Shown here piece by piece: positions 1-64,000 of a stretch of 64,000 bases of DNA. The first letter of the stretch is position 1, and every line of letters begins with the position of its first letter. The notes beneath the pieces are model-generated. The model did not search any database. It was not told where the DNA came from and worked only from the letters and a program-made list of their open reading frames with translations. The position numbers were made by a program, and so were the translations under genes. Location: contig JACKCT010000001.1 in the NCBI GenBank assembly GCA_020633895.1, positions 462,130 through 526,129 on the forward strand, read 5' to 3'. The stretch comes from Deltaproteobacteria bacterium (GTDB lineage Bacteria > Lernaellota > Lernaellaia > JACKCT01).

Positions 1-1
1 G

Positions 2-1003
2 CACCGCCAGACGCTGCCCGAAGACCTGATGCATGGCCTCATCGACGATCTGGCCGACCTGGGCACGCAGCGCGTGCGTTTCACCGGCGGCGGCGATCCG
101 TTCGTGCATCCGAAGATGATCGAGTTTTTGGAGCACGTGAAGGAGCGGGGCATGATTGCGTGCGTGACGACGAATTTCACGTCGATCACGCAAAAGAAAG
201 TGCATCGCATGGCTGAGATCGGCGTGGACGAAATCACCGCGTCGGTGTGGGCGGGAACGCCGGATATGTACGCGCGCAGCCATCCGGCCAAGACGCAAAA
301 ATCCTTCTGGCAGATCGAGTCGTTCCTGCGCGAGCTGTGCGCCGCGAAAAAGCCCCATATGCAGGTGGTCGTCGCGAATGTGCTGTTTTCCATGAATTAC
401 ATGGAGACACGGGAGATGCTGGACTTCGCGTTGCGCGTCGGCGCGGACGGCGTGTACTACACCGTCGTCGATTCGGTCGCCAAGCCCACGGACGGTCTGC
501 TGCTCACGCCGCCCCATCTGTCGGTGCTGCGTTCCCACTTGGACGAAGTGAAGCAGCGGGTGGACGACGAAAATCAGACCCGGCCCCGGCCGTTCATCCT
601 GGACAACTTCGACGGCCTGATCCGCCGCCTGGACGCGGTGGGCGCGACGCGGGGCGACTACGACCGCCAGACCGTGGACGCCATTCCCTGCTACATCGGG
701 TGGATTTTCGCGCGCATCACGGCGGACGGTAAGGTCGCGCCCTGCTGCCGGGGATCGAACATGCCCTTGGGCGATTTGCATGAGCAGAGCTTCAAGGAGA
801 TCTGGCACGGGCATCTGTACCGGCATTTTCGTAAGATGGCTCTCAACGAAAAGAAGTCCCATCCCTTCTTTAAGCCCATACAATGTCATCGCACTTGCGA
901 TAACCTGATGCACAACGAGAACCATCATCGAAAGATGATGCGGATCACGGCGGAAGAGAAGCGACATTTGATAGATTTCGTGGTCAACGGAGGTTCCCGA
1001 TGA
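2..1003 (+). CDS. radical SAM / SPASM-type auxiliary-cluster domain protein (5'-partial, continues upstream of window)
   Basis: Frame open from nt 2; the fragment starts after the CxxxCxxC motif (FTGGGDPF glycine-rich SAM motif present). C-terminal PCC...GxL...W cysteine-rich region resembles SPASM/twitch domains and is paralogous to 6422.. N-domain and 51860..52870. Stop overlaps next start (ATGA). Confidence 0.7.
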   Translation, partial: HRQTLPEDLMHGLIDDLADLGTQRVRFTGGGDPFVHPKMIEFLEHVKERGMIACVTTNFTSITQKKVHRMAEIGVDEITASVWAGTPDMYARSHPAKTQKSFWQIESFLRELCAAKKPHMQVVVANVLFSMNYMETREMLDFALRVGADGVYYTVVDSVAKPTDGLLLTPPHLSVLRSHLDEVKQRVDDENQTRPRPFILDNFDGLIRRLDAVGATRGDYDRQTVDAIPCYIGWIFARITADGKVAPCCRGSNMPLGDLHEQSFKEIWHGHLYRHFRKMALNEKKSHPFFKPIQCHRTCDNLMHNENHHRKMMRITAEEKRHLIDFVVNGGSR

Positions 1004-1968
1004 GCCGCCGCGTGCTCATCACCGGCGGCGCCGGCTTTATCGGCCACCACCTGTGCCGACGAATGTTGGCGGACGGCTATGAGGTGGGCGTCATCGACAA
1101 CGAGGCCACGGGACGTCGCGAGGACGTGCCCGAGGGCTGCGACTATCTCAAGGGCGACGTGCGCAACCTGGATGACCTGGCCCGGGCGTTCGACCCGGCG
1201 CCGGATGTGGTGTTTCACACCGCCGCCCAGGCGAGCAACATTCGTAGCTTCGACAATCCGCAGGAGGACATGGCCGTCAATCTGCTGGGCACGATCAACG
1301 TGGTCACGAAGTGCCTGGAGCTCAAGGTACCCAAGCTGGTCTATGCCAGCTCCATGACGGCGTACGGGATGATGAACACATTGCCGGTCAACGAACAGAC
1401 GCCCTTGGCGGCGATCTCCTATTACGGCATCGGGAAGGCCGCGGCGGAGAGATTCGTGCTGGCGACGGCGGCGCGGCCCGATCTGAAATCGCCGTTTTCG
1501 GCGACGTGCTTTCGCATGTTCAACGTCTACGGCCCCGGGCAGAGCCTGAGCAATCCGTACCAGGGCGTGCTGGCGATCTTCATCGGCAATGTCATGCGCG
1601 GTGAGCCCTGCCGGGTCGACTCGGACGGGGAGCAGACGCGGGATTTCGTCTACGTGGACGATGTGGCCGAGGCTTGGCGCCGGGCCGCGCACGTGGGCAA
1701 GGCGGATAATCTGGCGGTGAATCTGGGGTCGGGGAAGCAGATCAGCGTGAACGGTTTGGTCCAGGAGACCTGCCGCGCCTTGGGCGTCGATCCGGCGACG
1801 TATCCGTTCAATCATGCGCCCGAACGCCCCGGCGACCAGCGCCATGCCCAGGCCGATGTGGCTCTGGCCAAGAAAGTGCTGGACTGGGAGCCCACGGTCG
1901 ATTTTCCCGAAGGACTCAAACGCACCGTCGCGTGGGCCAAGGACAACGCGGGCGGGGAGGCGGCTTAA
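1000..1968 (+). CDS. NAD-dependent epimerase/dehydratase (GalE/UDP-sugar epimerase family SDR)
   Basis: N-terminal VLITGGAGFIGHHL Rossmann motif; YxxxK-type extended SDR layout over 322 aa; start ATG overlaps upstream stop, stop TAA overlaps next ATG (TAATG). Confidence 0.85.
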   Translation: MSRRVLITGGAGFIGHHLCRRMLADGYEVGVIDNEATGRREDVPEGCDYLKGDVRNLDDLARAFDPAPDVVFHTAAQASNIRSFDNPQEDMAVNLLGTINVVTKCLELKVPKLVYASSMTAYGMMNTLPVNEQTPLAAISYYGIGKAAAERFVLATAARPDLKSPFSATCFRMFNVYGPGQSLSNPYQGVLAIFIGNVMRGEPCRVDSDGEQTRDFVYVDDVAEAWRRAAHVGKADNLAVNLGSGKQISVNGLVQETCRALGVDPATYPFNHAPERPGDQRHAQADVALAKKVLDWEPTVDFPEGLKRTVAWAKDNAGGEAA

Positions 1969-3056
1969 TGAGCCAGTTCATGTCCGCCATTGAAAGCCAG
2001 TTGATGAACTTCAAGGCGTTCCGCCCGTTCTTCACGCCCGGCCGGGTGCTGCGCGACGCGGTGACGTTCCCGAAGGACTATTACCTGGGCGACGGCAAGA
2101 CGACGCGCTTTCCTTCGATCATCAACCTGAACATCACCACCGTATGCAATCTGAAATGCCCCTTCTGCTTCAACATGGACATCCTCGGCAAACGCACCGA
2201 ACTGTCCACCGAGCAGATGGAGGACATCGTCGATCAGGTCGCGGCGAACCGGGGCGGGCTGTTCCTCTCCGGCGGCGAGCCCTTCGCCCGCAAGGACATC
2301 TTCGAGATCATTGAACACGCCAAGTCCAAGGGCGTGCCCGTCGGTGTCGTCACCAACGCCACGCTCTTCACCCGCGAGAAGGTGCAGCGCCTGTACGACA
2401 TCGGCCTGGACGTGGTCGTCATCAGTTTCCACGGCACCGAGGAAGCCCACGACAAGGCCGTCCTGATGAAGGGCGCCTACAAGAAGACGTTGCAGGCCCT
2501 CAAATGGTTCGCGGAAATCTTCCCGTCGCCGGGGCCGATGATCAACTACGTCCTCACCGAGCACTCGATTCCCCATATGTCGGATTTCTTTAAGGAAATC
2601 GGTGATATCCCGAATGTCGCCAAGCGCCTGTCCCACCTGAATTTCGTGACGCCGGACGAGGCGAAGGCCAACGAGACTTATTGGATGGAGAAGTTCGGCG
2701 AGGCGCCCCAGTTGCTGCAGTACGAGTACCACCCGTCCGACCGGATGTACGAGCCCATCATCCAACAGCTCGAACGCAATCCCGAGATCTTCACCAAGCC
2801 TGTCATCAATCGGGAAGAAATGAAGACCTGGTACTCGGATCGCTTCGATCTCAAGCGCCGGTGCGTGTTTATCTGGAAGTCCACGTTCATCAACTCGGAC
2901 GGGGATATGTACCCTTGTCAGTTCCTGATGATGAAGATGGGCAACATCAAGGAACATTCCATCGAGGAGCTGTGGAACGGGGAGAAATACCGGCGATTCC
3001 GCGCCCTTTTGCGAGAAGGTCTCACGCCCGGTTGCGCCCGCTGCTGCAAGCTTTAA
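1968..3056 (+). CDS. radical SAM protein with C-terminal SPASM-like cysteine-rich domain
   Basis: CNLKCPFC (Cx3Cx2C) at N-terminus, LSGGEPF SAM-binding motif, C-terminal YPCQ...GNIKEHSIEELW...GCARCC cluster. Confidence 0.75.
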   Translation: MSQFMSAIESQLMNFKAFRPFFTPGRVLRDAVTFPKDYYLGDGKTTRFPSIINLNITTVCNLKCPFCFNMDILGKRTELSTEQMEDIVDQVAANRGGLFLSGGEPFARKDIFEIIEHAKSKGVPVGVVTNATLFTREKVQRLYDIGLDVVVISFHGTEEAHDKAVLMKGAYKKTLQALKWFAEIFPSPGPMINYVLTEHSIPHMSDFFKEIGDIPNVAKRLSHLNFVTPDEAKANETYWMEKFGEAPQLLQYEYHPSDRMYEPIIQQLERNPEIFTKPVINREEMKTWYSDRFDLKRRCVFIWKSTFINSDGDMYPCQFLMMKMGNIKEHSIEELWNGEKYRRFRALLREGLTPGCARCCKL

Positions 3057-3065
3057 AATCCGCGC

Positions 3066-4769
3066 ATGATTGTTCTCGGGATCTCGGATAACCACGGCTC
3101 CGGCGCCGCGCTGGTGCGCGACGGGATGCTCGTCGCCGCGGTGAATCAGGAGCGCCTCAATCGGGAGAAAAACTCCCTGGCTTTTCCCTGGGAGGCCATC
3201 GACGAGGTGCTCAAGATCGGCCAGGTCACGCCGGCGGACGTGGACCTGATCTCCGTGGGCAGCCAATTCACCCCGGTCTTTTTCCTGAGACTGGTCAAGT
3301 CGATCCACCAGCGCGCGAAAGACTCCACCAGCCAGTTCTCGCCGATCTACGACCTCTACGTCCTCTATCACCTGCTGGTCAAAAAGATTCGGCTGCTGCG
3401 TTGGGTGGAGATGCTTCTGTCCCGCGCCATGCTCACCCGACAGTTCCAAAGGCGTGGATATCGTTGCGATATTCACCTGATCGAGCATCACGAGGCCCAC
3501 GCCTACTCGACCTATTTGACCGGCCCGTTCGAGAAGGCCATGGTGGTCACTTGCGACGCCATGGGCGACGGCGTTTCGGCGACCGTGGGCCTGGGATCGG
3601 ACGGGCGCATCCGGCGCGTTTTCGAGCAGGACGGGCGTTGCGCGTTCAATCCGTATTACTCGCGGATCACCGAATTGCTGGGCTTTCGGCCCAATCGCCA
3701 CGAAGGCAAGGTGACGGGCCTGGCGGCCTACGGCGATCCGGAGAAGCTCCTGGCGGATTTTCGCCGTCACGCCCATTTCGTCGGGCCCGGATTTTCCCGT
3801 TTCCGTTTGTGGACCCCACGTCAGCAAACCAACGGTTTCTATGGGAAAATCAGGCATTATGGCCGTGAAGATATCGCCGCGGCCGCTCAAAGGAACCTGG
3901 AGGTTCAGATCGGGGCCTTTATTCGTTATTGGAAGGACAAATTAGGCGCCGAGCACGTGACTTTGGCGGGCGGGATCTTCGAGAATGTGAAACTCAATCA
4001 GCGGGTGCACGAGGTGCCGGGCGTGGCGGGTGTTTACATCTTTCCCAACATGTCCGACGGCGGCTTGGCCAGCGGCGCGGCGTTGTTTTCGTCGCGGGCT
4101 CCGCGCCGTGCCCTTGAAAGCGTTTTTTTGGGCGGCGGGTTCGATCGGGAGGTGATCGAGGCGGCGGCGGCGCGAAGCGGCGTGGCCTACGACGAGCCCG
4201 AGGATTTGGCCGCCGAGTGCGCGCGCCTGCTGGCCGACTGGCAGGTGGTGGTGCGATACGCCGGGCGGATGGAATACGGCCCCCGGGCATTGGGGCATCG
4301 TTCGATCCTCTATCGCCCCGACGATCGCGCCATTAACGACTGGCTCAACGTGAAGTTGCGCCGCACCGAGTTCATGCCCTTCGCGCCGGTGGTGCGCGAC
4401 GAGCGGGCGGCCGAGTGTTTTGTGCATCTGGACGGCGCCGAGTTTACGGCCCGGTTCATGAACGTCTGTTTCGATTGCACGCCGTATATGGCCGAAAAGT
4501 GCCCCGGCGTGGTGCATGTGGACGGTACGGCGCGGCCGCAGATTCTGCGTCGGACCGATGATGAGGAGTATTATCGGCTCCTGGAACAGTTCGAGGCGTT
4601 GACCGGCCTGCCGGCCCTGGTGAACACCTCGTTCAATATGCACGAGGAGCCGATTGTGCATACGCCCGACGAAGCCGTCCGGGCGTTTCAACAGGCCGAG
4701 CTGCCGTATATGGCGCTGGGACCGTTTTTGTTGCGGGCCGAGGAGCACCGCATCGCCCGCCGAAATTGA
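3066..4769 (+). CDS. carbamoyltransferase, NodU/CmcH (TobZ-like) family
   Basis: 567 aa; N-terminal ILGISDNHGSGAALV...NQERLNREK ASKHA/Kae1-like fold signature and HHEAHAYSTY metal motif, C-terminal YrdC-like carbamoyltransferase C domain; embedded in rSAM operon. Confidence 0.8.
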   Translation: MIVLGISDNHGSGAALVRDGMLVAAVNQERLNREKNSLAFPWEAIDEVLKIGQVTPADVDLISVGSQFTPVFFLRLVKSIHQRAKDSTSQFSPIYDLYVLYHLLVKKIRLLRWVEMLLSRAMLTRQFQRRGYRCDIHLIEHHEAHAYSTYLTGPFEKAMVVTCDAMGDGVSATVGLGSDGRIRRVFEQDGRCAFNPYYSRITELLGFRPNRHEGKVTGLAAYGDPEKLLADFRRHAHFVGPGFSRFRLWTPRQQTNGFYGKIRHYGREDIAAAAQRNLEVQIGAFIRYWKDKLGAEHVTLAGGIFENVKLNQRVHEVPGVAGVYIFPNMSDGGLASGAALFSSRAPRRALESVFLGGGFDREVIEAAAARSGVAYDEPEDLAAECARLLADWQVVVRYAGRMEYGPRALGHRSILYRPDDRAINDWLNVKLRRTEFMPFAPVVRDERAAECFVHLDGAEFTARFMNVCFDCTPYMAEKCPGVVHVDGTARPQILRRTDDEEYYRLLEQFEALTGLPALVNTSFNMHEEPIVHTPDEAVRAFQQAELPYMALGPFLLRAEEHRIARRN

Positions 4770-4784
4770 GGCGGGGCATGAGGG

Positions 4785-6422
4785 ATGCCGCGTATGGGTT
4801 TTGAAAAGCGACGACGCACGCCGCCGCAGGACGCCGACCGGGCCGCCGGGGGCGTGGCGCGCGTGTTGAAGATCGCCGATGACGAGGGCGTGCCGGTCGC
4901 CGAGACCCCCCCGGACATCCTGCTGTTCTCGCCGCCGCCTTGGCTGGTGACGGGCCCGCCGCTGGGTTTGGCCGCCGTGTCGGCGTACCTCAAGGCCCAG
5001 GGCTGGCGGGTCAAGATCATCGACGGCAACACCAAGGCCTACCACGACGCCAAGCCCAAGGATCAACTCCTATGGCGTTGGGAATATTCGGCGTTTTGGG
5101 AGGACGAGGCCGAGGTGGAGAAACGCTTCGGCGCGATGCTGCGCCGATTGGCCGAGGAAGCCGCGGCGGTCGGATCCTGGGCGATCGGCGTGAACGTGGT
5201 GCATCGCAAGGAGGCGGCGGTGGCCATCTTCCTGCGACGCCTCAAGGAGCTTCGACCGGACCTGCGCATTTTCGTCGGCGGACCGGGAGCGGGTTGGAAG
5301 GAATCCCGCGATCACCTGCGCGAGCTGGCCGGGGACCTGGTGGACGGCTTCGTGGTGGGCGAGGGCGAGGTCGTCTGCGACGAACTGCTGCGACGCATGC
5401 GCAAGGGTGAGAGCCTGGAAAACCTACCCGGATTCATGATCGCCGGGCCCGACGGCGAGGCGAAGTTCAAGCCGGGGCGCGTGATCCTGGACATGAACAA
5501 GCTGCCCGTGCCCGATTTCGGCGACTTCGAAATGGAGCACTACGACGACAATTCCCTGGTCGTGGAATGGAACCGGGGATGCGTCGCGCGATGCACCTAT
5601 TGCTCGGTCAACGACTTCTGGAACGCGTTCCGCTTCAAGGGCGCCAAGGCCGTCGCCCACGAACTCAAGACCCTCCACGACCGCCACGGCATCGAGAAAT
5701 TCGTCATCGTCGACCCCATGGTCAACGGCAACCCCGAGCACCTGGACGCCATCTGTGAGGCGATCATCGAGTCGGGGGTGAAGGTGCGTTGGTCGGCGGG
5801 CATCTCGCCCAACCGGGACGTGCCCAAGTCGACCTTCGTGAAGATGTCGGCGGCGGGGTGCTACCAACTCGAGTTCGGCGTGGACTCGGGATCGAACAAG
5901 ATCCTTCGCAAGATGGGCAAGCGCTTCAAGGCCGACCAGGCCGGACGCATGATGCGCGACGCCCACAACGCCGGCATCGACGTGATGCTCTACCTGATCG
6001 TCGGTTTCCCCGGCGAGACCGACGAGACCGTGCAGGAGACCATCGACTGGCTCGACGAGTACGGCGAGTCCATCGACATGGTGCGTTCGATCAATAGCCT
6101 GACCATCGAGGACGGCACGGCGGTCGAGCAGCGTTCCGAATTGTTCGGCGTGGAGAAGGACAAATCGGACGTGAACTGGCGCGACAACTGGCACGAGTCG
6201 GGCAGCTCGCCCGAGATGCGCAAGGCCCGGGTGGATCGGGTGATCGACAAACTCAAGGAACTGAAAATCCCCATCGAAGCCGAGATTATCGCCGAGCAGA
6301 CCGCCGGCGAGGATGGACCGACACTGCCCGACTGGGGCGGGGCCACGCAGTCCGCCGGACCGAGCGCCGGCGCGGGAACCTTCGGCTGCGCGTCCTTCCC
6401 CACGACGGGTGACGAGGGCTGA
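4785..6422 (+). CDS. B12-binding domain radical SAM protein (class B rSAM, stand-alone module)
   Basis: N-terminal cobalamin-binding-like region ILLFSPPPWLVTGPPLGLAAVSAYL...VKIIDGN; rSAM core VVEWNRGCVARCTYC (Cx3Cx2C); stop TGA overlaps start of next gene (TGATG). Same module architecture as the four repeats inside 6422..14053. Confidence 0.8.
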   Translation: MPRMGFEKRRRTPPQDADRAAGGVARVLKIADDEGVPVAETPPDILLFSPPPWLVTGPPLGLAAVSAYLKAQGWRVKIIDGNTKAYHDAKPKDQLLWRWEYSAFWEDEAEVEKRFGAMLRRLAEEAAAVGSWAIGVNVVHRKEAAVAIFLRRLKELRPDLRIFVGGPGAGWKESRDHLRELAGDLVDGFVVGEGEVVCDELLRRMRKGESLENLPGFMIAGPDGEAKFKPGRVILDMNKLPVPDFGDFEMEHYDDNSLVVEWNRGCVARCTYCSVNDFWNAFRFKGAKAVAHELKTLHDRHGIEKFVIVDPMVNGNPEHLDAICEAIIESGVKVRWSAGISPNRDVPKSTFVKMSAAGCYQLEFGVDSGSNKILRKMGKRFKADQAGRMMRDAHNAGIDVMLYLIVGFPGETDETVQETIDWLDEYGESIDMVRSINSLTIEDGTAVEQRSELFGVEKDKSDVNWRDNWHESGSSPEMRKARVDRVIDKLKELKIPIEAEIIAEQTAGEDGPTLPDWGGATQSAGPSAGAGTFGCASFPTTGDEG

Positions 6423-9400
6423 TGCACGCCCACGACGCCAAGAAGACGATTCTGTCGCCGGAACACCTGATGATCCAGACGACATCCCGGTGCAACTCGG
6501 GGTGCGTCATGTGTCCTTGGCCCGACACCGCCTCCGCCCAGCCCCAGGGCGATATGTCCGACGCCCTTTACCGACGCATTGTCGACGAAGTGCGCGAGTT
6601 TCCCGATCTGTCGCGCATCATGCTCTACCTGATGAACGAGCCCCTGCTCGACAAGAAGCTGCCCGAGCGCGTGAACCTGATGCGCAAGGCCCGGCCGTAC
6701 GATGAAATCTACATCGTCACCAACGGCCTTCTTCTCGACCGGGACTTGGGCGACCGGCTGATCGACTCGGGCCTGTCGTGGCTGTCGATCTCCATCCACG
6801 CCCTGGAACCGGCGACCTACGAGAAGATCACCAAGCGCAAGGACTGGGCCAAGCGCCGCGAGCCGATCGAGCGATTCATCGACCGGGCCATGGCCGCTCG
6901 GGGCGAGGACTTCGTGCAGATCAACATCACGAAGGTGCGCCCCCATATTTCCGACGAGGAATACAACGCCGCCGCCGAGCACTGGCGTTCGCTCGGTGTC
7001 CAGCGCGTCGATCTGGACGACGGCTATATCTCCCGCGCGGGCAATGTGGAGGTCTTCGGCCACCAGCGCCTGTCGACGCGCCGCACCAGCGGATGCAAAA
7101 CCATCTGGGCGTACAAGATGGCCCACGTGCTCTACAACGGCGACGTGCTGCCGTGCTGCATGGACTGGCGGCGCAAGGCGGTGTTCGGCAATGTGGAGCG
7201 CGACGGCGGCCTGCTTAACGTCTGGCGGGGCCAGGGGCGCCACGGCTTCCTGGACAAACTGGGTTCGGGCGACGAGTTGCCCGAGGACTTCCTGTGCGTG
7301 GGCTGCGAGGACGCCATCCCCGCGGAGGGCGCGGAGACGGTCGTCATCAACGAAGCCAAAAGCCCGCCGCCGCCGAAGAAAGCCGCCGTGCCCGTCAAGT
7401 TCGTCTCCAAGTCGGAAGCGGCGGTGACATACGCCGACGGCACTTCCGTCGCCGCGAGCGAGACCATCGTCCTTGCCGCCGCCCCGACCCCGGCCAAGGC
7501 GAACGGCCATTCCAACGGCAGTTCTAACGGCAGTTCCAACAGCAGCGCAAACGGCCATGACAACGGCGCGGCCGCCTTCGACACCGGCAGTTCGAATCCG
7601 ATCATCGCGACCTACGACGCCGCCGTCGACGAGAGCTTCCGCAAAGGCGGTCGCGAGACCGAGCCGACGGATTTTTCGAAGGGCGAGGTGGATGTCGTCT
7701 TCTTCGCGCCGCCGCCGTGGCTGACCAGCGCGCCGCCTCTGGGCTTGGCGTCGATCACCGGCTTCCTGCGCAAAATGGGCTGGCGAGTGAAGGTCGTGGA
7801 CGGCAACGTGCGCCTGTATCATTTCGCCGGGAAGACGCACCAGAACCTGTGGGACTGGGAGCGCGGGCCGTTCTGGGAGAAGTACGACAACGTTGCGGGC
7901 GTCTTCGGCGAAGAATTGCGCAAGATGGCCCGGGAAGTCGCCGAACTGCGGCCGAGCGTGGTGGGCGTGAACTGCGTCTCGCGCAAGGAAGTGGCCTTCG
8001 CGATCTTCCTGGACGAACTCAAAAAGCACCACCCGGAATGCAAAGTCTTTATCGGCGGGTCGGGTATCGGCCACTTCGAATTGCGTCGCCATGTGCGCAG
8101 CATCGTTCGCGACTACATGGACGGGTTCCTGGTCGGCGAGGGCGAGCTGATGATGCACAAGGTCCTCACGCGCATGCGCGACGGACGGACCTATGACGAC
8201 ATCCCCGGCGTGGCGACGTACGTCTTGGAAACCAGCGAGGAGATCTTCACGCCCCAGGAGGAGACGCCGGACCTGGGCATCCTGGCGCCGCCCGACTACA
8301 CCGATTTCGATCTGTCGGCCTATTCGTCGCCGAGCCTTATCGTCGAGTGGAGTCGCGGGTGCGTGGGGCGGTGTACATTCTGCAATATCAACGACCTGTG
8401 GAAGAAGGTGCGTGTCAAGGCGGCCGAGCAGGTCGTCGAGGAGATCAAGACTCTCCAGACCCGCCACGGCACCGAGTATTTCTCCGTCGTCGATCCCATG
8501 ACCAACAACGACGTGGACACCCTGGAAGCCGTTTGCGACGGTCTGATCCGGGAGAAAATCCACATCAAGTGGTCGTGCGGCATGTCGCCCAATCGGCGCC
8601 TCACCGCCGAGCAGTTCCGCAAGATGGCTGCCGCCGGGTGCTATCGCGTGGAATACGGCGTCGAGTCCGGTTCGGACACGGTGCTCAAGCGCATGGGCAA
8701 GGAATACAAGGCCGAAGTGGCCGAACAAATGATCCGTGACGCTCACAACGCGGGCATCATGGTCGTGCTATATTTGATCGTCGGTTTCCCCGGAGAGACG
8801 GAAGAGGACCTTCAGCAGACGATCGCGTTCCTGGAACGCAACGCGAAATACATCTCGCTGGTGCGCAGCGTGAACGGGATGGTCATCATCCACGGCGCGC
8901 CGGTGGAGCGAAAGCCCGAGGTCTTCGGCATCGGCGAGTTGGACCGGCTGGAGGACGGCTGGACCAACCGCTGGAGCGCCGGGGACAACACACCCGAGCT
9001 TCGGACCGAACGGGCGGCGCGGGTGACACGGAAGTTGAACGACCTCGGCATCCCGGTCGAGTTCGAGAATGTGGAAGAGGTTATGCCCAACGCGATGCTC
9101 TACGACAAACGCATGGACCAGACCAAGGAGCGCTTGGCCGCCGTCGAGAAGGATCTGAACGATCTGCTCGGCCTGATGGACAAGCTGATGCGCGGCGAGC
9201 CCACGCGGCAGGTGGTCGGCCACGACCAGTTGGCGTTGGTGCTCTGTCCCGTTTGGGGGGTCGACTCGCCGCCCCTGGGGTTGGCGGCCATGGCGGGCTT
9301 TGTGCGCAATCAGGGCTACGAGCCGATGGTGATCGACTTCAACATCGAACTGTTCCACAAGGCGAACGAAAAGCAAAAACCCTTCTTCGAGGAAGACTCT

Positions 9401-12400
9401 TTCCGTCATTGGACCGACGAGGCCGGCGCCGCGAAAATCGTCGCCGCCTTCACCAAGGAGATCGACGAGCTGGTCGACCGGCTCATCGACTCGGGCCGCA
9501 GCATGATCGGCTTCACGATCTATTCGGCCAACCGCTTGTTCGCCAAGGAAGTCATGCGGCGCATCAAGGCCCGCGATCCCAAACGCGTCATCGTCGTCGG
9601 CGGCCGGGGCGCCCACACGAAAAACGAGCGCCTGCTCTTCCCTCGCGATCTGGTCGACTACTTCATCGTGGGCGAGGGCGAGACGTCGCTGATCCCGTTG
9701 ATGGAGGAAGTCTTCGCCGGCAAATCGGGCCAAGGGCTGCCGGGCGTGGACACCTACGACGGATTCGAACTCACCGGCTACGAGCCGCGCCCGCGCCTGC
9801 ACGACCTGACGCTTCTGCCGCCCCCGGCGTACGACATGCTGCCGCTGGACCTGTATCGCGGCGACGAGATCCCCGTGCAGTTCTCGCGGGGGTGCGTGGC
9901 TCATTGCACCTTCTGCAACGACTCGCACAAGAACACGGGCTTTCGTTCCCGGCCCGGCAAGCACATGGCCGCCGAGATCAAGCAACTGGTCGAAGTCACG
10001 GGACGCAAGCGTTTCCGCTTTAACGACCTGCTGATCAACGGCAACCTGGAAGTGCTCGAGGAGTTGTGCGACGAGCTGATCGCCATGGACCTGGGCATCA
10101 AGTGGATCGCCCTGTTCCAGCCTCGCGGCGACATGAAGGACGAACTGCTTTTCAAGATGGCCAAGGCCGGATGCTACACGGTCAACATGGGCGTGGAGCA
10201 CGGCTCGACGCGCATCCTGAAGATCATGGGCAAGGGCTTCAAGGTCGCCGACATGGAGCGGGCGCTGCGCCAGACGCGGGCGGCCGGCATCAACACGATG
10301 CTCAATTTCATCATCGGCTATCCCGGCGAGACGCGGGAGGATGTCGACGAGACCATCGACTTCATCCGACGCAATCGCGAAAACATCTGCGGCGTCACGT
10401 CGGTCAACGCGTGCATCCTGCTTGAGGATTCGGCCATCGAACGCCGCGCGATCAAGCTGGGCGTCACGTACGACGACTATGCGACGCGGGACGTGAACTG
10501 GGTCCTGGGCGACAACACGCCCGACGAGCGCCAGGCGCGTCTGCGTAAGTTCGTGGAGTTTTTGGAAGCCGAGAACATTCCGTACCTGGTCACGAATCTC
10601 AAGGAACGCGCGGCGAACCTGGACGACCTGTCCATCGACGACATCGCCGCCGCGCCGGCCAACGGCGCCTCCAACGGTGAAACGCACGCCGTTCCCGGCG
10701 AATTGACGAATGTCGATCCCGAGCAGTTCGAATCGGTGGACGGTTTCATCCAAACCCGCGAGACCGGGTCGAACATCGCCGCCTACGCGACGCACGGCGA
10801 CCTGGGCGGCGGCCACGCCGAGGACGACGGCTTTGATCCGGCCAAGGGCGAGCCGCGATGGGAGGTCATTCCCACGGACTACGCGGACGTCATCTTCATC
10901 AAGTGTCCCCCCTGGGGCGTGGACGTCCCGCCGCTGGCCATTGCCTACCTGTCCGAGATGTGCCGCCAGGACGGCCTGAAGGTGCAGGCGGTCGACCTGA
11001 ACGTGAAGGTCTACAACCGCTGTCACGATCGCGGCCTGTGGGATATGGACCGCTACGCCGAGTGGGCCGACCCGAAATTCTTCCCCAAGACCTACAAGGA
11101 TTTGTGGGAGTGGACCGGGCACTACCTCAAGCAGATCGCCGAACATCCCGCGCCGGTCATCGGCCTGTCCACCAACACGGCCAACTACCGCTTCACCGTC
11201 GAGACGGCCCGCCGCCTCAAGGAGATGGCGCCGGAGAAGACCATCGTCATCGGCGGCACGGGTATTTCCAACAGTTTCGACGTGGAAGAACTCACGCCCA
11301 CCGACGCGGACTACCTCTTTTTCGGCGAAGCGGACATGGGCATCGCCAAGTTCGTGCGGGCCGTCGTGGACAAAAAAGATCCGGGAGACATCGAGGGCCT
11401 GATCAAGGTCGGCACCGAGTTTACTTACAGCTCGGTGCAGCGGGCGATTGTCGAGAAGGGCCTGAAGGTCGCCAACCCGACGATGATCGAACTGAACCTG
11501 AACGAGTACAGCTCCTCGGCCGTGCCGCTGCTGGCCAGCCGAGGATGCGTACGCCGATGCACCTTCTGCAACGACCATCAGATCTATCAGAAGTACCGTT
11601 ATCGCGAGGCCGAGGACGTGTTCAAGGACATGGAGTGGCACGTCAAGAATCGCGGCACGTCCCACTTCGCTTTCCTGGACCTGCTGCTCAACGGCAACAT
11701 GAAGACCCTCGTGGGTTTCTGCGATCTGGTCATCGAATCGGGCTACAAGGTGGCCTGGGGCGGGCAATGCATCGTGCGCAAGGAGATGCGCGCGGACGTG
11801 TTGCAGAAGATGGCCAAGGCCGGGTGCATGAGCATCGTGTACGGCATGGAGAGTTTCTCGGATGAAACGCTCAAGCTCATGCGCAAGTACTACACGCAGG
11901 AGTTGGCCAAGCGCGTCCTGACCGACACGAAAGAGGCGGGCATCGAGCCGATCATCAACATCATCTGCGGCTTCCCCGGCGAGACCGAGGAAGACTTCAT
12001 GCAGACCTACAACTTCATCAAGGACAATCCGGACATCGTCGGCCAGGTGGCGTCGGTGTCGCCGTGCCTGATCAACCTGGGTTCGGAACTGTTCGATCGC
12101 TACAAGGATTTCGACATCCGCTTCCCCGAGGAAGACGGGTCGGTCAAGTGGTACACGGGTGATAAGTCCAACACCTACGACATCCGGCTGCGTCGGGTGA
12201 TGATGATTACCGAGCTTCTCGCCAGCCGCGACAAGCACATCCACACGGTTAACATCTACGACAACGACGACAAAAAGGTCATGCGCGCCCGAGACGACAA
12301 GGCACGCTTCGACCGGGCCGTCGCGTCGGGTGGGTCGTTGCTCGGGGCGCCGCTGGTGGACGGGTCATCCCGCGCGGAGGCGGGGGAGTCGCCGGGAAAA

Positions 12401-14053
12401 TCTGAGACCGATGTCGCGGCGGCGGCGGCCTCGGTCGAGAATGCGCTGCCGCAAGTCGCCGTTCCGCAAAATGGAGCGCCGACGGTCGAAATCCACGCGC
12501 CGGGCACGAACGGCCATGCGAACGGTTCGACAAACGGCCACGCCAATGGTCGAACAAACGGGCACGGTAACGGCGTTGGCCAGCACCACATCGAGGACGT
12601 CGCGCCGGTGCAAAAGGCCGACATCGTTCTCGCGCTGCTGCCGCCTTGGGGTGTGAATTTCCCGCCGCTGGGTATCGCCAGCCTGGCCGCGTCGGCGCGG
12701 GACGCGGGCTTCAGCGTTTACGCCCGGGACATGAACATCGAGTGCTTCGATTATTGCGGCGAGTACCTGCGTTCCTGGTGGGAGCCGGAAAACCTCAAGT
12801 ATTGGTCGCCGGGCAAGCGTCTGGACGAAGTCTCCGCGTTCATCATGCCCAAGATCGACGCCTTCATCGAGGACGCCATCCGCCGCCGCCCGCTCGTGGT
12901 CGGCCTGTCGACGAACGAATCGAACCTGACCTTCTCCACCCGCGTCGCCAAAAAAATCAAAGAGGCGCTGCCCGATTGCAAAATCATGTTGGGCGGGCCG
13001 GGGGTGGCGTGGCCGGCGGATCGGCAAAAACTCGTCGGCGAGGCCTTCGACGCGTGCATTATCGGCGAGGGCGAGGACAGCCTGAACCAGGTGCTGACCA
13101 AGATGAAGGCCGGTGAGTCGTTGGACGATGTGAGCGGCCTGGAGTGGCTTTCCGGCGAGATCAAGAAGATTCCCGACAAGGGCGATCTGGTCAAATCGCT
13201 GGACGACCTGCCGCTGCCGCTGTTCGACGAGTTCCCGCTGCATATGTATCAGACCAAGCAGTTCCCGCTGATGATCGGCCGGGGTTGCACCAACCGATGC
13301 ACTTTCTGCAACGATCCGCAGATCACCCCGAAGTATCGCTTCAAGTCGCCCGAGCGCGTGCTCGACGAGGTGATGGCCTACAAGGAGCGCTACGACGCCC
13401 ACGACTTCCACTTCTGCGATCTGCTCATCAACGCCCACATCCGCAACCTGCGTGACTTCGCCCAGATGGTCGTCGACAAGGGCGTGCGCATGGCGTACTC
13501 GGGGCAGGCGCTGATCAAAAAACAGATGGACGACGAAACGCTGCGTATCATCGCCAAGTCGGGATGCACCAGCATGGTCTTCGGCGTGGAGAGTTTTTCC
13601 GATCGCGTGCTGACCGACATGCGCAAGGGCTATACGGTGCAGCAGGCCAAGGAATGCATCGAGCGGGTGCATAACGCGGGGATCAAGGTGATCGTCAATC
13701 TGATCGTCGGCTTCCCGACCGAGACGGAGGTGGAATTCCAGGAGACGATCGATTTCCTACGCGAGAACCACGGCCTCATCGATTCGATCTCGGCCCTGTC
13801 GGCGTGCATCGTGACGGCGCAGTCGGATCTGGAGAAGAATCCGGACAAATACGGCATCGTCCTGCCCAAGCCCGAGCATTGGTGCCAGTGGTACTCCAAG
13901 GACGGCGCCAACACCTACGACGTGCGCCAGGAACGGCTCTATCGCATGCTCGACGTGCTCAATGAGTTGAAAATCTCCCACGGGATGACGAATCGTTATT
14001 TGGAGATGATCGACGAGCGCCAATCGGAAGGTGAGCAACCGGCGGCCCATTGA
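6422..14053 (+). CDS. giant (2543 aa) multi-domain radical SAM fusion protein: SPASM-type rSAM domain + four tandem B12-binding rSAM modules
   Basis: Single uninterrupted 7.6-kb ORF. Domain 1 (nt ~6422-7320): TSRCNSGCVMCPW + LPCCMDWRRK...LCVGCE SPASM-like. Modules 2-5 begin at ~7689, ~9229, ~10885, ~12620, each with (F/L)xPPPW/PVWG..PPLGLA B12-like N-terminus and RGCxxxCTFCN rSAM motif (IVEWSRGCVGRCTFCN, VQFSRGCVAHCTFCN, LLASRGCVRRCTFCN, LMIGRGCTNRCTFCN). Inter-domain linkers are Asn/Gly/His/Ser-rich (NGHSNGSSNGSS..., NGHANGSTNGHANGRTNGHGNG). Confidence 0.7.
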   Translation: MHAHDAKKTILSPEHLMIQTTSRCNSGCVMCPWPDTASAQPQGDMSDALYRRIVDEVREFPDLSRIMLYLMNEPLLDKKLPERVNLMRKARPYDEIYIVTNGLLLDRDLGDRLIDSGLSWLSISIHALEPATYEKITKRKDWAKRREPIERFIDRAMAARGEDFVQINITKVRPHISDEEYNAAAEHWRSLGVQRVDLDDGYISRAGNVEVFGHQRLSTRRTSGCKTIWAYKMAHVLYNGDVLPCCMDWRRKAVFGNVERDGGLLNVWRGQGRHGFLDKLGSGDELPEDFLCVGCEDAIPAEGAETVVINEAKSPPPPKKAAVPVKFVSKSEAAVTYADGTSVAASETIVLAAAPTPAKANGHSNGSSNGSSNSSANGHDNGAAAFDTGSSNPIIATYDAAVDESFRKGGRETEPTDFSKGEVDVVFFAPPPWLTSAPPLGLASITGFLRKMGWRVKVVDGNVRLYHFAGKTHQNLWDWERGPFWEKYDNVAGVFGEELRKMAREVAELRPSVVGVNCVSRKEVAFAIFLDELKKHHPECKVFIGGSGIGHFELRRHVRSIVRDYMDGFLVGEGELMMHKVLTRMRDGRTYDDIPGVATYVLETSEEIFTPQEETPDLGILAPPDYTDFDLSAYSSPSLIVEWSRGCVGRCTFCNINDLWKKVRVKAAEQVVEEIKTLQTRHGTEYFSVVDPMTNNDVDTLEAVCDGLIREKIHIKWSCGMSPNRRLTAEQFRKMAAAGCYRVEYGVESGSDTVLKRMGKEYKAEVAEQMIRDAHNAGIMVVLYLIVGFPGETEEDLQQTIAFLERNAKYISLVRSVNGMVIIHGAPVERKPEVFGIGELDRLEDGWTNRWSAGDNTPELRTERAARVTRKLNDLGIPVEFENVEEVMPNAMLYDKRMDQTKERLAAVEKDLNDLLGLMDKLMRGEPTRQVVGHDQLALVLCPVWGVDSPPLGLAAMAGFVRNQGYEPMVIDFNIELFHKANEKQKPFFEEDSFRHWTDEAGAAKIVAAFTKEIDELVDRLIDSGRSMIGFTIYSANRLFAKEVMRRIKARDPKRVIVVGGRGAHTKNERLLFPRDLVDYFIVGEGETSLIPLMEEVFAGKSGQGLPGVDTYDGFELTGYEPRPRLHDLTLLPPPAYDMLPLDLYRGDEIPVQFSRGCVAHCTFCNDSHKNTGFRSRPGKHMAAEIKQLVEVTGRKRFRFNDLLINGNLEVLEELCDELIAMDLGIKWIALFQPRGDMKDELLFKMAKAGCYTVNMGVEHGSTRILKIMGKGFKVADMERALRQTRAAGINTMLNFIIGYPGETREDVDETIDFIRRNRENICGVTSVNACILLEDSAIERRAIKLGVTYDDYATRDVNWVLGDNTPDERQARLRKFVEFLEAENIPYLVTNLKERAANLDDLSIDDIAAAPANGASNGETHAVPGELTNVDPEQFESVDGFIQTRETGSNIAAYATHGDLGGGHAEDDGFDPAKGEPRWEVIPTDYADVIFIKCPPWGVDVPPLAIAYLSEMCRQDGLKVQAVDLNVKVYNRCHDRGLWDMDRYAEWADPKFFPKTYKDLWEWTGHYLKQIAEHPAPVIGLSTNTANYRFTVETARRLKEMAPEKTIVIGGTGISNSFDVEELTPTDADYLFFGEADMGIAKFVRAVVDKKDPGDIEGLIKVGTEFTYSSVQRAIVEKGLKVANPTMIELNLNEYSSSAVPLLASRGCVRRCTFCNDHQIYQKYRYREAEDVFKDMEWHVKNRGTSHFAFLDLLLNGNMKTLVGFCDLVIESGYKVAWGGQCIVRKEMRADVLQKMAKAGCMSIVYGMESFSDETLKLMRKYYTQELAKRVLTDTKEAGIEPIINIICGFPGETEEDFMQTYNFIKDNPDIVGQVASVSPCLINLGSELFDRYKDFDIRFPEEDGSVKWYTGDKSNTYDIRLRRVMMITELLASRDKHIHTVNIYDNDDKKVMRARDDKARFDRAVASGGSLLGAPLVDGSSRAEAGESPGKSETDVAAAAASVENALPQVAVPQNGAPTVEIHAPGTNGHANGSTNGHANGRTNGHGNGVGQHHIEDVAPVQKADIVLALLPPWGVNFPPLGIASLAASARDAGFSVYARDMNIECFDYCGEYLRSWWEPENLKYWSPGKRLDEVSAFIMPKIDAFIEDAIRRRPLVVGLSTNESNLTFSTRVAKKIKEALPDCKIMLGGPGVAWPADRQKLVGEAFDACIIGEGEDSLNQVLTKMKAGESLDDVSGLEWLSGEIKKIPDKGDLVKSLDDLPLPLFDEFPLHMYQTKQFPLMIGRGCTNRCTFCNDPQITPKYRFKSPERVLDEVMAYKERYDAHDFHFCDLLINAHIRNLRDFAQMVVDKGVRMAYSGQALIKKQMDDETLRIIAKSGCTSMVFGVESFSDRVLTDMRKGYTVQQAKECIERVHNAGIKVIVNLIVGFPTETEVEFQETIDFLRENHGLIDSISALSACIVTAQSDLEKNPDKYGIVLPKPEHWCQWYSKDGANTYDVRQERLYRMLDVLNELKISHGMTNRYLEMIDERQSEGEQPAAH

Positions 14054-14070
14054 TACGTGAGGTGAGATCT

Positions 14071-14143
14071 TTCAGATCCGCGACCGTCAGGGAGCGGGTT
14101 GCCGCGACGAACTAACCCGCTTGCTGACGCGCGCGGTTCTGAA
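14071..14143. repeat. REP-like imperfect palindromic intergenic repeat, family A (short 73-bp form)
   Basis: TTCAGAtCCGCGACCGTCAGGGAGCGGGTTG...CAACCCGCttgctgaCGcgCGCGGtTCTGAA; the same unit recurs at 41286..41358 and in longer forms at 21969, 46924 and 48431; sits between convergent gene ends. Confidence 0.5.
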
Positions 14144-14158
14144 GCGACGAGACCGCCG

Positions 14159-14542
14159 CTAACTCCCCATCATCCTTCCCAGCAAAATCCCCAGCGCGCC
14201 CGCGCCCAGGCCGAAGAACAGGTTTGCGCCGATGTTGCCCAGCGCAACGCCCGGCTTGCCGATCTGCACGAAATGCAGCGTCTCGTAGCTGAAGGTGGAG
14301 AAGGTCGTGAACGCGCCGAGGAAGCCGACGGTGACGGCTGTTTTCATGTCGATGGGCATCAATTCCTTGCCCGCGATGGACGCGGCGAGGATGAAGGCGA
14401 GGATGAACGAGCCGACCACGTTGACGATCAGCGTGCTCAAGGCAAGCTTGCCTTCGAAGGCGGTGTAGGCCCATTTCCCGACGCCGAAGCGAGCCAGGGC
14501 GCCGGCCGCGCCGGCCAGGGCAATGTAGACATAGAGCATCAT
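14159..14542 (-). CDS. crcB: fluoride ion channel CrcB/Fluc
   Basis: Approx. 127 aa, four TM segments, GFLGAFTTFSTFSYE signature typical of CrcB; start chosen at MMLYVYIALAG rather than the upstream alternative-start extension. Confidence 0.8.
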   Translation of the reverse strand: MMLYVYIALAGAAGALARFGVGKWAYTAFEGKLALSTLIVNVVGSFILAFILAASIAGKELMPIDMKTAVTVGFLGAFTTFSTFSYETLHFVQIGKPGVALGNIGANLFFGLGAGALGILLGRMMGS

Positions 14543-14651
14543 CGTCACATCCCGCGTTGCACGTAAAGCCAGCCTAAACGTCCGCGACCGATCCGCCAAG
14601 ACCCGCCGCGAAGGCGTTTGACGCTCGGGTGATTCTCGCTAAATTAACGTC

Positions 14652-16034
14652 ATGGCAAACTCATCCCAGACTTTCGATGTTGTCGTCGTTGGCGCCGGTA
14701 CGGCCGGGGCGGCGGCGGCGTATCATTTCGCGCGCACGGGTCGACGCACCGCGCTTGTGGATCGAGGCAGCATGGAGGCGGCGGGGGCGCGATGGGTCAA
14801 CGGCGTGTCGCCTTGGATGTTCGAAATGTCCGGCATCCCGCTGCCCGAGGGCGAGGAAATCCGCGCCGCGGATTTTGCCGTGTCCATTCAGAACGCCTCG
14901 CGCACCAAACGCATGGATATCCGCCGGTCGCCCCTGTGGAATATCGATATGCGTCTGCTGGTGGCGCGACTGCATGCCTTGGGCCGGGGGCAGGGGGTCG
15001 CGTTTTTTCCGAGCATGGCGTTGTCGGACCTCGAATTCGACGGCGATCGCCCCGTGGCGGCCAATATGGCGACGCAAGACGGCGCGACGGTTCGTTTTGA
15101 GGCCGGGCTGTTCGTCGATGCTTCGGGCCTATCCGGAGTCTTGCGAACGCGCGTGCCCGCGTTGGCGTCGGCGTGTCCCATGCCGGAACGTATCGACCTG
15201 TGCGACGCGGCTCAGCAGGTGCGTCGGGTGTTGGATCACCGGGCGGCGGAAGCGTGGCTGAAAAAGCGCGGTGTTCGCGCGGGCGAGACCGTGTCCTATC
15301 TGGGTGTCGACGGCGGATTTTCCACACTCAATGTCGAGGTGGATTTCGACGAGTCGACCGTGGAGTTGCTGACCGGCACGATCGCGACGGACGACTACAA
15401 ACCGGGCTTGCAGCTCATCGAGGAATTCGTCGCCGAGCACGAGTGGATCGGGGAGGAGGTCTTCGGCGGCTCGGGGCTCATCCCCTTGCGGCGGCCTTAC
15501 GATCGCTTCGTGTCGCCGGGCGCCGCGCTGATCGGCAACGCGGCTTGCCAGGTGTTCCCGGCCCACGGCAGCGGCATCGGCACCGGCATGATCGCCGCGA
15601 AAATGCTGGCGGAGGCGTGCGAAGGTGTCGAGGACGTGGGCGCGCTGGGGCCGCTGTGGGAATATCAGGCGACGTTCATGCGGTCCATCGGCGCGACCAA
15701 CGCGGCTTACGACGTCTTTCGCAAACTCTCGCAGCGTATCGGCAGTAGTGAACTCGAACAGCTCGTCGGCTCGCCCCTCATGCCCGCCGTCACCACCATT
15801 GCCGCCCTCGACCAACGCATGCCCAAACTCGGGCCCGTGGATCTGGCGAAAATGGCCGCCGGGGCCTTGCAGCATCCGGGCCTGGTTTTCAAGATGCTCC
15901 CCACCGTGATGCGCATGAACACCGTCTATGCCCACTACAAGCTCTATCCCAAGGAGCCGGACATGGACCGCCTCGCCGCCTGGGCCCGCCGTGCCGATAA
16001 GCTCGTCGGCCCCACGCCGACGCATCGGGCATAG
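14652..16034 (+). CDS. FAD-dependent oxidoreductase (geranylgeranyl reductase-like / FAD-binding monooxygenase family)
   Basis: N-terminal DVVVVGAGTAGAAAAYHFAR GxGxxG dinucleotide fold, 460 aa; ATG at 14652 diverges from crcB. Confidence 0.65.
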   Translation: MANSSQTFDVVVVGAGTAGAAAAYHFARTGRRTALVDRGSMEAAGARWVNGVSPWMFEMSGIPLPEGEEIRAADFAVSIQNASRTKRMDIRRSPLWNIDMRLLVARLHALGRGQGVAFFPSMALSDLEFDGDRPVAANMATQDGATVRFEAGLFVDASGLSGVLRTRVPALASACPMPERIDLCDAAQQVRRVLDHRAAEAWLKKRGVRAGETVSYLGVDGGFSTLNVEVDFDESTVELLTGTIATDDYKPGLQLIEEFVAEHEWIGEEVFGGSGLIPLRRPYDRFVSPGAALIGNAACQVFPAHGSGIGTGMIAAKMLAEACEGVEDVGALGPLWEYQATFMRSIGATNAAYDVFRKLSQRIGSSELEQLVGSPLMPAVTTIAALDQRMPKLGPVDLAKMAAGALQHPGLVFKMLPTVMRMNTVYAHYKLYPKEPDMDRLAAWARRADKLVGPTPTHRA

Positions 16035-16103
16035 GCTCAATTTTCATCGGGTGAGGCCAAAGAAAAAGGCCGCGACGCCAAGTCGCAGCCTTTGCATTTC
16101 GTG

Positions 16104-16176
16104 CAGTCCCAACGGGAATCGAACCCGTGTTTTCGGCGTGAGAGGCCGACGTCCTAGGCCGCTAGACGATGGGACC
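16104..16176 (-). tRNA. tRNA-Glu (anticodon CUC)
   Basis: Minus-strand sequence GGTCCCATCGTCTAGCGGCCTAGGACGTCGGCCTCTCACGCCGAAAACACGGGTTCGATTCCCGTTGGGACTG closely matches the canonical bacterial tRNA-Glu cloverleaf; anticodon loop CUCUCAC gives CUC; TTCGATT T-loop. Confidence 0.7.
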
Positions 16177-16265
16177 ACAACGCACAATCGATGTGCAAGA
16201 AACTCGATGTCGGGGGCGTCCCCGCGTCGGGCTTCCGACGTTCGACCCTCGGGGAGCCAAGACGA

Positions 16266-16336
16266 TTCAGGGACTAGGATTCGAACCTAGATAACAGGAG
16301 TCAGAGTCCTGGGTCTTACCATTAGACGATCCCTGA
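16266..16336 (-). tRNA. tRNA-Gln (anticodon CUG)
   Basis: Minus-strand TCAGGGATCGTCTAATGGTAAGACCCAGGACTCTGACTCCTGTTATCTAGGTTCGAATCCTAGTCCCTGAA: 7-bp acceptor stem TCAGGGA/TCCCTGA, D-stem GTCT/AGAC, anticodon stem CAGGA/TCCTG with loop CUCUGAC, T-arm CTAGG-TTCGAAT-CCTAG; U-start typical of tRNA-Gln. Confidence 0.7.
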
Positions 16337-16409
16337 CCACCAAGTCGCGCACAGGATACGAATTGGCGGACCGCTGTCAAGACCGCGCCCCGGCCTCTTC
16401 CCGGGAATT

Positions 16410-18221
16410 TCACAAAGAATCCACGACTTCCAAAATGTCCGCCGCGACAAGCAATCCCGAGATGTTGTGCTGGTTGTAATCGATGCGCGTGAAGCTGCGC
16501 AGGGGGTTATGGCGGAAGACGCCCAGGGCCCGCTCCGGGTTGGGGTAGAGATGCACAAACTCGGGGCGGATCATGCATCCGATCTGGTAACGCGCCGCCC
16601 TTTTGATACCGTCGGCCAGGCGGGTCATCCGTTCCTTGTCGCCAATACGCTGGGCGACGAGCCACGCGGCGGTGATGCCTTCGCTGCGCGATCCCGCGGG
16701 GGTGACGGCCGGCGGCGCGGGGAAGTACCCGCCGTGGTAGTCGCGCTGAGGGTACACGTCGATCCACTGGTCGGAAAGCATGCCCTCGGCGATTTTGAAG
16801 GCGTAGTCGGCGTATTCGGGCTTGGGCGAGACCTGGTGCAATTCCTCCAAGGCCAGCGCCAGCCACGCGTCCGGCGGCACGTTCCATTCCACGCCGAGCA
16901 TCCGCCAACGCTCGCCGACCAGGTAATCCGCCGCCTTTTGCACAACCTCCAGGATGTCTTTGCGTTCGGGGTGAATCTGATGATAGCGGATTAGGCCGAC
17001 CATCGCCTCGCCGGGGTAATAGATCGACCGACGCGATTTGTAGCTCAGGCCCGGCGCGTCGTGATAGCTCTCGAAACTGCCGTCCGGGTTTTGCGACAGC
17101 ATGCAGTGGCGCGCCAGACCCTCCATGATGCGCTCGTCCTCCGGCGTCGTTCCCACGGCGTGGTGCTTTTCCACGAACGCCATGAGGGCGAGGCCCGAGC
17201 CGCCCAGCTTGGCCTGACGATGGTCCTCGACGTAGAGACGCCCGTCGTCGCGAGGGTCGGCGCTGATCTTGGATTTGAGATAGCGGATGCCCGCGTCGGC
17301 GGCCTGGACGTATTTGGGGTCGGGGATCTTTCGATAGAGTTGATAGAGGCTGTAGGTCGTCCCCGCGTGACGCAGGATGTTGTAGTCGCGCTTTTCCAGT
17401 TTGTCGGTTTCCGGGTTGTATTCGTAGTACCATCGGCCGTTGGAGCGCTGGATGCGCGCGAGAAAGTCCCCGCCGATGCGGCATGCTTCGCGGATGGCGT
17501 TCGCGTCCAAGTCGTGAATCAGTGTCGAGGCTCGGTAGAGGCGGGCGGGCGCGGCGTCGGGGGCCGTACTGGTATAGCCCTCGTCCAGGAAGCGATGCAG
17601 CCCGCCGCCTTCGTCAATGTCGTCGATTTTCGCGCCGCCGCCCTTGTTCAGGCGCTTCAGGGCGGACGCGTAGCTTAAACCCCGCGCGTGAATCACCGGG
17701 CCGGGCAACGCGACGCACGAGCCGTCCCCGCAGGTCATCAGGCCATGCAGGCCGCGCTGGTAGGTGACGCCGTTTCGCGCCAGATAGTCCACCGACAGCT
17801 CCGACGGCCGCCGGACCAGATGCATACTCAAACCGGCGGGCAAAGCGCCCTGGCTTCGCGACTTGGATCTCAACTTGCCCGCGAGGGACGCGACCGTCGA
17901 ACGCAGGTCGTCACCCGCCGGTGCGCCGACCATCGTGGGGAAGGACTCGGGTTGGTCCTTGCTGTAGGCCGCCAGAACGACCGCCGCCACGTCGTCCGGG
18001 GTCGCGACCGAGCCGGAAGCGTCGTCCTTGTCGCCCAACACCGCCCAAGCCGTGTTCATCAGACGCGCCGCGTCCTGATCCGTGATCGACGGCGTCCACG
18101 CCGCGTCCGACCGGCCCCACCACACTTCGTGGAAGCTCAGCGAGAGAAACACGCCGAACACCAGCACCGCCGCCAGGCCCGACCCGGCGAATCGTCCGAT
18201 TTTCCTCAACCAAGGTGTCAA
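16410..18221 (-). CDS. membrane-anchored alpha/alpha-toroid-like protein with QW-type motifs (terpenoid cyclase/prenyltransferase-like or six-hairpin glycosidase-like); function unknown
   Basis: 603 aa; N-terminal TM helix (IGRFAGSGLAAVLVFGVFLSLSF); QxxxGxW-like motifs (IQRSNGRW, LSQNPDGSF, SDQW); start codon uncertain (non-ATG in ORF track). Confidence 0.45.
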   Translation of the reverse strand: MTPWLRKIGRFAGSGLAAVLVFGVFLSLSFHEVWWGRSDAAWTPSITDQDAARLMNTAWAVLGDKDDASGSVATPDDVAAVVLAAYSKDQPESFPTMVGAPAGDDLRSTVASLAGKLRSKSRSQGALPAGLSMHLVRRPSELSVDYLARNGVTYQRGLHGLMTCGDGSCVALPGPVIHARGLSYASALKRLNKGGGAKIDDIDEGGGLHRFLDEGYTSTAPDAAPARLYRASTLIHDLDANAIREACRIGGDFLARIQRSNGRWYYEYNPETDKLEKRDYNILRHAGTTYSLYQLYRKIPDPKYVQAADAGIRYLKSKISADPRDDGRLYVEDHRQAKLGGSGLALMAFVEKHHAVGTTPEDERIMEGLARHCMLSQNPDGSFESYHDAPGLSYKSRRSIYYPGEAMVGLIRYHQIHPERKDILEVVQKAADYLVGERWRMLGVEWNVPPDAWLALALEELHQVSPKPEYADYAFKIAEGMLSDQWIDVYPQRDYHGGYFPAPPAVTPAGSRSEGITAAWLVAQRIGDKERMTRLADGIKRAARYQIGCMIRPEFVHLYPNPERALGVFRHNPLRSFTRIDYNQHNISGLLVAADILEVVDSL

Positions 18222-21142
18222 AAGAAGGACCCCGTCCCGATGTAATAGCTATTCGGATCCTCGCGATCCGGCGCGTGGGCAAAGATAAATCGAATGCTGA
18301 AACTCGAATAGTAGGCGAATCGGATGGACTGGGACAATTCGAAGCCGTAGGACTCGTAGAGTTCGTCCGGATTGTCCTCGGTCAGATCGCCGCGCCACGC
18401 CGTACCCGCGGACGCGAACAGCGCACCGGAGAGGGTGTCGAAAAAGATCGGCCCGGTACCCAGGCCGGTCTGCTGGTACCAGATCGGCGTGTGGTAGTCG
18501 ACGGAGCCGACGACCGCCCGCTCGCCGCCGATGTCCCCCGACTCGTAGCCGCGCAGCCGGAAGCGATTGGTCGACGTCTCGGCCGTCAGATCGCCCTGCG
18601 TGAAACCGCCCAGGCGGAAGGTGTTGCGTCGGTAGAGACGGTCGCCTTGGGATGCGCCGCCGTAGAGGCTCAATTCGATGGAATTCTGATACCACGGCAG
18701 ACCGATAAACTGACGCGCGCTCGCGATACCGGCCATCACGTCGTAGTCCGAGCCGAAAATGTGGTTGTCGAAAGCGGCGGTGAAGGTGTAGATCCCGCCG
18801 CTCATGGGCGCGATGGACCGGGCATAGCCTTCGATATTGGAAAAGCTGAATCCCACGCGCGGCCCGATCTGCCAGCCCGTATCCGGCGTCCGGTTGATCG
18901 GCTCGTCGGACAGTTCGATGAAGTCGTCGTAGTGCTCGACCAGGAAGTTGGCGAAGACGCCGAAATCCTCGGTGAAAGCGTAGGACGCTCCGAGCGCCGC
19001 CGCGTCGCGAACGAGGAAGAAGGGGTGCTTTTCGCCGTTCTCGTCTTCCGCGAAATCGCCGTAGTTCAAACCCGTGTGGGCGGCGGAAACGCGAATCGTC
19101 GGCCGCCAGACATCGTACGCGTACGTCGCCGAGATGTTGGGGAAATCGCGGCGGAAGTCGTGGACGTAGGCCAGGGCCCATGAGTGCCTTCGCAAGGTGT
19201 CGCTGCCGTAGATGGAGAAGCCCAGGCGCGCGGCCTTGCCGTCGGAAATGTCCGAGTAAGAAAACAGGGGCGTCCACGACGACGGCAGGATGCTGGTGCC
19301 GACGGAGTAATCCTCCGGCGTCACGTCCAGCGCGTCGGCGCGACGTTGATAGTCCCGGCTGATCGGGCCGACGAGGATTTCGTCGCGGTCAATCGCCTCC
19401 ATGGGCCACTGGCGCCAAAGGCCGTCGGTGAGCGGCATCAGGTGAGCGTCGAATCCCTTGGACGAATAGCGGATGAAGGCAAGCTGCTTACCGTCGGGCG
19501 AAATCGCCGGGTCGAACGCGCCGCTGTAAACGTTCGTCACCTGATGGAGTTTTCTCGTCTTCAAGTCGAGGGCGTAGATATTGTCGATGCCCGATCGGTC
19601 GGAAACGAAGAACAGCGTTCGCCCGTCCGGCGAGAATTCGGCGTCCAGGTCGCGACCTCGCCAAGCGGTGACGCGCTCGAAAGTGTCGTCGGCGGGGCGG
19701 TAAAAAAAGATGTCCCGATTGCCGTCGTCGTGCATGATCGACATGGCGATCACATCCCCGTCCGGCGAGAAGGCGGGGCGGCTGATCTGCGTCATGCGGG
19801 GAAGGCGGTCGTAGTCGAAGATCGGCGTCATCGCGCCGCCCGGCAGATCGACCTTGACCAATCGGTGCAGCCCCAACTCCTGCTGCACGGCGACGACGTA
19901 GCGCCCCGAGGGGTGCATCGCCGGGTCGCGCAAACGTGCGCCTTGCGTGAGTTGCACCTCTGCGTCGTCCTCGGATCGGAACCACAGATCGTTGTACGCG
20001 GTCCACGGATCTTCGCTGTCGAGCGCGGCGAAAACGATGCCGTGGCCATCGGGCAAGGGGGCGAGGCCGGCGAGGGCTTCGGTGCGTTGCACGGTTTGAT
20101 GTTTGCCGTCGGGCAGGGCAATGCCCAGGATGCGGGGCTTTCGGACGCTGGTGCGTTCCTCGACGATCAGCGTGTCGTTGTCCAGCCAGCGCGGCCGGCG
20201 ATAGGCCACGCCGAGCTTGGTGAGCTTGCGCCCCGGCGTCAAACCCACGAGACGCAGCCGCTCGAGAATGGCGTCGCCCTGAGCCTCTTCGAAATAGCGG
20301 AATTCGTCCCACAGCGCCGTCATTTTTTTGCCGAAGATTTTCTTCGCGTTGTGATTGGCGGTGAACGGCCAGATCTGTCCCGAATGTTTTTTCGAGACCT
20401 TGCCCCAGCCGTCGGCGCCGTAGTGCGCGGCGACATAGGCGTGGAATCGCCCGCCGAAGATGTACGGGATCGCGCCGGAGGGCCAGTCGCGGATGGACGT
20501 CGCGGCTTCGTCGATCGTCGGGAATTGCCGCTCGATGGCCGAGGTGCGCAGGTACATGTCGGACGTGACCGTCGCATTGCGCCCGCGCGTGGTCAGATCG
20601 CTTTCCTGAAAAACCGCCAGGCCCTCGATCATGTAGATGGGCTGGAGATGGTTGAAGAAAAGATTGCGTCCGAAGAGGTAGCGATAGTATTTCGGGATCG
20701 CGCGCACCGCGTCGATATGCACCGTGTGCGTGAGTTCGTGATAGAGCAGCAGGCGCAGCCAGTCGTCGTAGGCGTCCAGGCGGTCGTCGCTGTTGGGCAC
20801 GGCCAGAAAGATGTGCACCGAGTTCCAGGGTTGGGGCGACGAAAAGCCGTTGGAGTCGTCGGTCTGGTCAGAGATGACGATGCGCACCACGCCACGGGGT
20901 GTCCACATCAGGCGGGCGGTGAGGATCGGCCAGACTTCCTCGGCGATGACGGCGACCTTGCGGGCGTAAAAGTCCGCGCCCTCGTGGTAGACGACCTCGA
21001 AATTATCCGTGCGGATTTGTCGCCAGTCATGGCCCGCTTCATACAGATTCGCGCCCCGCGCTTCGGTCGCGAAAAGGACGGCGACAGCCAAGAAAAAAAC
21101 GACGGGCCAAGAGCGCAAAATTCTGCTCCAACGCAATGCCAT
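18218..21142 (-). CDS. secreted 974-aa protein: N-terminal HExxH metallopeptidase-like region + TolB-like WD40 beta-propeller repeats + C-terminal beta-barrel-like domain ending in Phe
   Basis: Signal peptide after ATG at 21142; LLYHELTHTVHID HExxH motif; multiple TolB-type blades (SPDGKQLAFIRYS, FSPDGRTLFFVSDRSG, FSPDGDVIAMS); C-terminus ...YYIGTGSFF (aromatic terminal residue typical of OM beta-barrels). Confidence 0.55.
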   Translation of the reverse strand: MALRWSRILRSWPVVFFLAVAVLFATEARGANLYEAGHDWRQIRTDNFEVVYHEGADFYARKVAVIAEEVWPILTARLMWTPRGVVRIVISDQTDDSNGFSSPQPWNSVHIFLAVPNSDDRLDAYDDWLRLLLYHELTHTVHIDAVRAIPKYYRYLFGRNLFFNHLQPIYMIEGLAVFQESDLTTRGRNATVTSDMYLRTSAIERQFPTIDEAATSIRDWPSGAIPYIFGGRFHAYVAAHYGADGWGKVSKKHSGQIWPFTANHNAKKIFGKKMTALWDEFRYFEEAQGDAILERLRLVGLTPGRKLTKLGVAYRRPRWLDNDTLIVEERTSVRKPRILGIALPDGKHQTVQRTEALAGLAPLPDGHGIVFAALDSEDPWTAYNDLWFRSEDDAEVQLTQGARLRDPAMHPSGRYVVAVQQELGLHRLVKVDLPGGAMTPIFDYDRLPRMTQISRPAFSPDGDVIAMSIMHDDGNRDIFFYRPADDTFERVTAWRGRDLDAEFSPDGRTLFFVSDRSGIDNIYALDLKTRKLHQVTNVYSGAFDPAISPDGKQLAFIRYSSKGFDAHLMPLTDGLWRQWPMEAIDRDEILVGPISRDYQRRADALDVTPEDYSVGTSILPSSWTPLFSYSDISDGKAARLGFSIYGSDTLRRHSWALAYVHDFRRDFPNISATYAYDVWRPTIRVSAAHTGLNYGDFAEDENGEKHPFFLVRDAAALGASYAFTEDFGVFANFLVEHYDDFIELSDEPINRTPDTGWQIGPRVGFSFSNIEGYARSIAPMSGGIYTFTAAFDNHIFGSDYDVMAGIASARQFIGLPWYQNSIELSLYGGASQGDRLYRRNTFRLGGFTQGDLTAETSTNRFRLRGYESGDIGGERAVVGSVDYHTPIWYQQTGLGTGPIFFDTLSGALFASAGTAWRGDLTEDNPDELYESYGFELSQSIRFAYYSSFSIRFIFAHAPDREDPNSYYIGTGSFF

Positions 21143-21261
21143 GCCAACGCTCTACTTTAGCCAACCCCCGCGTCCCTGCAACGGGCTGGGCTACAATTTG
21201 TCGTCCGACGCTTGATCGGCGGCGACCCAGCGTTTAGCTTGCCCGAAACGCGGGAGCATCA

Positions 21262-21957
21262 ATGGCTTTTTTCGCCCTGGCCGACTTGCATCTGGGATTT
21301 TCCGTCGACAAACCGATGGACATTTTCGGCGACCAATGGATCGATCATCCGGCGAAGATCGAGGCCGGGTGGCGCGCGACGGTCGGCGAGGACGACGTGG
21401 TGCTGCTGGCCGGCGATATCTCGTGGGGGATGACGCTCGAGGAGGCGGCGGCCGATCTGGATTTCATTCACCGCTTACCCGGCCGCAAAATCATGATCCG
21501 AGGCAACCACGACTATTGGTGGTCGTCGGCCAACAAAGTGCGCCGGGCGCTGCCGCCGTCGATTCGGATTGTGCATCATGACTATGTGGTCGTGGACGAT
21601 TTTGTCGTCGCGGGAACGCGCGGCTGGAACATCCCCGTTCCCGAAATCTGCGACGACGACGTGGAAGCGGACGCGAAGATTTTCGAGCGGGAGCGCGGGC
21701 GTCTGGAATTGGCGTTTCGCGGCATCCCGAAGGACAAGCCGCTCATCGCCATGATGCACTACCCGCCGTTCTTTTCCGACATCGATCACGTCGGCTACAC
21801 CGACATCCTGGAGGCGGCCGGCGCCCGTATGGTCGTCTACGGCCATCTGCACGGCGAGGATCACGCGCTGGCGTTCAACGGCGTTCGCCACGGGGTTCGC
21901 TACGTATTCTGCGCGGCGGACGGGGTGGATTTTACGCCGGTGCGGTTGGAGGTTTGA
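21262..21957 (+). CDS. metallophosphoesterase (calcineurin-like phosphoesterase family)
   Basis: ALADLHLG ... GDISWG ... GNHDYWW motifs characteristic of the calcineurin-like fold. Confidence 0.8.
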   Translation: MAFFALADLHLGFSVDKPMDIFGDQWIDHPAKIEAGWRATVGEDDVVLLAGDISWGMTLEEAAADLDFIHRLPGRKIMIRGNHDYWWSSANKVRRALPPSIRIVHHDYVVVDDFVVAGTRGWNIPVPEICDDDVEADAKIFERERGRLELAFRGIPKDKPLIAMMHYPPFFSDIDHVGYTDILEAAGARMVVYGHLHGEDHALAFNGVRHGVRYVFCAADGVDFTPVRLEV

Positions 21958-21968
21958 TCTTGCTGTCG

Positions 21969-22067
21969 TTCAGAGCCCCGACCGGTAGGGACGGGTCTAC
22001 GCCAACCGGGCACGCCACGTTCGTGCAGAGGCGGACCGGACCGCTTACTACCGTGCGCGGCTCTGAA
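21969..22067. repeat. REP-like palindromic repeat, family A (long variant)
   Basis: TTCAGAGCCCCGACCGGTAGGGACGGG...CCAACCGGGCACG...CGTGCGCGGCTCTGAA, lying between convergent ends of the phosphoesterase and purF. Confidence 0.45.
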
Positions 22068-22084
22068 GGAGCGGAATTATGGTT

Positions 22085-23578
22085 CTAACAGGCGCTTTCA
22101 ATCGCCAGTGAATCGTCCCGCTCCCGACGGCGGTGTTCGACGCGGCGGACCGCTTCGGTCACGTCGGTGGGGTATCGGCGCGTCAGGCACGCCATACACA
22201 GCCGGTCCTTGGACAGTTCCAGTCCGCGCATCAGGCCTTCGTGGGAGACGAAATAGGTTCCGTCCGAGCCCATGATCTCGGCAATCTGTTCGGGCGTGCG
22301 TTCGTGGGCGATGAGCTTGGTTTCGTCGGGCGTGTCGATGCCGTAGAAGCACGGCCCGATGATCGGCGGTGTATAAAAAAGGAAGTAGACTTCCTTCGCG
22401 CCCAATTCCCGTAGGCGGGCGACGATCTTTGTCGCCGTCGTGCCTCGGACGATGGAATCGTCGACGATGGCGATGCGTTTTCCCTCGATAAAATCCCGGA
22501 TGAAAATGAACTTGTCGTCAATCGCTTTTTTGCGCTTTTCGTCGCTGGTTTCCAGGAAGCTGCGTTTATTGCCGACCTTGATGATCGCCTGGCGATAGGG
22601 CAGCCCGAGCGCTTCGGCGAAGGCGACACCGGTGGAGATAGCCGTGCCCGGCAGACCGCAGACGACGTCGAATTGATTTTTCAGGTGGACGAATTCTTCG
22701 GCGAGGATATTGCCCAGGCGCTGGCGGACGACCTCGACATAGCGCTGATGGAAATTCGAATCCGGGCGGGCGAAGTAGTTGTACTCGAAAAAGCAGAATG
22801 CCTCCGGCCGATCAGTCAGCACCCGGCGATGAGGCGTATCCAGGCTGTCCTTGGCGATGAACACCGCCTCGCCGGGACGCAGTTCGGTGATGCCCTTGTA
22901 GTCACCGAAGTAGTTGAAGACCGAGGACTCGGACGAGAACGCCCACTCGATGATATTGCCGTCCTCGTCCTCCCGATGGGCCATGCACAGCGGCCGGATG
23001 CCGTTGGGATCCTTGAAGGCCAGCAGGCCGTGCTCCAGCAGGCAGAGCGTCGAATACGCGCCGACCACTTCGTCCATCGTCGCGGCGACCGAGTCGAACA
23101 GATGGTCGACGAACGCGCCGTTACGGTCCGTCGTATAGAACTCGCGCTCGATGAGGTGCTGGATGATCAGGGCTTGGATGATCTTGGCGTCGACCTGCGT
23201 CTGGAAGGCGAATCCGAGCTTTCGCAGTTTGTCGGCCAGGGAGTAGATGTTGACCAGATCGCCGTTGTTGCAGGTGGCCATGCCGGGTCGATCGGAGAGG
23301 ACGGGCTGCGTGTTGCGCAGCAGGGACGAACCGTCCGTATGGCCGACGGTGGCGTAGCGGGTGTGGGCGATGCCCATGGCGCCGGGCAGTTCGCTGGTGG
23401 CGTCGTGTTCGAAGAACTGGAGGGAAGGGGGCTTGAGCCCGCCGGCGGCATGGAAAAACAGGCCGTCATGGGTGACAACCTTGACCGAGCGCTCGCCCCG
23501 ATTTTGGAGACGCATGGTTCCCGAGACCAGTCGCGAGGCGACCGGCTCATTGCCAATCATCCCTAATATTCCGCACAT
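22085..23578 (-). CDS. purF: amidophosphoribosyltransferase
   Basis: Starts MCGILGMIG (N-terminal nucleophile Cys after Met); PRPP-binding IAIVDDSIVRGTT; C-terminal cysteines for the Fe-S cluster; the ORF-track upstream extension is rejected. Confidence 0.9.
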   Translation of the reverse strand: MCGILGMIGNEPVASRLVSGTMRLQNRGERSVKVVTHDGLFFHAAGGLKPPSLQFFEHDATSELPGAMGIAHTRYATVGHTDGSSLLRNTQPVLSDRPGMATCNNGDLVNIYSLADKLRKLGFAFQTQVDAKIIQALIIQHLIEREFYTTDRNGAFVDHLFDSVAATMDEVVGAYSTLCLLEHGLLAFKDPNGIRPLCMAHREDEDGNIIEWAFSSESSVFNYFGDYKGITELRPGEAVFIAKDSLDTPHRRVLTDRPEAFCFFEYNYFARPDSNFHQRYVEVVRQRLGNILAEEFVHLKNQFDVVCGLPGTAISTGVAFAEALGLPYRQAIIKVGNKRSFLETSDEKRKKAIDDKFIFIRDFIEGKRIAIVDDSIVRGTTATKIVARLRELGAKEVYFLFYTPPIIGPCFYGIDTPDETKLIAHERTPEQIAEIMGSDGTYFVSHEGLMRGLELSKDRLCMACLTRRYPTDVTEAVRRVEHRRRERDDSLAIESAC

Positions 23579-23660
23579 ATCCTCGCCTTTGGGACGCCGC
23601 GGCCCGGTGCCGAACCCTGGAAGGGAACCTACCTGACGCGGTGCGTCTTGTAAAGCGAGG

Positions 23661-24599
23661 TTGTTCACTTTTGCGCCGTCTTTTGACAAGATACGCGCCA
23701 CGAATCCAACCCTGAAACGTGCGAGGCTGATATTGCGTCATTGGATTTTGCCCAAGTGCTCTTTTCGATTTTCTGCTCGTTCGATTTTTGCGCTGCTCCT
23801 GATCGCGATTCTGCTCCCCCTCGGTGAGGCCGCCGCCAAGGACGACGCGCCGTTTGAGGCCAACTACGCGATTTATCAAGAGGTTCTCGACGCCGTGGTC
23901 AAGGACGGCCGCGTGAACTATTCCCAGCTCAAGCTGGACCGGGAAAAGCTCGACCAATTCGTCGAGGCGATCGGCGACGTGAAGGAAAAGGACTACAACA
24001 CTTGGGCATTGGACCGGAAGCGCGCCTTCTGGATCAACGCCTACAACGCATTCGTGCTGACCGTCGTGATCGACAACTACCCGATCAACAATGTGAAATC
24101 GTTGCAGTATCCGTCCAACTCGCCCAAGACCATCGAGGGGGCATGGACGGATGTGGAATTCGATTCGCCGATGGACGACGTCACCTTGAGCCGCATCGAG
24201 CACGGCATCCTGCCCAAGCTCGGCAACCCGTACACCATCTTCGGCCTGTGCAACGGCACCAAGGGTTCGCCCGAGCTTTCCGGTCAGGTCTATCGGCCCG
24301 AGACCATTGACGCCCAACTCGAGACCGCGGCGACGAAATTCCTCGGTGACGAGAAGAACCTGAGCTTGTCCGAGGACGGCGGGACGTTGATGATCAGCGA
24401 GGAGATGCGCACCGCCTCCCGCACCTTCGTGTCGCGATTCTACAAGTCCAATCAATACGCCCGCCGCGACAAATACGAGGTGGCGTTGATGAACCTGATC
24501 CTCAAGCACACCGGCGACAAATACCAGGACGTGATCACGAAGAACCATTTCAACATCAAATGGGTCGAGCGGGATTGGTCGCTGAACGACGTTCTTTAA
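23661..24599 (+). CDS. DUF547 domain-containing secreted protein
   Basis: Signal-peptide-like N-terminus (SIFALLLIAILLPLGEAAA); FWINAYNAFVL motif typical of DUF547; start codon uncertain (TTG in ORF track). Confidence 0.65.
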   Translation: MFTFAPSFDKIRATNPTLKRARLILRHWILPKCSFRFSARSIFALLLIAILLPLGEAAAKDDAPFEANYAIYQEVLDAVVKDGRVNYSQLKLDREKLDQFVEAIGDVKEKDYNTWALDRKRAFWINAYNAFVLTVVIDNYPINNVKSLQYPSNSPKTIEGAWTDVEFDSPMDDVTLSRIEHGILPKLGNPYTIFGLCNGTKGSPELSGQVYRPETIDAQLETAATKFLGDEKNLSLSEDGGTLMISEEMRTASRTFVSRFYKSNQYARRDKYEVALMNLILKHTGDKYQDVITKNHFNIKWVERDWSLNDVL

Positions 24600-24694
24600 C
24601 AGCCAACTTTAAGATCACCGCACATCGATGCGTGCCGAGCGCGTTCGCCGAAGGGGCGTGACGCCCTTCGTTCGCGCCAAGGGAAGGACCGGCC

Positions 24695-25858
24695 ATGTTG
24701 AACTTTGATTTGACCGAACAGCAGAACATCCTGCGGGATCAGATCCGCAATTTCGCCGAAAAAGAGATCCGCCCCGTCGCCGAGGAATTGGATCGCACCG
24801 AGACCTTTTCCGTCGACCTGACGCGCAAGATGGCCGACCTGGGCCTGTTCGGCATGTTCGTTTCCGAGGAATACGGCGGCGCGGGGATGGACTACATCAG
24901 CTACATCATCGCGGTGGAGGAACTCTCCCGCGTCGACGCCTCCCAGGCCGCGACGGTAGCCGCAGGAAACTCGCTGGGCATTGGGTTGATCTACTATTTC
25001 GGCACCGAGGAGCAGAAGCGCGAATGGCTGCCCCGCCTATGCCGAGGCGAGATCCTGGCCAGCTTCGGCCTGACCGAACCCAACGCCGGTTCCGACGCCT
25101 CGGCCAGCAAGACCCGCGCGGTCCAGGACGGCGACCATTGGGTCATCAACGGCTCCAAGATCTTCATCACCAACAGCGCCTCCGAGATCGCGGGGGTGTG
25201 CATCGTGCAGGCCGTGACCGGCAAGGCGGACAACGGCAAGCCGGAGATTTCCTGCTTCATCGTTCCCCGCGACACGCCCGGTTTCACCGCCAAGGCCATG
25301 CACAACAAGATGATGTGGCGCGCCTCGGACACCGGCGAATTGACGTTCGAGGATGTGCGCGTGCCGGCGACAAGCATGCTCGGCCACCAGGGCAACGGCT
25401 TCAAGCAGATGATGCAGACCCTGGACGGCGGGCGGCTGTCCATCGGCGCGATGGGCTTGGGCGGCGCTCAGGGAGCCTACGAGGAAGCGCTCAAGTACGC
25501 CCAGGAGCGCACGCAGTTCGGCAAGAGCATCGGCGATTTTCAGGTCAACGCCTTCAAGTTGGCGGATATGGCGATGGAGATCGAGATGGCGCGGCTGCTG
25601 CTCTACAAGGCCACGTGGCTGCGTGACCACCACCGCTCCTTCGGCAAGGAAGCGGCCATGGCCAAGCTCTATTGCTCGGAGGTCATGCGGCGCGTGACGC
25701 ACTCGGCGGTGCAACTCCACGGCGGTTACGGCCTGATGCAGGAATTCCCGGTCGAGCGTTTCTATCGCGACCAGCGCCTGCTCGAAATCGGCGAAGGCAC
25801 CAGCGAGGTGCAGCGCATCGTCATCGCGCGGCATCTGGGGTTGAAGCCGATTTTCTAG
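24695..25858 (+). CDS. acyl-CoA dehydrogenase (short/branched-chain type)
   Basis: 387 aa, typical ACAD layout: GLFGMFVSEEYGGAGMDY, FGLTEPNAGSDA, C-terminal YRDQRLLEIGEGTSEVQR catalytic-base region. Confidence 0.9.
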   Translation: MLNFDLTEQQNILRDQIRNFAEKEIRPVAEELDRTETFSVDLTRKMADLGLFGMFVSEEYGGAGMDYISYIIAVEELSRVDASQAATVAAGNSLGIGLIYYFGTEEQKREWLPRLCRGEILASFGLTEPNAGSDASASKTRAVQDGDHWVINGSKIFITNSASEIAGVCIVQAVTGKADNGKPEISCFIVPRDTPGFTAKAMHNKMMWRASDTGELTFEDVRVPATSMLGHQGNGFKQMMQTLDGGRLSIGAMGLGGAQGAYEEALKYAQERTQFGKSIGDFQVNAFKLADMAMEIEMARLLLYKATWLRDHHRSFGKEAAMAKLYCSEVMRRVTHSAVQLHGGYGLMQEFPVERFYRDQRLLEIGEGTSEVQRIVIARHLGLKPIF

Positions 25859-25873
25859 CCGCGTAGTCGCGGC

Positions 25874-25913
25874 GGACTAACGGATACCTTCGGTATCCTT
25901 CACGCTGACGCGT
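25874..25913. repeat. stem-loop repeat, family B (GGACTAACGGATACCTTCGGTATCC..CACGCTGACGCG)
   Basis: Perfect hairpin GGATACC-TTC-GGTATCC right after the acyl-CoA dehydrogenase stop; a reverse-orientation copy lies at 51806..51844. Confidence 0.45.
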
Positions 25914-26018
25914 TGTCGAAAGACCCAATGTGGTTGTCGCGTTGCGCTGCTTGGGAATGAACGATGCCGGCCTTGCCGGTAATCTACAGAATAGGTATTT
26001 AGAACGAAGAATAGGAAT

Positions 26019-26046
26019 CGTGTCATCCTGAGCAACGCGAAGGATC
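26019..26046. repeat. left arm of 28-bp perfect inverted repeat flanking the GIY-YIG gene
   Basis: CGTGTCATCCTGAGCAACGCGAAGGATC; exact reverse complement found at 26389..26416. Confidence 0.8.
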
Positions 26047-26342
26047 TAGGTCCAACCTCGTACTCCGCTTAGGTCTTCCCATTCCGGGTTTCGAGATTCA
26101 ATTAATTCAATTTTTTTACGCCGGGTCCAACCCTTGATTTGCTTTTCGCGTGCGATGGCGCGGTCGACATCGGGATAGCGTTCGAAATAAACGAGTTGGT
26201 CGATCTTATATTTGGCCGTAAATCCCTTTTGCGTTCCGGTTTGATGTTCCGCCACACGACGATACACATCATTCGTCACCCCGACATAAAGCGTGCGGGA
26301 GTGATTTGTCATGATGTAGACCCAGTAGGACTTCGAACCCAT
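26046..26342 (-). CDS. GIY-YIG nuclease family protein (small stand-alone type)
   Basis: 98 aa; YWVYIMTNHSRTLYVGVTNDVYRRVAEH GIY-YIG motif; gene fully enclosed by 28-bp inverted repeats. Confidence 0.85.
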   Translation of the reverse strand: MGSKSYWVYIMTNHSRTLYVGVTNDVYRRVAEHQTGTQKGFTAKYKIDQLVYFERYPDVDRAIAREKQIKGWTRRKKIELIESRNPEWEDLSGVRGWT

Positions 26343-26388
26343 GGTCGGACCTTATTTCATCAACGTGCGCTGATCTGTGGTCGATGCC

Positions 26389-26416
26389 GGATCCTTCGCG
26401 TTGCTCAGGATGACAC
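26389..26416. repeat. right arm of 28-bp perfect inverted repeat flanking the GIY-YIG gene
   Basis: GATCCTTCGCGTTGCTCAGGATGACACG, reverse complement of 26019..26046. Confidence 0.8.
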
Positions 26417-26442
26417 GGTTGTCCGCCTCCTCACACTGGTCC

Positions 26443-27432
26443 CTACTCCGGAAACAACCGATCCCCCGTCACCAGAAACGGGGTCTTTGCGTCCACGGCC
26501 AGATAGCGCGGGTCGTGCGTGGTGACGATGGGCAGGTCGGGCTGCGCGCGGCGTAGTTGCCGCAGGCGTTCGAGCGTGTTTTCGGCTAGGGCTTCGTTCT
26601 CGGTCTCGCCGATGGGATCGGCCGCTGCGATATTTTCCATCCGCTGCGCCGCCTCGCCGACCAGCAGATACTCCGTCGTTCGCGTGCGGACCAGCACCGC
26701 CATCGACCCCGGCGTCCGCCCCGGCGCCGGCAGCAGGATGATCGACCCGTCGCCGTAAAGATCGAAATGCCCGGGGAAGGTCAGGTACGGCTCCGTGCGC
26801 CGGAAATCCACCTCCCGCACCTGGGCGAGCGGCACATCTTCCTTGCGAACGCCCCTCGCCTTGGGCGCGTTAAGCATGTAGTCAATTTCCCCGCGCCCCA
26901 TCAGGATCGGCGTCTTGCCGAACACCTGCAACTCGCCGGTATGATCGAAATGCACATTCGTCAGGATGATCTTGTCAATGTCGTCGGGCGTCAGGCCGAG
27001 GGTCGTGATCTGGGCGACCACATCCTGACCCGGCAGCATCGAACGCACTTCATAGGACATGCGCCCGGCGAAGAGTTTGGAGCCGCCCCAGTAGGCGGTC
27101 GGGTCGAAGCCGAAGTGATGGTTGAGGCCCGTGTCGACCAGGACGAAGTGGGAGCCCCACTTGATCAGCGCGCAGAGGAAGGGGATGCGCACCGTGCCCG
27201 AGCCGTCCGTGCCGGTCATGATGTGCCCCGGCGCCCGGCCGATGCCGGTGTTCATGATCCAGATGGCCTCGACTTGACCCGGCGTGTCCCGCCCCGGCGC
27301 CATTTTGATCGGCTCGGGGGGCAGGGCGGGCGACGGTTTGGTGAGGCATCCCGAAAAAACGACGACAAAAACGGTCGCGACCGCGAGCAAAATCCGGCGA
27401 CGACCACCGGCCCTGGGGATGAAAATGCGCAT
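26443..27432 (-). CDS. MBL-fold metallo-hydrolase (lactonase-like), probable lipoprotein
   Basis: Signal peptide with lipobox-like FSGC; metallo-beta-lactamase HxHxDH-type motif (NVHFDHTGE). Confidence 0.75.
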   Translation of the reverse strand: MRIFIPRAGGRRRILLAVATVFVVVFSGCLTKPSPALPPEPIKMAPGRDTPGQVEAIWIMNTGIGRAPGHIMTGTDGSGTVRIPFLCALIKWGSHFVLVDTGLNHHFGFDPTAYWGGSKLFAGRMSYEVRSMLPGQDVVAQITTLGLTPDDIDKIILTNVHFDHTGELQVFGKTPILMGRGEIDYMLNAPKARGVRKEDVPLAQVREVDFRRTEPYLTFPGHFDLYGDGSIILLPAPGRTPGSMAVLVRTRTTEYLLVGEAAQRMENIAAADPIGETENEALAENTLERLRQLRRAQPDLPIVTTHDPRYLAVDAKTPFLVTGDRLFPE

Positions 27433-27517
27433 CGGCGGGAGGCTAATTCACGCCGCGCGGGGCTGTCAATGTGACAACCGCGTGGATTTGCGGTTGACGT
27501 CGATTCGACGCCTGTGA

Positions 27518-29302
<1,785 letters not shown>

Positions 29303-29312
29303 GGGGCGGGCG

Positions 29313-29510
29313 ATGCGCGTGCAGGTCAACGGCGAGTCGATGCACCTCGACGACGCCACGACGCTCAAGGACATCCTGGCCCGCCTGGAGATTCCTCCCC
29401 GCTTCATCGCGGTCGAGCACAACGGCGAGATCTACGACGGTGAGCCCGAGGCGTGCTCGCTTTCCGACGGCGACCGCCTGGAAATCGTCCGCTTCGTCGG
29501 CGGAGGTTGA
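29313..29510 (+). CDS. thiS: sulfur carrier protein ThiS
   Basis: 65 aa, MRVQVNGE... ending in the diglycine VGGG; located between thiC and thiG. Confidence 0.85.
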   Translation: MRVQVNGESMHLDDATTLKDILARLEIPPRFIAVEHNGEIYDGEPEACSLSDGDRLEIVRFVGGG

Positions 29511-29513
29511 GGC

Positions 29514-30323
29514 ATGAGCGACATTCCCTCGACAATCGAAGGCGACAAGCTCGTCATCGCCGGGCGCGAGTTTTCCTCCCGCCTGCTGGTGGGCACGGGC
29601 AAGTTCGAATCGCCGCAAATGATGGCCGCCGCGCTCGAAGCCTCGGGCAGTGAACTGGTGACCATGGCGCTGCGTCGCGTGGATCTGACCAGCCCGGACG
29701 ACTCGATGATGAACCACCTGAACCCGGACCGGTATCTGCTGTTGCCCAACACCAGCGGCGCGCGGGACGCGGAGGAGGCGGTGCGTCTGGCGAAGATGTC
29801 CCGGGCCGCCGGCGGTTTCGACTGGGTTAAACTGGAGGTCACGCCCGAGCCCAACTACCTGCTGCCCGACCCCATCGAGACGCTCAAGGCGGCGCGGGAA
29901 CTGGTCAAGCTCGGCTTCACCGTTCTGCCGTACATGAACGCCGACCCGATCCTCGCCAAGCATCTGGAAGACGCCGGTTGCGCGACGGTCATGCCCTTGG
30001 CCGCGCCGATCGGCAGCAATCGGGGCATGAAGACCAAGGACCAGATCGGCATCATCATCGAGCAAGCCGGTGTGCCGGTGGTGGTCGACGCGGGCTTGGG
30101 CGCGCCGTCCCACGCCGCCGAGGCGATGGAGATGGGGGCCGACGCGGTGCTGGTCAACACGGCCATCGCCGTGGCCGACGATCCGGTGCGCATGGCCGAG
30201 GCGTTTAAGATCGGCACCGTCGCGGGACGCATGGCGTATCTGGCGGGGCCGGGCGGCGAGTCGCGACTGGCGCGGGCCAGCAGTCCGCTCACCGGATTTC
30301 TGCGCACGGGGGAAACGTCGTGA
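29514..30323 (+). CDS. thiG: thiazole synthase
   Basis: 269 aa TIM-barrel ThiG signature ([29 protein letters not shown]). Confidence 0.9.
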
Positions 30324-31450
30324 CGCGCCCGTCGTTCGCCGATCGAATTCGCGGCCTGCCCATGGACGTGCTGCGCCGCCGTTTGGACGACGTCACCGAG
30401 GGCCAGGCCGCGGGCGCCGTTGCCGCGCCGCAAATCACCGACGCCATGATCCCCGCGCTGTTTTCCCGCGCCGCCCAAGGTCATTTGGAGACAATGGCCC
30501 GCCGCGCCGCCGCGATCACCGAGCGCCGCTTCGGCAAGGTTATCAATCTCTTCGCGCCCCTCTACCTGTCCAACGAATGCGCGAACATCTGCCTGTATTG
30601 CGGCTTCTCGATGAACGTGGACATCCCGCGCCGTTCACTGACAACGGACGAAGTCGTCGACGAGGCCGAGCACCTGCGCCGCCAGGGCTTTCGCCATTTG
30701 CTGCTGGTGTCCGGCGAACATCGAGGGGCGTACAGCCTGAATGCCATGGCCGACGCGGTGGAGGCGTTGCGCGGCCGGTTCGCGTCGGTTTCGATCGAGG
30801 TCTTTCCGATGGAGACGCCCGAGTATCGCCGCCTGGAAACCGCCGGGGTCGACGGACTGACGCTCTATCAAGAGACCTACGATCCCGACGTCTACGCGCG
30901 ACTGCATACGAAGGGTCCGAAGAGCCGGTATGAGTATCGACTGCACGCCATCGAAAAGGGCGGCGAGGCGGGATTTCGCACGCTGGGCATCGGCGCGCTG
31001 CTGGGACTGTCCGATTGGCGCGTCGAGGCGACCATGCTCGCGATGCACGCCCGCTATCTGGCCAAGCGATTTTGGAAGAGCCGCATCGCGATCAGCTTTC
31101 CCCGCGTCAATCCCCACGAGGGCGATTACACGCCGGAGCACGCCGTTTCCGACGCGGAACTGGTGCAGATGATCGTCGCGATGCGCCTCCTGTTGCCCGA
31201 CGCCGAACTCGTGCTTTCCACGCGGGAGCGAGCCGCGCTGCGCGATCACCTGGTGGGCCTGGGCATCACGCGGATGAGCGCCGGGTCCAAGACCAACCCC
31301 GGCGGGTACAAGGTCGAGCAGTCCTCGCTCAAGCAATTCGACATTTCCGACGAACGCACTCCCGAGCAGGTGGCGGCGATGATCGAATCGCGCGGCTTCG
31401 AGCCGGTGTGGAAAGACTTCGATCCCACCTTCCTTCACGGCCCCCTTTAG
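30320..31450 (+). CDS. thiH: 2-iminoacetate synthase (tyrosine lyase), radical SAM
   Basis: [10 protein letters not shown] Cx3Cx2C motif; ThiH/HydG family length and position in the thi operon; GTG start overlapping the thiG stop. Confidence 0.85.
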
Positions 31451-31466
31451 TTCGACACGGACGACC

Positions 31467-32177
31467 ATGACGACGATTGCCGAACGACGACAACGCCTGC
31501 GTGACGTGGACCTCTACGTCGTGACCAGCCGCGAGCACTCCGCCGGACGCACCAGCCTCGAAGTGCTTGACGCGTGTTTGGCGGCGGGTGTGCGCATGGT
31601 GCAGTTACGTGAAAAGACGTTGAGCGGCGATCAACTGCGCGATCTGGCGCGGGAGTTTCGCGCGCGGACGCGAGACGCGGGATGCCTGCTGATCGTCAAT
31701 GATCGCGTGGACATCGCCCTGGATGTCGACGCGGACGGGGTACATCTCGGGCGGGGGGACATGGCGATCGAGGAGGCGCGAAAGCAAGCGCCGAGTCTGC
31801 TCATCGGCGCCAGTTCTCACGACATGTATTCGGCGCTCAACGCGGAGGCGGCGGGCGCGGACTATGTGAACATCGGGCCGATTTTCCCCACCGGCACCAA
31901 GCCCGAGCACAAGGTCTTTCTCGGACCCGAAGCCGTCGGCCTGATCGGGATGCATCTGCATGTGCCGTTCACGTGCATGGGCGGGATCAACGAAACGAAC
32001 ATCGACCAGGTTCTCGACGGCGGGGCGCAGATCGTGGCCCTCGTCACCGCCGTGACCAAGGCGGACGACATCGAAGCCGCCGCCCGGTCACTGCGTCATC
32101 GGATTCTCGATCACCGCGCGCGCATTGCGGAAATGGAGCGCTCGGGTTCAAACCCCTGGGGCTTGGAAACGGAATAG
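31467..32177 (+). CDS. thiE: thiamine-phosphate synthase
   Basis: LYVVTSR...MVQLREK...LIVNDRVDIALDVDADGVHLG typical ThiE motifs. Confidence 0.85.
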   Translation: MTTIAERRQRLRDVDLYVVTSREHSAGRTSLEVLDACLAAGVRMVQLREKTLSGDQLRDLAREFRARTRDAGCLLIVNDRVDIALDVDADGVHLGRGDMAIEEARKQAPSLLIGASSHDMYSALNAEAAGADYVNIGPIFPTGTKPEHKVFLGPEAVGLIGMHLHVPFTCMGGINETNIDQVLDGGAQIVALVTAVTKADDIEAAARSLRHRILDHRARIAEMERSGSNPWGLETE

Positions 32178-32180
32178 CCG

Positions 32181-32420
32181 CTAGGGCCCGGGGTTGCGCA
32201 CCTTTTCTTCGGCTTGTTCGCCGGCGTCTTCCCCTTCGATCGCGCTATTTTCCGCCGCGTCATCTTGGGCTTTGTCCTCCGGGGATTCGGTGACGTCTTC
32301 GTCCTCGGCGGTGTCGTCGTCGGTCGCCGGCGGTGCGTCATCGCCTTCGTCGGCAAAAGCCACCACGGCAACCACCATGGCCAGCAACGCGATCAAGATC
32401 GTCCATGCGAAAAACTTCAT
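32181..32420 (-). CDS. small secreted acidic protein (hypothetical)
   Basis: 79 aa; signal-peptide-like N-terminus then Asp/Glu-rich low-complexity tail; no homology recognised. Confidence 0.4.
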   Translation of the reverse strand: MKFFAWTILIALLAMVVAVVAFADEGDDAPPATDDDTAEDEDVTESPEDKAQDDAAENSAIEGEDAGEQAEEKVRNPGP

Positions 32421-32440
32421 GGCCTATTCCTTTCCCAGCG

Positions 32441-32956
32441 TTATTTCTTCTTCGATTCGGCTTCGGCGTCTTCGGCCTCTTTCTCGGCCTTCTCGGCTTT
32501 TTGGCGAGCCTCGCGCGCTTCCTTCATCGCTTCGGCGGCATCCTCCGCCTTCTCGGCGGCTTCAGCCTTGGCGTCGGCGGCTTTTTCCTCGGGCGATTCG
32601 GTCACGGCGTCCTTCACCGCGTCGGTCGCTTTTTCCGCCCCGGTCGCGATCGCGTCACCGGTTTTCTTGGCGCCGGATTTCACGGCGTCCCAGGTGTCGG
32701 AGGCGCCTTTTTCGATCTTTTCACCGACGGATTCGGTGCCGTCGGCGGCGTCCTTGCCCATCTCCTTGGTTTCCTTGGCGATCTCGTCCGGATTCCCCTT
32801 GCCGACGCCGGCCTTGGACATGGTCGTGGTGGTGACACCCATGGTCGTGGTCGTCGTCTTCGCCGATTCGTCGTCCGATTTGTCCGCGGCAAGGGCGGGG
32901 ACGGCCAGGGAAAAAGCGAGGGTGGCGGCGAAAAATATCGGGATGGATTTGGTCAT
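32441..32956 (-). CDS. secreted Lys/Ala/Glu/Asp-rich low-complexity protein (hypothetical)
   Basis: 171 aa; signal peptide (FFAATLAFSLAVPALAAD), Thr-rich stretch, then amphipathic KxxAxDA/EKAE repeats. Confidence 0.5.
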   Translation of the reverse strand: MTKSIPIFFAATLAFSLAVPALAADKSDDESAKTTTTTMGVTTTTMSKAGVGKGNPDEIAKETKEMGKDAADGTESVGEKIEKGASDTWDAVKSGAKKTGDAIATGAEKATDAVKDAVTESPEEKAADAKAEAAEKAEDAAEAMKEAREARQKAEKAEKEAEDAEAESKKK

Positions 32957-33194
32957 TTCAATCTCCTCATTTCATGGGGATTCGGCCTCCGCGTGAGGCG
33001 CTGTCAACGCCCGAAAGGGCGTCCGAAGAGGATCCGAGTGTAGGTCAAATAACCTGCGGCGTCCAGGAAAAACTGACCGCCGGTCGCCTTCCGAATCGGG
33101 ACGCTGGACGATGGAGCGCCGTTTCGCTACCGTAGTTGGACATCGAGAAAATCGCCGAATATCAATGTTTTGCGCGACATGTGGGGGCGGGAGT

Positions 33195-34049
33195 ATGGGA
33201 CATCGCGACGGTTGGAAAATGCTTGTGACCGGGGCGAGCACGGGCATCGGACAAGCCTTGGTTCGGTTAGCCGCGTCACGGGGATTTCGCGTCGCGGCGG
33301 TGGCGCGCAAGGACGAAGACCTGGCCGCGTTGTCCGCGATCGGGGAGAACGTCACGCCCTTCCGATGCGACCTAAACCATCCGGACCAAATCGAGGCGAT
33401 GGCCGCCGATGTGGCCGAAAAATTCGGTGACGTGGACATCCTCGTGAACAACGCCGGGTACGGCATTCGGGGCGCGGTCGACGAAGTGGATGAAGGCACC
33501 GTGCGCGCCATGTTCGAGGTCAACGTCTTCGCGCCGTGGCTGCTGATCAAGGCCTTCACCCCCGCCATGCGCGCGCGACGCAGGGGCCTTGTCGTCAACG
33601 TCAGCAGCGTCACCGGCTATTTCGTCTCGCCTTTCAACGGTATGTACTCCGCCACCAAGCACGCCATGGAGGGCTACTCGGACGCGTTGCGCATGGAGCT
33701 TTCGCCTTTCGGAATTTCCGTCGTGCTCATTGAGCCGGGTCCCGTGGCGACGCAGTTCATGGCGACGACGCAAAAGCATTCCGACGATCTGGTTTCGAAT
33801 CCCGACTCGATGTACGCCAAGGCCTACGACGCGGCGCTCAAGACGCTGGCGAATGTTCACGGCAACGCGCTGACCGCCGAGTCGGTCGCGATGTCGATCA
33901 TGAACGCCGTTGACGCAAAATGTCCCCGCCCGCGTTATCCGCTGCACAAGCTGTCGTGGATCGCGCTGTTCCTCAACACCTTCGTCCCGCGCCGCGTCGT
34001 CGACGGGATCCTCATGCGTCAGACCGGTTTGACGCTATTGAAAAAATAG
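33195..34049 (+). CDS. SDR family oxidoreductase (classical short-chain dehydrogenase)
   Basis: MLVTGASTGIGQAL TGxxxGxG motif, NNAG, YxxxK (YSATKHAME); start chosen at an internal Met of the ORF-track extension. Confidence 0.8.
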   Translation: MGHRDGWKMLVTGASTGIGQALVRLAASRGFRVAAVARKDEDLAALSAIGENVTPFRCDLNHPDQIEAMAADVAEKFGDVDILVNNAGYGIRGAVDEVDEGTVRAMFEVNVFAPWLLIKAFTPAMRARRRGLVVNVSSVTGYFVSPFNGMYSATKHAMEGYSDALRMELSPFGISVVLIEPGPVATQFMATTQKHSDDLVSNPDSMYAKAYDAALKTLANVHGNALTAESVAMSIMNAVDAKCPRPRYPLHKLSWIALFLNTFVPRRVVDGILMRQTGLTLLKK

Positions 34050-34199
34050 AGCCTCGCCGCGCGCGTCGTGTGATGGCGCTCAAGCTGCCGGGTGTTTCTT
34101 CCCGTCGATTTTCCGCCGCGCCTTGACGGCCCGCCATGCCCACGCCCATGCTGGCGCCGTTTCCTGATACCCATGATCCCCTTGCATTCCGAGGAGCTT

Positions 34200-36428
34200 A
34201 TGCCCCAGCAACCCCCCGGCGCCGAGGACTACGGCGATGTGCTGCTTTCCGAATTGGTCGACGCCTGGAAGGCCAAAGGCCCCGATTACCGGCCTCGCAC
34301 GCACCACTTCGAGGACGACGCCCACGCGACGCCGACCTACGTCAACCGCCTCATTCGCGAGACGAGCCCTTACCTGCTGCAACACGCCCATAACCCGATC
34401 AACTGGTACCCCTGGGGGGACGAGGCGTTCGAGGCGGCGCGTCGCCTGGGGCGGCCGGTGTTTTTGTCCATCGGTTATTCGACGTGCCACTGGTGCCACG
34501 TCATGGAGCGCGAGTCCTTCGAGAACGTGCAGATCGCCGAGTTCGTCAACGAGCGGTACATCCCGATCAAAGTGGATCGCGAGGAGCGGCCGGACGTGGA
34601 CGGCATCTACATGAAGTCGGTGCAGCTCATGACCGGGCAGGGCGGCTGGCCGATGTCCGTGTGGCTCGACCACGAGCGGCGTCCCTATTACGCGGGCACG
34701 TATTTCCCGCCGGGGGACGGCATGCGCGGCGCGCCGATCGGCTTCGCGAATCTGATGGCGCGGCTGCATCATGTGTTTGTGGAGGATCCCAAGCGTGTCG
34801 CCGAGTCGGCCGGCAGCCTGGTCAACGCCCTGCAAACGCACGCCGGCAGCCGGACCTCGGGCGACATGGTCGGGGCGGAAGTGCTGATGAAAGCGGCGGA
34901 GTATTACAAGGATCATTTCGATTCCAGCTACGGCGGCATCTCCGGCGCGCCGAAATTCCCGAGCAGCATGCCCGTGCGTGTCCTGCTTCGGATGCATCGC
35001 CGCACCGGCGACGACGAATTGCTCAAGATCGCGACATTCACGCTGGAGAAAATGGCCGACGGCGGCATGTACGACCACGCGGGCGGCGGCTTCCATCGCT
35101 ACTCGGTCGATCACTACTGGCTCGTGCCCCACTTCGAAAAGATGCTCTACGACAACGCGCTGCTCGCGACGGCGTATCTGGAAGGCTATCAGGCCACGGG
35201 CAACGCGCGTTTCGCCAAGGTGGCGCGCGAGATCCTGCGTTATGTGCAACGGGACATGACGGCGCCCGGCGGGGCGTTTTATTCCGCCACCGACGCCGAC
35301 AGCCTGACGCCGGAGGGGCATTCGGAAGAAGGGTATTTCTTCACCTGGACGCCCGACGAAATCGATCAGGTGTTGAACGCGGACGAAGCGAAGGTGGTCA
35401 AGGCGTATTTCGACGTGACCGACCGGGGTAACTTCGAGGGACGCAATATCCTCAACACGCCCGAACCGGCGGCCAAGGTGGCGTCAGCGCTGGGGATGTC
35501 GGCGGATGAACTCTTGGCGATCGCCGATAGGGCGAAGGAAAAGCTTTACGAAGTTCGCAAGTCGCGGCCGGCGCCGATTCGCGACGAGAAAATTCAGACG
35601 TCGTGGAACGGGTTGATGATCTCGGCGTTCGCGCGGGCCGGGCTGGCGTTGGCCGACGATTCGTACACCCGATCGGCGGTTCGCGCGGCGGAGTTTTTGC
35701 TCGCCGAGGTGGAGAAAGACGGGCGCTTGCTGCATACGTTTAATGAGGGCGAGGCGCGCTTCAACGGCTATTTGGACGACTACGCCTTCCTCACGCACGC
35801 CCTGATCGACCTGTTCGAGGCCACGGGCGAGGCGCGCTGGATCGGGAAGGCGATCGAGTTGACCGAGACCGTGGAGCGGCACTTCCGCGACGACGAGGTC
35901 GGTGGTTATTTTATGACCAGCGACGACCACGAAAAATTGCTGACGCGGGAGAAGCCGGATTACGACGGTGCGGAGCCGACGGGAAATTCGCTGCATGCGT
36001 TGAATCTGTTGCGCCTGCATGCGCTGACGAGTGACGATAAGTATCGCCGGCGAGCCCTCGCGCTGTTCCAGGGATTTCATGAGCAGCTCACCCGCATGCC
36101 CATGGCCCTTTCCGAGGCACTGGTGGCGCTCGATTTTTATCTCGACAAGGCCAAGGAGATCGTGCTGGTTTCACCGGAAGGCGACGCGACCGGGGATGCT
36201 TTGCTCGACGAGGTGCGTCGGGCGTTTGTGCCGAATCGGGTTCTGGCGCGCGCGACGGCGGGCGAGGTGGAGGCCCTGGCCATGACAGTGCCGATCGTCG
36301 AAGGCAAGGCGGCAATCGACGGCAAGGCGACGGCTTACGTCTGCCACGAGGGTGTGTGCCTCGAACCGGCTACGGAACCGGCGGCTTTGGTCCGCGAACT
36401 CACCTCGGCGGAGCCCTACACGCCGTAG
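34200..36428 (+). CDS. thioredoxin domain-containing protein (DUF255/YyaL-like; thioredoxin + six-hairpin alpha-toroid)
   Basis: [39 protein letters not shown] thioredoxin-fold motif at N-terminus; ~740 aa typical for this family. Confidence 0.8.
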
Positions 36429-36454
36429 TCAATCCCTCCACCGTTTCCACAAAA

Positions 36455-36496
36455 GAAAACGTGCGGCCGATCAAGGCCGCACGCGCATTTTCTTCC
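36455..36496. terminator. probable bidirectional Rho-independent terminator
   Basis: AAAACGTGCGGCC-GATCAA-GGCCGCACGCGCATTTTCTTCC: 8-bp GC stem flanked by an A-tract (left) and T-tract (right) between convergent genes. Confidence 0.5.
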
Positions 36497-36531
36497 TCAG
36501 CCTGATTTCCAGGCGTAACGACTAGTCGCGA

Positions 36532-36891
<360 letters not shown>

Positions 36892-36950
36892 CAATCCACT
36901 CCTGTTGCCCGTCACGGCGATCGTGACGGGGCTTGGGTTCACGACAGTTT

Positions 36951-38228
36951 TTACGGCGCGACCGACGCCGGCGGATCGCTCGCCGTGGCGAGTTCCTCGA
37001 CCCATTCCTGAAGCGACGTTCCGCCTTCCTCGATTTCGAAATAGGTGTCCGACGTGGACGGCGCATGGCCGGTGCCTTCGATGAAGAACGTGGACCAGCG
37101 GCCCGTCGGCTCGAGCAGGTTGTCGCGCAAATCCTCCAGACCCGCCGCGTACGCCTCGCCGGTGATCGGATCGCCGACCTGGAAGAAGTCGCGAATCGTC
37201 TCGTCCTCCAGGTACGAATACAGGCCGAAGGTGCTGTTCGGGTATTCCGTCGCGTTGTACTTCTGGATGTTCTCCAAGCCGTCGAACTTCGTGCCGCAGT
37301 CATCGCAGCCGGGCGGGGGCACGACGTTCCACAAGGAGCGCAGGCCGAATTGCAGCACCGGGCTGAGCACGTCGTTGTCGGCCGGCAGGGGAGCCGAGTC
37401 GTTGAAGACGTTCACGTCGTTGCCCGGGAACGCCTGGGCGAATTCCAGGAATCCCAAGTTGGTGCCGAAGCCGCCGGCACTCTGGCCGATCAGGAAGACC
37501 GTCTGTACGCCGTCGAAATACTCGCCGAGCAGGTCGGCGATGTTGCGGATGTTGATCAGGCCGACGAACTGCTGCTTGCCGGAGGCGCCTTTGATTTCCA
37601 CATCGGTCGCATTGCCCGAATGCACGTCGCCGGTGCAGTAGGGGACAAAGACATTGTGCCAACCGGAAAGCGCGCTCGTCTCGGCCGCCGCCGCGCCGCC
37701 GTCGGCGAAGACGCCCTTGGTCAGCTCCCCGGACTTGGCGGAGGTGAATTCGGGTTCGCCGAATTTTTTGGGATTGCCCGCGCAAGTGCCCGCGTCAAAA
37801 CAGGCGCCGCCACCCTGCATGAAGATCATCAGCTTGTTGGCGTTTTCCTGCAGACGCACGGCGATGCCGGTCGCCGATCCGTCGCGGCAGATGTTGCCGG
37901 GCACCGGCAGCCAGACCCACTCGCCCGCGTTTTCATCCGCGTCGGCAAACGGTCCGCCCACCGGGAAGAACGGCGCCTCGGCCGTGTCGTCGTCGCCGGT
38001 GTCGTCATCCGCGGTGTCGTCATCGGACGTATCGTCGTCGTCGGTGTCGTCGTCATCGTCATCATCGGTGATGTCGTCGTCGCCGGTGTCGTCATCGATG
38101 GACGAACTGCTGTCGTCGTCGTCATCATCGTCGCCGCAGGCCGCGCCGGCGATAGCCAGCATCAACAAGGCCGACAGGACGAATAGCAAGAACCATAAAC
38201 GGCGCTCGGCGCCAGGGGAACGTCTCAT
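36951..38228 (-). CDS. pectin acetylesterase / Notum-like (PAE family) esterase lipoprotein with Asp-rich N-terminal linker
   Basis: Lipobox AGAACGDDDDDD; GGGACFDAGTC, YCTGDVHSGN and GQSAGG (nucleophile Ser) motifs typical of the PAE/Notum alpha/beta-hydrolase family; AGGAG RBS. Confidence 0.7.
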   Translation of the reverse strand: MRRSPGAERRLWFLLFVLSALLMLAIAGAACGDDDDDDDSSSSIDDDTGDDDITDDDDDDDTDDDDTSDDDTADDDTGDDDTAEAPFFPVGGPFADADENAGEWVWLPVPGNICRDGSATGIAVRLQENANKLMIFMQGGGACFDAGTCAGNPKKFGEPEFTSAKSGELTKGVFADGGAAAAETSALSGWHNVFVPYCTGDVHSGNATDVEIKGASGKQQFVGLINIRNIADLLGEYFDGVQTVFLIGQSAGGFGTNLGFLEFAQAFPGNDVNVFNDSAPLPADNDVLSPVLQFGLRSLWNVVPPPGCDDCGTKFDGLENIQKYNATEYPNSTFGLYSYLEDETIRDFFQVGDPITGEAYAAGLEDLRDNLLEPTGRWSTFFIEGTGHAPSTSDTYFEIEEGGTSLQEWVEELATASDPPASVAP

Positions 38229-38401
38229 ACCCGTGCTCCTTTATCATCATGGGCCATGGGGCCCGGCAAAATGTCGATCGGTCTATTAAACGAGGGCTTT
38301 TAGCGCTTGTAAAGCGGAATCGCCGAAGGAATCCGCGGGGATCAACGAGAAAACGGGCGACCCGAAGGCCGCCCGTGTCGTCTCGAAACTAGGGAGAAGG
38401 G

Positions 38402-39649
38402 CTACGGCCCGACGGACGCCGGCGGCTGGTTGAGCGTGGGCGTGGCCAGCTCCGAAACCCAATCGGTGAGCATCTTGTCGCCCACTTCCATGGTGAAGTA
38501 TTCAGGCGAGGTCACGATGCCGTGGCCGGTGCCCGGCGCGATGTACACGGACCACTGCTCGGTGTCCTTGAGGACGTTGTTGCGCAGGTCGACCAGGGAA
38601 TTCTCATAAGCGTTGGCGTCGATGGCCACATCCTCGCCGTAGAGATTGCGCATCGTTTCGTCACCGGCGTAGGAGAACAGGCCGAAGGTGCTCTCGTCGT
38701 ATTCGAGGGCGATGAACTGCTGAATGAACTCCATGCCCGAGTTGCCCACGCCGCCGGTGCAGTTTTCGCAGTCCTCGGGAAGTTCGATGCCCCACTGCAG
38801 CTTGAAGCCGGTCTGCTCCAAAACCGAGAAGACGTTGTTGTCCTTGGGCATGGGGAACGAGTCGTTGAACACGCGGATGGTGTTGTCGTCGAAGGCCGCC
38901 TCGAACTCGATGGCCGCCCAGTTGGTGCCCATGCCGCCGGCGTCCTGGCCGACGATGAACACGCGCTTGAGGCCCGTGAAGTACTGGCCGATCAGGTCGG
39001 CGACATTGCGCATATTGCGGATGCCCACGTAGATCTGACGGGCTTCCACGCCCTCGGCCTTGCCGTTTTCCTCAAAGCCCACGTGCAGATCGCCCGTGCA
39101 ATAGGGGATCACCACGTTGTTCCAGTTGGCGAACTCGCTGACGTTGGACTCGGAGCCGGTGCCGTCCGAGAGGATGCCCGCGTTAAGCGACGTGTCGGCC
39201 TGCATCTGCGTCTTGCCGTACTTGGCCGGGTTGGCGTCGCACGAGTCCTTGTCGGCGCAGGCGCCGCCGCCTTGCAGGAAGATCATCAGGTCGTCCGAGC
39301 CCTCGCCCTCCTGCAGGCGCACCGCGATGCCCGTCTGGGAGCCGTCGCGGCACAGGTTGCCGACCACGGGGATCCACACCCAGTCGCCGACGTTGGCCTC
39401 GGCCTCGGAGAATGTGTCCGCGATTGTTGTGTCGTCGTCGCCCAGGTCGTCGTCGTCATCGTCGACCGTGTCGTCATCCGACGTGTCGTCGTCAGTCGTA
39501 TCGTCATCGTCCGCGGTGTCGTCGTCCGCGGTGTCGTCGTCGTCATCGTCATCGCCGCTGCTGGCGCAGGCCAAGCCCAACGCCGTCGTCGCCGCGAATA
39601 ATCCCACCAACACGATCACCCACAAAAGGGTGCGCCGTTGCCTATCCAT
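38402..39649 (-). CDS. PAE/Notum-like paralog lipoprotein with Asp-rich linker; nucleophile motif GQDAGG (Ser to Asp)
   Basis: Same architecture as 36951..38228 (lipobox LACASSGDDDDDDD; GGGACADKDSC; YCTGDLHVG) but the GxSxG Ser is Asp; GGAGG RBS before the ATG at ~39649. Confidence 0.7.
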   Translation of the reverse strand: MDRQRRTLLWVIVLVGLFAATTALGLACASSGDDDDDDDTADDDTADDDDTTDDDTSDDDTVDDDDDDLGDDDTTIADTFSEAEANVGDWVWIPVVGNLCRDGSQTGIAVRLQEGEGSDDLMIFLQGGGACADKDSCDANPAKYGKTQMQADTSLNAGILSDGTGSESNVSEFANWNNVVIPYCTGDLHVGFEENGKAEGVEARQIYVGIRNMRNVADLIGQYFTGLKRVFIVGQDAGGMGTNWAAIEFEAAFDDNTIRVFNDSFPMPKDNNVFSVLEQTGFKLQWGIELPEDCENCTGGVGNSGMEFIQQFIALEYDESTFGLFSYAGDETMRNLYGEDVAIDANAYENSLVDLRNNVLKDTEQWSVYIAPGTGHGIVTSPEYFTMEVGDKMLTDWVSELATPTLNQPPASVGP

Positions 39650-39697
39650 CCGGTGTACCTCCAAGGCGGCACTGACCGCCAAGACCATTTCATTCAG

Positions 39698-41263
39698 CTA
39701 ATTAAAATCCCGCCAGCCCTTCTTGTAAAGGTTAAACAGCAGCGGGGCCTCCAAAGTGTTCACAGGGCCGTCAATGCGCAAATTATCGTTTCCAAAGGCA
39801 AACATGGCCGAAAGTGCGCCGGGATTCAAGTACTTCGTCTTGACGCGGGGCGTCAGGCGCAACGGCTCGATGGGCTCCCGGGAGGCCATGACGAATCCCC
39901 ATTCGCCGAAGGACGGAACGAGCACGTGATAGGGATAGGCGTGCATCTCGTCCGGCGCGGCATCGGGAAACGCCGCCTCCATCGTCCGCACGATGCACCA
40001 AAAAGCCTCGGGAGCGTAGAAGGGCGACGTGGCCTGCGTGACCATCACGCCCTGGGCGGAAAGGCGCCGGGCCAGGAGGGCGTAGAATGCTCGCGAATAC
40101 AGGCGCGAGAGATTGTCCGAACTCGGATCGGGCAGGTCGACGAAAATCGCGTCGTAAAAATCCCGATCGCCCTCGACGAACGTCATCGCGTCCTGATTGA
40201 CGACACGCACCCGCGAATCGCCGAGACTGCCTTGGTTGAGGTCGACCAGGTCCGTGCGCGTGGAGGCGATCTTTGTCATCACCGGGTCCAGGTCGACCAG
40301 GGTGACGGATTTGACGGACGGGTATTTAAGCACCTCCCGCGTCGCCAGCCCGTCGCCGCCGCCCAGGATCAACACCGACTGCACCGGCGCGGCGGCCTCC
40401 ATGGCGGGGATCACGAGCGGTTCGTGGTAACGGGCCTCGTCGACGGACGAGAATTGGATGTGGCCGTTGAGGAAGAGGCGCACATCGTCGCGCCAGCGGG
40501 TGATGACAATGCGTTGGTAGGGGGTGTCCTCGGTGTAGACGACCTCGTCCTGGTAAAGCAGATCCTCAATGAAATGCACCGCCTTGACCGAATAGGCCAG
40601 CGACCCGAGCAGCACGACCATCGCCGCCGCCCATCCGCCGACCAGCCACCGTTTGCGTCCCGGCACCAGGGACATCGCCGCCCACGCGACCGCCAGGTTC
40701 ATCAGTCCGAAAACCACCGACGCCCGCGCCAAGCCCAGCACCGGCAAAGCCAGGAGAGGAAAGAGGATCGTCCCCGCCAGCGCGCCCAGGTAGTCCAATG
40801 CCAGGACGTTGCTCAGCACCCCGGTGGTGTCCGCGTCCGGATCGTCGCCGGAGAGGATGCGCACCAGGATCGGGATCTCCGCACCGATCAGCAGGCCGAG
40901 CACGGCGCATAGGCCGTAGAAGAAAACCGGGAACCACGGGTCGAAGAAAGCCGAGAACGCGAAGACGCTCATCGAACTGGTGCCGCCGACGACGCCGAGC
41001 CAGATTTCGATAGATACGAAGCGGCGCAGCAAATGTTTGCGGATGAATTGGGCCAGATACGATCCCGCGCCCATGGACGACAGAAAGACACCGATGACCA
41101 GGGAGAACTGCGTGACGGCGTCACCGCGCAGATAGCTGGAAATGGCCCCGGCGACCAACTCGTAGACCAGACCGCACGCCGCGACGACGAAGACCGTCGC
41201 CAGCAGGATCATGCGGCGGCGATTGGTGAGAGGCGGAGAAGGTGTGATATCGGGGGACGCCAT
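39698..41263 (-). CDS. speE: membrane-fused polyamine aminopropyltransferase (spermidine synthase with N-terminal multi-TM domain)
   Basis: N-terminal ~7 TM helices; C-terminal LILGGGDGLATREVLKYPSV...IFVDLPDPSS spermidine synthase motifs. Confidence 0.8.
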   Translation of the reverse strand: MASPDITPSPPLTNRRRMILLATVFVVAACGLVYELVAGAISSYLRGDAVTQFSLVIGVFLSSMGAGSYLAQFIRKHLLRRFVSIEIWLGVVGGTSSMSVFAFSAFFDPWFPVFFYGLCAVLGLLIGAEIPILVRILSGDDPDADTTGVLSNVLALDYLGALAGTILFPLLALPVLGLARASVVFGLMNLAVAWAAMSLVPGRKRWLVGGWAAAMVVLLGSLAYSVKAVHFIEDLLYQDEVVYTEDTPYQRIVITRWRDDVRLFLNGHIQFSSVDEARYHEPLVIPAMEAAAPVQSVLILGGGDGLATREVLKYPSVKSVTLVDLDPVMTKIASTRTDLVDLNQGSLGDSRVRVVNQDAMTFVEGDRDFYDAIFVDLPDPSSDNLSRLYSRAFYALLARRLSAQGVMVTQATSPFYAPEAFWCIVRTMEAAFPDAAPDEMHAYPYHVLVPSFGEWGFVMASREPIEPLRLTPRVKTKYLNPGALSAMFAFGNDNLRIDGPVNTLEAPLLFNLYKKGWRDFN

Positions 41264-41285
41264 TGAAGTTTACAACCCACGACAA

Positions 41286-41358
41286 TTCAGAGCCGCGCGC
41301 GTCAGCAAGCGGGTTGCCGCGACAAACCAACCCGCTCCCTCACGGTCGCGGCTCTGAA
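41286..41358. repeat. REP-like palindromic repeat, family A (short 73-bp form)
   Basis: TTCAGAGCCGCGCGCGTCAGCAAGCGGGTTG CCGCGACAAA CCAACCCGCTCCCTCACGGTCGCGGCTCTGAA; the arm variants are swapped left/right relative to the 14071 copy. Confidence 0.5.
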
Positions 41359-41385
41359 AGACCGAAGGCAAATCACCATCAAGGT

Positions 41386-41610
41386 CTACGACGAAATCAC
41401 CGCGCCGATGATGATCGCCAGGCCGATGATCACCGCGCCGACGATGAGCGCGAGGGCCATGTTCTGGTCGTCCTCGATCTCCTTGCGGATCGAAAACGGC
41501 GCGATCTTCACTATTGCCCAGAAGGCCAGGGAGAAGATCACAATGCCGATCGCGGTGTAGACCAGCGTCTGCACCAGGGGGGCGAGGGGGACAAGTTCGG
41601 TGGTGTTCAT
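41386..41610 (-). CDS. DUF350 domain membrane protein
   Basis: ~74 aa, two TM helices (LVYTAIGIVIFSLAFWAIV; ALALIVGAVIIGLAIIIGAVI); start taken at MNTTELV. Confidence 0.65.
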   Translation of the reverse strand: MNTTELVPLAPLVQTLVYTAIGIVIFSLAFWAIVKIAPFSIRKEIEDDQNMALALIVGAVIIGLAIIIGAVISS

Positions 41611-41659
41611 GGTGTCTCCTGACCTGTTCGTTCCAAGAAAACGGCGAGGCACATCGCCG

Positions 41660-41875
41660 CTATTTTCCGCCGCCAAGGCCGCCGCCCATATGGGAGCGCG
41701 TGCCGTACCATAAAAAGAATCCGGAGGGCCGATGGCCGCTGCCGTCGCGCAGGCTGATGCCCTGTTGTTCGTTGAGTTCGGACGCGCCGACGTTGAGCAG
41801 CGTCAAGGCACCGGCGAAGATCGTCCCGGCGACCATGGCGCCGATGAGAAAGGTGATCACGCCTCGTCCAAGCAT
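41660..41875 (-). CDS. small hypothetical membrane protein
   Basis: 71 aa, one TM helix, Gly-rich C-terminus; sits between the DUF350 and DUF4178 genes on the same strand; weak support. Confidence 0.3.
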   Translation of the reverse strand: MLGRGVITFLIGAMVAGTIFAGALTLLNVGASELNEQQGISLRDGSGHRPSGFFLWYGTRSHMGGGLGGGK

Positions 41876-41925
41876 GGGGACTCCTTCGACGTCGGAAAAC
41901 TGGTGTTATGCATGGGGGTTGTCCA

Positions 41926-43278
41926 TCAGTCGTCGTCCTCTTCCTCGATGTGGCCGCGCCAGGACGCGTACGACACGCCGTAGAGCAGCAGCAATGCGCC
42001 GCAGAAGATCGTCGATGCCAGGAACCACCACGGCACCATCGCGCCTTGGTAGATCCGCACGCCCACATCCGACGGCGCCCGGCCCATCGTTTCGTTGACG
42101 CCCGAGTTGCCGCCGCCCTGGAACATGATCCGATAGTCGGCGGTGCGGTCGATCCGCCAATATTTGGTCGTGCTGTGCGAGCCCTCGCTCCACGATTCGC
42201 CGCCTTCGATGCCGTGGTAATATTCCATGTCCACATCGTCCGCATGCACCAACATCTCGTCGCGCACCAGTCCGATATTCAGCGCCAGCCAATCGTTGTT
42301 GAGCTGGGGGGCGCTGATCTTCACCTTCACCACGCCGGGACGCAGGTGGAATTCGTTGGTCATCACCTCGCCGGCCAGCCGGGACGCCGCCACGGATTCC
42401 TCATGCACCAGCGATCCCTTGCCCATCACCAGGCCGAAAAGAACCGCGTTGACGATCAGGCCGGCGATCATCGCCGCCATCGCCATCTTGAAACGACGCA
42501 TTTTCTGCGCCGCGTCCAGGTGTTCGCCCAGATCGGGAAAGACCTTCTCGTCCTTGCCGGTGCATCGACGCATTTCCTGGGGCGAGACCCGGTGGCCGAT
42601 GCCGTATTCGATCTCCTTGCTTCGCTTTTCCGCTTCGTAGAACTCGCCGCTGCCGCTCTTGTCGGCAAACTCGGCATACTGAACCCAGTTGCCGATGCGC
42701 GCTTTCCAGGGCAGGGCGCCGTCGACGTAGGACAACGTCATGCGGCCGGTCTCTTCCAGGACCCACTTGCGGTTGTCGTAGGTTTCCATCGCGTCGCCCG
42801 GATCTCCGTCCACGAACGGATCGCTGGTGGGCATGACGTGCGTGGCGACCGAAAGGGTGTAGCGACCGGCGTATTCGGAAAGCCACAACGGGCCCCGGCG
42901 CGGGTTCCATAGGAGATAATCGCGGGTCGGGTCCCAGGTCTCGCCGTCTTCCACCCAGGCCAGGCGACCGATGACCTCGTAGCGCGCTCCCTTGTGCCGG
43001 AACGAGTCGCCGACCCGAAGGGCGAAGCGCCACTGGGCGTCGTCTCCCTTGGCGCCGACGACTTGCAACTCGGTTTCCGACAGATCCAGCAGGCTGCCGC
43101 AGTATTGGCACGAGACGGTCTGCGCCCGCTCCGTGACGACCGTCAGGCCCGCTCCGCAATTCGGGCAATGGATGTCCAGGGGTTTGTACTCGGGCCGCTT
43201 GCGTCCCGCGCCCAGGGCGAAACGATCGCCGAGGCCTCCGCCGCTTTCGATGGATTCATGGGCGACGTTGCGACTCAC
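41926..43278 (-). CDS. DUF4178 domain protein with N-terminal zinc-ribbon and C-terminal TM segment
   Basis: CPNCGA...CQYCG zinc ribbon; 450 aa; hydrophobic C-terminal helix; start overlaps the upstream gene's stop. Confidence 0.7.
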   Translation of the reverse strand: MSRNVAHESIESGGGLGDRFALGAGRKRPEYKPLDIHCPNCGAGLTVVTERAQTVSCQYCGSLLDLSETELQVVGAKGDDAQWRFALRVGDSFRHKGARYEVIGRLAWVEDGETWDPTRDYLLWNPRRGPLWLSEYAGRYTLSVATHVMPTSDPFVDGDPGDAMETYDNRKWVLEETGRMTLSYVDGALPWKARIGNWVQYAEFADKSGSGEFYEAEKRSKEIEYGIGHRVSPQEMRRCTGKDEKVFPDLGEHLDAAQKMRRFKMAMAAMIAGLIVNAVLFGLVMGKGSLVHEESVAASRLAGEVMTNEFHLRPGVVKVKISAPQLNNDWLALNIGLVRDEMLVHADDVDMEYYHGIEGGESWSEGSHSTTKYWRIDRTADYRIMFQGGGNSGVNETMGRAPSDVGVRIYQGAMVPWWFLASTIFCGALLLLYGVSYASWRGHIEEEDDD

Positions 43279-43904
43279 CAGTCGTCCCCCTCGTCATCCA
43301 GGCGCATCGCCGCGTATTTGAGCCAGTGGCCGCGAAAGAGCGTCGGCGGGGTGTCGTCGTATTCGACGGAAAGGTTATAGCGGCCGTCCGGGCTGGAGGC
43401 GTCGGCGTAGCGATATTCTTCGCCGATCGTCACCACTTTGGGCAGATCCCCTTCCACGCCGATGCATTTGGCCGTGCCCACTTCCTCGACAACGAAACGC
43501 TCGTCGCCGACCGCCAACCAAGCGCCCACTTTCGGAGATCGGGACGAAAAATCCTTCGGCGTGTCGATTTGCTTTTGCAGGGACAACTCGCCGTCGTCCT
43601 CGGTGAGCCACTCCACGCTTCCGTCATGCATTTCCAGGTACCATTCGTCCCAGAATCCCTCGCCGTACGAATATCGCGCCCGGCCCAGGACACAGAAGCG
43701 CCGCTGGAACAGCGACCCGGTCGCGCCTCGGTAGAGTCGGGTAAAGCCTTCGGGCAGCACGGCCTGCTTGCCGGCGTCCTGGATGCGCCCTTCGTCCCAA
43801 TAGACCGCGTTATCGCAGTATTCGCACACGAACATGGCCAAGCCGGGATTGTAGATCTCGTGGGGCGCGCCGCAGGACGGACAAGTGATGAAGCGATCGG
43901 CCAT
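43275..43904 (-). CDS. zinc-ribbon / DUF4178-like protein (shorter paralog)
   Basis: MADRFITCPSCGAP...CEYCDNAVYW zinc-ribbon N-terminus like 41926..43278; start chosen at an internal Met (ATGA overlap with speH stop). Confidence 0.6.
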   Translation of the reverse strand: MADRFITCPSCGAPHEIYNPGLAMFVCEYCDNAVYWDEGRIQDAGKQAVLPEGFTRLYRGATGSLFQRRFCVLGRARYSYGEGFWDEWYLEMHDGSVEWLTEDDGELSLQKQIDTPKDFSSRSPKVGAWLAVGDERFVVEEVGTAKCIGVEGDLPKVVTIGEEYRYADASSPDGRYNLSVEYDDTPPTLFRGHWLKYAAMRLDDEGDDW

Positions 43905-44299
43905 CAGGACGCCTCGCCCGGCTTGCGTTCGTGGCTGGGGGGCTCCATGCCCCGGGCGATGGAGGTGACTCGGTGCTCCTCGGAGGGAAGGGCGGCCACC
44001 AGACCCTCGACGATGCGCTCCCCGATGGAGGGGTCGCCGCAGGTGAACACGTCCAATGTCGCCGCGCCGCGCTCGGGCCAAGTGTGGATCGTGACATGGC
44101 TTTCGGCCAGGATCACCACGCCGGTTACGCCCTGGGGTTCGAAACGGCGGAAGTGCGTTGCGAGGATGGTGGCTCCGCCGTCCCGGGCGCAGCGGCTCAG
44201 CGTCGCCTCCAAGGCGGATTCGTCGTCCAGCAGCGCCGCGTCGACCCCGAAAAGGTCGAGCAGATGGTGCGTGCCGAGTGCGGAAGTATGAGGCATCAC
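43904..44299 (-). CDS. speH: S-adenosylmethionine decarboxylase proenzyme (class 1 small type)
   Basis: LGTHHLLDLFGVD and ESHVTIHTWPE motifs (conserved self-processing site region of bacterial SpeH/SpeD). Confidence 0.85.
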   Translation of the reverse strand: MMPHTSALGTHHLLDLFGVDAALLDDESALEATLSRCARDGGATILATHFRRFEPQGVTGVVILAESHVTIHTWPERGAATLDVFTCGDPSIGERIVEGLVAALPSEEHRVTSIARGMEPPSHERKPGEAS

Positions 44300-44481
44300 G
44301 TCAGTTCGAGCGATCTATCGTTGGCGGTGAAATCCTGCGATTCCTCTTACGGATACACGAATCGGGCGTGCCTTGCCAGTCCAAAGATCCCTTGGATTTA
44401 TCCCGCCCGTCGGATACCGTGATCCGGCGGCGCGGATGTCGCGAAAAATCACCCATAGACTTCATCGAAAGCGAGGGGGCC

Positions 44482-44718
44482 ATGAGCGAACCGAAGATTG
44501 CGGCGAAGATGCCGGCGGTGTTGGACTTGGAAGCGGGCGACTACAAATGGTGCGCGTGCGGCATGTCGGCCAACCAGCCTTTTTGCGACGGCTCCCACGC
44601 CGGGTCGGGGATGTTCCCCATGCCGGTCAAAATCGAAGCCCCCAAGAAGGTCGCCCTCTGCCAATGCAAGCACTCGGCGAACAAACCCTTCTGCGACGGG
44701 ACGCACTCGGGGTTGTAG
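44482..44718 (+). CDS. CDGSH iron-sulfur domain protein (two CDGSH-type motifs)
   Basis: 78 aa with CACGMSANQPFCDGSH and CQCKHSANKPFCDGTH; the longer ORF-track N-terminal extension is not supported. Confidence 0.8.
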   Translation: MSEPKIAAKMPAVLDLEAGDYKWCACGMSANQPFCDGSHAGSGMFPMPVKIEAPKKVALCQCKHSANKPFCDGTHSGL

Positions 44719-44841
44719 AGCCACGGCCAATCAGGGTGCCACACTTTCACGGCGCGGTACGCAGCGGGAAGGTGTGAATTTCTGAGCCGCAACCTGTAGG
44801 GAGCGCGTTGGTCCGACCAGACAAACCTGGTCGATCCGACC

Positions 44842-45684
44842 CTAATTCCCCGCCCAGAACGACCGCACACTTTTGTCGTGGTCGTGGATGTATTGGCCGA
44901 TGCGGCGGAAGCGCTCGTCTTCGTCGGTGGAGATCGGCCCGTCTTTCAGGGCCATGAGGGCTTCGTCGACCTGGGCCGCGTCGGCCGGGCCGGACATGCA
45001 CACGTCGATGTCCGGGTTGCTCAAAGCGAATCGATAGCAGTCCCGCCCGCGCAGCGGCGTTTCGCCGTCGGGCACCGCCTTGGGATCGAGCAGCGAACCC
45101 CAGCGCGTCGCCGTGTACGCCACCGTCCCCGGCCGCTCCAACCCGGCCGCCGCCAGCGCGTCCTTCATCGGCGGAAACGTATCCCGCTCCGCCCCCGTAT
45201 GCACCGCGTTGTAGCGAATTTGCAGGATGTCGTAATCCCGTGTCTTGGCGTAGTCCACGAAACTCGGCCGATGGTGGCACGATACGGACAGGGCCTTGAA
45301 CATGCCTTTTTCGCGCATCCGAAGCGCCGCTTCGAGCACGCCCGCCGGCGCTCCATGGTTGTACCAGCCCAATAGCAGCACGTCCGCGTGGTCGATTTTG
45401 AGCTTGCGCAGGCCCATCGCGAAGGTCTTTTCCATCAACAAACCCGACCGGGAATAGCTTTGCAGCACAATCGCCAGCTCGTCCCGTTTTCCGGCCGCGA
45501 CCAGTTCCCGGATCGCGTCGGTCATCCCCGGGGCGCGGCGCGAGCCGTGATACCAGTAGTTGACCCCGTGGTCGAAGGCTTTGAGCAGGGAGGCCTTGTC
45601 GGCGCCGTATCCGCCGGACATGGCCAGCGGCCCCACCGACAGGCCGGATCGTCCCAAAGTTACACGTTCGGGAAAGGCGCCCAT
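44842..45684 (-). CDS. aldo/keto reductase
   Basis: MGAFPERVTLGRSGLSVGPLAMSGGYG... typical AKR N-terminus and TIM-barrel length. Confidence 0.75.
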   Translation of the reverse strand: MGAFPERVTLGRSGLSVGPLAMSGGYGADKASLLKAFDHGVNYWYHGSRRAPGMTDAIRELVAAGKRDELAIVLQSYSRSGLLMEKTFAMGLRKLKIDHADVLLLGWYNHGAPAGVLEAALRMREKGMFKALSVSCHHRPSFVDYAKTRDYDILQIRYNAVHTGAERDTFPPMKDALAAAGLERPGTVAYTATRWGSLLDPKAVPDGETPLRGRDCYRFALSNPDIDVCMSGPADAAQVDEALMALKDGPISTDEDERFRRIGQYIHDHDKSVRSFWAGN

Positions 45685-45795
45685 TTTCGTACCCCCGCAC
45701 CGAAAGTTCACAGGCCGTTGTTGACGACGTCGCGGTGATTCCCCCACAATGTCGCCCACTCATCGTATCATGATGAGGCGCGAAAGGAACCGGAC

Positions 45796-46896
45796 GTGTC
45801 CGAAAACGCCCAGCGACTTCTCGAACAGTACGCCAAGCTCAATGACGAAGAGAAGGCGTTGGTCCGCGCCGAGCTTCTGGCCCAGGCCGAAATGCGCGTC
45901 CGAGGCAACAAATCGTCCGGCGCCAACGGCTCGGCCAACGGCTCGACGTACCGTGCGACCAACGGCGCCGTCAAGGTCTCCCGGCGCGCCGCCGACCATA
46001 TCCCGTCCGGATCGCGCGTTACGCCCACGACCGAGTTCACGCCGCTCACCGACAGCCTCGTGAACTATTTCATCTCCTGCAAAAACGCCTGGTCCCACTA
46101 CATCCCGACGGACCGCTACCGGCCCGGCGACGAGGATCGGCTGGATCTTTTCCGCAAGGACACGCTGGACGCGATCGAGCCGCTGGAATGGCTGCTCAAG
46201 ACCTATTTCCGCTACGAAGCCATCGGCATGGAGAACGTGCCTCAGCAGGGGCGGGCGATCATCATCTCCAACCACGGCCTGCTGCCCATCGACGGCATGT
46301 TTCTCAACTTCGAGATCATGCGTCACACCGGTCGCTGGGTCCGGGGGCTGACCGACTGGCGCATCTATAAGATGCCGTTGCTGCGCCAGTTCTTCATGGA
46401 CATGGGCATCGTCGTCGGGACGCACGAAAACGGCGACCGTCTGCTCAACAATGAAGAGATGATTTTCATCATGCCCGGCGGCTCCAAGGAGGCTTGGAAG
46501 TCCTCCAAATTCCGCTATCGCCTCCTGTGGGACGGGCGCTACGGATTCATCAAGATGGCCCTGCGCAATCAAGCGCCGATCATCCCCTCGGCCAACGTGG
46601 GCACCGACGACACCTACCACGTCTTCTTCGACGGTTACACGACGGCCTACAAGGTCTTCCGTTCCAAGAAGGTGCTGCTGCCCATTAGCTTGCCGATCGG
46701 CCTGGGGGTGTTGCCGATGCCGGTGAAGATGAAGCAGTACATCGGCGAGCCCATCTATCTGCCGTATCCGCCCGAGGCCGCCGACGATCAGGAAGTCGTC
46801 AAGGAGTGCCAACGCCTGGTGAAGGGGCGTGTCTACGAGCTGATCGACCGGGGCCTGCGCGAACGCGAAGAAACCATGCTCAATCGATTTATTTAG
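45796..46896 (+). CDS. lysophospholipid/glycerol acyltransferase family protein (PlsC-like) with N-terminal NG(S/A)-repeat extension
   Basis: SNHGLLPIDG (HxxxxD-like acyltransferase motif) and IMPGGSKE (FPEG-like) motifs; N-terminal SSGANGSANGS repeat resembling the megaprotein linkers. Confidence 0.65.
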   Translation: MSENAQRLLEQYAKLNDEEKALVRAELLAQAEMRVRGNKSSGANGSANGSTYRATNGAVKVSRRAADHIPSGSRVTPTTEFTPLTDSLVNYFISCKNAWSHYIPTDRYRPGDEDRLDLFRKDTLDAIEPLEWLLKTYFRYEAIGMENVPQQGRAIIISNHGLLPIDGMFLNFEIMRHTGRWVRGLTDWRIYKMPLLRQFFMDMGIVVGTHENGDRLLNNEEMIFIMPGGSKEAWKSSKFRYRLLWDGRYGFIKMALRNQAPIIPSANVGTDDTYHVFFDGYTTAYKVFRSKKVLLPISLPIGLGVLPMPVKMKQYIGEPIYLPYPPEAADDQEVVKECQRLVKGRVYELIDRGLREREETMLNRFI

Positions 46897-46923
46897 CCGT
46901 TACATCGTGGCGCTCCGTATCCT

Positions 46924-47058
46924 TCAGAGCCGCGACCGTAAGGGAGCGGGTTGGCCCAACCCGGCACGATCTCTCGATGACCGGGCTGACGACGGAACCA
47001 ACCGCCCCCGTCCGGTTTCCCAGATTCGACCCCAACCGCTCCACCGGTCTTTCACAAA
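46924..47058. repeat. REP-like repeat family A (long, degenerate variant)
   Basis: Left arm TTCAGAGCCGCGACCGTAAGGGAGCGGGTTGG intact; right arm degenerate (CCCCAACCGCTCCACCGGTC). Confidence 0.35.
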
Positions 47059-47183
47059 AAGCGTGACATCGCCGCCACGTCAGGTGACATCGCTCATATC
47101 ATTTTCCTGACCGAACGGTTTTCAATGTTCGCGCTGCATTCCGACGCGTCGCTTTCGGCGTGTCGTTGAGGAGGAAAAAGCCC

Positions 47184-47666
47184 ATGTCCGTCTCTCGCAA
47201 AATGACCCTGCTCGCGTTCCTGATCGCCTTCGCCATGGTCGGTTCCTACGCCGCGCAGGCCCGGGCCCATTGCCAAATCCCCTGCGGTATCTATGACGAC
47301 CACGCGCGCGTCCATCAGATCCGCGAGGACATCACCACCATCGAAAAGGCCGTCACCGGCATCAACGAGCTGGCCGGCAAGACCGATGCCCAAAGCCAGC
47401 AGCAGCTTATCCGCTGGGTGACGAACAAGGAAAAGCACGCCACCAAGATCCAGCGCACCGTCGCCGATTACTTCCTCACGCAGGTCGTCAAACCGGCGGA
47501 CACCGCGGACAAGGACGCTTACTCCAAGTATCTGCTCAAGCTGGCTGATCATCACGCCGTTCTGGTCGCGGCCATGAAATGCAAGCAAAACGCCACCATG
47601 GACGCGGTCAACGCCCTCAAGGCGGCGGTCGACAAGCTGGAGACGTATTATCCGAAATCCGAATAG
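47184..47666 (+). CDS. sodN: nickel superoxide dismutase with Sec-type signal peptide
   Basis: HCQIPCGIYDD matches the NiSOD Ni-hook (HCxxPCGxY); ~130-aa four-helix mature region; N-terminus is a signal peptide with A-R-A just before His1; alternative ATG at 47160. Confidence 0.8.
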   Translation: MSVSRKMTLLAFLIAFAMVGSYAAQARAHCQIPCGIYDDHARVHQIREDITTIEKAVTGINELAGKTDAQSQQQLIRWVTNKEKHATKIQRTVADYFLTQVVKPADTADKDAYSKYLLKLADHHAVLVAAMKCKQNATMDAVNALKAAVDKLETYYPKSE

Positions 47667-47729
47667 TTCGCCCGAACACTTGGGCGACGCGGGACCGATT
47701 CATTAACGAAACGAGAGGAGAACCCGAAC

Positions 47730-48338
47730 ATGATGGGACGCTACGCGAAGATCCTGGGGATCTTTGCCCTGATCTTGGCGATGCCCGTGGCGGTTGTCGC
47801 GGCGGTGGCCAACGGCTCCAAGGCCCCCGATTTCAAGCTGACCGATATTGACGGCAAGGCCCACGCCCTGTCGGACCTGGAAGGCAAGTACGTGGTCATC
47901 GAGTTCACCAACCCCGGCTGTCCGTACGTGCAAAAGCACACCAAGGCCGGAACGATCGCCAAACTCGCCGCGAAGTACCCGGACGTGGCGTTTTTGGGCG
48001 TGAACAGCACGAACGCCGACCACAAGGACTACCTGACCCCCGAGGAATACAAGAAGTGGGTGGCCGACAAGCACCTGGTGCATCCGCAGCTTTATGACAC
48101 GGACGGGGCCGTCGGCCAGGCCTACGGCGCCAAGACGACGCCCCATATGTTTGTCGTCAATCCGGCGGGCGAGGTGATCTACCAGGGCGCCATCGACAAC
48201 GACGCCGGGGTGGTCTTCGGCAAGGACGAGGACGAAATCGTCAACTACGTCGACGCCGCCCTGACCGCCGCCAAGGCCGGCAAGACCGTCGATCCGGCCC
48301 AGACCAAGCCCTACGGCTGCTCGGTCAAGTACAAGTAA
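47730..48338 (+). CDS. secreted thioredoxin-like/redoxin family protein
   Basis: Signal peptide; FTNPGCPYV single-Cys redoxin-like active-site region; AhpC/TSA-like fold length. Confidence 0.55.
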   Translation: MMGRYAKILGIFALILAMPVAVVAAVANGSKAPDFKLTDIDGKAHALSDLEGKYVVIEFTNPGCPYVQKHTKAGTIAKLAAKYPDVAFLGVNSTNADHKDYLTPEEYKKWVADKHLVHPQLYDTDGAVGQAYGAKTTPHMFVVNPAGEVIYQGAIDNDAGVVFGKDEDEIVNYVDAALTAAKAGKTVDPAQTKPYGCSVKYK

Positions 48339-48430
48339 ATCCTTTTCGAACGCCGAAACGTGAACGCCGACCCATTGTGGGTCGGCGTTCGTTGCTTGGT
48401 GGGGATTCGATTTTTCAACGCGTTTCTCGA

Positions 48431-48554
48431 AACAGAGCCCCAAGCGTCAGCGCGGGGTTGTCGAGCATGACGTCCTTGCGAGACGCACGAACAACGAGTT
48501 TTCAACAGGGTTGAAGGGCTACGACAACCCCTCCCTGACAGTCGGGGCTCTGAA
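48431..48554. repeat. REP-like repeat family A (long variant)
   Basis: AACAGAGCCCCAAGCGTCAGCGCGGGGTTG ...~60 nt... CAACCCCTCCCTGACAGTCGGGGCTCTGAA between convergent gene ends. Confidence 0.45.
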
Positions 48555-48573
48555 ATCTTTATACCGCCCGCGA

Positions 48574-49191
48574 TTACTCCAGCGTCTCGAACGCCAGCAC
48601 CCGCTCCAGCGGCAGCCGTGCCAGGCGCTCCTTTTCCTTGCCCGACGGGTAGCCCAGCGCGATGTAGAACGAGATCACCCAGCCGTCGCCCACGCCGAGG
48701 TATTCCGTCAGCTTCTTCTTGTCGAACCCGATCATCGGGCAAGTCGCCAGACCCATCCCGTGAGCGGCGAGCATGAGATTCTGCGCCGCGAACGAGCTGT
48801 TGCGCATGGCGTAGGCGACGCGCGCCTCGTCGGTGCCGTAGGCGTATTGCAGGCCGCTCAGCGACTTTTCCGCCCGGTCCGGCGTGTAGTAACCCTGCTC
48901 GACCCAGTTGGCGAAGATCTCCTCGGCGTAGCGCTCGGGACGCGTGTCGGCCAGTACGATGACCAGGGCGCTTGACTCGCTGGCCTGCTTCTGGTTGTAG
49001 GAAATCTCGCGGATCTTCTGCCGCCGCTCCTCGTCCAGAATCACCAGGAACTTCCACGGCTGCAGATTGAACGACGACGGCGCCAGGCACGCCAGCTCGA
49101 TAAGCCGTTCGATCGTCTCGCGGGAGATCGTCCGGTCCGGGATGAAATTGTGGCAGGATCGGCGCGTCTCGATCGCCTCGATCACGTCCAT
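48574..49191 (-). CDS. nitroreductase family protein
   Basis: IETRRSCHNF...LQPWKF motifs typical of the NADH oxidase/flavin nitroreductase fold. Confidence 0.85.
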   Translation of the reverse strand: MDVIEAIETRRSCHNFIPDRTISRETIERLIELACLAPSSFNLQPWKFLVILDEERRQKIREISYNQKQASESSALVIVLADTRPERYAEEIFANWVEQGYYTPDRAEKSLSGLQYAYGTDEARVAYAMRNSSFAAQNLMLAAHGMGLATCPMIGFDKKKLTEYLGVGDGWVISFYIALGYPSGKEKERLARLPLERVLAFETLE

Positions 49192-49347
49192 AAAAATCGC
49201 TCCTTAGGGCGTGCCGGGCACAAGGCGTCGCCCGGTCGAAGGCATTCCTTTGCGGGACCGGGCCCGGTCTGTCAAGCCGCCGCGCCGTCGCTCGCGCTCC
49301 AAACGAGCGGGACGTGACGAGAATCGCCGGATCGCGCAAGATAAGCC

Positions 49348-50499
49348 ATGCGCTTTTCCCAAGACGCCGACGTTGCCTTTGTCATCCCCACGCGCAACCG
49401 CCGCGACCGCCTGCTAGCGACCTTGGAACGCCTGGGGGAGACGCCGGGACCGGACGTCGAGGTGGTTGTCGCCGACAACGCCTCGGACGACGGCACCGTG
49501 GAAGCCGTGCGGGAGGCCCATCCCCACGTTCGGGTTTTGGCGCTGGATTCCAACCGCGAGTCGATGGCGCGAAACGTCGCGGCGCAGGCAACCGGCGCTC
49601 GGGTGATTGTGATGCTCGACGACGATTCCTACCCCGAGGAAGGCGCGACCGAGGCGCTGGCGCGGGCGTTGGAGGACCCGTCGTTGGGCATCGCGGCGGC
49701 GATGGTGCGTTTGCCCGATGGCATCCGGGAGGAAGGCGGCGCGCCCCATGTGCCCATCGGATGCGGCATGGCCCTGCGTCGCGCGGATTTCCTCGCCCTC
49801 GGCGGATTCGCGCCGTACTACGGCACCTATGTCGAGGAATACGATCTGGCGATCCGCATGCTCGACCGGGGCCTGCGCGTCGAATACCTCCACAACGCCG
49901 TCGTAACGCACGAGCAAGGCGAGCGCGCGAGCTTCGATTTTCTCGTCGGACGCTTGATGCGCAACAACGTCTATCTGGCCTATCGCTTTTTTCCGGACGC
50001 CGACGCCCAGCGCTTCGCCGATTGGGCCTGCAAGCGCTACGCGGTTTTGGCCGATCAAAAAGGGGCGAAGGAAGGCTATCTGAACGCGCTTTCGCAGGTG
50101 AAAAAGGCGGTCAAGGACGGACGCCGCGACCGCTTCGACCTGGCGGACGAGGCGACGCTCGACATGGTGTTTCCCTATCGCCTGGCCCGTCGCCGCATTG
50201 CCGAAGCTCTGCCGGACGACGCCCGCCCGGTCGTTTTCCTGCGCGCGGGAAAAGAGATCAACGACCTCATCGCGGCGGCCCGCTCCCTGGACCACGACGT
50301 CTTCGCCGTCTACGACGACGGCCTTCTCTCGCGCCTGCGGGAAATCGACGGCGTCCCCGTGCGTCCTATCGCCGATTTTGTTTCCTTCGACGAACACCTG
50401 GTCATCGGCGGGCTCTCGCCGGGATTCATCGAAAACACGAAGCGCCTCGCCGTCGGCACTGATTGGCCGACACCGGTGGCGTTGGACGGCTCCGAATGA
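49348..50499 (+). CDS. glycosyltransferase family 2
   Basis: VAFVIPTRNRRDRL...VVVADNASDDGT...MLDDDS GT-A fold DxD signatures. Confidence 0.8.
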   Translation: MRFSQDADVAFVIPTRNRRDRLLATLERLGETPGPDVEVVVADNASDDGTVEAVREAHPHVRVLALDSNRESMARNVAAQATGARVIVMLDDDSYPEEGATEALARALEDPSLGIAAAMVRLPDGIREEGGAPHVPIGCGMALRRADFLALGGFAPYYGTYVEEYDLAIRMLDRGLRVEYLHNAVVTHEQGERASFDFLVGRLMRNNVYLAYRFFPDADAQRFADWACKRYAVLADQKGAKEGYLNALSQVKKAVKDGRRDRFDLADEATLDMVFPYRLARRRIAEALPDDARPVVFLRAGKEINDLIAAARSLDHDVFAVYDDGLLSRLREIDGVPVRPIADFVSFDEHLVIGGLSPGFIENTKRLAVGTDWPTPVALDGSE

Positions 50500-51644
50500 C
50501 GCAAAAGACCGCCCTGATCGTGACCGACGTGACCGCTCCGGGCGGCGTGGACACGTACATCGTCGCGCTGCACGACGCGGCGTATCGCGACGGTTGGGAT
50601 GTGCATGTGCTGATGGACAAAGGCGAGGGATCCGACCGCCTTTTTCGGACGCTGCATCGCCGGGGAGCACGGATCACCCGCGCGGGTCTATACCACCGGA
50701 CGCACGACGAAACGGCGCGGGCGGCGGCGACGGACGCCGTGCTGCATGACATTGCCCCGACCGTCGTCCATGCCGTTTGTCCGGCGCCCTGGAACACGGT
50801 GGTGCCTCGCGAGCGTGCGTTGGAGGCCGGAGCGAGGCTGATCTTCACGGAGCAGTATGTCGCGGAGGGATTCACCTTTGAGCCTTCCTTGAAGGAACGC
50901 ATCGACGAGCTTTACCGCCGCGCCGATCGCGCCATCGCTGTGAGCAAAAACAACCAACGTCTCCTCGCCGATATGTACGGCTTCCCGTCCGACAAATTGG
51001 TGCTCATCCCCAACGCCGTGCCCACCGAGGGGCCGCCCGCCAAATCGGTCATGGAGAAAGCCCGCGTCCTGGCCGATCTGGGATTGCCCGAACGCCCGCA
51101 CCAAGCCGTGTGCGTCGCGCGCCTGGACGACCAGAAGGGCATCGATGTGCTGGTGCAGGCGGCGGCTCGGCTGCCGGTGGAACTGCGTCGCGGGTTGTGC
51201 ATATCCGTTTTCGGCGACGGACCGAATCGCGAGGCCCTTTTCCAGATGGGCATGCGCGCCGGTGTGGGCGATGTGATGTACTACTGGGGTTGGCGCGAGA
51301 ACGCCGCCGAGATGATCGACGCGTTCGACCTGTTCATCCTGCCCAGCCGCTCCGAAGGCCAGCCCTTCGCCTTGCTCGAAGCCCTGGCGCGAGGCATTCC
51401 CACCATCGCGACGCGCGTCTCCGGCATCCCGGAAGTGCTCATGGACGGCCAAGGCGGCGATCTGGTCCCCCCCGACGACCCGGCCGCCCTCGCCATCGCC
51501 ATCGAAGCCTATCTGCGCGATCCAAGCATCCTGACGCAAAAATCCCGCGTCGGCCGCGCCCATGTGCGGACGTATCACGACCTGACAACGAATATGGCGA
51601 CGACGATGAAGTTGTGGCGGGGTGGGGTAGTCGGCACGGACTGA
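50496..51644 (+). CDS. glycosyltransferase family 4 (GT-B)
   Basis: C-terminal EGQPFALLEALARGIPTIATRVSGIPE GT4 motif; ATGA overlap with upstream GT2. Confidence 0.8.
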   Translation: MTQKTALIVTDVTAPGGVDTYIVALHDAAYRDGWDVHVLMDKGEGSDRLFRTLHRRGARITRAGLYHRTHDETARAAATDAVLHDIAPTVVHAVCPAPWNTVVPRERALEAGARLIFTEQYVAEGFTFEPSLKERIDELYRRADRAIAVSKNNQRLLADMYGFPSDKLVLIPNAVPTEGPPAKSVMEKARVLADLGLPERPHQAVCVARLDDQKGIDVLVQAAARLPVELRRGLCISVFGDGPNREALFQMGMRAGVGDVMYYWGWRENAAEMIDAFDLFILPSRSEGQPFALLEALARGIPTIATRVSGIPEVLMDGQGGDLVPPDDPAALAIAIEAYLRDPSILTQKSRVGRAHVRTYHDLTTNMATTMKLWRGGVVGTD

Positions 51645-51805
51645 CGGATCGCAAGCGATCCTGCATGCCGGCGTGTGAGTCGGACGGGGCACGGGAAAGC
51701 GATGCGTTGAATTGACTTGTACCGTTACGAGCAAGGCTCGGCAGGGCTTAGCGCGATTCTGAATTCGGCTGGAGCGAAGCGACGAACGGCACGGGTCTTT
51801 CAACG

Positions 51806-51844
51806 ACGCGTCAGCGTGCAGGATACCTTGGTATCCGTTAGTCC
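51806..51844. repeat. stem-loop repeat, family B (reverse orientation copy)
   Basis: ACGCGTCAGCGTGCAGGATACCTTGGTATCCGTTAGTCC, reverse complement of the 25874..25913 unit; between convergent GT4 and rSAM genes. Confidence 0.45.
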
Positions 51845-51859
51845 GTCGGGACTACCCGA

Positions 51860-52870
51860 CTAGCAGCCCGCCGTGTTTTCACAGCGTTTGCAGAGGAAAT
51901 CGTCGGGCGACTCGACTTGGCCCGTGACCATGCCGACGAGATTGCTGTAGGGGTCGGATTGGAAATATTCGACGAGGCTCATGTCGGCCAGGGACGGCAG
52001 TGCCGTTTCGCCATGGTAATCCATGCAGCACATGCGGATGCGGCCGTCGTAGAGGATGTGGATCCACTGGTCGACGCGCCAGCAGTGGAAGGGGTTGGCC
52101 GGGCCGATTTCCCGCACGCGCCCGATTTTGTTGAGATGGGCGTTGCGCTCGGTGCGTCGGATGGTCCCGGCCCGGTCGTGAAAAAGGAACGCGTCCACGT
52201 CAACGGTCGCCGGGTCGATGCCTTCGCGCTCGAGAACCCGCTCCCAATAGGCGCGATAGTCGGCCTTGCCGAAGTAGGTGATGTTGCCTTTCAGTGACGT
52301 TCCCGCGCCCCGTAGTTTCAAATTCAACCGCCCGCCTGATCGCTTGAACAACCGCACCAGATTCGCCGTCGCCCGCTCGTAGTCGAGCTTCATGATGAAT
52401 TCCATCGACGTTGAGTCGATGCCGTGGTGAGAGAGCCAGATCTCGTGGCGACGGCCGTCGAACGCGGCCAGGAGTTTGTCGATCACCTTGTCGGTCAGGG
52501 CCGCGCCGTTGGTGGAAATCTCGACGAGGGTGCCGGGGAAGGCGTCGTAGATGCGTTCGATGCGCTCGAAGATTTTCGGGTCGATCAACGGCTCCTGCAT
52601 CAAATAGGGGCAGACCTTGCCGTCGTTGATCGTCGCGCCGAAGGGCGCCAGGTCGTCGAGGATCTTCTCGAACAGCGCGTCGCTCATCCGCCCGGGATTC
52701 TGCGCGTGCCAGCTTTCCGAATACGGGCAAAACACGCAGTCCGCGTTGCAGCGGGAGTGCGTTTGGATCTGGACGTAACGGATCTTCGGCACACCCGGCG
52801 GCAAAGGGGCGAGCACATCATCGTGGATTTTTTCGGGAATCGCGGCCATGAAACCTCGCCTTATCGTCAA
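51860..52870 (-). CDS. radical SAM / SPASM-domain protein (paralog of the N-terminal domain of the 6422..14053 megaprotein)
   Basis: IQTHSRCNADCVFCPY (Cx3Cx2C), RMCCMDYHGE...LCKRCE line up with IQTTSRCNSGCVMCPW, LPCCMDWRRK...LCVGCE of the megaprotein. Confidence 0.8.
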   Translation of the reverse strand: MTIRRGFMAAIPEKIHDDVLAPLPPGVPKIRYVQIQTHSRCNADCVFCPYSESWHAQNPGRMSDALFEKILDDLAPFGATINDGKVCPYLMQEPLIDPKIFERIERIYDAFPGTLVEISTNGAALTDKVIDKLLAAFDGRRHEIWLSHHGIDSTSMEFIMKLDYERATANLVRLFKRSGGRLNLKLRGAGTSLKGNITYFGKADYRAYWERVLEREGIDPATVDVDAFLFHDRAGTIRRTERNAHLNKIGRVREIGPANPFHCWRVDQWIHILYDGRIRMCCMDYHGETALPSLADMSLVEYFQSDPYSNLVGMVTGQVESPDDFLCKRCENTAGC

Positions 52871-52915
52871 CGTGTCATCGTCATCGGCGGCGAAGTTCTT
52901 GACGATCCGCGAACG

Positions 52916-54553
52916 TCAGACGGCGTCGGCGACGGGCAGGGAGTCGGCCTCGCGAGGGGCGAGGATGGGGCGGTTGTTGAGCAAGCCGTCGACGATGAGA
53001 TCCAGCTCCGGGATGCGCCCTTCGGCCAATTCATCCAGCGACGAGATGCACAGCCGTGAGATTTCGAAGGGGCGGCTGGTCTCGAAGAACCGCAGTTGGA
53101 GGTGCGTTCGGTTGAGGAAGAAATAGAGATAGCGTCGCGCGATTTCGATTTCGTGTTTCGTCGGCGCCGAGAGGTCGGCGGGGGACTCGACCCAGCGCAG
53201 ATATTCGTCCACGGACGCGGGATGCCGTCCAAAGCCGCGATTCGCGAAGTGAGCGTCCCCGGCGATGATCGCCGGCACGCCGTGCAGAAGCGCTTCCAGG
53301 CCGATCTTCGAGGTGTAGGCGACCACGGCGTCGGACATTCGCAATAGTTCGTAGGAGCTGACGCGGTCGTCGTTGCGGACGATGCGCACGTTCGCGGGCA
53401 GCGGGTCGAATTTCGAGGCCAGGTGCCCGGCGACGCTCTCCCGCGAACGGTTGCCTTCCATGACCATGTCCTCGGCCGGGTGGGGGCGAATGACGACTTG
53501 CACATCGGTGCCGGCCAGGTGCGCGACCGTTTGCTCGACCCACTCCATCATCGAAAAGAACACCGTTCGCCGGTCCACGGCGGCGCCGTCCCAAGACACA
53601 TTGCTGAATAGCGTGACGACCGGTCGCGCCGGGTGCAGGTGGAGCATTTCGCGAATCGCGGCCGGATCGTCGACCGGATTCGGGTTGTAAAACGAGTCGC
53701 GATACTGCTCGCGAATCCACGCATCCAGGCGCGCGTTTTCCGCGTCCGACAGCGGCTCGTCGCGCCAAGCGTTCCACCCATCCGCGAAACGCAGCCGCGA
53801 AACGCGGTAGCGATTGTCGAAGCTCCAATACCCGCCGCTGCCGCAATAGCCGGGCAGAAAGCCCGATTCGTAACTGGCCACGCGCACGCCTCGGCGTTCG
53901 GCGACGGCGTAGAGCAGGTTGTACCAGAAGAAGTCGCCGTTCGGCGCGACGATCAGATCGTACGACGTCTCGTTGAGCAACGCTTCGTACGCGTCGATCA
54001 ACGTGATTGCCGAGGCCAGATACTTGCGCCAGGTTTCGGTGGCGAAGTCGTCGTCGGCGATGGCGTCGCGGCACAAGTGGCGCGAGACGGAGACCTCGCA
54101 CAATCTTCCGACGGGCAGGCCTCGGTGAGAAAAGTCGAAACACTCGCGGGTCGAAAGATGGCGCAAACTTTCGTGCGTCGCCTGCACCTGGCCGGGTCGG
54201 CGAAAGTCCTTGATCGAACGCACGGGAAAATCCAACGCTCCGGCAAGGCGCTGCGTTGTCGAGGCGCAGCCTTCGCAGATGAATTCGGGTTCAGGCCGGT
54301 CGATCGAACGATTGTTGCAGATCGGCAGATTGCGACAGGAAAGGAACTCGACCTCGCTTCCGTCCAGCCGCAGTCGGTGGGCAAGCATCAATTCGAACGT
54401 CAGCAGAAACGAGCCGCCGCGTAGGTTCGCGAACAGAACGCGAGGTCCGTGGCCGTGCCGAGGACGCAGTGCCGCCTTTTCGCGACACGCCCGCAACGCA
54501 TCGGCGAGCGCTCCAACAGGATCGTCGCTTAAAGCGAACCCGCCGTCCGCCAT
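52916..54553 (-). CDS. capsule polysaccharide biosynthesis-like protein (KpsS/LpsZ-type; putative glycosyl- or phospho-transferase)
   Basis: ~545 aa, Cys-rich N-terminal region, central GT-B-like region (RPHPAED..., VPAIIAGDAHF); family assignment tentative; start chosen at MADGG. Confidence 0.45.
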   Translation of the reverse strand: MADGGFALSDDPVGALADALRACREKAALRPRHGHGPRVLFANLRGGSFLLTFELMLAHRLRLDGSEVEFLSCRNLPICNNRSIDRPEPEFICEGCASTTQRLAGALDFPVRSIKDFRRPGQVQATHESLRHLSTRECFDFSHRGLPVGRLCEVSVSRHLCRDAIADDDFATETWRKYLASAITLIDAYEALLNETSYDLIVAPNGDFFWYNLLYAVAERRGVRVASYESGFLPGYCGSGGYWSFDNRYRVSRLRFADGWNAWRDEPLSDAENARLDAWIREQYRDSFYNPNPVDDPAAIREMLHLHPARPVVTLFSNVSWDGAAVDRRTVFFSMMEWVEQTVAHLAGTDVQVVIRPHPAEDMVMEGNRSRESVAGHLASKFDPLPANVRIVRNDDRVSSYELLRMSDAVVAYTSKIGLEALLHGVPAIIAGDAHFANRGFGRHPASVDEYLRWVESPADLSAPTKHEIEIARRYLYFFLNRTHLQLRFFETSRPFEISRLCISSLDELAEGRIPELDLIVDGLLNNRPILAPREADSLPVADAV

Positions 54554-57500
54554 GATCCCTGACCCTTTCGTAGCGCCCGTTTCGCGGGGCCGTAGTTGAT
54601 TTCGAATCCGCCGCCGGCCACGTCGATGCGGATCGGCCGCTCCATCGTATAAATATCCGCGAACCATTCCGGCCCCAGCGTCGCGACCTTTTCGTCCGCC
54701 TCCACATCCACCATGTCATGCACGTCCTGCGCGGTCCAAAGACCGTCCAGCTCCCGCACCCAGACCACCGACTCGTACGAATCCACCAGCGCCATGCGAC
54801 CGTTCGGATGCACCGCGATGTCTTCAATGAAGTCGATGCGGCGGTCGGGCAGAGGGATCGTCTCCCACTTGCGGAAACCGCGCCCGAAGCGCACCGTTTG
54901 CGGTGGTTCGGCGTCGACGACGTACAATCCCTCCCGCGTCACGGCCAGCGGGGTCGAGGCGTCAAAGACGATGCCCAGGTCGACCCATTTGCTGTTTTCC
55001 CGGTCCCACACACGTACGCGTTGTGACTCGGAATGCAGCACATAGACGCGGAAGTGCATCCAGTTGTGGACCGAGCGGATGAAATCGCCGGCCATGTCCT
55101 CGAACGCGCACGGGTCGTCCTCGAACGCCGCTCGGGCCGTCGCCACCTCGGCCATGCGATTTTCGTAGTCCTTGAGCATGCGGAAGCTTTTCTGCGTCAC
55201 GGTCCCGCGCGGCGACGATTTCATCCAGTCTGACAGGCGCTCCCACGACCGCTGGGCCGCCTCCGCGTCCCAACAACGCAGAGCGCATTCGAGAGCCAGA
55301 CGCAAGGGATAGCCGGTCAGATCCCGTTCGTTGATCGCCCGATCGACAACCTGAAACGCCCGCTGGGGCCAGCCTTTTTGCAGCAGACGGATGACGTCCA
55401 CGTACAGGTCGGTCTCCGGCAGCTTGTGCTGCTTCATGGCCTCGGCGGTCAGGACACGATGGCGCTCCATGTTCGGGCGGTGGTGGCGCGTATAAATGGC
55501 CATGCGTCGGTCGCGGCGGAAGGCGCTCAAGTCGGTGCGACGACGCACGCCGTCGCGACGATGACGATAGGCGAATTGGGCGCCGTCTTCTCCGGCGAGC
55601 CAGGACTGCATCAGGCTTAGGCCGTTGGAGACGCGAGTGTCATCCGGCGATTTCCACGCGGCGTCCACGGCAACGGACACGCGTGCGATCGCCTCCGCGG
55701 ACAGGGCACGGGGCCAGGTCGAAGCGCCGAAGCGGTCGTGATAGGCGTCGAGCCGCGCGATCTTCACGGCCAGGACACCCGCCTGGATCGGTGTCGTCGT
55801 TACGACGCGCGCCATCATCGCTTGCAGCAGCGCGAGGTCGCGACGGCGCGGATCGTCGTATTCCGCGTCCACGCTGGCGGCCACGGAAATGACGAGTTCG
55901 CGCAAGTGGTCGTCATCGACGGTGCATAGATATTCGTCGAGCAACAGCGCGGCGAAATATGTCAAAGCGCGCGTCAGGCCGACATCGTACGTCGCCCATT
56001 CGCGGATGATTTCCTGTTGGCGCGCGACGACCTCTCCGCGTAGTTCTTCGTCGGCGGCGTAGCGATCGAATAGGGCGGCGAGCTGTTTTTCGTCGTCGAA
56101 CAGGCATTCGTCCATTTCGAGCAGGCCGATCGACGGCGCTCGGCGAGCCAAAAAGAATCCGCCCGCCATCAAGCCGTCCACCAGGCGCGGGTGCTCGAGC
56201 TGGTATTGGTTGACGTGCAGGTTGATCGGCGTCTCGGCGAACAGACGCGCCAGTTCGGGGCCGTTGTCGATCACTCCGCGTGCGAACTTCGACAACTTCG
56301 GATGGGCGTCCCAGCGACGGCCGTAGAGCCCGATCTTGTCGGTTTTTGCGGCCAGCGTTTCAATCGCCCGATGGCGTGACGAGGCGCCGACGATGTTGTC
56401 GAAAACCTCGACGACCAGATTGTCGTTCACATGGGCGCCGAGCTTTCTCGCTTCGAACGCGCTCTTGATTTCGCGATAAATCGTGTCGAACGACGGCAGA
56501 TCTTCGCCGCATTCCAGGCGCGCCAGCAGTTCGTCGACAAAATCCTGGAGCGCGTCGGCGATTTCCGGCTTGCCTTCCCGGTAGCGCTGCACCATCGTCA
56601 CAGCGCCTTCACGGGCGTCTTTGCTGATATTGCTGACGAACGCGACGTCGTGCTCGCCGTTCCCGGCGTCGTCCGATTCGGCGTAGATCTCCGGATTGGT
56701 CAGCGGCGGTAATTCGAACAGCCGCTCCGGCGCCATTCCCACCGTTTCCAGCGATCGCGTAAACCCGACGCACAAATCCCGTCGGCCCAACAGGCGGATC
56801 GACGGGCGCGTGTGGATCGACGGCATGTGGTCCTGGGCCCAGCAGACGAACGGCAGATTCTTCGGATAAATCTTCGCGTACTCGCCGCGCAGATGATCGA
56901 CGAAAATCAACCAATCCGGACGAAACTCGTCCAACTCCGCCAGGAGCCACGCGCCGTTGAGGCGATCAACCGGCGTCGCTTCCTCGATCACGCGCACCGT
57001 TCCGCCCATCGCCTCCAACGCCATGCGAATATCCCGCACGGAGTATTGGATGAAATACGAATGGCGGTTGGAGATGATCATCGTCTTCAGTCCGCCCGGC
57101 GTCAGGAAGCGGGACATCATCGTGCGCGCGTCCAGGGCGTCGTAGTAGGCATCGATTTCGACCTTGCGGCGGCCGGTGATATTCGTCACCTGCGTTTTCG
57201 CGCGACGCATCGATTCCAGCAGCGCCCCGGCATCGAACGCGCCCAGCGGCAGAACTCGATCCGGAAACGGCTTGGCCAGATCGCCGGTGAAGAAGGCCTC
57301 CAGGTCGTTGCCGGCCTCGGGTCCGATAAAGAAGTACAAACGCCCGGACGCAATCGCGTCGGCAAAATCGTGGGCCGCCATGTTCAAGCGGAAGACGTCC
57401 ATCGTCGGCTCGACGATATACACCGGCGTTTTCGGCCCGCCGTCGACCGGCGGCTGGGCTTCGAGGCAAGCGAGGATCTCGTAACCGGCGCGCATGCCGA

Positions 57501-57753
57501 GCAGGAGAGGCGGGCTCTGCTTTCCGGCGGCGGCGACGTGGTTGGCGGCAAACGTCGCGGCAACCTGGGCGGCGTTGTCGATGGGCGAGAGCGCCGTCAG
57601 GCCCAGGGGATCCTTGCGCACGATGACCCATTCACCGGCGTTATTTTGCGTGGCCTGGTATCGCGAGTCGGGTTCGGCCGCCAGCAGTCGTTCAACGACA
57701 TGCGGCTGGTGGGCGTGCAGCGCGGTGAGGTTGGATTCGAGAAAGTTGCTCAT
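54529..57753 (-). CDS. large (1075 aa) multidomain protein with N-terminal DUF115 (Maf/MptE-like) domain
   Basis: N-terminus MSNFLESNLTALHAHQPHVVERL matches the conserved start of DUF115/motility-accessory-factor-type proteins; GGAG RBS 9 nt upstream; long C-terminal extension of unknown function. Confidence 0.55.
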   Translation of the reverse strand: MSNFLESNLTALHAHQPHVVERLLAAEPDSRYQATQNNAGEWVIVRKDPLGLTALSPIDNAAQVAATFAANHVAAAGKQSPPLLLGMRAGYEILACLEAQPPVDGGPKTPVYIVEPTMDVFRLNMAAHDFADAIASGRLYFFIGPEAGNDLEAFFTGDLAKPFPDRVLPLGAFDAGALLESMRRAKTQVTNITGRRKVEIDAYYDALDARTMMSRFLTPGGLKTMIISNRHSYFIQYSVRDIRMALEAMGGTVRVIEEATPVDRLNGAWLLAELDEFRPDWLIFVDHLRGEYAKIYPKNLPFVCWAQDHMPSIHTRPSIRLLGRRDLCVGFTRSLETVGMAPERLFELPPLTNPEIYAESDDAGNGEHDVAFVSNISKDAREGAVTMVQRYREGKPEIADALQDFVDELLARLECGEDLPSFDTIYREIKSAFEARKLGAHVNDNLVVEVFDNIVGASSRHRAIETLAAKTDKIGLYGRRWDAHPKLSKFARGVIDNGPELARLFAETPINLHVNQYQLEHPRLVDGLMAGGFFLARRAPSIGLLEMDECLFDDEKQLAALFDRYAADEELRGEVVARQQEIIREWATYDVGLTRALTYFAALLLDEYLCTVDDDHLRELVISVAASVDAEYDDPRRRDLALLQAMMARVVTTTPIQAGVLAVKIARLDAYHDRFGASTWPRALSAEAIARVSVAVDAAWKSPDDTRVSNGLSLMQSWLAGEDGAQFAYRHRRDGVRRRTDLSAFRRDRRMAIYTRHHRPNMERHRVLTAEAMKQHKLPETDLYVDVIRLLQKGWPQRAFQVVDRAINERDLTGYPLRLALECALRCWDAEAAQRSWERLSDWMKSSPRGTVTQKSFRMLKDYENRMAEVATARAAFEDDPCAFEDMAGDFIRSVHNWMHFRVYVLHSESQRVRVWDRENSKWVDLGIVFDASTPLAVTREGLYVVDAEPPQTVRFGRGFRKWETIPLPDRRIDFIEDIAVHPNGRMALVDSYESVVWVRELDGLWTAQDVHDMVDVEADEKVATLGPEWFADIYTMERPIRIDVAGGGFEINYGPAKRALRKGQGSWRTAGSL

Positions 57754-57764
57754 TTTCAACTCCG

Positions 57765-58787
57765 CTAACGGCGGTGCGCAACGGCGGCCGAGCGAGGCGC
57801 CGTGCGGGGGAGGCGAGAGGCCAGATTCCAAATTGTCGAAAAACCCAAGAGGGGCTGCATCCGTTCGATGAGACGCCAGGAACGCGCCCCGGCCAGATAC
57901 GCGATCTCCTTGAGGCGCGCGCGGCCGATGTCCGGGCGTCCGTAGGCCAGCGCAAACTGCGCCTCGGCGAGGGCGTCTTCGATGAGCTGGTTGCGCAGGC
58001 GCGGCGTCGCGTTGTCATGACCGAGAAGGCGTCGTTCGGCGTCGAACAATCGTTGAACAGCCGCGGCGGCGTCGTATTTCGCCGCGTTAATCGTCGGGCG
58101 AGTTTGCCAGAACGCCCGCCGGACGGCGTCCGAGTTTGAATCCTGCGTCGTGTTGTGCCGCGTCGAAACGCTCGCCTCGTGACGCCGATAATGCAGCAGC
58201 ACCTCGGGCACATTGGCGAAGCGCGCGCGGTCGGCGAGGCTCAGCCACAGGGCGTAGTCTTCCGCATGGGGAACGTCGGGGTAGCCGCGATCGGCAATCA
58301 CCTCGCGACGCATCATGACACTGGGATGGGCGAACGGCGGATGCAGCGCCACGCGGCGCGCCAGCCATTCGGGCGAGCAGGGGACGTGCCATTTGTCGAC
58401 AACATTGTCGTCCCCGTCGATGACGGCGATGAAGCTGCCGGCGATGCCGATGCCCGGTTGCTCGTCCAAAAACGCGACCTGCCGCTCCAGGCGCGTGGGC
58501 AGGGCGATGTCGTCGGCGTCCATGCGCGCGATGTAGCGCCCTCGGGCCAGGGCGAGCCCGGCGTTGAGTGTCGCGACAAGTCCGGCGTGGGCCCGTCGAA
58601 TGTAGCGGACGCGCGAGTCGTCGCCGGCACAGGCAATATCGGCCGAGGCGTCGGTGGAGCCGTCATCGACGATCAGCAATTCGAAGTCGTCGAACGTCTG
58701 ACCGAGAATGCTCGCGACGGCCGACGCCAGGTATCGCTCGCCGTTGTGCACCGGCATCAGGACGCTGACGATGGGCGCCTTGCTCAT
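57765..58787 (-). CDS. glycosyltransferase family 2
   Basis: MSKAPIVSVLMPVHNGERYL...ELLIVDDGSTD GT2 signatures; ATGA overlap with the upstream GT4 stop. Confidence 0.8.
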   Translation of the reverse strand: MSKAPIVSVLMPVHNGERYLASAVASILGQTFDDFELLIVDDGSTDASADIACAGDDSRVRYIRRAHAGLVATLNAGLALARGRYIARMDADDIALPTRLERQVAFLDEQPGIGIAGSFIAVIDGDDNVVDKWHVPCSPEWLARRVALHPPFAHPSVMMRREVIADRGYPDVPHAEDYALWLSLADRARFANVPEVLLHYRRHEASVSTRHNTTQDSNSDAVRRAFWQTRPTINAAKYDAAAAVQRLFDAERRLLGHDNATPRLRNQLIEDALAEAQFALAYGRPDIGRARLKEIAYLAGARSWRLIERMQPLLGFSTIWNLASRLPRTAPRSAAVAHRR

Positions 58788-60115
58788 GGCGTCGCCTCCG
58801 ACGTCGAAGGCGAACCGGCCGCCGAGTTGGCGTGCATCGAGTGGATGAGAGCCGCCAGGGAGGGCGCCGCCGTGCGCCACGTCTGGGGATGCACCCGCGC
58901 GGTGCGTTGCGCCAGATCGGAAACGCCGCCGCATTGGTCGATCACCCGGCGGTAATATTCCAATCTCCACTGAGCCGCGCGAGCGGGGGTGTAGCGGTCG
59001 CGCACGCGCAGGTAGGTCAGCGCCGCCAGCGTATCCCGCAGGCGATGGTTGCGACGCAGCCGCAGCATGGCCTCGGCCAGGTCCGCCGGGTCGTCGGGCT
59101 CGACGAACACACCCGTCTCGCCGAGCATTTCCACCATGCCCGTGCCGTACGTGGCGATCACCGGCCGCCCGGCGCTCATCGCCTCCAGGCAGACGTTCGG
59201 AAAGTTTTCGAACAATGACGGAAAAACGCAGAAGCTGGCGCGCCGGTAGCTCTCGGCCAATTCGTGCCGGGGAATCGCGTCGAGAAAACGCACTCGCCGA
59301 CGTTCGTGATCGGTGAGCAGACCCTGCAAGTAGTCGCGCATCGAGCCGCCGCCCGGCGCCGTATTCGTGTCCCGGCCGATCAGCGTAAAGACGACGTTCG
59401 CGTCCAGGGCCAACATCGCCTTGGCCGCCTGAATCAACGTGACCACGCCCTTGCGATGCTCCAGTCGGCCGACAAACAGGATTTCGTCGCCGATCGGCGG
59501 CGTATAACCCTGGATGAAACCGTCGGCGTCGTAGGGGTGGGGCACCACCTCCACATCCCCGCGATGCACATCGTCGGCGAGATGGTCGATCATCGCCCGC
59601 GACGGGGCGCAGACGCCGTCCGCCGCTTCAATCGGCAGGCGTTCCAAATGCTTCCAGGCGGGGGTGTCGGAATGATTGAGGGCGGCGACGACATAGTCGG
59701 GCGTGTGCAGGTTCACGACCGTCGGCACGCGCAGCGCCGGGTCGCCCAGCGCCATCCAGCCGGTCGCCAGGCATTCCGGGATTTCAACGATGTCCAATTC
59801 GCCGCGCTGCAAAAACTCACGCAGTTGGCGGCGCATGATGGACGCCAAATGAATCCACGTGCCCGCCTCGGCGAAACGGCCGATCAGGCCCCGGGCCAGC
59901 GGCTCGGGAGGGTCGAAGGGCGCTCGATGGACATGCACGCCGCTGGCGTCGATGGTCGTGGGATCGTCCGGCCGGCGGATGGTGAAGATGTGCACCTCGT
60001 GGCCGGATTGGGCGAACGCGCGGCTGATCTGCTCGACGTACGTGCCGATGCCGCCGCCGAAAAACGGCGGATATTCGTGCGTCACGAATCCGATACGCAG
60101 GCGCGGTCCGTTCAT
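58784..60115 (-). CDS. glycosyltransferase family 4
   Basis: Real coding part starts MNGPRLRIGFVTHEYPPFFGGGIGTY (443 aa); the ORF-track's longer Arg-rich N-terminal extension is rejected; C-terminal CVFPSLFENFPNVCLEAMSAGRPVIAT GT4 motif. Confidence 0.8.
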   Translation of the reverse strand: MNGPRLRIGFVTHEYPPFFGGGIGTYVEQISRAFAQSGHEVHIFTIRRPDDPTTIDASGVHVHRAPFDPPEPLARGLIGRFAEAGTWIHLASIMRRQLREFLQRGELDIVEIPECLATGWMALGDPALRVPTVVNLHTPDYVVAALNHSDTPAWKHLERLPIEAADGVCAPSRAMIDHLADDVHRGDVEVVPHPYDADGFIQGYTPPIGDEILFVGRLEHRKGVVTLIQAAKAMLALDANVVFTLIGRDTNTAPGGGSMRDYLQGLLTDHERRRVRFLDAIPRHELAESYRRASFCVFPSLFENFPNVCLEAMSAGRPVIATYGTGMVEMLGETGVFVEPDDPADLAEAMLRLRRNHRLRDTLAALTYLRVRDRYTPARAAQWRLEYYRRVIDQCGGVSDLAQRTARVHPQTWRTAAPSLAALIHSMHANSAAGSPSTSEATP

Positions 60116-61783
60116 CCCACCGCCTCCCGCACCGGGAAGTGATACAGGCGCACCACTTCGATGCCCGCGTTCAGGAAGATCTCGCTGTTGGCCCACAGAG
60201 TCGATTCGATCGTGTCCGACGAGAGTACCACCGCGTCCAGATCCATCCCGACCGCGTCCGATCGCGAGACGATGGGCCATTCTCCGAGCGTCAGTCCGCG
60301 CTGATCCGGGCTGTCGTCGATGACGGCGAGGATGCGCAGGCCGTGTTGCTCCAGATAGGACTGGGAAGACAGCAGCTTTCGTGTGTGCTGACCGGCGCCG
60401 TAGAAGGCGATGCGCTTGATGCCGCGTTCGGGAGCGACTTTTTGCACGATGCGTTCGGCGACGGGATGCACCCCCTGCGTCACCTCGTCGACGCGGCGGT
60501 GGAGCATCAGATCGACCGCGTCGGCGATGTCCGGCATCACCGCTTCCCAGACCGCGTTGTCCACCCGCGCCAAACGGCGGTCCAGGCTCGACTGCCCCGC
60601 GTACGCGCCGACCACGTGCTCGTAAAACGCGACCCGCGCGGCGGCGATTTTGGCCGGGGCGAAGTTTTCGCGAACGCGGCGCGCGACTTTCGAACCGATG
60701 GCGGCGCACCGTTCGGGCGCGTTCCAAAGGGTGAGGATCTTGGCGGCCAAACCTTCGGCGTCGTCCGGGTCCACGTACACGCCGTCGTCGGCCAGCATGT
60801 CGACCATGCCCGAGCGACGCCCGGCGATCACGGCCCGTCCGGCGGCCATCGCTTCCAGACAGACGTTCGGGAAATTTTCGAAGCGGGAGGGGAACACGCA
60901 GAATCGCGCCTCGGCCAGGTGCGTCGCGAGGACGGCGCGGTCGACCTTGCCGACGAAACGCACCCGCTGGGCCGTCGCGTCCGTCAGCCGGGACGTGAGA
61001 TATTCGCTCATGGAACCGCCGCCGGGCGCGTCGGGCGTGTCGGCGCCGATCAGGTCCAGATGCACATCCGGCGCGATTTGCCACACCCGCTCCATGGCGT
61101 CCATCAGCGTCAGGATGCCTTTGCGCGGCTCCAACCGGCCGACGAACGCGATGCGCTTACTGTCCGCGGGCCAAGGGGACGGCTCGCGGCAGAAGGCGTC
61201 GGCGTCGAAGGGATGGGGCAGGACACGGGGCGTGCCGACCAGGCGCACGCGACCGTCGATGTAGTCGGCCATGGCCTGGCAGGGCGCGCAAACGGCGTCG
61301 GCCAACGCCATCTCCAACCATTCGAACGACGTGCCGCGCAGGGCGGGCGTTTGGTTGAGTTCGTTGATGAAATCCGACGGCGTGTGGCAGTTGACGACCG
61401 ACGGCGTCGTCCACTCGGCCGACAGCAGCGTCAGCCAGCCCGGCGCTTCCCATTCGGGAAACTCGACAATGTCCAGCCGCGTCGAGGCCGCGAAATCCAA
61501 AAGGGCGTCATGGAACAAGGAGGCCGCGTGCAGCCATTCGTTGGCCGCGTGCCAGAAACCGGAAAGCCCGCGCGCGTCGGCGGCGGGCGGGTCCCAGCGT
61601 AATCGGTGGACATGGACGCCGGGCGGGTCGCCGTCGGCGGGGCGGTCGTCGGGCCGTCGGATCGTGAAGACGTGCACCTCGTGTCCCTGTTCGGCCAGCG
61701 CGCGGGAGACTTCGGCGACATACGTGCCGACCCCGCCGCCGAATTCGGGAGGGAACTGACGGGTGACGAATCCGATTTTCACG
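60112..61783 (-). CDS. glycosyltransferase family 4 fused to a C-terminal PglD/NeuD-N-terminal-like Rossmann domain
   Basis: Tandem paralog of 58784..60115 (KIGFVTRQFPPEFGGGVGTY); GTG start with GGAGA RBS, overlapping upstream stop (GTGA); extra ~150-aa C-terminus IAFYGAGQHTRKLL...ILAVIDDSPDQRG...PIVS. Confidence 0.7.
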
Positions 61784-63137
61784 CGGAAATCTCCATGGCC
61801 GCTTTCATGATGGACCGGCGTCGGTCGTGCGTTTTGCGCAGTTGGGAGACGAGATCCTGCGATTCCTGGGACCACGCCGTTTCGTCCGGCGCCGTCGCGT
61901 CAGCGTAAATTTTCACGAACGCCGCCACGTCCTCGTCGATGCCGCGCGGGCACACGGAGGCGTCGGCCAGGCTCTCGAAGAGCTTGTCGTCGTCGGCCAG
62001 ACGCGCCACGCGCTCGGCCAAGGCTTTCGCGTCGCCGGTGGGGAAGGTCAGGCCGTTTTGCCCGTCGCGCACCAGGCACGTCATGCCCGGCAGATCGGTA
62101 CAGACGACCGGTGTGCCCAGGCTCAGCGCTTCGAGGATCGCGACCGGCGCATTCTCCGGGCTGATGGACGGCAGTACGAGCACGTCGATGTCGCGATACA
62201 GCGCCAGCAACGCAGAAGGTTCGAAGCTTCCGGCCAACTCCACGTTGGGCAGTTTGCCGGCTTCCACATAGAGCCCGGCGTCGCGGGGATTCTTGTTCCA
62301 GATTTCCGGCTCGCCGTAGATCTTCCAGACCAGGTTGTCCCGATCGGCCAGCGCCTTCATCGCGTCAAAGAGCGCTTCCACGCCCTTGATGCGGTTCCAG
62401 CGGCCGACGAAGGCGAAGCGCCGCTTGGCCGAGGGCTTTTTCGTGAAGTCGGCCTTGGCGATGGACTCGGGCATGCCGTAGGGCCAGACCTGGATCTTCT
62501 CCCCGGACGCTCCGGCGAAGCTGATGTAGTCGGCCATGATCGGCGAGGGGCAGTGGTGCATCGCGTAGCCGGTGGCCAGGGTGCGGATGATCTTCGAGCG
62601 GTACTCGGAGACGAACTCCCAATCGTCGTCGTCCACGTCCGGGTAGCAGCCCCGGCACTCGGCCTTGGGCGGCATGGCGCAAAGCGACGCGTCGGGCAGG
62701 AGGAACCGGCCGTTGCGGCACGACCACAGAAAGTCCACGTGCGTTCCGACGACGGGGATGTTTTCGTGCATGGCGGCCAGGGCGACCGAACTCATGAACC
62801 AGTGATTGGTCACATGCACCACATTCGGCCGGGTGGCGCGAAAATGCAGACGAGCCTCGTCATAGAGCTCGGGGTAGAACTGCAACGCGTACAGCGGCGC
62901 GGGAACCTTCGGAAAATCGAACGCGAAGCGATGGACGGGCACGCCGTCGTAGCGCCCCTCGATCGCCCGGCCGCGCCGGTAATGGAAATCCAGCGTGGTC
63001 ACGCTCGCGTCGTGTCCCTGGGCGCGCATGGCACGGGCCAGATGATGGGTATAAACCTCGGCTCCGCCGTAAACTTCCGGCAGATACCCGGTAATCGCGT
63101 ATTGAATCCGCAAGTTATTCCTCCCGGTCTTTCTCAA
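61779..63137 (-). CDS. glycosyltransferase family 4
   Basis: 452 aa, GT-B layout, C-terminal LVLPSISPENAPVAILEALSLGTPVVCTDLPG motif. Confidence 0.75.
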   Translation of the reverse strand: MRKTGRNNLRIQYAITGYLPEVYGGAEVYTHHLARAMRAQGHDASVTTLDFHYRRGRAIEGRYDGVPVHRFAFDFPKVPAPLYALQFYPELYDEARLHFRATRPNVVHVTNHWFMSSVALAAMHENIPVVGTHVDFLWSCRNGRFLLPDASLCAMPPKAECRGCYPDVDDDDWEFVSEYRSKIIRTLATGYAMHHCPSPIMADYISFAGASGEKIQVWPYGMPESIAKADFTKKPSAKRRFAFVGRWNRIKGVEALFDAMKALADRDNLVWKIYGEPEIWNKNPRDAGLYVEAGKLPNVELAGSFEPSALLALYRDIDVLVLPSISPENAPVAILEALSLGTPVVCTDLPGMTCLVRDGQNGLTFPTGDAKALAERVARLADDDKLFESLADASVCPRGIDEDVAAFVKIYADATAPDETAWSQESQDLVSQLRKTHDRRRSIMKAAMEISA

Positions 63138-63182
63138 GTGTCTCTATCGGGCGGGAGGGCGAAGTGAATGAGGATATGGGAG

Positions 63183-63935
63183 TTACAGAAGGATGACCGG
63201 GCGTCGGTCCGATGTGACGGCGCGACAGCGATGGACCATGTCGTCGGCGAATTGGGACGACGGGATGAGGATGGCGGCGGCGGGCGTCTCGACGACCCGT
63301 TCCATGGAAACGACGGGAATGTCGAACAGGCGCGTGCCGTGGAGGGCGTCGTCGTCGTCGATGATGGCGCAGACGCTGCCGCCCAGCTCCGGCGCCAGGC
63401 AGAACAGCCGCCAGGTCGACAGCCCCGCTCCGTAGACGGCGAAGGGCACCTTGGTCGCCAGGCCGTTGTGGAAACGGCGGATCAGCCGAGCCGAGGGGGC
63501 CAAGCTGGGGAATTCGTTCTCGATTTGCTCGGCCGGGCGGCTTTCGATGATCGCCTGGGCCAGCCGGATCATGGGCGCGGTCATGTCCGAATCCAGCGCG
63601 CTGCGTCGCCCGGCGAAGAACGCATGAAAAGCCAATTCCAAGGCTTCGACCGGCAGATCGTCGTCGCGGCCGTCGGCAATCGCGCTTTCGGAAAGATTAA
63701 GCCAGCGCATGACGGAGCACGACACGGACGGGTGCTCGGCACGCAAGGCGAATTCGATCAGCCGCTGGGGGAGGTGGCGCAATTCGACGTCGGAAAGCTC
63801 GGAGCCTTGAGCGCTCCACCAGTCAATCGGCCCCTCCGGCCCGCGCAGCAAATCCATGACGGCCACGGCGGCGTCCCGGCGGCGGTCGTTGTCCGCGTCC
63901 AGTTCGTTGTACCAATCCCACAGGTCGAGATGCAT
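63183..63935 (-). CDS. hypothetical protein with C-terminal PglD/NeuD-N-terminal-like Rossmann domain
   Basis: C-terminus FAVYGAGLSTWRLFCLAPELGGSVCAIIDDDDALHGTRLFDIPVVS is paralogous to the C-terminal domain of 60112..61783. Confidence 0.5.
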   Translation of the reverse strand: MHLDLWDWYNELDADNDRRRDAAVAVMDLLRGPEGPIDWWSAQGSELSDVELRHLPQRLIEFALRAEHPSVSCSVMRWLNLSESAIADGRDDDLPVEALELAFHAFFAGRRSALDSDMTAPMIRLAQAIIESRPAEQIENEFPSLAPSARLIRRFHNGLATKVPFAVYGAGLSTWRLFCLAPELGGSVCAIIDDDDALHGTRLFDIPVVSMERVVETPAAAILIPSSQFADDMVHRCRAVTSDRRPVILL

Positions 63936-64000
63936 CTTGAGTAGGGCCTGGCGCTCGGGCGAGGTCAGATCCCGGTCGGCCAGCAGGCCGCGGACCTTCG

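Follow-up and report, generated by a model that had tools for sequence, protein, structure and literature searches.

The window analysed here, a 64,000-nucleotide stretch of a metagenome-assembled genome (MAG) of a Deltaproteobacteria bacterium, contains an operon of six co-directional genes on the minus strand, between positions 39698 and 44299 (Table 1). The genes encode an S-adenosylmethionine decarboxylase (SpeH), two paralogous zinc-ribbon DUF4178 proteins (A and B), a 71-aa membrane protein, a DUF350 protein and a membrane-fused aminopropyltransferase (TM-SpeE). The original prediction had named these six genes and the stretch that they occupy, and all six ORFs were found where it placed them; five match profiles of the respective families, and the small ORF is supported by its ribosome-binding site and a GC3 of 0.78. 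Overlaps of stop and start codons had been described for several junctions. They are present at only two of them, speH/DUF4178-A (1 nt, TGATG) and DUF4178-A/B (4 nt, GTGA), while gaps of 50, 49 and 122 nt lie at the DUF4178-B/small ORF, small ORF/DUF350 and DUF350/TM-SpeE junctions, respectively.

The gene for a PAE-like esterase starts 9 nt past the stop codon of TM-SpeE and is followed by a terminator-like hairpin (38376-38353). This gene is probably co-transcribed with the operon here; it is present in just 2 of 66 related loci and lies outside the conserved module.

Table 1. Features of the operon and its surroundings, in window coordinates
Feature	Coordinates	Strand	Basis
speH, class 1b pyruvoyl S-adenosylmethionine decarboxylase, 131 aa	43904..44299	minus	PF02675, TIGR03330
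DUF4178-A, 209 aa, ATG at 43904	43275..43904	minus	PF13785, E=7.8e-18, 65.4 bits (cutoff 25)
DUF4178-B, 450 aa, GTG start	41926..43278	minus	PF13785, E=2.5e-16, 60.5 bits (cutoff 25)
Predicted extracytoplasmic beta-sandwich of DUF4178-B, residues 288-410	42049..42417	minus	AF2 secondary structure
Small membrane protein, 71 aa	41660..41875	minus	RBS, GC3, NCBI gene call, orthologues
DUF350/YjfL-type 2-TM protein, 74 aa from ATG	41386..41610	minus	PF03994, 49.6 bits (cutoff 26)
REP-like intergenic palindromic repeat, DUF350 to TM-speE	41264..41385	minus	RNA fold
TM-SpeE, membrane-fused aminopropyltransferase, 521 aa	39698..41263	minus	NCBIfam NF002956 (PRK03612)
Secreted PAE-like esterase with poly-Asp linker	38402..39688	minus	PF03283, E=5e-21

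SpeH and the membrane-fused transferase

SpeH matches PF02675 (E=5.5e-34, 117 bits, cutoff 25) and TIGR03330 (123.4 bits, cutoff 75.65), and could be aligned to the solved class 1b decarboxylases 2iii (E=1.2e-26) and 1tlu, both of which match its ESH processing site and TCG motif. The motifs LAESHxxIHTWPE and TCGD are conserved with respect to 2iii, and the segments LAESHVTIHTWPE and FTCGD agree with that structure column for column. The Glu-Ser pair is presumably the self-processing site that gives the pyruvoyl group, accompanied by a conserved His and Cys, as in the Thermotoga maritima enzyme. Judging from its family and catalytic motifs, SpeH would be the source of decarboxylated SAM (dcSAM); neofunctionalised SpeD homologues that act on ornithine or arginine, not on SAM, exist (PMC10407285).

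TM-SpeE scores 601.4 bits (cutoff 472) against NF002956, an equivalog named ‘polyamine aminopropyltransferase’, with residues 11-519 aligned to positions 13-520 of the 522-position profile. Its AF2 model (pLDDT 91) consists of a half-MFS-like helical domain (residues 14-237) and a complete PABS/spermidine-synthase fold (residues 240-521); the membrane domain, for which about 280 aa had been proposed, is about 235 aa long. This domain is folded like a single six-helix half of an MFS transporter and has one hydrophobic helix more; the MFS structures most similar to it include those of FLVCR (choline/ethanolamine), SPNS2, Spinster and LtaA. Its conservation matches that of the catalytic domain, with invariant polar residues in the TM region (Y34, S43, Y44, T51, Q52, S54, E129, R135, D157, Y158, R180, S182 and N189). 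The PABS domain has GGGDG, the ribose-/adenine-binding Asp and the D-x-x-D-P catalytic motif; every dcSAM-binding and amine-activating acidic residue is kept, and the catalytic motifs are invariant across the family. The catalytic residues include Asp376 and Asp379. Two topologies are predicted: seven helices and the positive-inside rule put the catalytic domain outside, and the six DSSP helices of the model put it inside.

The DUF4178, GGK-tailed and DUF350 proteins

DUF4178-A has an N-terminal zinc ribbon followed by a DUF4178 beta domain, and ends in a LDDEGxxW-COOH tail that is conserved in an alignment of 36 orthologues. In DUF4178-B, residues 1-240 hold a GRxRPxY motif, a zinc ribbon and the DUF4178 domain; the membrane part that follows comprises TM1 (255-285), the beta-sandwich (288-410), TM2 (416-441) and an acidic tail. 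The beta-sandwich carries an invariant YYHGxEGGESWSEG, including GESWSEG, and in Desulfonema magnum the TM-sandwich-TM unit forms a separate protein of 225 aa. Both proteins share the ribbon CPxCG...CxYC(G/D) and are 25% identical over 175 aa (E=8e-08). In other lineages A and B are fused in one gene (29 ORFs in 27 loci), which suggests that they act as one unit.

The small ORF has no family match in the profile search, is also annotated as a gene by NCBI, and has GAAGGAG as the ribosome-binding site ahead of its ATG. The protein begins with a TM helix or signal anchor, contains a GISLRxxS motif and ends in RSHxGGGxxGGK-COOH. GGGxxGK-COOH is the ending throughout the family, and the terminal Lys is invariant. 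Such a GGK ORF occurs in 58 of the 66 DUF4178-B loci described below, 36 of them identified by phmmer and 22 more by position and motif. In a library of 1.84e9 proteins this family has 30 cluster representatives, all of which (30/30) end in Lys. Two loci (L056 and L058) have two DUF4178 paralogues each, and every paralogue is provided with its own GGK ORF. As for anchoring, a signal anchor is predicted for the protein in the window and a lipoprotein form for Desulfonema, and the putative Shewanella counterpart is labelled ‘LipoSIG’; the lipobox of the D. magnum orthologue (LSISGC) is the only one among 37 aligned copies.

The DUF350 gene is preceded by a CAGGAGA ribosome-binding site. Its product covers half of PF03994 (positions 4-66 of 133), that is, a single 2-TM repeat, and E. 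coli YjfL consists of two such repeats. The loop PFSxRKEIEEDQN is invariant in an alignment of 55 orthologues.

Recurrence of the neighbourhood and related operons

The neighbourhood had been proposed to recur in other genomes, and a neighbourhood analysis bears this out. The genome set comprises 66 species-level loci anchored on DUF4178-B; among the 48 whose downstream sequence is 2.6 kb or longer, TM-SpeE is present in 47 and DUF350 in 43. A metagenome set was anchored on TM-SpeE, and its 37 loci whose upstream sequence is 3.5 kb or longer contain DUF4178 in 30 cases, DUF350 in 30 and speH in 23. The latter is a variable member of the module, found in 15 of the 66 genome loci. Dozens of species-level genomes, which span several phyla, share this gene order, and independent metagenomes show it as well; the arrangement is far beyond chance. 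This set of genes is genuine and widely distributed, and it had been described before (Li et al., 2019; Ravi et al., 2024), of which the original prediction was unaware. The present analysis adds the half-MFS fold, the DUF4178 gene fusion, the beta-sandwich between the TM helices of DUF4178-B and the GGK-tailed family.

In 2019, Li and co-workers reportedly described clusters of AdoMetDC, membrane-SpdSyn-like, DUF350 and DUF4178 genes; as far as the citing texts go, their description includes neither the tandem DUF4178 genes nor the TM-sandwich-TM domain nor the small GGK-tailed protein found here. Clusters of the same composition were reported by Ravi et al. (2024; mSystems, PMC11237479), whose operons combine a 7TM-SpeE-like protein, DUF350, DUF4178 and a lipoprotein. 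Among them, the Shewanella oneidensis SO_3765-type operon (the ‘second group’, PspA-CesT/Tir) shares with the present one the 7TM-Spermine_synth fusion, YjfL/DUF350 and DUF4178. Its order lipoprotein, DUF350, TM-SpeE parallels that of the small ORF, DUF350 and TM-SpeE here, and the slot of its lipoprotein, which has a Ctha_1186 domain and a low-complexity tail (PMC11237479), is taken here by the GGK protein with its Gly-rich tail. However, DUF4178 is encoded twice in the window operon, and one of the two products bears a beta-sandwich and two TM helices; in addition, speH is adjacent, and the DUF350 protein has two TM helices instead of eight.

The window operon also differs from the SO_3765 type in being without PspA, CesT/Tir-DUF2170 and RHH genes. 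A phmmer search (E<=0.01) with E. coli PspA found no match in the window ORFs, the 66 genome loci or 80 metagenome loci, and no Band_7_1 was found within the 64-kb window. The ten flanking proteins gave no Pfam match to CesT/Tir or DUF2170, there was no recurrent neighbour cluster of that kind, and no RHH gene was found among the ten flanking genes scanned. The window contains the variant of the module without PspA or Band-7.

The E. coli yjfIJKLMC-type operons (the ‘third group’, PMC11237479) likewise link DUF350 (YjfL) to a polyamine-type enzyme and are tied to envelope-stress proteins. They have PspA (YjfJ) and no DUF4178 (PMC11237479), and their enzyme is an ATP-grasp glutathionylspermidine-synthetase-like ligase, whereas a dcSAM-dependent aminopropyltransferase is encoded here. 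In the canonical SpeH/SpeD and SpeE systems (T. maritima; Thermus thermophilus, 1uir; E. coli, 3o4f), SpeE is a soluble enzyme that lacks a membrane domain, and its gene shows no linkage to DUF4178, DUF350 or GGK genes. For the fusion family, putrescine is reported not to be the substrate. In Mycobacterium tuberculosis, speE is presumably Rv2601, preceded by the integral membrane protein Rv2600 and the exported protein Rv2599. In the Rv2597-Rv2601 cluster, small membrane or exported proteins are followed by a long SpeE of the membrane type, for which the EXIT tables list fusion sites as far as residue 495. DUF4247 and DUF2617 variants of M. tuberculosis are listed by Ravi et al. (2024; PMC11237479), and these partners stand in place of the PspA dyad.

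Candidate functions of the module

We favour, with a probability of about 0.55, the reading that the operon is a conserved envelope-associated aminopropyl-transfer module whose acceptor is not putrescine. Cytoplasmic SpeH would make dcSAM, and TM-SpeE would move the aminopropyl group to another amine presented at or in the membrane. We infer such an acceptor because of the published tests of bacterial homologues, the equal conservation of the membrane and catalytic domains, and the many invariant polar residues of the former. Li and co-workers reportedly obtained no spermidine or spermine with the fusions, either as full-length protein or as isolated domain. In the passages of PMC12803844 that cite Li et al. 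(2019), experiments are stated to have shown no involvement of bacterial membrane-protein/APT-like fusions in spermidine/spermine synthesis, and the original view that the operon serves something other than ordinary cytosolic spermidine synthesis is in line with that account. The original prediction also suggested a membrane-associated complex for polyamine synthesis or modification; such a complex of the six proteins is hypothetical, as is a polyamine, lipid or peptidoglycan as its target. DUF4178-A and B together would join a cytoplasmic zinc-ribbon/beta domain to an extracytoplasmic beta-sandwich, and gene linkage is what suggests that they, DUF350 and the GGK protein may be obligate partners of the transferase, whether as a scaffold, a regulator or the acceptor. 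The module would belong to the polyamine-type operons for which coupling to membrane-stress proteins (PspA or SPFH/Band-7) is seen in other lineages; from this coupling, its likely output would be a changed envelope charge or stability. Since neither PspA nor Band_7_1 lies in the window, the link to stress is by analogy only. The adjacency of speH in only a minority of the genome loci counts against this envelope module.

Alternatively, SpeH and a membrane-anchored SpeE could make spermidine or a related free polyamine that the MFS-like domain exports or channels, in which case the DUF genes would be either accessories of export or membrane genes with no connection to it. The canonical catalytic residues are all intact, the equivalog match is strong, speH lies directly upstream, and an MFS-like fold is compatible with small-molecule transport. 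However, the fusions are reported to make no spermidine or spermine in the same passages of PMC12803844, and the tight, lineage-spanning DUF4178/DUF350/GGK linkage is not seen for canonical speE. The gate loop after DLPDP, SSDNLSRLY, is also unlike DPxGPA, the motif of canonical spermidine synthases. We consider ordinary polyamine synthesis unlikely.

The acceptor might instead be an amine-bearing membrane lipid, e.g., the head group of phosphatidylethanolamine, with the half-MFS domain binding the lipid or flipping it to the catalytic domain, so that a more cationic lipid would result. The strong conservation of the membrane domain, with invariant polar and charged residues inside its helices, would fit this, as would the lipid and lysolipid carriers among its structural neighbours (FLVCR, SPNS2, Spinster, LtaA) and the ties of related operons to PspA or SPFH membrane-stress proteins. 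We consider a lipid acceptor as unlikely as ordinary polyamine synthesis.

A rather improbable acceptor is the co-encoded GGK protein itself. Its invariant C-terminal Lys, on a flexible Gly-rich tail, would be displayed at the periplasmic side of the inner membrane; the seven-helix, N-in topology would put the PABS domain in the periplasm, where Lys would be mono- or poly-aminopropylated with dcSAM arriving via a pseudo-MFS channel formed from dimerised half-MFS domains. If true, it would be the first bacterial protein-lysine aminopropylation, resulting in a membrane-tethered polycation, and the first transfer of a SAM-derived group beyond the cytoplasm. Analogies are the lysine-polyamines of silaffins, hypusine, and DltX as a small-protein carrier.

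It is quite improbable that the module is a sensor or regulator instead of a biosynthetic enzyme. In that case, dcSAM or polyamine would be a signal bound by the SpeE-like domain, and DUF4178-B would connect periplasm and cytoplasm by passing on information, so that the membrane state is adjusted. The predicted bitopic architecture of DUF4178-B (cytoplasmic domain, TM, periplasmic beta-sandwich, TM) is sensor-like, and ‘monitoring polyamine concentration’ was offered as an option by Ravi et al. (PMC11237479). However, all PABS catalytic residues are invariant across the family, an unusual trait in a protein that would only sense a ligand, the operon has a dedicated dcSAM-producing enzyme, and no kinase, HTH, cyclase or other output domain is conserved among the neighbours. 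Finally, the idea that unrelated genes lie side by side by accident in one MAG, or through an error of assembly, has only the metagenomic origin of the genome in its favour. It is rejected as having a negligible chance of being true, because the order recurs in dozens of species-level genomes of several phyla and in independent metagenomes, start and stop codons overlap, and gene fusions link the components.

The palindromic repeat between DUF350 and TM-speE has no match in an Rfam search and is predicted to fold with -63.1 kcal/mol (z = -6.4). Three copies of it are present in the 64-kb window, at about 14073, 41328 and 46925, and the repeat is not specific to the module.

Gene content and recurrence of the module

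The six minus-strand ORFs of the module lie exactly where the original prediction had placed them, and its two supposedly paralogous zinc-ribbon DUF4178 proteins are indeed paralogues, at 25% identity in a 175-aa alignment (E = 8e-08). Families were assigned with Pfam and NCBIfam profiles, and the features of the module and its flanks are listed in the table. The genes speH and DUF4178-A overlap by 1 nt and DUF4178-A and DUF4178-B by 4 nt, while the other neighbours in the module are 50, 49, and 122 nt apart. Strong Shine-Dalgarno sites precede both the small ORF and the DUF350 gene, and the GC3 values of all module ORFs (0.78-0.91) are in the range of real genes. The same six genes, the 71-aa one included, are annotated in an NCBI record matching the window (JACKCU010000023.1, GCA_020633875.1, a 'Deltaproteobacteria bacterium' MAG). 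Aligned to solved class 1b S-adenosylmethionine decarboxylases (AdoMetDCs), SpeH shows conservation of both the TCG motif and the Glu-Ser site of processing. The DUF350 protein, equivalent to a single repeat of the Pfam profile, has two TM helices, and its loop PFSxRKEIEEDQN is invariant.

Features of the module and its flanks in the window
Feature	Position	Strand	Remarks
ORF adjoining the esterases	36532-37005	-	about 70 consecutive Asp codons
Second secreted pectinacetylesterase-like (PAE-like) esterase (PF03283)	36951-38228	-	paralogue of the 38402-39688 protein
Secreted PAE-like esterase (PF03283)	38402-39688	-	begins 9 nt beyond the stop codon of speE
TM-SpeE	39698-41263	-	521 aa; NF002956/PRK03612, 601 bits (cutoff 472), full length
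DUF350	41386-41610	-	74 aa; DUF350, 49.6 bits, half of profile
Small ORF (GGK protein)	41660-41875	-	71 aa; no family (Pfam, NCBIfam)
DUF4178-B	41926-43278	-	450 aa; DUF4178 (2.5e-16) and Zn ribbon
DUF4178-A	43275-43904	-	209 aa; DUF4178 (7.8e-18) and Zn ribbon
speH	43904-44299	-	131 aa; AdoMet_dc 5.5e-34; TIGR03330, 123 bits (cutoff 75.7)
CDGSH iron-sulfur protein	within 44480-49191	+	flank cluster
ORF	44842-45759		305 aa; no Pfam match
DAGAT-like acyltransferase	45796-46896		flank cluster
Ni-superoxide dismutase	47160-47666		flank cluster
AhpC/peroxiredoxin	47730-48338		flank cluster
Nitroreductase	48574-49191		flank cluster

The 450-aa architecture of DUF4178-B is that of a conserved family, whose top non-self match is 46% identical. 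Scanning with this protein, with one genome per species, yielded 66 loci, which were annotated by phmmer with the window proteins: DUF4178-A is present in 64, TM-SpeE in 56, DUF350 in 54 and speH in 15. Among the loci that extend 2.6 kb or more downstream, the figures rise to 47/48 for TM-SpeE and 43/48 for DUF350. The hosts include Desulfobacterales, KSB3/Moduliflexus, Thermoanaerobaculia/Acidobacteriota, Myxococcota, Leptospiraceae and others. In the reverse test, 80 metagenome loci were found via TM-SpeE (42-60% identity), and those with at least 3.5 kb upstream (n = 37) contain DUF4178 in 30, DUF350 in 30 and speH in 23 cases. The exact order speH-A-B-DUF350-SpeE is seen in many metagenome loci, and TM-SpeE stands alone in seven. 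Chance adjacency is thus excluded, and the predicted recurrence of DUF350 and DUF4178 beside polyamine genes is clear in genomes and metagenomes alike. A divergent soil clade (metagenome loci L086-L147) lacks the small ORF and usually has speH directly upstream. One Candidatus Moduliflexus MAG (L006, 10001-21953, no masked N runs) is the sole genome locus that has the DUF4178-A/B pair without the small ORF, DUF350 and TM-SpeE, none of which occurs in the 10 kb downstream.

The neighbourhood is an already published conserved gene cluster, of which the window provides one more member, in a version that lacks both PspA and Band-7. Thousands of class 1b AdoMetDCs reportedly co-occur with an MFS-SpdSyn-like fusion, with DUF350 said to be clustered with both genes; in the same work of 2019, the AdoMetDCs were reportedly active and an E. 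coli speE mutant was not complemented by the fusion. An operon of a 7TM-Spermine_synth fusion, YjfL/DUF350, a novel lipoprotein (Ctha_1186) and DUF4178, coupled to a CesT/Tir-PspA dyad, has been described, together with variants that have a Band-7 protein in place of the dyad and in which AdoMetDC is present (Ravi et al., 2024; PMC11237479). The AdoMetDC linkage is credited there to Li et al. (2019; Biochem J 476:2579), and a passage of PMC12803844 that cites the latter states that homologous bacterial fusions make neither spermidine nor spermine. In Shewanella, the order is LipoSIG+Ctha_1186+low-complexity, YjfL, TM-Spermine_synth, DUF2170, PspA, DUF4178 and RHH (supplement of Ravi et al., 2024; PMC11237479), where the LipoSIG and low-complexity protein occupies the same slot as the small ORF here.

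No PspA was found by phmmer, with an E. coli PspA query, in the window, the 66 genome loci or the 80 metagenome loci. CesT/DUF2170 is absent from the flanking genes of the module, and a Band_7_1 protein from the 64-kb window. Therefore, the module in the window is a minimal, stress-protein-free version with speH. Elsewhere, an SPFH protein of Band_7_1+GYF_2 architecture is encoded on the same strand in 13/66 genome and 30/80 metagenome loci. Its gene adjoins the module at one end or the other, following TM-SpeE or preceding speH (for example, L009, 14298-15452, and L086, 4110-5168).

TM-SpeE and the DUF4178 pair

TM-SpeE, a fusion of a half-MFS membrane domain with a PABS (spermidine-synthase) domain, has at least 7,982 relatives at E <= 1e-10 in a search limited to 8,000 candidates, and pathogens, among them M. 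tuberculosis and Leptospiraceae, also have members of the family. It is more conserved than DUF4178-B (about 60% versus 42% identity), and its AF2 model is confident (pLDDT 91). In the family alignment, the positions for catalysis and for binding of decarboxylated SAM (dcSAM) are invariant, namely GGGDG, D324/D326, D358 and D376-L-P-D379-P. A pure sensor role is consequently less likely, since the catalytic residues have all been kept. Also invariant are polar residues within the membrane helices (Y34, S43, Y44, T51, Q52, S54, E129, R135, D157, Y158, R180, S182 and N189), which argues that the membrane part is a functional domain and not a mere anchor.

The hydropathy profile of TM-SpeE has seven hydrophobic segments. 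The family-wide Lys+Arg counts alternate (1.95, 0.03, 2.92, 0.03, 2.14, 1.0 and 2.84), with 0.78 after the last helix. With this N-in, 7-TM, C-out pattern, the catalytic domain would be periplasmic. However, according to DSSP, residues 146-197 of the model form a single continuous helix, which would give six helices and a C-in topology. The EXIT beta-lactamase fusions of the M. tuberculosis homologue Rv2601 (35 in the input, 0 enriched, loop fusions included) are uninformative on the topology.

DUF4178-A and DUF4178-B are encoded separately, by translationally coupled genes, in about 35 genome loci, and by one fused ORF of about 640 aa elsewhere (29 ORFs in 27 loci, mainly Myxococcota and Leptospiraceae), which argues for joint action of the two. 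Unfused DUF4178-A ends in a conserved LDDEGxxW-COOH, and unfused DUF4178-B begins with GRxRPxY ahead of the ribbon. Both motifs are lost in the fused proteins except in L040, an apparently recent fusion, and in the soil clade NLRxFEGW(S)-COOH and a PKPQxKAL segment rich in Pro jointly take their place. We infer that the two motifs may dock on each other. DUF4178-B of the soil clade also carries SFERxRW(A/S)ESDHP after TM2. The idea of DUF4178-A as an amino-group carrier, with a LysW-like ribbon and acidic C-terminal tail, was dismissed as unsupported, because the tail is internal or lost in the fused proteins and ends in Trp, not Glu.

The AF2 model of DUF4178-B (pLDDT 86) comprises a beta-rich DUF4178 domain (91-230), TM1 (255-285), a beta-sandwich (288-410) with the invariant YYHGxEGGESWSEG, TM2 (416-441) and an acidic tail. 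The sandwich is predicted to be extracytoplasmic, since Lys/Arg residues flank the cytoplasmic ends of TM1 and TM2. No functional lead for the pair was found among solved structures. In the complete genome of Desulfonema magnum (CP061800.1), the TM-sandwich-TM unit is a separate protein, whose gene immediately precedes the small ORF, DUF350 and TM-SpeE. The module of this cultured organism (L148, 5808-8554) is a reduced one, in which the stand-alone unit (225 aa, no Pfam match) and a lipobox GGK protein (67 aa) are accompanied by DUF350 and TM-SpeE; the annotation shows no cytoplasmic Zn-ribbon/DUF4178 part in its vicinity.

The small GGK-tailed protein and candidate aminopropyl acceptors

The family of the small ORF is the least expected result of the analysis. 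A word-indexed homologue search with the 71-aa protein returned only itself, while phmmer located relatives in 36 related genome loci. Position and motif revealed it in 22 of the 29 loci missed by phmmer, in each case immediately following DUF4178-B or the A/B fusion. An exhaustive HMMER search of 1.84 billion cluster representatives added 30 members of 64-132 aa, with nearly all alignments extending to both C-termini. A Gly-rich stretch closed by a terminal Lys, R(S/T)HxGGGxxxGK-COOH, is present in 30/30 of these members and in 37/37 aligned locus copies. The window protein ends in GGGLGGGK, the last residue being Lys71.

The N-terminus is a signal anchor in the window and has a lipobox (LSISGC) in D. 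magnum. Together with the Shewanella LipoSIG protein in the same slot, this makes it very probable that the tail is extracytoplasmic. Two loci (L056, 6979-11492; L058, 7517-12083) have two tandem fused DUF4178 paralogues, each followed by its own GGK ORF; thus the DUF4178 and small-protein genes were duplicated as a unit. In L135 (3898-4896), a short DUF4178-B-like ORF continues through a Ser-rich low-complexity stretch into SIRSSSH...SGGGGGK-COOH, where the GGGGGK tail of the small protein appears to be fused to the C-terminus of DUF4178-B. Since it is absent from the soil clade, the GGK ORF is clade-wide and no universal partner.

Beyond the families, folds, motifs, linkage and gene fusions observed, we propose that SpeH would supply dcSAM and TM-SpeE would pass its aminopropyl group to an amine other than putrescine at the membrane, with DUF4178-A, DUF4178-B, DUF350 and the GGK protein as fixed partners. 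This general reading is given a probability of about 0.55. As the active site of TM-SpeE is intact, ordinary spermidine synthesis with export keeps a small share of the probability. For aminopropyl transfer to a membrane amine, the acceptor could be a membrane lipid amine, which is itself unlikely, or the terminal Lys of the small protein, which is given slightly less weight; some other envelope amine is also a candidate. A terminal Lys would fit a periplasmic catalytic domain fed via a dimeric pseudo-MFS.

To our knowledge, polyamine synthesis is the only use of dcSAM. A second use, independent of polyamines, has been in question since 2019, and the family of this operon is at present its best candidate. 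The half-MFS fold, the A/B fusion with its paired terminal motifs, the separable TM-sandwich-TM unit and the GGK-tailed family are added here, and make such a use directly testable. Should a lipid or a protein lysine prove to be the acceptor, the module would represent a novel type of envelope modification, one that would likely affect resistance to cationic antimicrobials.

Flanking genes and repeats

The esterase next to TM-SpeE may be co-transcribed with the module, because it follows speE so closely and a strong terminator-like hairpin (38376-38353) lies 3' of it. In both PAE-like esterases, the signal peptide is followed by a long poly-Asp/Thr linker. As members of the module they were rejected, being present in only 2/66 genome loci.

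The 122-nt spacer between DUF350 and TM-speE (41264-41385) folds into a long hairpin (-63 kcal/mol, z = -6.4). It was rejected as an attenuator, since it is a dispersed palindromic REP-like repeat with three copies in the 64-kb window (the others near 14073-14122 and near 46925-46953), for which no Rfam match was found. On the other flank of the module, 44480-49191 is occupied by an oxidative-stress-flavoured cluster.

Follow-up and report, generated by a model that had tools for sequence, protein, structure and literature searches.

The locus described here raises the question of what glycan is made by a dense group of glycosyltransferases around one giant multidomain protein, and on which acceptor it is built. 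In the stretch of DNA analysed (64 kb, hereafter the window) the original prediction saw a glycosylation island with GT2, GT4, KpsS-like and SPASM radical SAM (rSAM) genes, and it connected a DUF115/Maf-like giant with nonulosonic acids and flagellin. The family assignments of the GT2, GT4, rSAM and Capsule_synth proteins, made here from Pfam and NCBIfam profile scans, agree with this list; the giant itself has a GT-B core.

Organization of the locus

All ten open reading frames are present, and the operon genes lie nearly exactly at the coordinates first proposed. Two plus-strand genes, a GT2 of 383 aa (49348..50499; Glycos_transf_2, E 2e-20) and a GT4 of 382 aa with Pfam GT4 domains (50496..51644), share a 4-nt overlap (50496-50499) and converge with the main minus-strand operon, as had been described. 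On the minus strand the first operon gene within the window encodes a GT2 of 493 aa that is cut by the window end; its C-terminal half (63183..64000, frame open to nt 64000) includes the stretch 63183-63935 formerly taken for an upstream hypothetical protein, and the full gene is found on a near-identical public contig (L001, 3090-4571; Glycos_transf_2, E 6e-32). On the same strand follow a GT4 of 444 aa (61779..63113; 452 aa if translation begins at the TTG at 63137), a GT4 of 556 aa with a helical linker leading to a mini-Rossmann module at its C-terminus (60112..61782, the start being corrected from 61783; Pfam GT4 over aa ~16-390, or 47-422 in the 587-aa ORF scanned) and a GT4 of 443 aa without the extra domain (58784..60115). 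The last two are tandem duplicates, as anticipated, with 46% identity over 426 aa of the GT4 part. Next come a GT2 of 340 aa (57765..58787; Pfam E 3e-31) directly upstream of the giant, the giant (54529..57753), the KpsS-like transferase (52916..54553) and the rSAM enzyme (51860..52849, alternative start 52870).

The proposed chaining by 4-nt overlaps applies to three junctions of this operon, namely GTGA at 61782/61779 and ATGA at both 60115/60112 and 58787/58784. Elsewhere an 11-nt gap precedes the giant, with an SD-like GGAG 11 nt upstream of ATG 57753, the giant and KpsS-like genes overlap by 25 nt (54553/54529) and 45 nt separate the latter from the alternative rSAM start (52916/52870). 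This spacing is tight enough to support the view that the main minus-strand genes form an operon, gene spacing being the sole evidence for co-transcription; a promoter and terminator scan of the locus gave matches at chance level. The operon extends about 7 kb past the window end with a GT2 of 527 aa, a GT9 and a phosphodiesterase gene, so that the GT9 gene lies outside the window. In total the cassette measures about 22 kb and encodes 13 enzymes (nine complete and one truncated in the window), including four GT2, four GT4, one GT9, one KpsS/KpsC-type transferase, one rSAM/SPASM enzyme and the 1074-aa GT-B protein. Prediction found a membrane-helix-type hydrophobic segment in none of the 13 proteins, and all cassette enzymes are predicted to be soluble.

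The giant glycosyltransferase

The giant has 1074 aa (not 1075) and belongs to a family with 1550 representatives at E<=1e-3. Its AlphaFold2 model (pLDDT 86.7, pTM 0.85) comprises four regions, all given here in minus-strand coordinates. Residues 1-215 (57109..57753) form a degenerate Rossmann or methyltransferase-like domain whose first 43 residues match PF20157 (Maf_flag10_N) below threshold (16-18 bits against a cut-off of 23.5, E 0.0016-0.007). The same profile matches 11 of 47 relatives, at best with 2.8e-6, and a profile of the domain gives as top PDB match the Maf structure 5mu5 in two collinear segments (E 0.17, non-significant). Foldseek matches this domain to MnmC2 and spermidine synthase, in agreement with what has been published on the Maf N-domain (PMC11339370). 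Homology of the N-terminal 215 aa with the Maf N-domain is therefore plausible.

The catalytic core (aa 220-610, 55924..57096) is a CgeB-like GT-B. PF13524, matched by its C-terminal half with 39-41 bits, is the sole Pfam family to pass its threshold in the giant, and 46 of the 47 relatives have it too. By Foldseek the core resembles GT4-type GT-B enzymes, the best structural match being 7qsg, a methylmannose-polysaccharide mannosyltransferase (1.7e-5), besides PimB', BshA, MshA and TreT. Among 65 relatives the polar residues D308, R460 and R523 never change and H521 hardly does. A helical-repeat, TPR-like region follows in the secondary structure of the model (aa 611-896, 55066..55923), which is kept only among relatives of about 1200 aa. 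The strands of aa 905-1055 (54589..55041) make up a beta-rich, partial NHL-like propeller, shorter than that of the ~1200-aa relatives, for which Foldseek aligns 100-150 columns with NHL repeats (PknD, TRIM3 and Mei-P26).

Of the proposed DUF115/Maf-like character only the Maf-type N-domain, still sub-threshold, is plausibly retained. DUF115 (PF01973), the profile on which the original prediction had made its claim depend, was absent from the giant and from all 47 relatives in the Pfam scan. A DUF115 protein is thus ruled out, the core being GT-B. DUF3880 was matched by a single one of the 47 relatives.

The recurring mini-Rossmann module

The extra domain of the GT4 fusion was said to recur in a second protein, and the 493-aa GT2 indeed carries it (36% over 96 aa, BLASTP E 4e-9). 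From its sequence the module of about 100 aa is assigned to Pfam PF22674 (C2185-like_N, a name presumably referring to PDB 2g6t), a mini-Rossmann fold of the PglD-N/WbpM-N/FkbM-N type, and it is present on three cassette enzymes, perhaps four. In the GT4 fusion it covers aa 451-550 (60133..60432, minus strand; module HMM 132 bits), is modelled by AlphaFold2 with pLDDT > 90 and matches Rex, 3nkl, 2g6t, FkbM, WbaP and KijD1/TcaB9 in Foldseek; in the 493-aa GT2 it forms the last 91 aa (63186-63458, minus strand; 110 bits). A degenerate copy lacking GxG may occur in the 383-aa GT2 (aa 300-353, nt 50245-50406, plus strand), its module HMM score being only 6 bits. In ~400-aa ORFs adjoining the giant-family gene in loci L079 and L015 the module HMM matches the C-terminal region with E 4e-6 to 1e-4.

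The suggested likeness to PglD-N without a hexapeptide part is supported: PglD_N is the top Pfam match of the module, though at E 0.052, and domain scans detected no hexapeptide domain with it. In the PDB the module profile matches 3nkl, FkbM, the N-terminal domain of two PglD-type acetyltransferases (PerB and VioB) and an N-domain like that of WbpM. The GxG is invariant, and both an acidic residue that closes strand 2 and a serine are nearly so. Across 87 loci the module HMM has 45 matches in 20, with four copies in L007 as compared to three or four at the window locus; it is placed N-terminally, internally or C-terminally, with GT2, GT4, methyltransferase or KpsS-like/rSAM partners. Its fold and profile neighbours are nucleotide- or NDP-sugar-binding mini-Rossmann domains. 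The module could accordingly serve as a common nucleotide-binding or docking tag that would couple its partner enzymes to one ligand or to each other.

The KpsS-like transferase and its radical SAM partner

The KpsS/KpsC-like transferase (Capsule_synth, GT107-type; 545 aa) scores 33 bits with PF05159 at a cut-off of 20, and its family profile matches KpsC structures only in the PDB (best E 9e-5). D322, H358 and P359 are invariant in the family, with a spacing that resembles the one between nucleophile and HP motif in the KpsC peptide quoted in PMC10148158. This enzyme points to a CMP-activated ulosonic acid donor of the Kdo type and leaves an indirect link to the nonulosonic acids of the original prediction.

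The rSAM/SPASM enzyme (329 aa; Radical_SAM 36 bits, SPASM 28.7 bits in Pfam) has the cluster motif CNADCVFC. Its sole PDB sequence match, over the first ~110 aa, is BtrN (E 9e-7), the radical SAM 2-deoxy-scyllo-inosamine dehydrogenase acting on a carbohydrate; no NCBIfam equivalog reached its cut-off for this protein. The KpsS-like and rSAM genes are adjacent at the window locus and in L052, and in L009 a KpsS-like part, the mini-Rossmann module, SPASM and Radical_SAM are fused in one protein of 1159 aa. Proteins of 509-525 aa in the KpsS-like position of L088 and L090 have no detectable homology to it.

Recurrence in other lineages

At least five further uncultured lineages have the cassette, with the giant, the 340-aa GT2, module-bearing GT4s and rSAM/SPASM. 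In L088 and L090 the giant comes directly after the 340-aa GT2 (38% and 44% identity), and both loci also encode an rSAM/SPASM enzyme of about 326 aa. Orthologues of the 444-, 556- and 382-aa GT4s in other cassettes share 38-49% identity: the 556-aa fusion has full-length orthologues (38-49%) in L007, L009, L088 and L090, the 444-aa GT4 has orthologues (44-47%) in L007, L009, L010 and L090, which carry the module in the first three, and an orthologue of the 382-aa GT4 (47.6%) lies within the co-oriented cassette of L090. Homologues of the 383-aa GT2 adjoin giant-family genes in 18-24 loci. In L007, L009 and L010 a conserved ORF of about 230 aa lies directly upstream of the giant; its long hydrophobic stretches suggest a polytopic membrane protein. 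Acyltransferase genes (DAGAT, PlsB-like) occur near several loci (window, L007, L009 and L088).

Possible function of the cassette

We see about an even chance that this region makes up most of a conserved cassette for glycan assembly in the cytoplasm, self-contained and with soluble enzymes. Given the predicted solubility of every enzyme, stepwise cytoplasmic assembly of the glycan is most likely. The giant would be the acceptor-recognising transferase, possibly with a priming or scaffolding role, and the GT2 and GT4 enzymes would lengthen the glycan. The KpsS-like enzyme may add a Kdo-type ulosonic acid from its CMP-activated donor by an Asp-nucleophile/HP-motif mechanism, while its constant partner, the BtrN-like rSAM enzyme, may oxidise or otherwise rearrange a sugar. 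We lean slightly towards a protein or other non-polyprenol acceptor over a classical undecaprenyl-linked exported polymer. Against this, the usual acceptor of KpsS-type enzymes is a lipid at the membrane, and the acyltransferase genes and the ~230-aa membrane-type ORF agree with a glycolipid associated with the membrane no less well than with a protein target.

A surface polysaccharide locus of the ordinary kind, for a capsule, an LPS outer core or an O-antigen, is possible with lower probability. Here the KpsS-like enzyme would serve in priming or capping a lipid-linked glycan on the inner side of the membrane, GT2, GT4 and GT9 enzymes would extend it, and export and priming genes would sit elsewhere in the genome. 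Enzymes of the Capsule_synth/KpsC-like and GT9 heptosyltransferase families typically belong to capsule and LPS pathways, and both the nearby acyltransferase genes and the hydrophobic ORF upstream of the giant would suit such a product. However, no phosphoglycosyl transferase, flippase, polymerase, chain-length regulator or exporter gene was found in five independent cassettes (the window locus, L007, L009, L088 and L090) or among the frequent neighbours in 84 loci. The island proteins have no membrane segment, and we know of no counterpart to the repeat domains of the giant in capsule or LPS pathways.

If the product were instead intracellular and never exported, comparable with mycobacterial polymethylated polysaccharides or polyglycosyl lipids, the soluble enzymes and the missing export genes would be expected, and the match of the giant core to 7qsg and the many methyltransferases and B12-rSAM enzymes in the relatives' loci would find a place. 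This is unlikely: methyltransferase genes are missing from the window locus, the likeness to 7qsg is one shared by GT4-type GT-B enzymes in general (TM-score 0.53 on target) and KpsS-type chemistry is, to our knowledge, foreign to pathways of that kind. Least probable, and very improbable, is a Maf/DUF115-type island decorating flagellin or another surface protein with nonulosonic acids. The Maf-like N-domain would speak for it, as would a polysialyltransferase-family protein in L007 and the frequent neighbours of giant-family genes in Planctomycetota, among them genes for DegT aminotransferase (17 loci), PF01973-like proteins standing alone (11 loci) and CTP_transf_3 cytidylyltransferase (8 loci). 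Against it stand the lack of PF01973 in the giant and in all 47 scanned relatives and, in Foldseek, a GT-B core instead of a Maf/Cst-II-like fold. Moreover, the pse/leg/neu-type genes and the flagellin link of the original prediction found no support: neither these genes nor a NulO synthase, CMP-NulO synthetase, DegT, DUF115-like or flagellin gene occurs in the window or in the ~5.4 kb of public contig past its end, and none of 90 loci has a flagellin-like ORF.

Comparison with known systems

The KpsS-like protein shares with the retaining beta-Kdo transferases KpsS and KpsC (GT107) the above-threshold Pfam family PF05159, the HP motif and, as for the KpsC nucleophile, an invariant Asp 36 residues upstream of it. 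It differs in being one module of 545 aa whose N-terminal part is rich in Cys, in its pairing or fusion with a radical SAM enzyme, and in having a locus without the kpsMTED export genes. BtrN and the cassette rSAM are both small enzymes with auxiliary-cluster cysteines, but the likeness is confined to the rSAM core, the C-terminal domain of the cassette enzyme scoring as SPASM.

The module and the domains of PglD/NeuD/PerB (PF17836), WbpM/WbaP (PF13727), TcaB9/KijD1 (PF08484), FkbM (N-domain) and Rex are all approximately beta-alpha-beta mini-Rossmann folds with GxG(x)H, an acidic "DD" after strand 2 and a "G.P(V/I)" turn in common, although the 50 best structural matches do not include PglD itself. 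Related domains are found in NDP-sugar-modifying enzymes; here the module sits on the C-terminus of GT2 and GT4 enzymes, elsewhere on methyltransferases and a KpsS-like/rSAM protein, and it lacks the hexapeptide acetyltransferase part.

Maf (Maf_flag10_N, MAF_flag10/DUF115 and a helical C-domain; 5MU5) and the giant both begin with a degenerate Rossmann or methyltransferase-like domain, which has "NLxAL...P" as its opening motif and also contains a "VxEP...D(W/F)" segment. Both proteins are soluble and cytoplasmic, the giant by prediction. In the giant a CgeB-like GT-B replaces the central catalytic DUF115 of Maf, the C-terminus consists of helical repeats and an NHL-like propeller, and no flagellin or NulO genes are nearby. 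In outline the union of GT-B and protein-interaction-type repeats recalls the protein O-glycosyltransferases FlmG of Caulobacter and OGT/SPY, the latter two being among the weaker Foldseek matches of the giant. FlmG is cytoplasmic with a GT-B joined to an N-terminal TPR domain (PMC7591256), whereas the repeats of the giant are C-terminal. With CgeB-type glycosyltransferases (PF13524 Glyco_trans_1_2, with or without DUF3880) the giant shares PF13524, to which it adds a Maf-type N-domain and a C-terminal extension of 460 aa.

Gene content and extent of the island

The G+C content of the window is about 63%, and the long high-GC3 frames between 49348 and 64000 are those of the original prediction, whose GT2, GT4, radical SAM (rSAM) and Capsule_synth genes are present and were assigned by Pfam and NCBIfam. 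A plus-strand pair with a 4-nt overlap, GT2-383 (49348-50499; numbers after the family give the length in aa) and GT4-382 (50496-51644), converges on minus-strand genes for a Radical_SAM plus SPASM enzyme (51860-52849), a 545-aa Capsule_synth protein (PF05159, 52916-54553, here called KpsS-like), a 1074-aa glycosyltransferase (54529-57753, here called the giant), a GT2 (57765-58787) and three GT4 enzymes (58784-60115; GT4-556, 60112-61782; GT4-444, 61779-63113). GT2 (PF00535) or GT4 (PF13439/PF00534) families score above cut-off in all six of these window genes and in GT2-493 and GT2-527 on the public contig.

From 51860 to the end of the window all genes lie on the same strand and either overlap by 4-25 nt or are separated by no more than 69 nt, a packing like that of an operon. 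The proposed chain of 4-nt overlaps holds at GTGA 61782/61779, ATGA 60115/60112 and ATGA 58787/58784 and breaks at the other junctions: an 11-nt gap with GGAG precedes ATG 57753, 25 nt overlap at 54553/54529 and a 45-nt gap precedes the rSAM gene. Scanning the island for consensus promoters and terminators gave hits at chance level only.

The supposed upstream hypothetical gene (63183-63935) had to be abandoned: its frame is open to nt 64000 and represents the C-terminal half of GT2-493 on the public contig. There, same-strand genes further upstream encode the paralogous GT2-527 (40% identity to GT2-493 over the full length), a GT9-family protein and a PF01663 phosphodiesterase, past which a divergent, unrelated region begins. 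On the other side, beyond the convergent pair, follow nitroreductase, AhpC, Ni-SOD and DAGAT-like genes. These upstream genes and the unrelated flanks therefore define a whole island of about 22 kb with 13 enzymes. The GT9-family protein (L002 5397-6557, plus strand, about 5 kb past the window end) shows Cys-rich motifs at either end (CxxxxxxxxCxxxxxxCxxC and CAPCYKGACDHHTC).

At the protein level the giant matches an NCBI MAG entry with a rounded identity of 100% ("Deltaproteobacteria bacterium", GCA_020633875.1, contig JACKCU010000023.1), and window and public contig differ at 66 of 19,472 positions, 18 of them inside the giant gene. The substitutions are patchy, being clustered at 49438-49926, 56151-56452, 57469-57535 and 58368-58458 instead of evenly spread, and could reflect strain-level recombination or a mixed-population assembly.

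Two further regions of the window deserve mention. About 35 kb from the island a separate plus-strand cluster (29-14053) comprises two rSAM/SPASM genes, a NAD epimerase/dehydratase, a carbamoyltransferase, a B12-rSAM and a 2543-aa ORF, an unusual poly-radical-SAM megaprotein with five Radical_SAM stretches, three B12-binding domains and one SPASM. On the minus strand, 36951-44081 harbours genes unrelated to the island, namely two tandem pectinacetylesterase-family genes, a gene for a 521-aa spermidine-synthase-domain protein and two for DUF4178 proteins, one of which carries a zinc ribbon. A reading of the island as a defence system was rejected, as matches to PF20706 ("GT4-conflict") are weaker than generic GT4 matches on the same residues.

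The giant glycosyltransferase and its family

The assignment of the giant to DUF115 fails, as PF01973 matched neither the giant, whose first 608 aa gave no hit at E ≤ 10 either, nor any of 47 relatives. Among Pfam families only PF13524 (Glyco_trans_1_2, CgeB-like; 39-41 bits, cut-off 25) exceeds its threshold in the giant. An AlphaFold2 model with 65 relatives as input is confident (pLDDT 86.7, pTM 0.85) and is composed of an alpha/beta domain (aa 1-215), a GT-B core (aa 220-610), helical repeats (aa 611-896) and a beta-rich region (aa 905-1055). In Foldseek searches of the PDB the core resembles GT4-type GT-B enzymes (7qsg, PimB', BshA, MshA and TreT; best E 1.7e-5, probability 1.00 for those listed) with OGT and SPY lower down, the C-terminal beta region resembles NHL repeats and the N-domain methyltransferase-fold proteins.

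The latter matches agree with the literature, which describes the N-domain of Maf as a degenerate Rossmann fold that bears methyltransferase-like motifs (PMC11339370). Maf_flag10_N (PF20157) aligns with residues 6-48 of the giant only (43 residues; 16-18 bits, below the cut-off of 23.5), and with E ≤ 0.01 it is matched by 11 of 47 relatives, the best of them at 2.8e-6. When the PDB was searched with an N-domain profile, Maf structure 5mu5 came first, in two collinear segments and with an E-value (0.17) that is not significant alone. Thus, we conclude that the N-domain is probably of Maf type and that the catalytic domain, with its GT-B core, is not. The propeller-like end of the giant (54529-55041, minus strand) is some 100-150 aa shorter than in relatives of about 1200 aa; its last 18 residues have very low model confidence and the gene overlaps the next one by 25 nt. 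The C-terminus may be truncated.

A word-index search returned 7 relatives of the giant, an exhaustive search about 1550 representatives (clustered at 50% identity) at E ≤ 1e-3 and 301 at E ≤ 1e-30. Family members have in common a conserved module corresponding to aa ~5-545 and are typically 700-800 aa long; about 13 close relatives, of some 1200 aa, also possess the C-terminal extension. Species-representative genomes were scanned with a 14-sequence alignment, since the alignment of 65 sequences was too diverse as query. The family is overwhelmingly found in Planctomycetota (Phycisphaerae, Tepidisphaerales), and its long form in a small number of MAGs, either uncultured or of "Deltaproteobacteria". 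No paper on this family was found, and literature searches on C2185, Maf_flag10_N and the combination CgeB, TPR and flagellin yielded nothing usable.

A mini-Rossmann module on several enzyme classes

The extra C-terminal domain that had been noticed on a GT4 does recur, and more widely than could be seen in the window. The C-termini of GT2-527 and GT4-556 share 36% identity over 96 aa (E 4e-9), GT2-493 carries the module too, and the convergent GT2-383 has a weak copy without GxG. In L007, which belongs to the closest relative, four proteins contain it: a stand-alone 355-aa protein, the N-terminus of a methyltransferase and two GT4s. With an HMM made from seven copies, 45 domains were detected; they are distributed over 20 of 87 loci and sit at the N-terminus, inside or at the C-terminus of the proteins. 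All of the 22 copies compared have G69 and G71 (GxG), and D96, which follows strand 2, and S128 are each retained in 90% or more. Searches by word index were less productive, with no match for the 163-aa module as single query and 9 proteins only for the 22-copy alignment.

The original prediction had described this domain as PglD-N-like without the hexapeptide part. The class is right, judged from fold and profile neighbours, and Pfam reported no Hexapep family on any island protein. The family was named less exactly: PglD_N (PF17836) stays below its gathering cut-off (E 0.052; 14.6 bits versus 23.4), as other weak matches we list CoA_binding_3 (E 0.17) and Methyltransf_14 (E 2.9e-4), and PglD is absent from the top 50 Foldseek matches. 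Precomputed annotations place PF22674 (C2185-like_N) on GT2-527 (weakly), on orthologous fusions in L007 and in two further loci with giant-family genes (L088 and L090), and on 5 of the 9 proteins retrieved with the module profile. As hmmscan of the module-bearing proteins did not list PF22674, we assign the module to this family from the precomputed annotations and the fold. Its profile found a WbpM-like N-domain (3nkl, 2e-4), PerB (2e-3), FkbM (4e-3) and VioB (0.02) in the PDB, PerB and VioB being acetyltransferases related to PglD, and its AlphaFold2 model (domain pLDDT >90) resembles Rex, 3nkl, 2g6t, FkbM, WlbA, WbaP and KijD1/TcaB9. One of these, 2g6t, ranked fifth in Foldseek with an rmsd of 3.0 across 94 columns; from the name of the family we presume that it is the structure of CA_C2185 behind PF22674. 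We propose that the module serves as a shared nucleotide-binding or docking tag. It is promiscuous, occurring on at least four classes of glycan-tailoring enzyme, and whatever ligand or partner it has could account for the coordination of soluble glycosyltransferases.

The KpsS-like enzyme and its probable radical SAM partner

The KpsS-like protein matches PF05159 with 33.4 bits (cut-off 20), and a profile of its family retrieved KpsC chains only from the PDB. Ahead of the catalytic part (aa 70-100) there is a Cys-rich stretch, CRNLPICNN...FICEGC, that is not known from KpsS or KpsC. Six family members all share D322, H358 and P359, and the spacing of these residues, judged on a 45-residue KpsC peptide, resembles that of D160 and the HP motif in KpsC (PMC10148158); the Glu base of the KpsC-type catalytic set was not located in the protein. 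The HP motif is common to beta-Kdo transferases and CMP-sialic-acid enzymes (PMC10148158), and this resemblance, a matter of motifs, suggests that the donor is a CMP-activated ulosonic acid.

The rSAM enzyme has a CNADCVFC motif and exceeds the cut-offs of both Radical_SAM (36.2 versus 29.5 bits) and SPASM (28.7 versus 21.5 bits), while no NCBIfam equivalog reached its cut-off. Homologues of the KpsS-like protein exist in five loci with giant-family genes, in one of which (L052) the best homologue of the window rSAM follows. In locus L009 a single 1159-aa protein (15572-19051, plus strand) combines a KpsS-like part, the mini-Rossmann module, SPASM and Radical_SAM. This fusion is good evidence that the adjacent KpsS-like and rSAM genes of the window work together; it is a Rosetta stone that ties a KpsC/KpsS-type ulosonic-acid transferase to an rSAM enzyme and predicts a new sugar modification. 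Proteins at similar gene positions with a (R/K/G)HP motif are a PF07388 polysialyltransferase-family protein in L007 and 509-525-aa proteins in L088 and L090. The KpsS-like protein has no significant similarity to the former, with which only a (R/K)PHP segment aligns, and the comparison of its family with the latter is not significant either (hhalign E 0.25).

Conservation of the cassette and neighbours of the giant family

Related cassettes share orthologues of 38-49% identity. Locus L088 contains, in this order, a GT2 with module, a GT4, an rSAM/SPASM of 325 aa, the 525-aa protein, GT2-340 and the giant; L090 contains, likewise in gene order, GT4-444, two GT4s with module, GT4-379, an rSAM/SPASM of 326 aa, the 509-aa protein, GT2-341 and the giant, and its operon includes a 47.6%-identical orthologue of the convergent GT4-382. 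In L007, L009 and L010 the giant is followed by orthologues of GT4-444 (there with module) and GT4-556. Directly upstream of the giant these three loci encode a conserved ORF of about 230 aa with long hydrophobic stretches (9287-9979, 9243-9959 and 8284-8988, respectively), which we read as a polytopic membrane protein and which has no counterpart in the window locus.

For the wider family, neighbours in 84 loci were clustered and the cluster representatives analyzed with Pfam. GT2-383-type enzymes are most frequent (24 loci in this census, 18-24 in all estimates), followed by a bifunctional CTP_transf_like plus PfkB enzyme (18 loci; at a median of -4 nt, with 15 of 20 ORFs on the same strand), DegT aminotransferases (17), GT2 with module (14), GT4 with module (11), stand-alone PF01973-like proteins (11; 34.2 bits versus a cut-off of 34.6), CTP_transf_3 cytidylyltransferases (8), methyltransferases (Methyltransf_24; 7) and Cys-rich GT9 proteins comparable to that of the island (5, all Planctomycetota). 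Hence the family sits among genes for sugar-nucleotide supply and tailoring, sometimes of the CMP-ulosonic-acid kind. The bifunctional enzyme (e.g., L058 5581-7191, plus strand, and 17 other loci) is presumably HldE-like with the domain order reversed compared to E. coli HldE, and hints at an NDP-heptose-type sugar as donor of the giant family. The PF01973 (MptE-like/DUF115) proteins are about 400 aa long and near threshold (L047 11809-13029, plus strand, and 10 other Planctomycetota loci), at a median of 2.6 kb from the giant-family gene. It seems that in Planctomycetota the Maf architecture is split over two genes, one PF01973-like and one of the Maf_N-like giant family.

Proposed function and relation to known systems

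The best-supported reading, to which we give an even chance, is a conserved and self-contained cassette for cytoplasmic glycan assembly. The giant would be the GT-B transferase that recognises the acceptor, GT2, GT4 and GT9 enzymes would act as extenders, the KpsS-like and rSAM enzymes would add and modify an ulosonic-acid-type sugar, and the PF22674 module would be their common tag. Since the giant has repeat domains and a Maf-type N-domain and no export genes were found, we slightly favour a protein or some other non-polyprenol molecule as acceptor. Membrane-helix-type hydrophobic segments are absent from all 13 island proteins, and neither the locus nor four other cassettes nor the frequent neighbours include a phosphoglycosyl transferase, flippase, polymerase or exporter. 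The KpsS-type chemistry, acyltransferase genes close by and the membrane-protein-like ORF beside the giant in some loci speak for a membrane glycolipid or for an ordinary polysaccharide with its export genes elsewhere, and we regard the surface polysaccharide as a serious candidate that is nevertheless clearly less probable than the cytoplasmic cassette; if it were true, the finding would be routine. A polymer that stays inside the cell is improbable.

Least probable is the originally predicted glycosylation of flagellin with nonulosonic acid (NulO). Neither the window nor any of 90 loci yielded a flagellin-like ORF (phmmer with an E. coli FliC N-terminus as query), and window and flanking contig lack DegT, CTP_transf_3, HldE-like and DUF115-like genes; flagellin and CMP-NulO biosynthesis genes are both absent from window and flank. 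The Planctomycetota neighbours provide indirect support for the Maf/NulO idea at the level of the family, but not in the window locus. Altogether the original observation was confirmed in part, and its interpretation has found support in part. A bolder extension of the cytoplasmic cassette, which we consider rather doubtful, is that the module acts as a recruitment or ligand-sensing tag that gathers GT2, GT4, methyltransferase and KpsS-like/rSAM enzymes round the giant, resulting in a glycan "assembly line" on a protein or other non-polyprenol acceptor, with the Maf architecture split over two genes in Planctomycetota. Such a mode of organising glycosylation was found nowhere described in the literature searched.

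Compared with known systems, the KpsMT/KpsDE ABC-transporter genes for export that would be expected with a KpsS/KpsC enzyme occur neither in the island nor among the frequent neighbours. The sole relative of its rSAM enzyme with a solved structure is BtrN, which oxidises an aminocyclitol. Since every domain falls in a known superfamily, nothing here is categorically new; conserved but uncharacterised are the domain architecture of the giant, its promiscuous companion module and the coupling of KpsS-like and rSAM enzymes. With respect to Maf proteins, the giant would mean that their poorly understood N-terminal domain also works together with a GT-B catalytic core.

Follow-up and report, generated by a model that had tools for sequence, protein, structure and literature searches.

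A predicted Twitch-type radical SAM enzyme at the end of a glycosyltransferase gene run and its paralog in a megaprotein of the same window

A radical SAM gene closing a glycosyltransferase island

The window analysed here, a stretch of 64,000 nucleotides, contains a gene for a radical SAM (rSAM) enzyme at the end of a series of glycosyltransferase genes on the minus strand, and a similar domain is found at the N-terminus of a 2543-aa megaprotein encoded near the opposite end of the window. This arrangement raises the question of what an rSAM enzyme may do among glycosyltransferases, and whether its kinship with the megaprotein ties both loci into one pathway, as the initial annotation had proposed.

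The open reading frame at 51860..52870 on the minus strand is unbroken, amounts to 336 aa when translated from a TTG codon, and bears the motifs IQTHSRCNADCVFCPY, IRMCCMDYHGE and LCKRCE. Its GC content by codon position follows the pattern of coding genes, and it represents a real coding gene. An ATG codon at 52849, with a GAGG ribosome-binding site 5 nt upstream, gives a 329-aa product (51860..52849), which is 100% identical and equal in length to the NCBI MAG protein P0001. Because of the ribosome-binding site and this match, ATG 52849 is probably the actual start codon, and the 336-aa form starting with TTG is probably too long. A scan for terminators and promoters around the gene found none. 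The gene and its neighbours are arranged as follows:

51860..52849, minus strand: Twitch-type radical SAM enzyme, 329 aa (alternative TTG start at 52870, 336 aa), as judged from translation, ribosome-binding site and ATG, P0001, Pfam and an AF2 model
52916..54667, minus strand: KpsS/KpsC-like protein (Capsule_synth) directly upstream of the rSAM gene (Pfam PF05159, E=4.4e-8, 33.4 bits against a cut-off of 20)
54529..57831, minus strand: large glycosyltransferase-like protein of about 1075-1100 aa, with a probable ATG at 57753 according to the translation (Pfam Glyco_trans_1_2, E=8.4e-10)
57765..58970, minus strand: GT2 glycosyltransferase (Pfam Glycos_transf_2, E=2.8e-31)
58784..63137, minus strand: three consecutive GT4 genes at about 58784-60130, 60112-61875 (with a C-terminal extension) and 61779-63137 (Pfam Glyco_transf_4 and Glycos_transf_1 in each; coding GC3)
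49348..51644, plus strand: convergent GT2 (49348-50499) and GT4 (50463-51644) genes forming the end of the island on the opposite strand (Pfam, GC3 pattern)

The order of the run given by the initial annotation, with the rSAM gene in last position (66 nt downstream of the KpsS-like gene) after the genes for the KpsS-like protein, the large protein, a GT2 and three GT4 enzymes, is confirmed by the Pfam matches and the GC3 pattern. The KpsS-like protein additionally shows weak NCBIfam matches to families of surface-carbohydrate biosynthesis. The description of the large protein as a giant of the DUF115 type is not confirmed: Pfam assigns it to Glyco_trans_1_2, no MptE-like domain was found in it by Pfam (E<=0.1) or tblastn, an hhalign comparison with the MptE-like partners of the rSAM orthologs revealed no similarity (E=0.52), and a match to Maf_flag10_N stayed below threshold (E=0.0068).

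Cysteine pattern, fold and nearest solved relatives

The enzyme exceeds the Pfam cut-offs of both Radical_SAM (PF04055; 36.2 bits, threshold 29.5) and SPASM (PF13186; 28.7 bits, threshold 21.5), the latter match covering residues 263-330 of the 336-aa ORF. The rSAM core begins right at the N-terminus of the protein, leaving no RRE-type extension. Two cluster-binding regions are predicted:

52727..52750, minus strand: CX3CX2C motif (C34, C38, C41) for the SAM-binding [4Fe-4S] cluster, as judged from the ortholog alignment and the alignment to the rSAM core of BtrN
51881..52084, minus strand: C-terminal Twitch-like auxiliary-cluster domain with C256, C274-C275 and C320-x-x-C323, as judged from cysteine conservation, the BtrN profile alignment and the fold match

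The triad C34-x3-C38-x2-C41 is invariant in 34 of the 34 aligned orthologs, and only five cysteines beyond it are conserved in the same alignment, namely C256, C274, C275, C320 and C323. A SPASM domain binds two auxiliary clusters and is defined by seven to eight conserved cysteines (PMC9012708), a number which the five extra cysteines of the enzyme do not reach. Its sequence and model correspond to a Twitch domain, that is, a truncated SPASM domain with the cysteines for a single cluster, superimposable on BtrN. The earlier designation as a SPASM-rSAM is therefore correct as far as the Pfam match is concerned, but not with respect to the cysteine count. Further invariant features of the family are the motifs SHHG and HDRAG and the five arginines R226, R232, R246, R258 and R322, the latter being consistent with an anionic substrate.

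Among PDB sequences, the best match is to BtrN, the 2-deoxy-scyllo-inosamine dehydrogenase of butirosin biosynthesis (PDB 4M7T), with E=9e-7 in phmmer and E=1.2e-11 in the profile search. BtrN is also the top Foldseek match of the AF2 model (mean pLDDT 92.7), with E=7e-13 and TM values of 0.72 on the length of BtrN and 0.56 on that of the query. The second-best Foldseek match is DesII, an rSAM enzyme acting on a nucleotide sugar, and the peptide-modifying enzymes SuiB, anSME, CteB and EpeE also occur among the fold matches. Like the enzyme studied here, BtrN combines a CX3CX2C core with a short domain at the C-terminus, and the cysteine of the beta-hairpin and the terminal CxxC align residue for residue (family profile 'GkirlCCmdyh...ickrC' over 'GNVLPCFEDF...LCKNC' of BtrN). 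BtrN carries one auxiliary cluster ligated by four cysteines and catalyses the two-electron oxidation of a carbohydrate-like substrate (PMC9012708, PMC10337720). Because of the low number of extra cysteines and the best matches in both sequence and fold, the enzyme is assigned to the BtrN-like Twitch enzymes with one predicted auxiliary cluster, rather than to the full SPASM maturases. It is not an ortholog of BtrN, as the identity is only about 15% and no aminoglycoside genes were identified among the scanned genes of the window. Moreover, its 329 aa with extra helices compare with chains of 246-270 residues in the PDB entries of BtrN, the SHHG and HDRAG motifs are missing from the aligned BtrN segments, and the family occurs in glycosyltransferase and CMP-sugar cassettes rather than in aminoglycoside clusters. 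The resemblance may thus indicate a possible mode of action, but not family membership.

The sugar-tailoring enzymes DesII, BlsE and AprD4 likewise act on sugars or nucleotide sugars in glycan or glycoside pathways, but show no sequence similarity to the enzyme at the family level and differ from it in length and accessory domains; BlsE appears among the weak sequence matches, its model scoring 15.5 bits against a cut-off of 400. None of the curated NCBIfam models reaches its own cut-off with the enzyme, including those of MoaA (GTP 3',8-cyclase; 15-21 bits against cut-offs of 231-325), and the family is without a curated name. The names 'MoaA' and, in one case, 'sulfatase maturation enzyme AslB' attached to matches in JGI are automated. 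With a threshold of E<=1e-30 the family comprises about 140 clusters (50% identity), and with E<=1e-10 about 2600. A full-text search of incomplete coverage found no relevant paper on the family or on links between rSAM enzymes and glycosyltransferases, and an earlier description is possible.

Ortholog neighbourhoods and the probable substrate

A view on the neighbourhoods of the orthologs was obtained from seed-based tblastn counts of matches within 6 kb at 30 ortholog loci and from tables of called genes. In this small sample (about 30 loci, with crude ORF calling), genes for MptE-like/DUF115 proteins, GT2 enzymes and PseF-like cytidylyltransferases occur near the rSAM gene in about half of the loci, often as a conserved cassette. 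GT2 genes are present in 15 loci, MptE-like genes in 14 (usually directly adjacent), CTP_transf_3 in 11, 2-Hacid_dh in eight, and FkbM methyltransferase and SDR genes in seven each. The closest orthologs (57-61% identity) share the cassette GT2-cyclase-CTP_transf_3-2-Hacid_dh-SDR-rSAM, completed by either an MptE-like or an NAD epimerase gene, and an Arcobacter locus contains NeuB in addition. Direct fusions point in the same direction: domains of the target clade are fused to GT2 domains with or without TPR (P0221, P0222, P0229, P0233, P0241, P0245, P0272), to an MptE-like domain (P0231), or to both MptE-like and GT2 domains (P0258), and members of the sister clade are fused to GT4 domains (P0354, P0357, P0304). 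Distant members of the sister clade are encoded in two-gene units together with PMT_2 enzymes (ArnT-like GT-C), whose donors are lipid-linked. Some orthologs are found in non-glycan contexts, namely after an MMPL transporter gene in SAR324, in a prophage-like region of a planctomycete, or isolated. These conserved neighbourhoods, together with the glycosyltransferase fusions in both clades and BtrN as the nearest solved relative, lend independent support to the previous proposal that the subfamily acts on a glycan or glycoconjugate. A search of the window for the cassette partners cytidylyltransferase, 2-Hacid_dh and MptE-like found none of them, an SDR partner is lacking as well, and the local substrate may therefore differ from that of the ortholog cassettes.

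Since enzymes that transfer sugars recur as neighbours or fusion partners of its relatives, the enzyme most likely modifies a sugar during the synthesis of a surface glycan. It is considered moderately probable, jointly with the view of the megaprotein given below, that it is a Twitch rSAM enzyme with one auxiliary [4Fe-4S] cluster which works in glycan biosynthesis alongside glycosyltransferases and serves the island at 49-63 kb. We infer a substrate class and a reaction type along the following lines. The cluster bound by CX3CX2C would convert SAM to a 5'-deoxyadenosyl radical, which would take a hydrogen from a carbon of the sugar. This sugar is probably anionic and may be nucleotide-linked (of the CMP type), linked to polyprenyl phosphate, or a residue of the growing glycan. 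With the Cys4 auxiliary cluster accepting the second electron, the net reaction may be a BtrN-like oxidation yielding a ketone from C-OH; alternatively, the same radical may lead to epimerisation or dehydration. The product would then be processed or installed by neighbouring reductases and transferases.

Other substrates have to be weighed against a sugar. A role as a SPASM-type peptide maturase of the RiPP or anSME/AlbA-like kind, acting on a peptide or protein, would fit the Pfam SPASM match above cut-off, the peptide-modifying enzymes among the fold matches, a fold shared with anSME, AlbA, PqqE and SuiB over the SPASM domain's first half, and the single automated AslB name. It is nevertheless highly improbable, because five extra cysteines are too few for two auxiliary clusters, a peptide-recognition domain such as an N-terminal RRE-type extension is lacking, no small ORF of the size of a RiPP precursor flanks the gene, no sulfatase gene was found among the Pfam-scanned genes of the window, the NCBIfam models of peptide maturases yield only 16-20 bits against cut-offs of 268-445, and the partners and fusions of the family are glycosyltransferases. 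The RiPP, anSME and MoaA assignments were accordingly rejected. The MptE-like (Maf-type) partners, which are protein O-glycosyltransferases in known cases, could suggest that the enzyme modifies an acceptor protein, such as a flagellin or S-layer protein glycosylated by Maf/MptE-like enzymes, or that it matures its partner glycosyltransferase, and a fusion to a glycosyltransferase is equally compatible with action on the acceptor of the latter. This is regarded as improbable in view of the small-molecule sugar enzymes BtrN and BlsE being the nearest solved relatives by sequence, of the nucleotide-sugar-type enzymes in the cassette (cytidylyltransferase, SDR, 2-Hacid_dh and epimerase), and of the window island, in which no flagellin or Maf gene was detected.

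That the enzyme uses a membrane lipid, a polyprenyl-phosphate sugar or another lipid or lipid-linked compound instead of a soluble nucleotide sugar appears rather unlikely. The GT2 fusions could represent polyprenyl-phosphate glycosyltransferases, and the PMT_2 units of the sister clade and the SAR324 ortholog, which overlaps the stop codon of the MMPL/RND transporter gene, would agree with such a substrate, but no membrane segment is evident in the AF2 model, and the commonest partners, CTP_transf_3 and MptE-like, point to CMP-activated donors. This alternative overlaps with the sugar modification favoured here, as a lipid-linked sugar is still a glycoconjugate.

Relation to the megaprotein and meaning for the family

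Two further genes at the other end of the window bear on the question of whether the loci are linked:

6422..7336, plus strand: N-terminal Twitch rSAM domain of the 2543-aa megaprotein, paralog of the enzyme at 51860..52849, as judged from BLASTP, hhalign and the cysteine pattern
2..1003, plus strand: partial rSAM-SPASM gene outside the subfamily, as judged from BLASTP, hhalign and clustering

The kinship with the megaprotein postulated by the initial annotation is confirmed by an end-to-end BLASTP alignment with its residues 15-298 (28% identity over 311 aa, E=2e-27) and by hhalign of both families (E=1.8e-47 over 275 columns). The corresponding hhalign values for the two other rSAM proteins of the window are E=1e-6 and 0.016. 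In bit-score clustering, the target and megaprotein N-domain clades merge before any other sampled rSAM group, including the MoaA-like one, indicating that they constitute one subfamily apart from the other sampled rSAM and SPASM proteins, the two other rSAM-SPASM genes of the window included, as had been expected. The similarity thus extends beyond the generic rSAM core for the megaprotein, but not for the partial rSAM at 2..1003, for which a motif-for-motif match had also been claimed. The latter yields only E=0.024 over 67 aa of the cysteine-rich tail in BLASTP and the hhalign E-value of 0.016 with a probability of 2.8%, and falls into a separate cluster; it was therefore rejected as a third member of the subfamily.

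The two paralogous families have the CX3CX2C and C...CC...CxxC patterns in common (C24/C28/C31, C225, C245-C246, C292 and C295 in the megaprotein domain, numbered according to alignment A3), as well as the motifs MSD, YLM-EPL-D, TNG and RAG. Members of the megaprotein family occur as stand-alone rSAM proteins of about 290-400 aa (e.g., P0121) or fused to B12-rSAM arrays or GT4 domains. They are only 25-33% identical to the target family and do not conserve SHHG and HDRAG, and instead of MptE-like, CTP_transf_3 and GT2 they are accompanied by B12-rSAM domains, carbamoyltransferases, GT4 and PMT_2. As the SHHG and HDRAG motifs, which are of active-site type, set the families apart, the paralogy is of early origin, and it gives no reason to assume a common substrate.

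The further claim that the rSAM/B12-rSAM operon at 0-14 kb tailors the glycan made by the island at 49-63 kb is not supported and is quite unlikely to be correct. It would be in line with the NDP-sugar epimerase/dehydratase and the carbamoyltransferase encoded in the operon, which make both loci sugar-related, and with the common fold and cluster motifs of the paralogs. However, the loci are about 35 kb apart, and the genes in between are unrelated, among them genes for thiamine synthesis, an acyl-CoA dehydrogenase and spermidine synthase, and the syntenic relatives of the operon (L037 and L038) contain their own GT4 genes and GT-rSAM fusions, with no gene of the target clade within 10 kb. Conversely, a carbamoyltransferase gene is present in none of the about 30 loci of the target family and a B12-rSAM gene in only one, and the fusion partners and conserved motifs of the two clades differ. 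The two rSAM-rich loci should therefore be annotated as separate sugar-tailoring modules and not as one pathway. The megaprotein N-domain would then be an ancient paralog residing in a separate, B12-rSAM-rich module, which forms the second half of the reading judged moderately probable above. For the window, this outcome limits the conclusions that can be drawn.

Most of what is known of sugar-tailoring rSAM enzymes comes from antibiotic biosynthesis (BtrN, DesII, AprD4), and the present family would carry this chemistry into the ordinary assembly of cell-surface glycans in many uncultured lineages. Its fusions with glycosyltransferases are of the kind that usually signals a shared pathway. 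A more far-reaching and still tentative interpretation, which may be plausible but falls short of probable, is that the family performs an undescribed radical step in surface-glycan or protein glycosylation, in physical association with GT2 and MptE-like (Maf-type) transferases, and that it does so in most lineages within an unnamed seven-gene cassette (GT2, cyclase, PseF-like cytidylyltransferase, 2-hydroxyacid dehydrogenase, SDR, rSAM and MptE-like) making and installing a new CMP-activated sugar or sugar acid. If true, this system would span deltaproteobacterial MAGs, Desulfovibrionaceae, Aminicenantes, Planctomycetes, Alphaproteobacteria and Arcobacter. A family without a curated name, but with glycosyltransferase fusions and conserved cassette partners, offers a concrete and testable handle on an unknown sugar modification.

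The radical SAM gene and its relation to BtrN

Translation bore out an uninterrupted minus-strand frame at 51860..52870 containing the motifs quoted for it in the initial annotation, and its codon-position GC values (0.58/0.42/0.83) are like those of real genes of this 63% GC window. Translation most likely begins with the ATG at 52849, preceded by a GAGG five nt upstream, which yields a predicted product of 329 aa. A protein of the same length and sequence is present in NCBI from a metagenome-assembled deltaproteobacterium (P0001), named merely 'SPASM domain-containing protein'. The Pfam Radical_SAM and SPASM models both score above cut-off, while no NCBIfam model comes near it (best, a partial spiro-SPASM match, 51.6 bits vs 250), and no curated NCBIfam family covers these proteins. 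No paper describing the family was found in the literature, of which coverage was incomplete.

SPASM domains harbor two auxiliary clusters and Twitch domains, their truncated form, only one, as in BtrN, where four cysteines ligate the single auxiliary cluster (PMC9012708, PMC10337720). In an alignment of 34 orthologs (49-61% identity), the invariant cysteines are C34/C38/C41 and just five others (C256, C274, C275, C320, and C323), and therefore one auxiliary cluster fits, but two do not. The original designation as SPASM enzyme thus holds for the Pfam match, but not for the predicted cluster number, which is that of a Twitch domain. BtrN is also the top PDB sequence match (phmmer E=9e-7; profile E=1.2e-11), the profile alignment setting 'GkirlCCmdyh...ickrC' of the family on 'GNVLPCFEDF...LCKNC' of BtrN. 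An AlphaFold2 model built on the ortholog alignment (mean pLDDT 92.7, pTM 0.90) again has BtrN as top Foldseek PDB match (E=7e-13, TM 0.72 on BtrN length), followed by DesII, SuiB, anSME, EpeE, MoaA, and viperins. As judged from the cysteine pattern, the sequence match, and the fold match, the protein is predicted to be a BtrN-like Twitch radical SAM enzyme. The 34 orthologs share their own invariant motifs, SHHG (140-143) and HDRA (224-227, within an FHDRAG consensus), as well as five invariant arginines. Readings as a peptide maturase, anSME, or MoaA are unlikely in view of the only five extra cysteines, the missing RRE domain, and scores far below the cut-offs of the curated models; neither a precursor ORF nor a sulfatase gene was found near the gene.

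Association with glycosyltransferases

Frame analysis and Pfam gave the following minus-strand order, which ends with the radical SAM gene, and two convergent plus-strand genes downstream of it:

61779-63137 (-), GT4
60112-61875 (-), GT4 with C-terminal extension
about 58784-60130 (-), GT4
57765-58970 (-), GT2
54529-57753/57831 (-), large protein of about 1075-1100 aa
52916-54667 (-), KpsS/KpsC-like Capsule_synth protein
51860..52849/52870 (-), radical SAM protein, final gene of the strand run
50463-51644 (+), GT4
49348-50499 (+), GT2

Because of this arrangement, the gene is indeed the last of its strand run, as initially annotated, and all of the 49-63 kb region is rich in glycosyltransferase genes. 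The extension of the second GT4, initially called a GT4-fusion, comprises ~190 unannotated aa. The large protein had been labeled DUF115, for which no confirmation was obtained: Pfam assigns Glyco_trans_1_2, Maf_flag10_N is merely sub-threshold (E=0.0068), and the genuine MptE-like profile gives E=0.52. Its probable start is the ATG at 57753 (MSNFLESNL...), 12 nt past the GT2 stop; Pfam matches nothing in the about 450 aa at its C-terminus, and its N-terminal 480 aa gave zero matches among 5.8 billion proteins, in a search that also missed the query itself. The run is prolonged to the window edge by another ORF (63183..63998, -), which has the GC3 pattern of a coding gene and lacks Pfam matches, and the operon may extend past 64 kb.

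About 30 distinct ortholog loci were assembled from tables of called genes and by scanning GTDB species, each represented by one genome. Within 6 kb of the radical SAM gene, seed-based tblastn detected GT2 at 15 of 30 loci, MptE-like/DUF115 proteins at 14 (mostly directly adjacent), CTP_transf_3 at 11, 2-hydroxyacid dehydrogenases at eight, and FkbM-type methyltransferases and SDRs at seven each. The closest orthologs (L009 and L041, 61%; L042, 57%) share a tightly packed cassette of GT2, cyclase (PF04199), CTP_transf_3, 2-Hacid_dh, SDR, and radical SAM genes, followed by an MptE-like or NAD-dependent epimerase gene (L042:2211-8234; L041:4997-11010; L009:62-4611). The Aminicenantes loci L028 (4729-12536) and L030 carry the same set in another order, and seeds matched several cassette genes near the radical SAM gene in Planctomycetes (L029), Alphaproteobacteria (L010), and Desulfovibrionaceae. 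An Arcobacter locus additionally contains NeuB and two ATP-grasp ligases. No cassette protein reached an NCBIfam cut-off, the cytidylyltransferase being nearest to PseF (83 bits vs 206). The cassette partners were sought in the window and are absent, and the local combination of KpsS-like gene and large GT-like protein recurs at none of the ~30 sampled loci.

A few orthologs lie elsewhere. That of SAR324 (L002:7033-10987) overlaps the stop codon of an MMPL/RND-type transporter gene preceded by a TetR regulator, a non-glycan setting for which action on a sugar does not account. In a Planctomycetaceae MAG (L007:1178-15385), ortholog and adjacent methyltransferase lie in a region that resembles a prophage and encodes a phage tail-tube protein and an integrase, and one further copy is isolated. 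Another exception, at a Minicystis locus, is accompanied by a kinase, a polysaccharide deacetylase, GT28, GT4, and a second rSAM-SPASM.

Among 1.84 billion representative proteins, 144 clusters matched the family profile at E<=1e-30 and 2630 did so at E<=1e-10; of the best 150, roughly one in four is a multidomain protein. Fusion partners and clades were assigned as follows by Pfam scans and by BLAST to the two paralogs of the window (the present protein and the N-domain of the 2543-aa megaprotein):

Present clade, N-terminal GT2 with or without TPR: P0221, P0222, P0229, P0233, P0241, P0245, P0272
Present clade, MptE-like: P0231
Present clade, MptE-like and GT2: P0258
Megaprotein-N clade, two GT1 domains: P0354, P0357
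Megaprotein-N clade, GT4: P0304
Megaprotein-N clade, B12-binding rSAM units: P0284, P0299, P0306, P0315, P0321

The fusions are strong evidence that radical SAM enzyme and glycosyltransferase share one pathway, and the two probably act in one complex. Neighborhoods and fusions together support the earlier proposal that the subfamily acts on a glycan or glycoconjugate.

The paralogous megaprotein locus

The proposed paralogy with the megaprotein N-domain proved right. BLASTP against residues 1-326 aligns 311 aa at 28% identity (E=2e-27), from CX3CX2C through the terminal CxxC, and comparison of the ortholog profile with that of 23 N-domain relatives gives a probability of 100% (E=1.8e-47, 275 columns). 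In bit-score clustering of 134 sequences, including MoaA-like and other SPASM proteins and the window's two other rSAMs, the 38 sequences of the present clade and the 71 of the megaprotein-N clade form separate groups, which join each other before all others. The megaprotein-N family keeps the cluster cysteine pattern, while SHHG and HDRAG are not conserved in its alignment or the profile comparison. Contrary to the initial assumption, the partial rSAM at 2..1003 does not belong to the subfamily (profile E=0.016, probability 2.8%; BLASTP E=0.024, 67 aa of the Cys-rich tail only); the rSAM-SPASM at 1932-3056 gives a profile E=1e-6.

The 0-16 kb operon encodes an rSAM-SPASM, an NDP-sugar epimerase/dehydratase, a second rSAM-SPASM, a carbamoyltransferase, a B12-rSAM, the megaprotein (6422..14053, +), and an FAD oxidoreductase. 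The megaprotein combines one Twitch rSAM and four B12-binding rSAM units, five rSAM domains linked by low-complexity Asn/Gly/Ser stretches. Metagenomes repeatedly contain similar fusions, about 780-1820 aa long (P0306, P0321, and P0315, Pfam-scanned; P0312 by length and BLAST only). At L037, the closest, syntenic relative of the operon, a standalone 324-aa gene encodes the N-domain ortholog (P0121, 75% identity); four B12-rSAM units follow it, and a 776-aa GT1-rSAM/SPASM fusion and a GT4 gene lie upstream. At L038, likewise syntenic, GT1, a 959-aa GT4-rSAM fusion, and two epimerases lie beside the N-domain ortholog. Since both loci carry glycosyltransferase genes and fusions, this type of module has its own glycosyltransferases. 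The rSAM parts of these fusions (L037:560-2890; L038:3847-6726) are 35-38% identical paralogs of the 2..1003 (+) protein, and therefore a second rSAM lineage is also tied to glycosyltransferases. Genes of more distant megaprotein-N relatives, proteins of about 290 aa with about 38% identity, are paired with that of a 730-aa PMT_2 (ArnT-like GT-C) glycosyltransferase in a conserved two-gene unit (L039:8001-11101; L040:8001-11075).

The initial annotation had extended the paralogy to a common pathway, the 0-14 kb operon tailoring the product of the 49-63 kb island. This extension is unsupported: the module has its own glycosyltransferases, no gene of the present clade lies within 10 kb of the L037/L038-type modules, and the loci of the present family include a carbamoyltransferase in no case and a B12-rSAM in one. 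The intervening 16-49 kb encode unrelated functions, including PD40 repeats, amidotransferase, acyl-CoA dehydrogenase, thiC-thiG-thiH-thiE, SDR, DUF255, two pectinacetylesterase-like proteins, spermidine synthase, acyltransferase, peroxiredoxin, and nitroreductase. Of these, the thiamine cluster (27518..32177, +; ThiC, ThiG, a ThiH-like rSAM with BATS domain, ThiE) lies between the rSAM-rich loci, and the pectinacetylesterase-like (PF03283) paralogs form a tandem pair adjoining the spermidine-synthase-domain protein (36951..39697, -). The paralogy does not link the products of the two loci, which look like independent sugar-tailoring modules, each with an rSAM that descends from a common Twitch ancestor. 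The initial observations were mostly right, and the assignment to glycans is supported, but the cross-locus pathway is not.

Proposed reaction

Next to the established radical SAM and Twitch features, BtrN-like fold, and association and fusion with glycosyltransferases, we infer a reaction in which the enzyme would act on an anionic substrate, possibly a CMP- or NDP-sugar, a polyprenyl-phosphate sugar, or a glycan residue, and take hydrogen from a carbon of its sugar, with the Cys4 auxiliary cluster as putative electron acceptor. The product would be a keto-sugar, or an epimer or dehydration product from the same radical, which the neighboring SDR- and 2-hydroxyacid-dehydrogenase-type reductases and transferases may take up. 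Action on a carbohydrate or glycoconjugate appears quite probable, whereas a BtrN-type oxidation specifically is a rather doubtful assignment. The family is best described as a sugar-tailoring Twitch rSAM, for which the conserved cassette and the glycosyltransferase fusions are the most useful leads.
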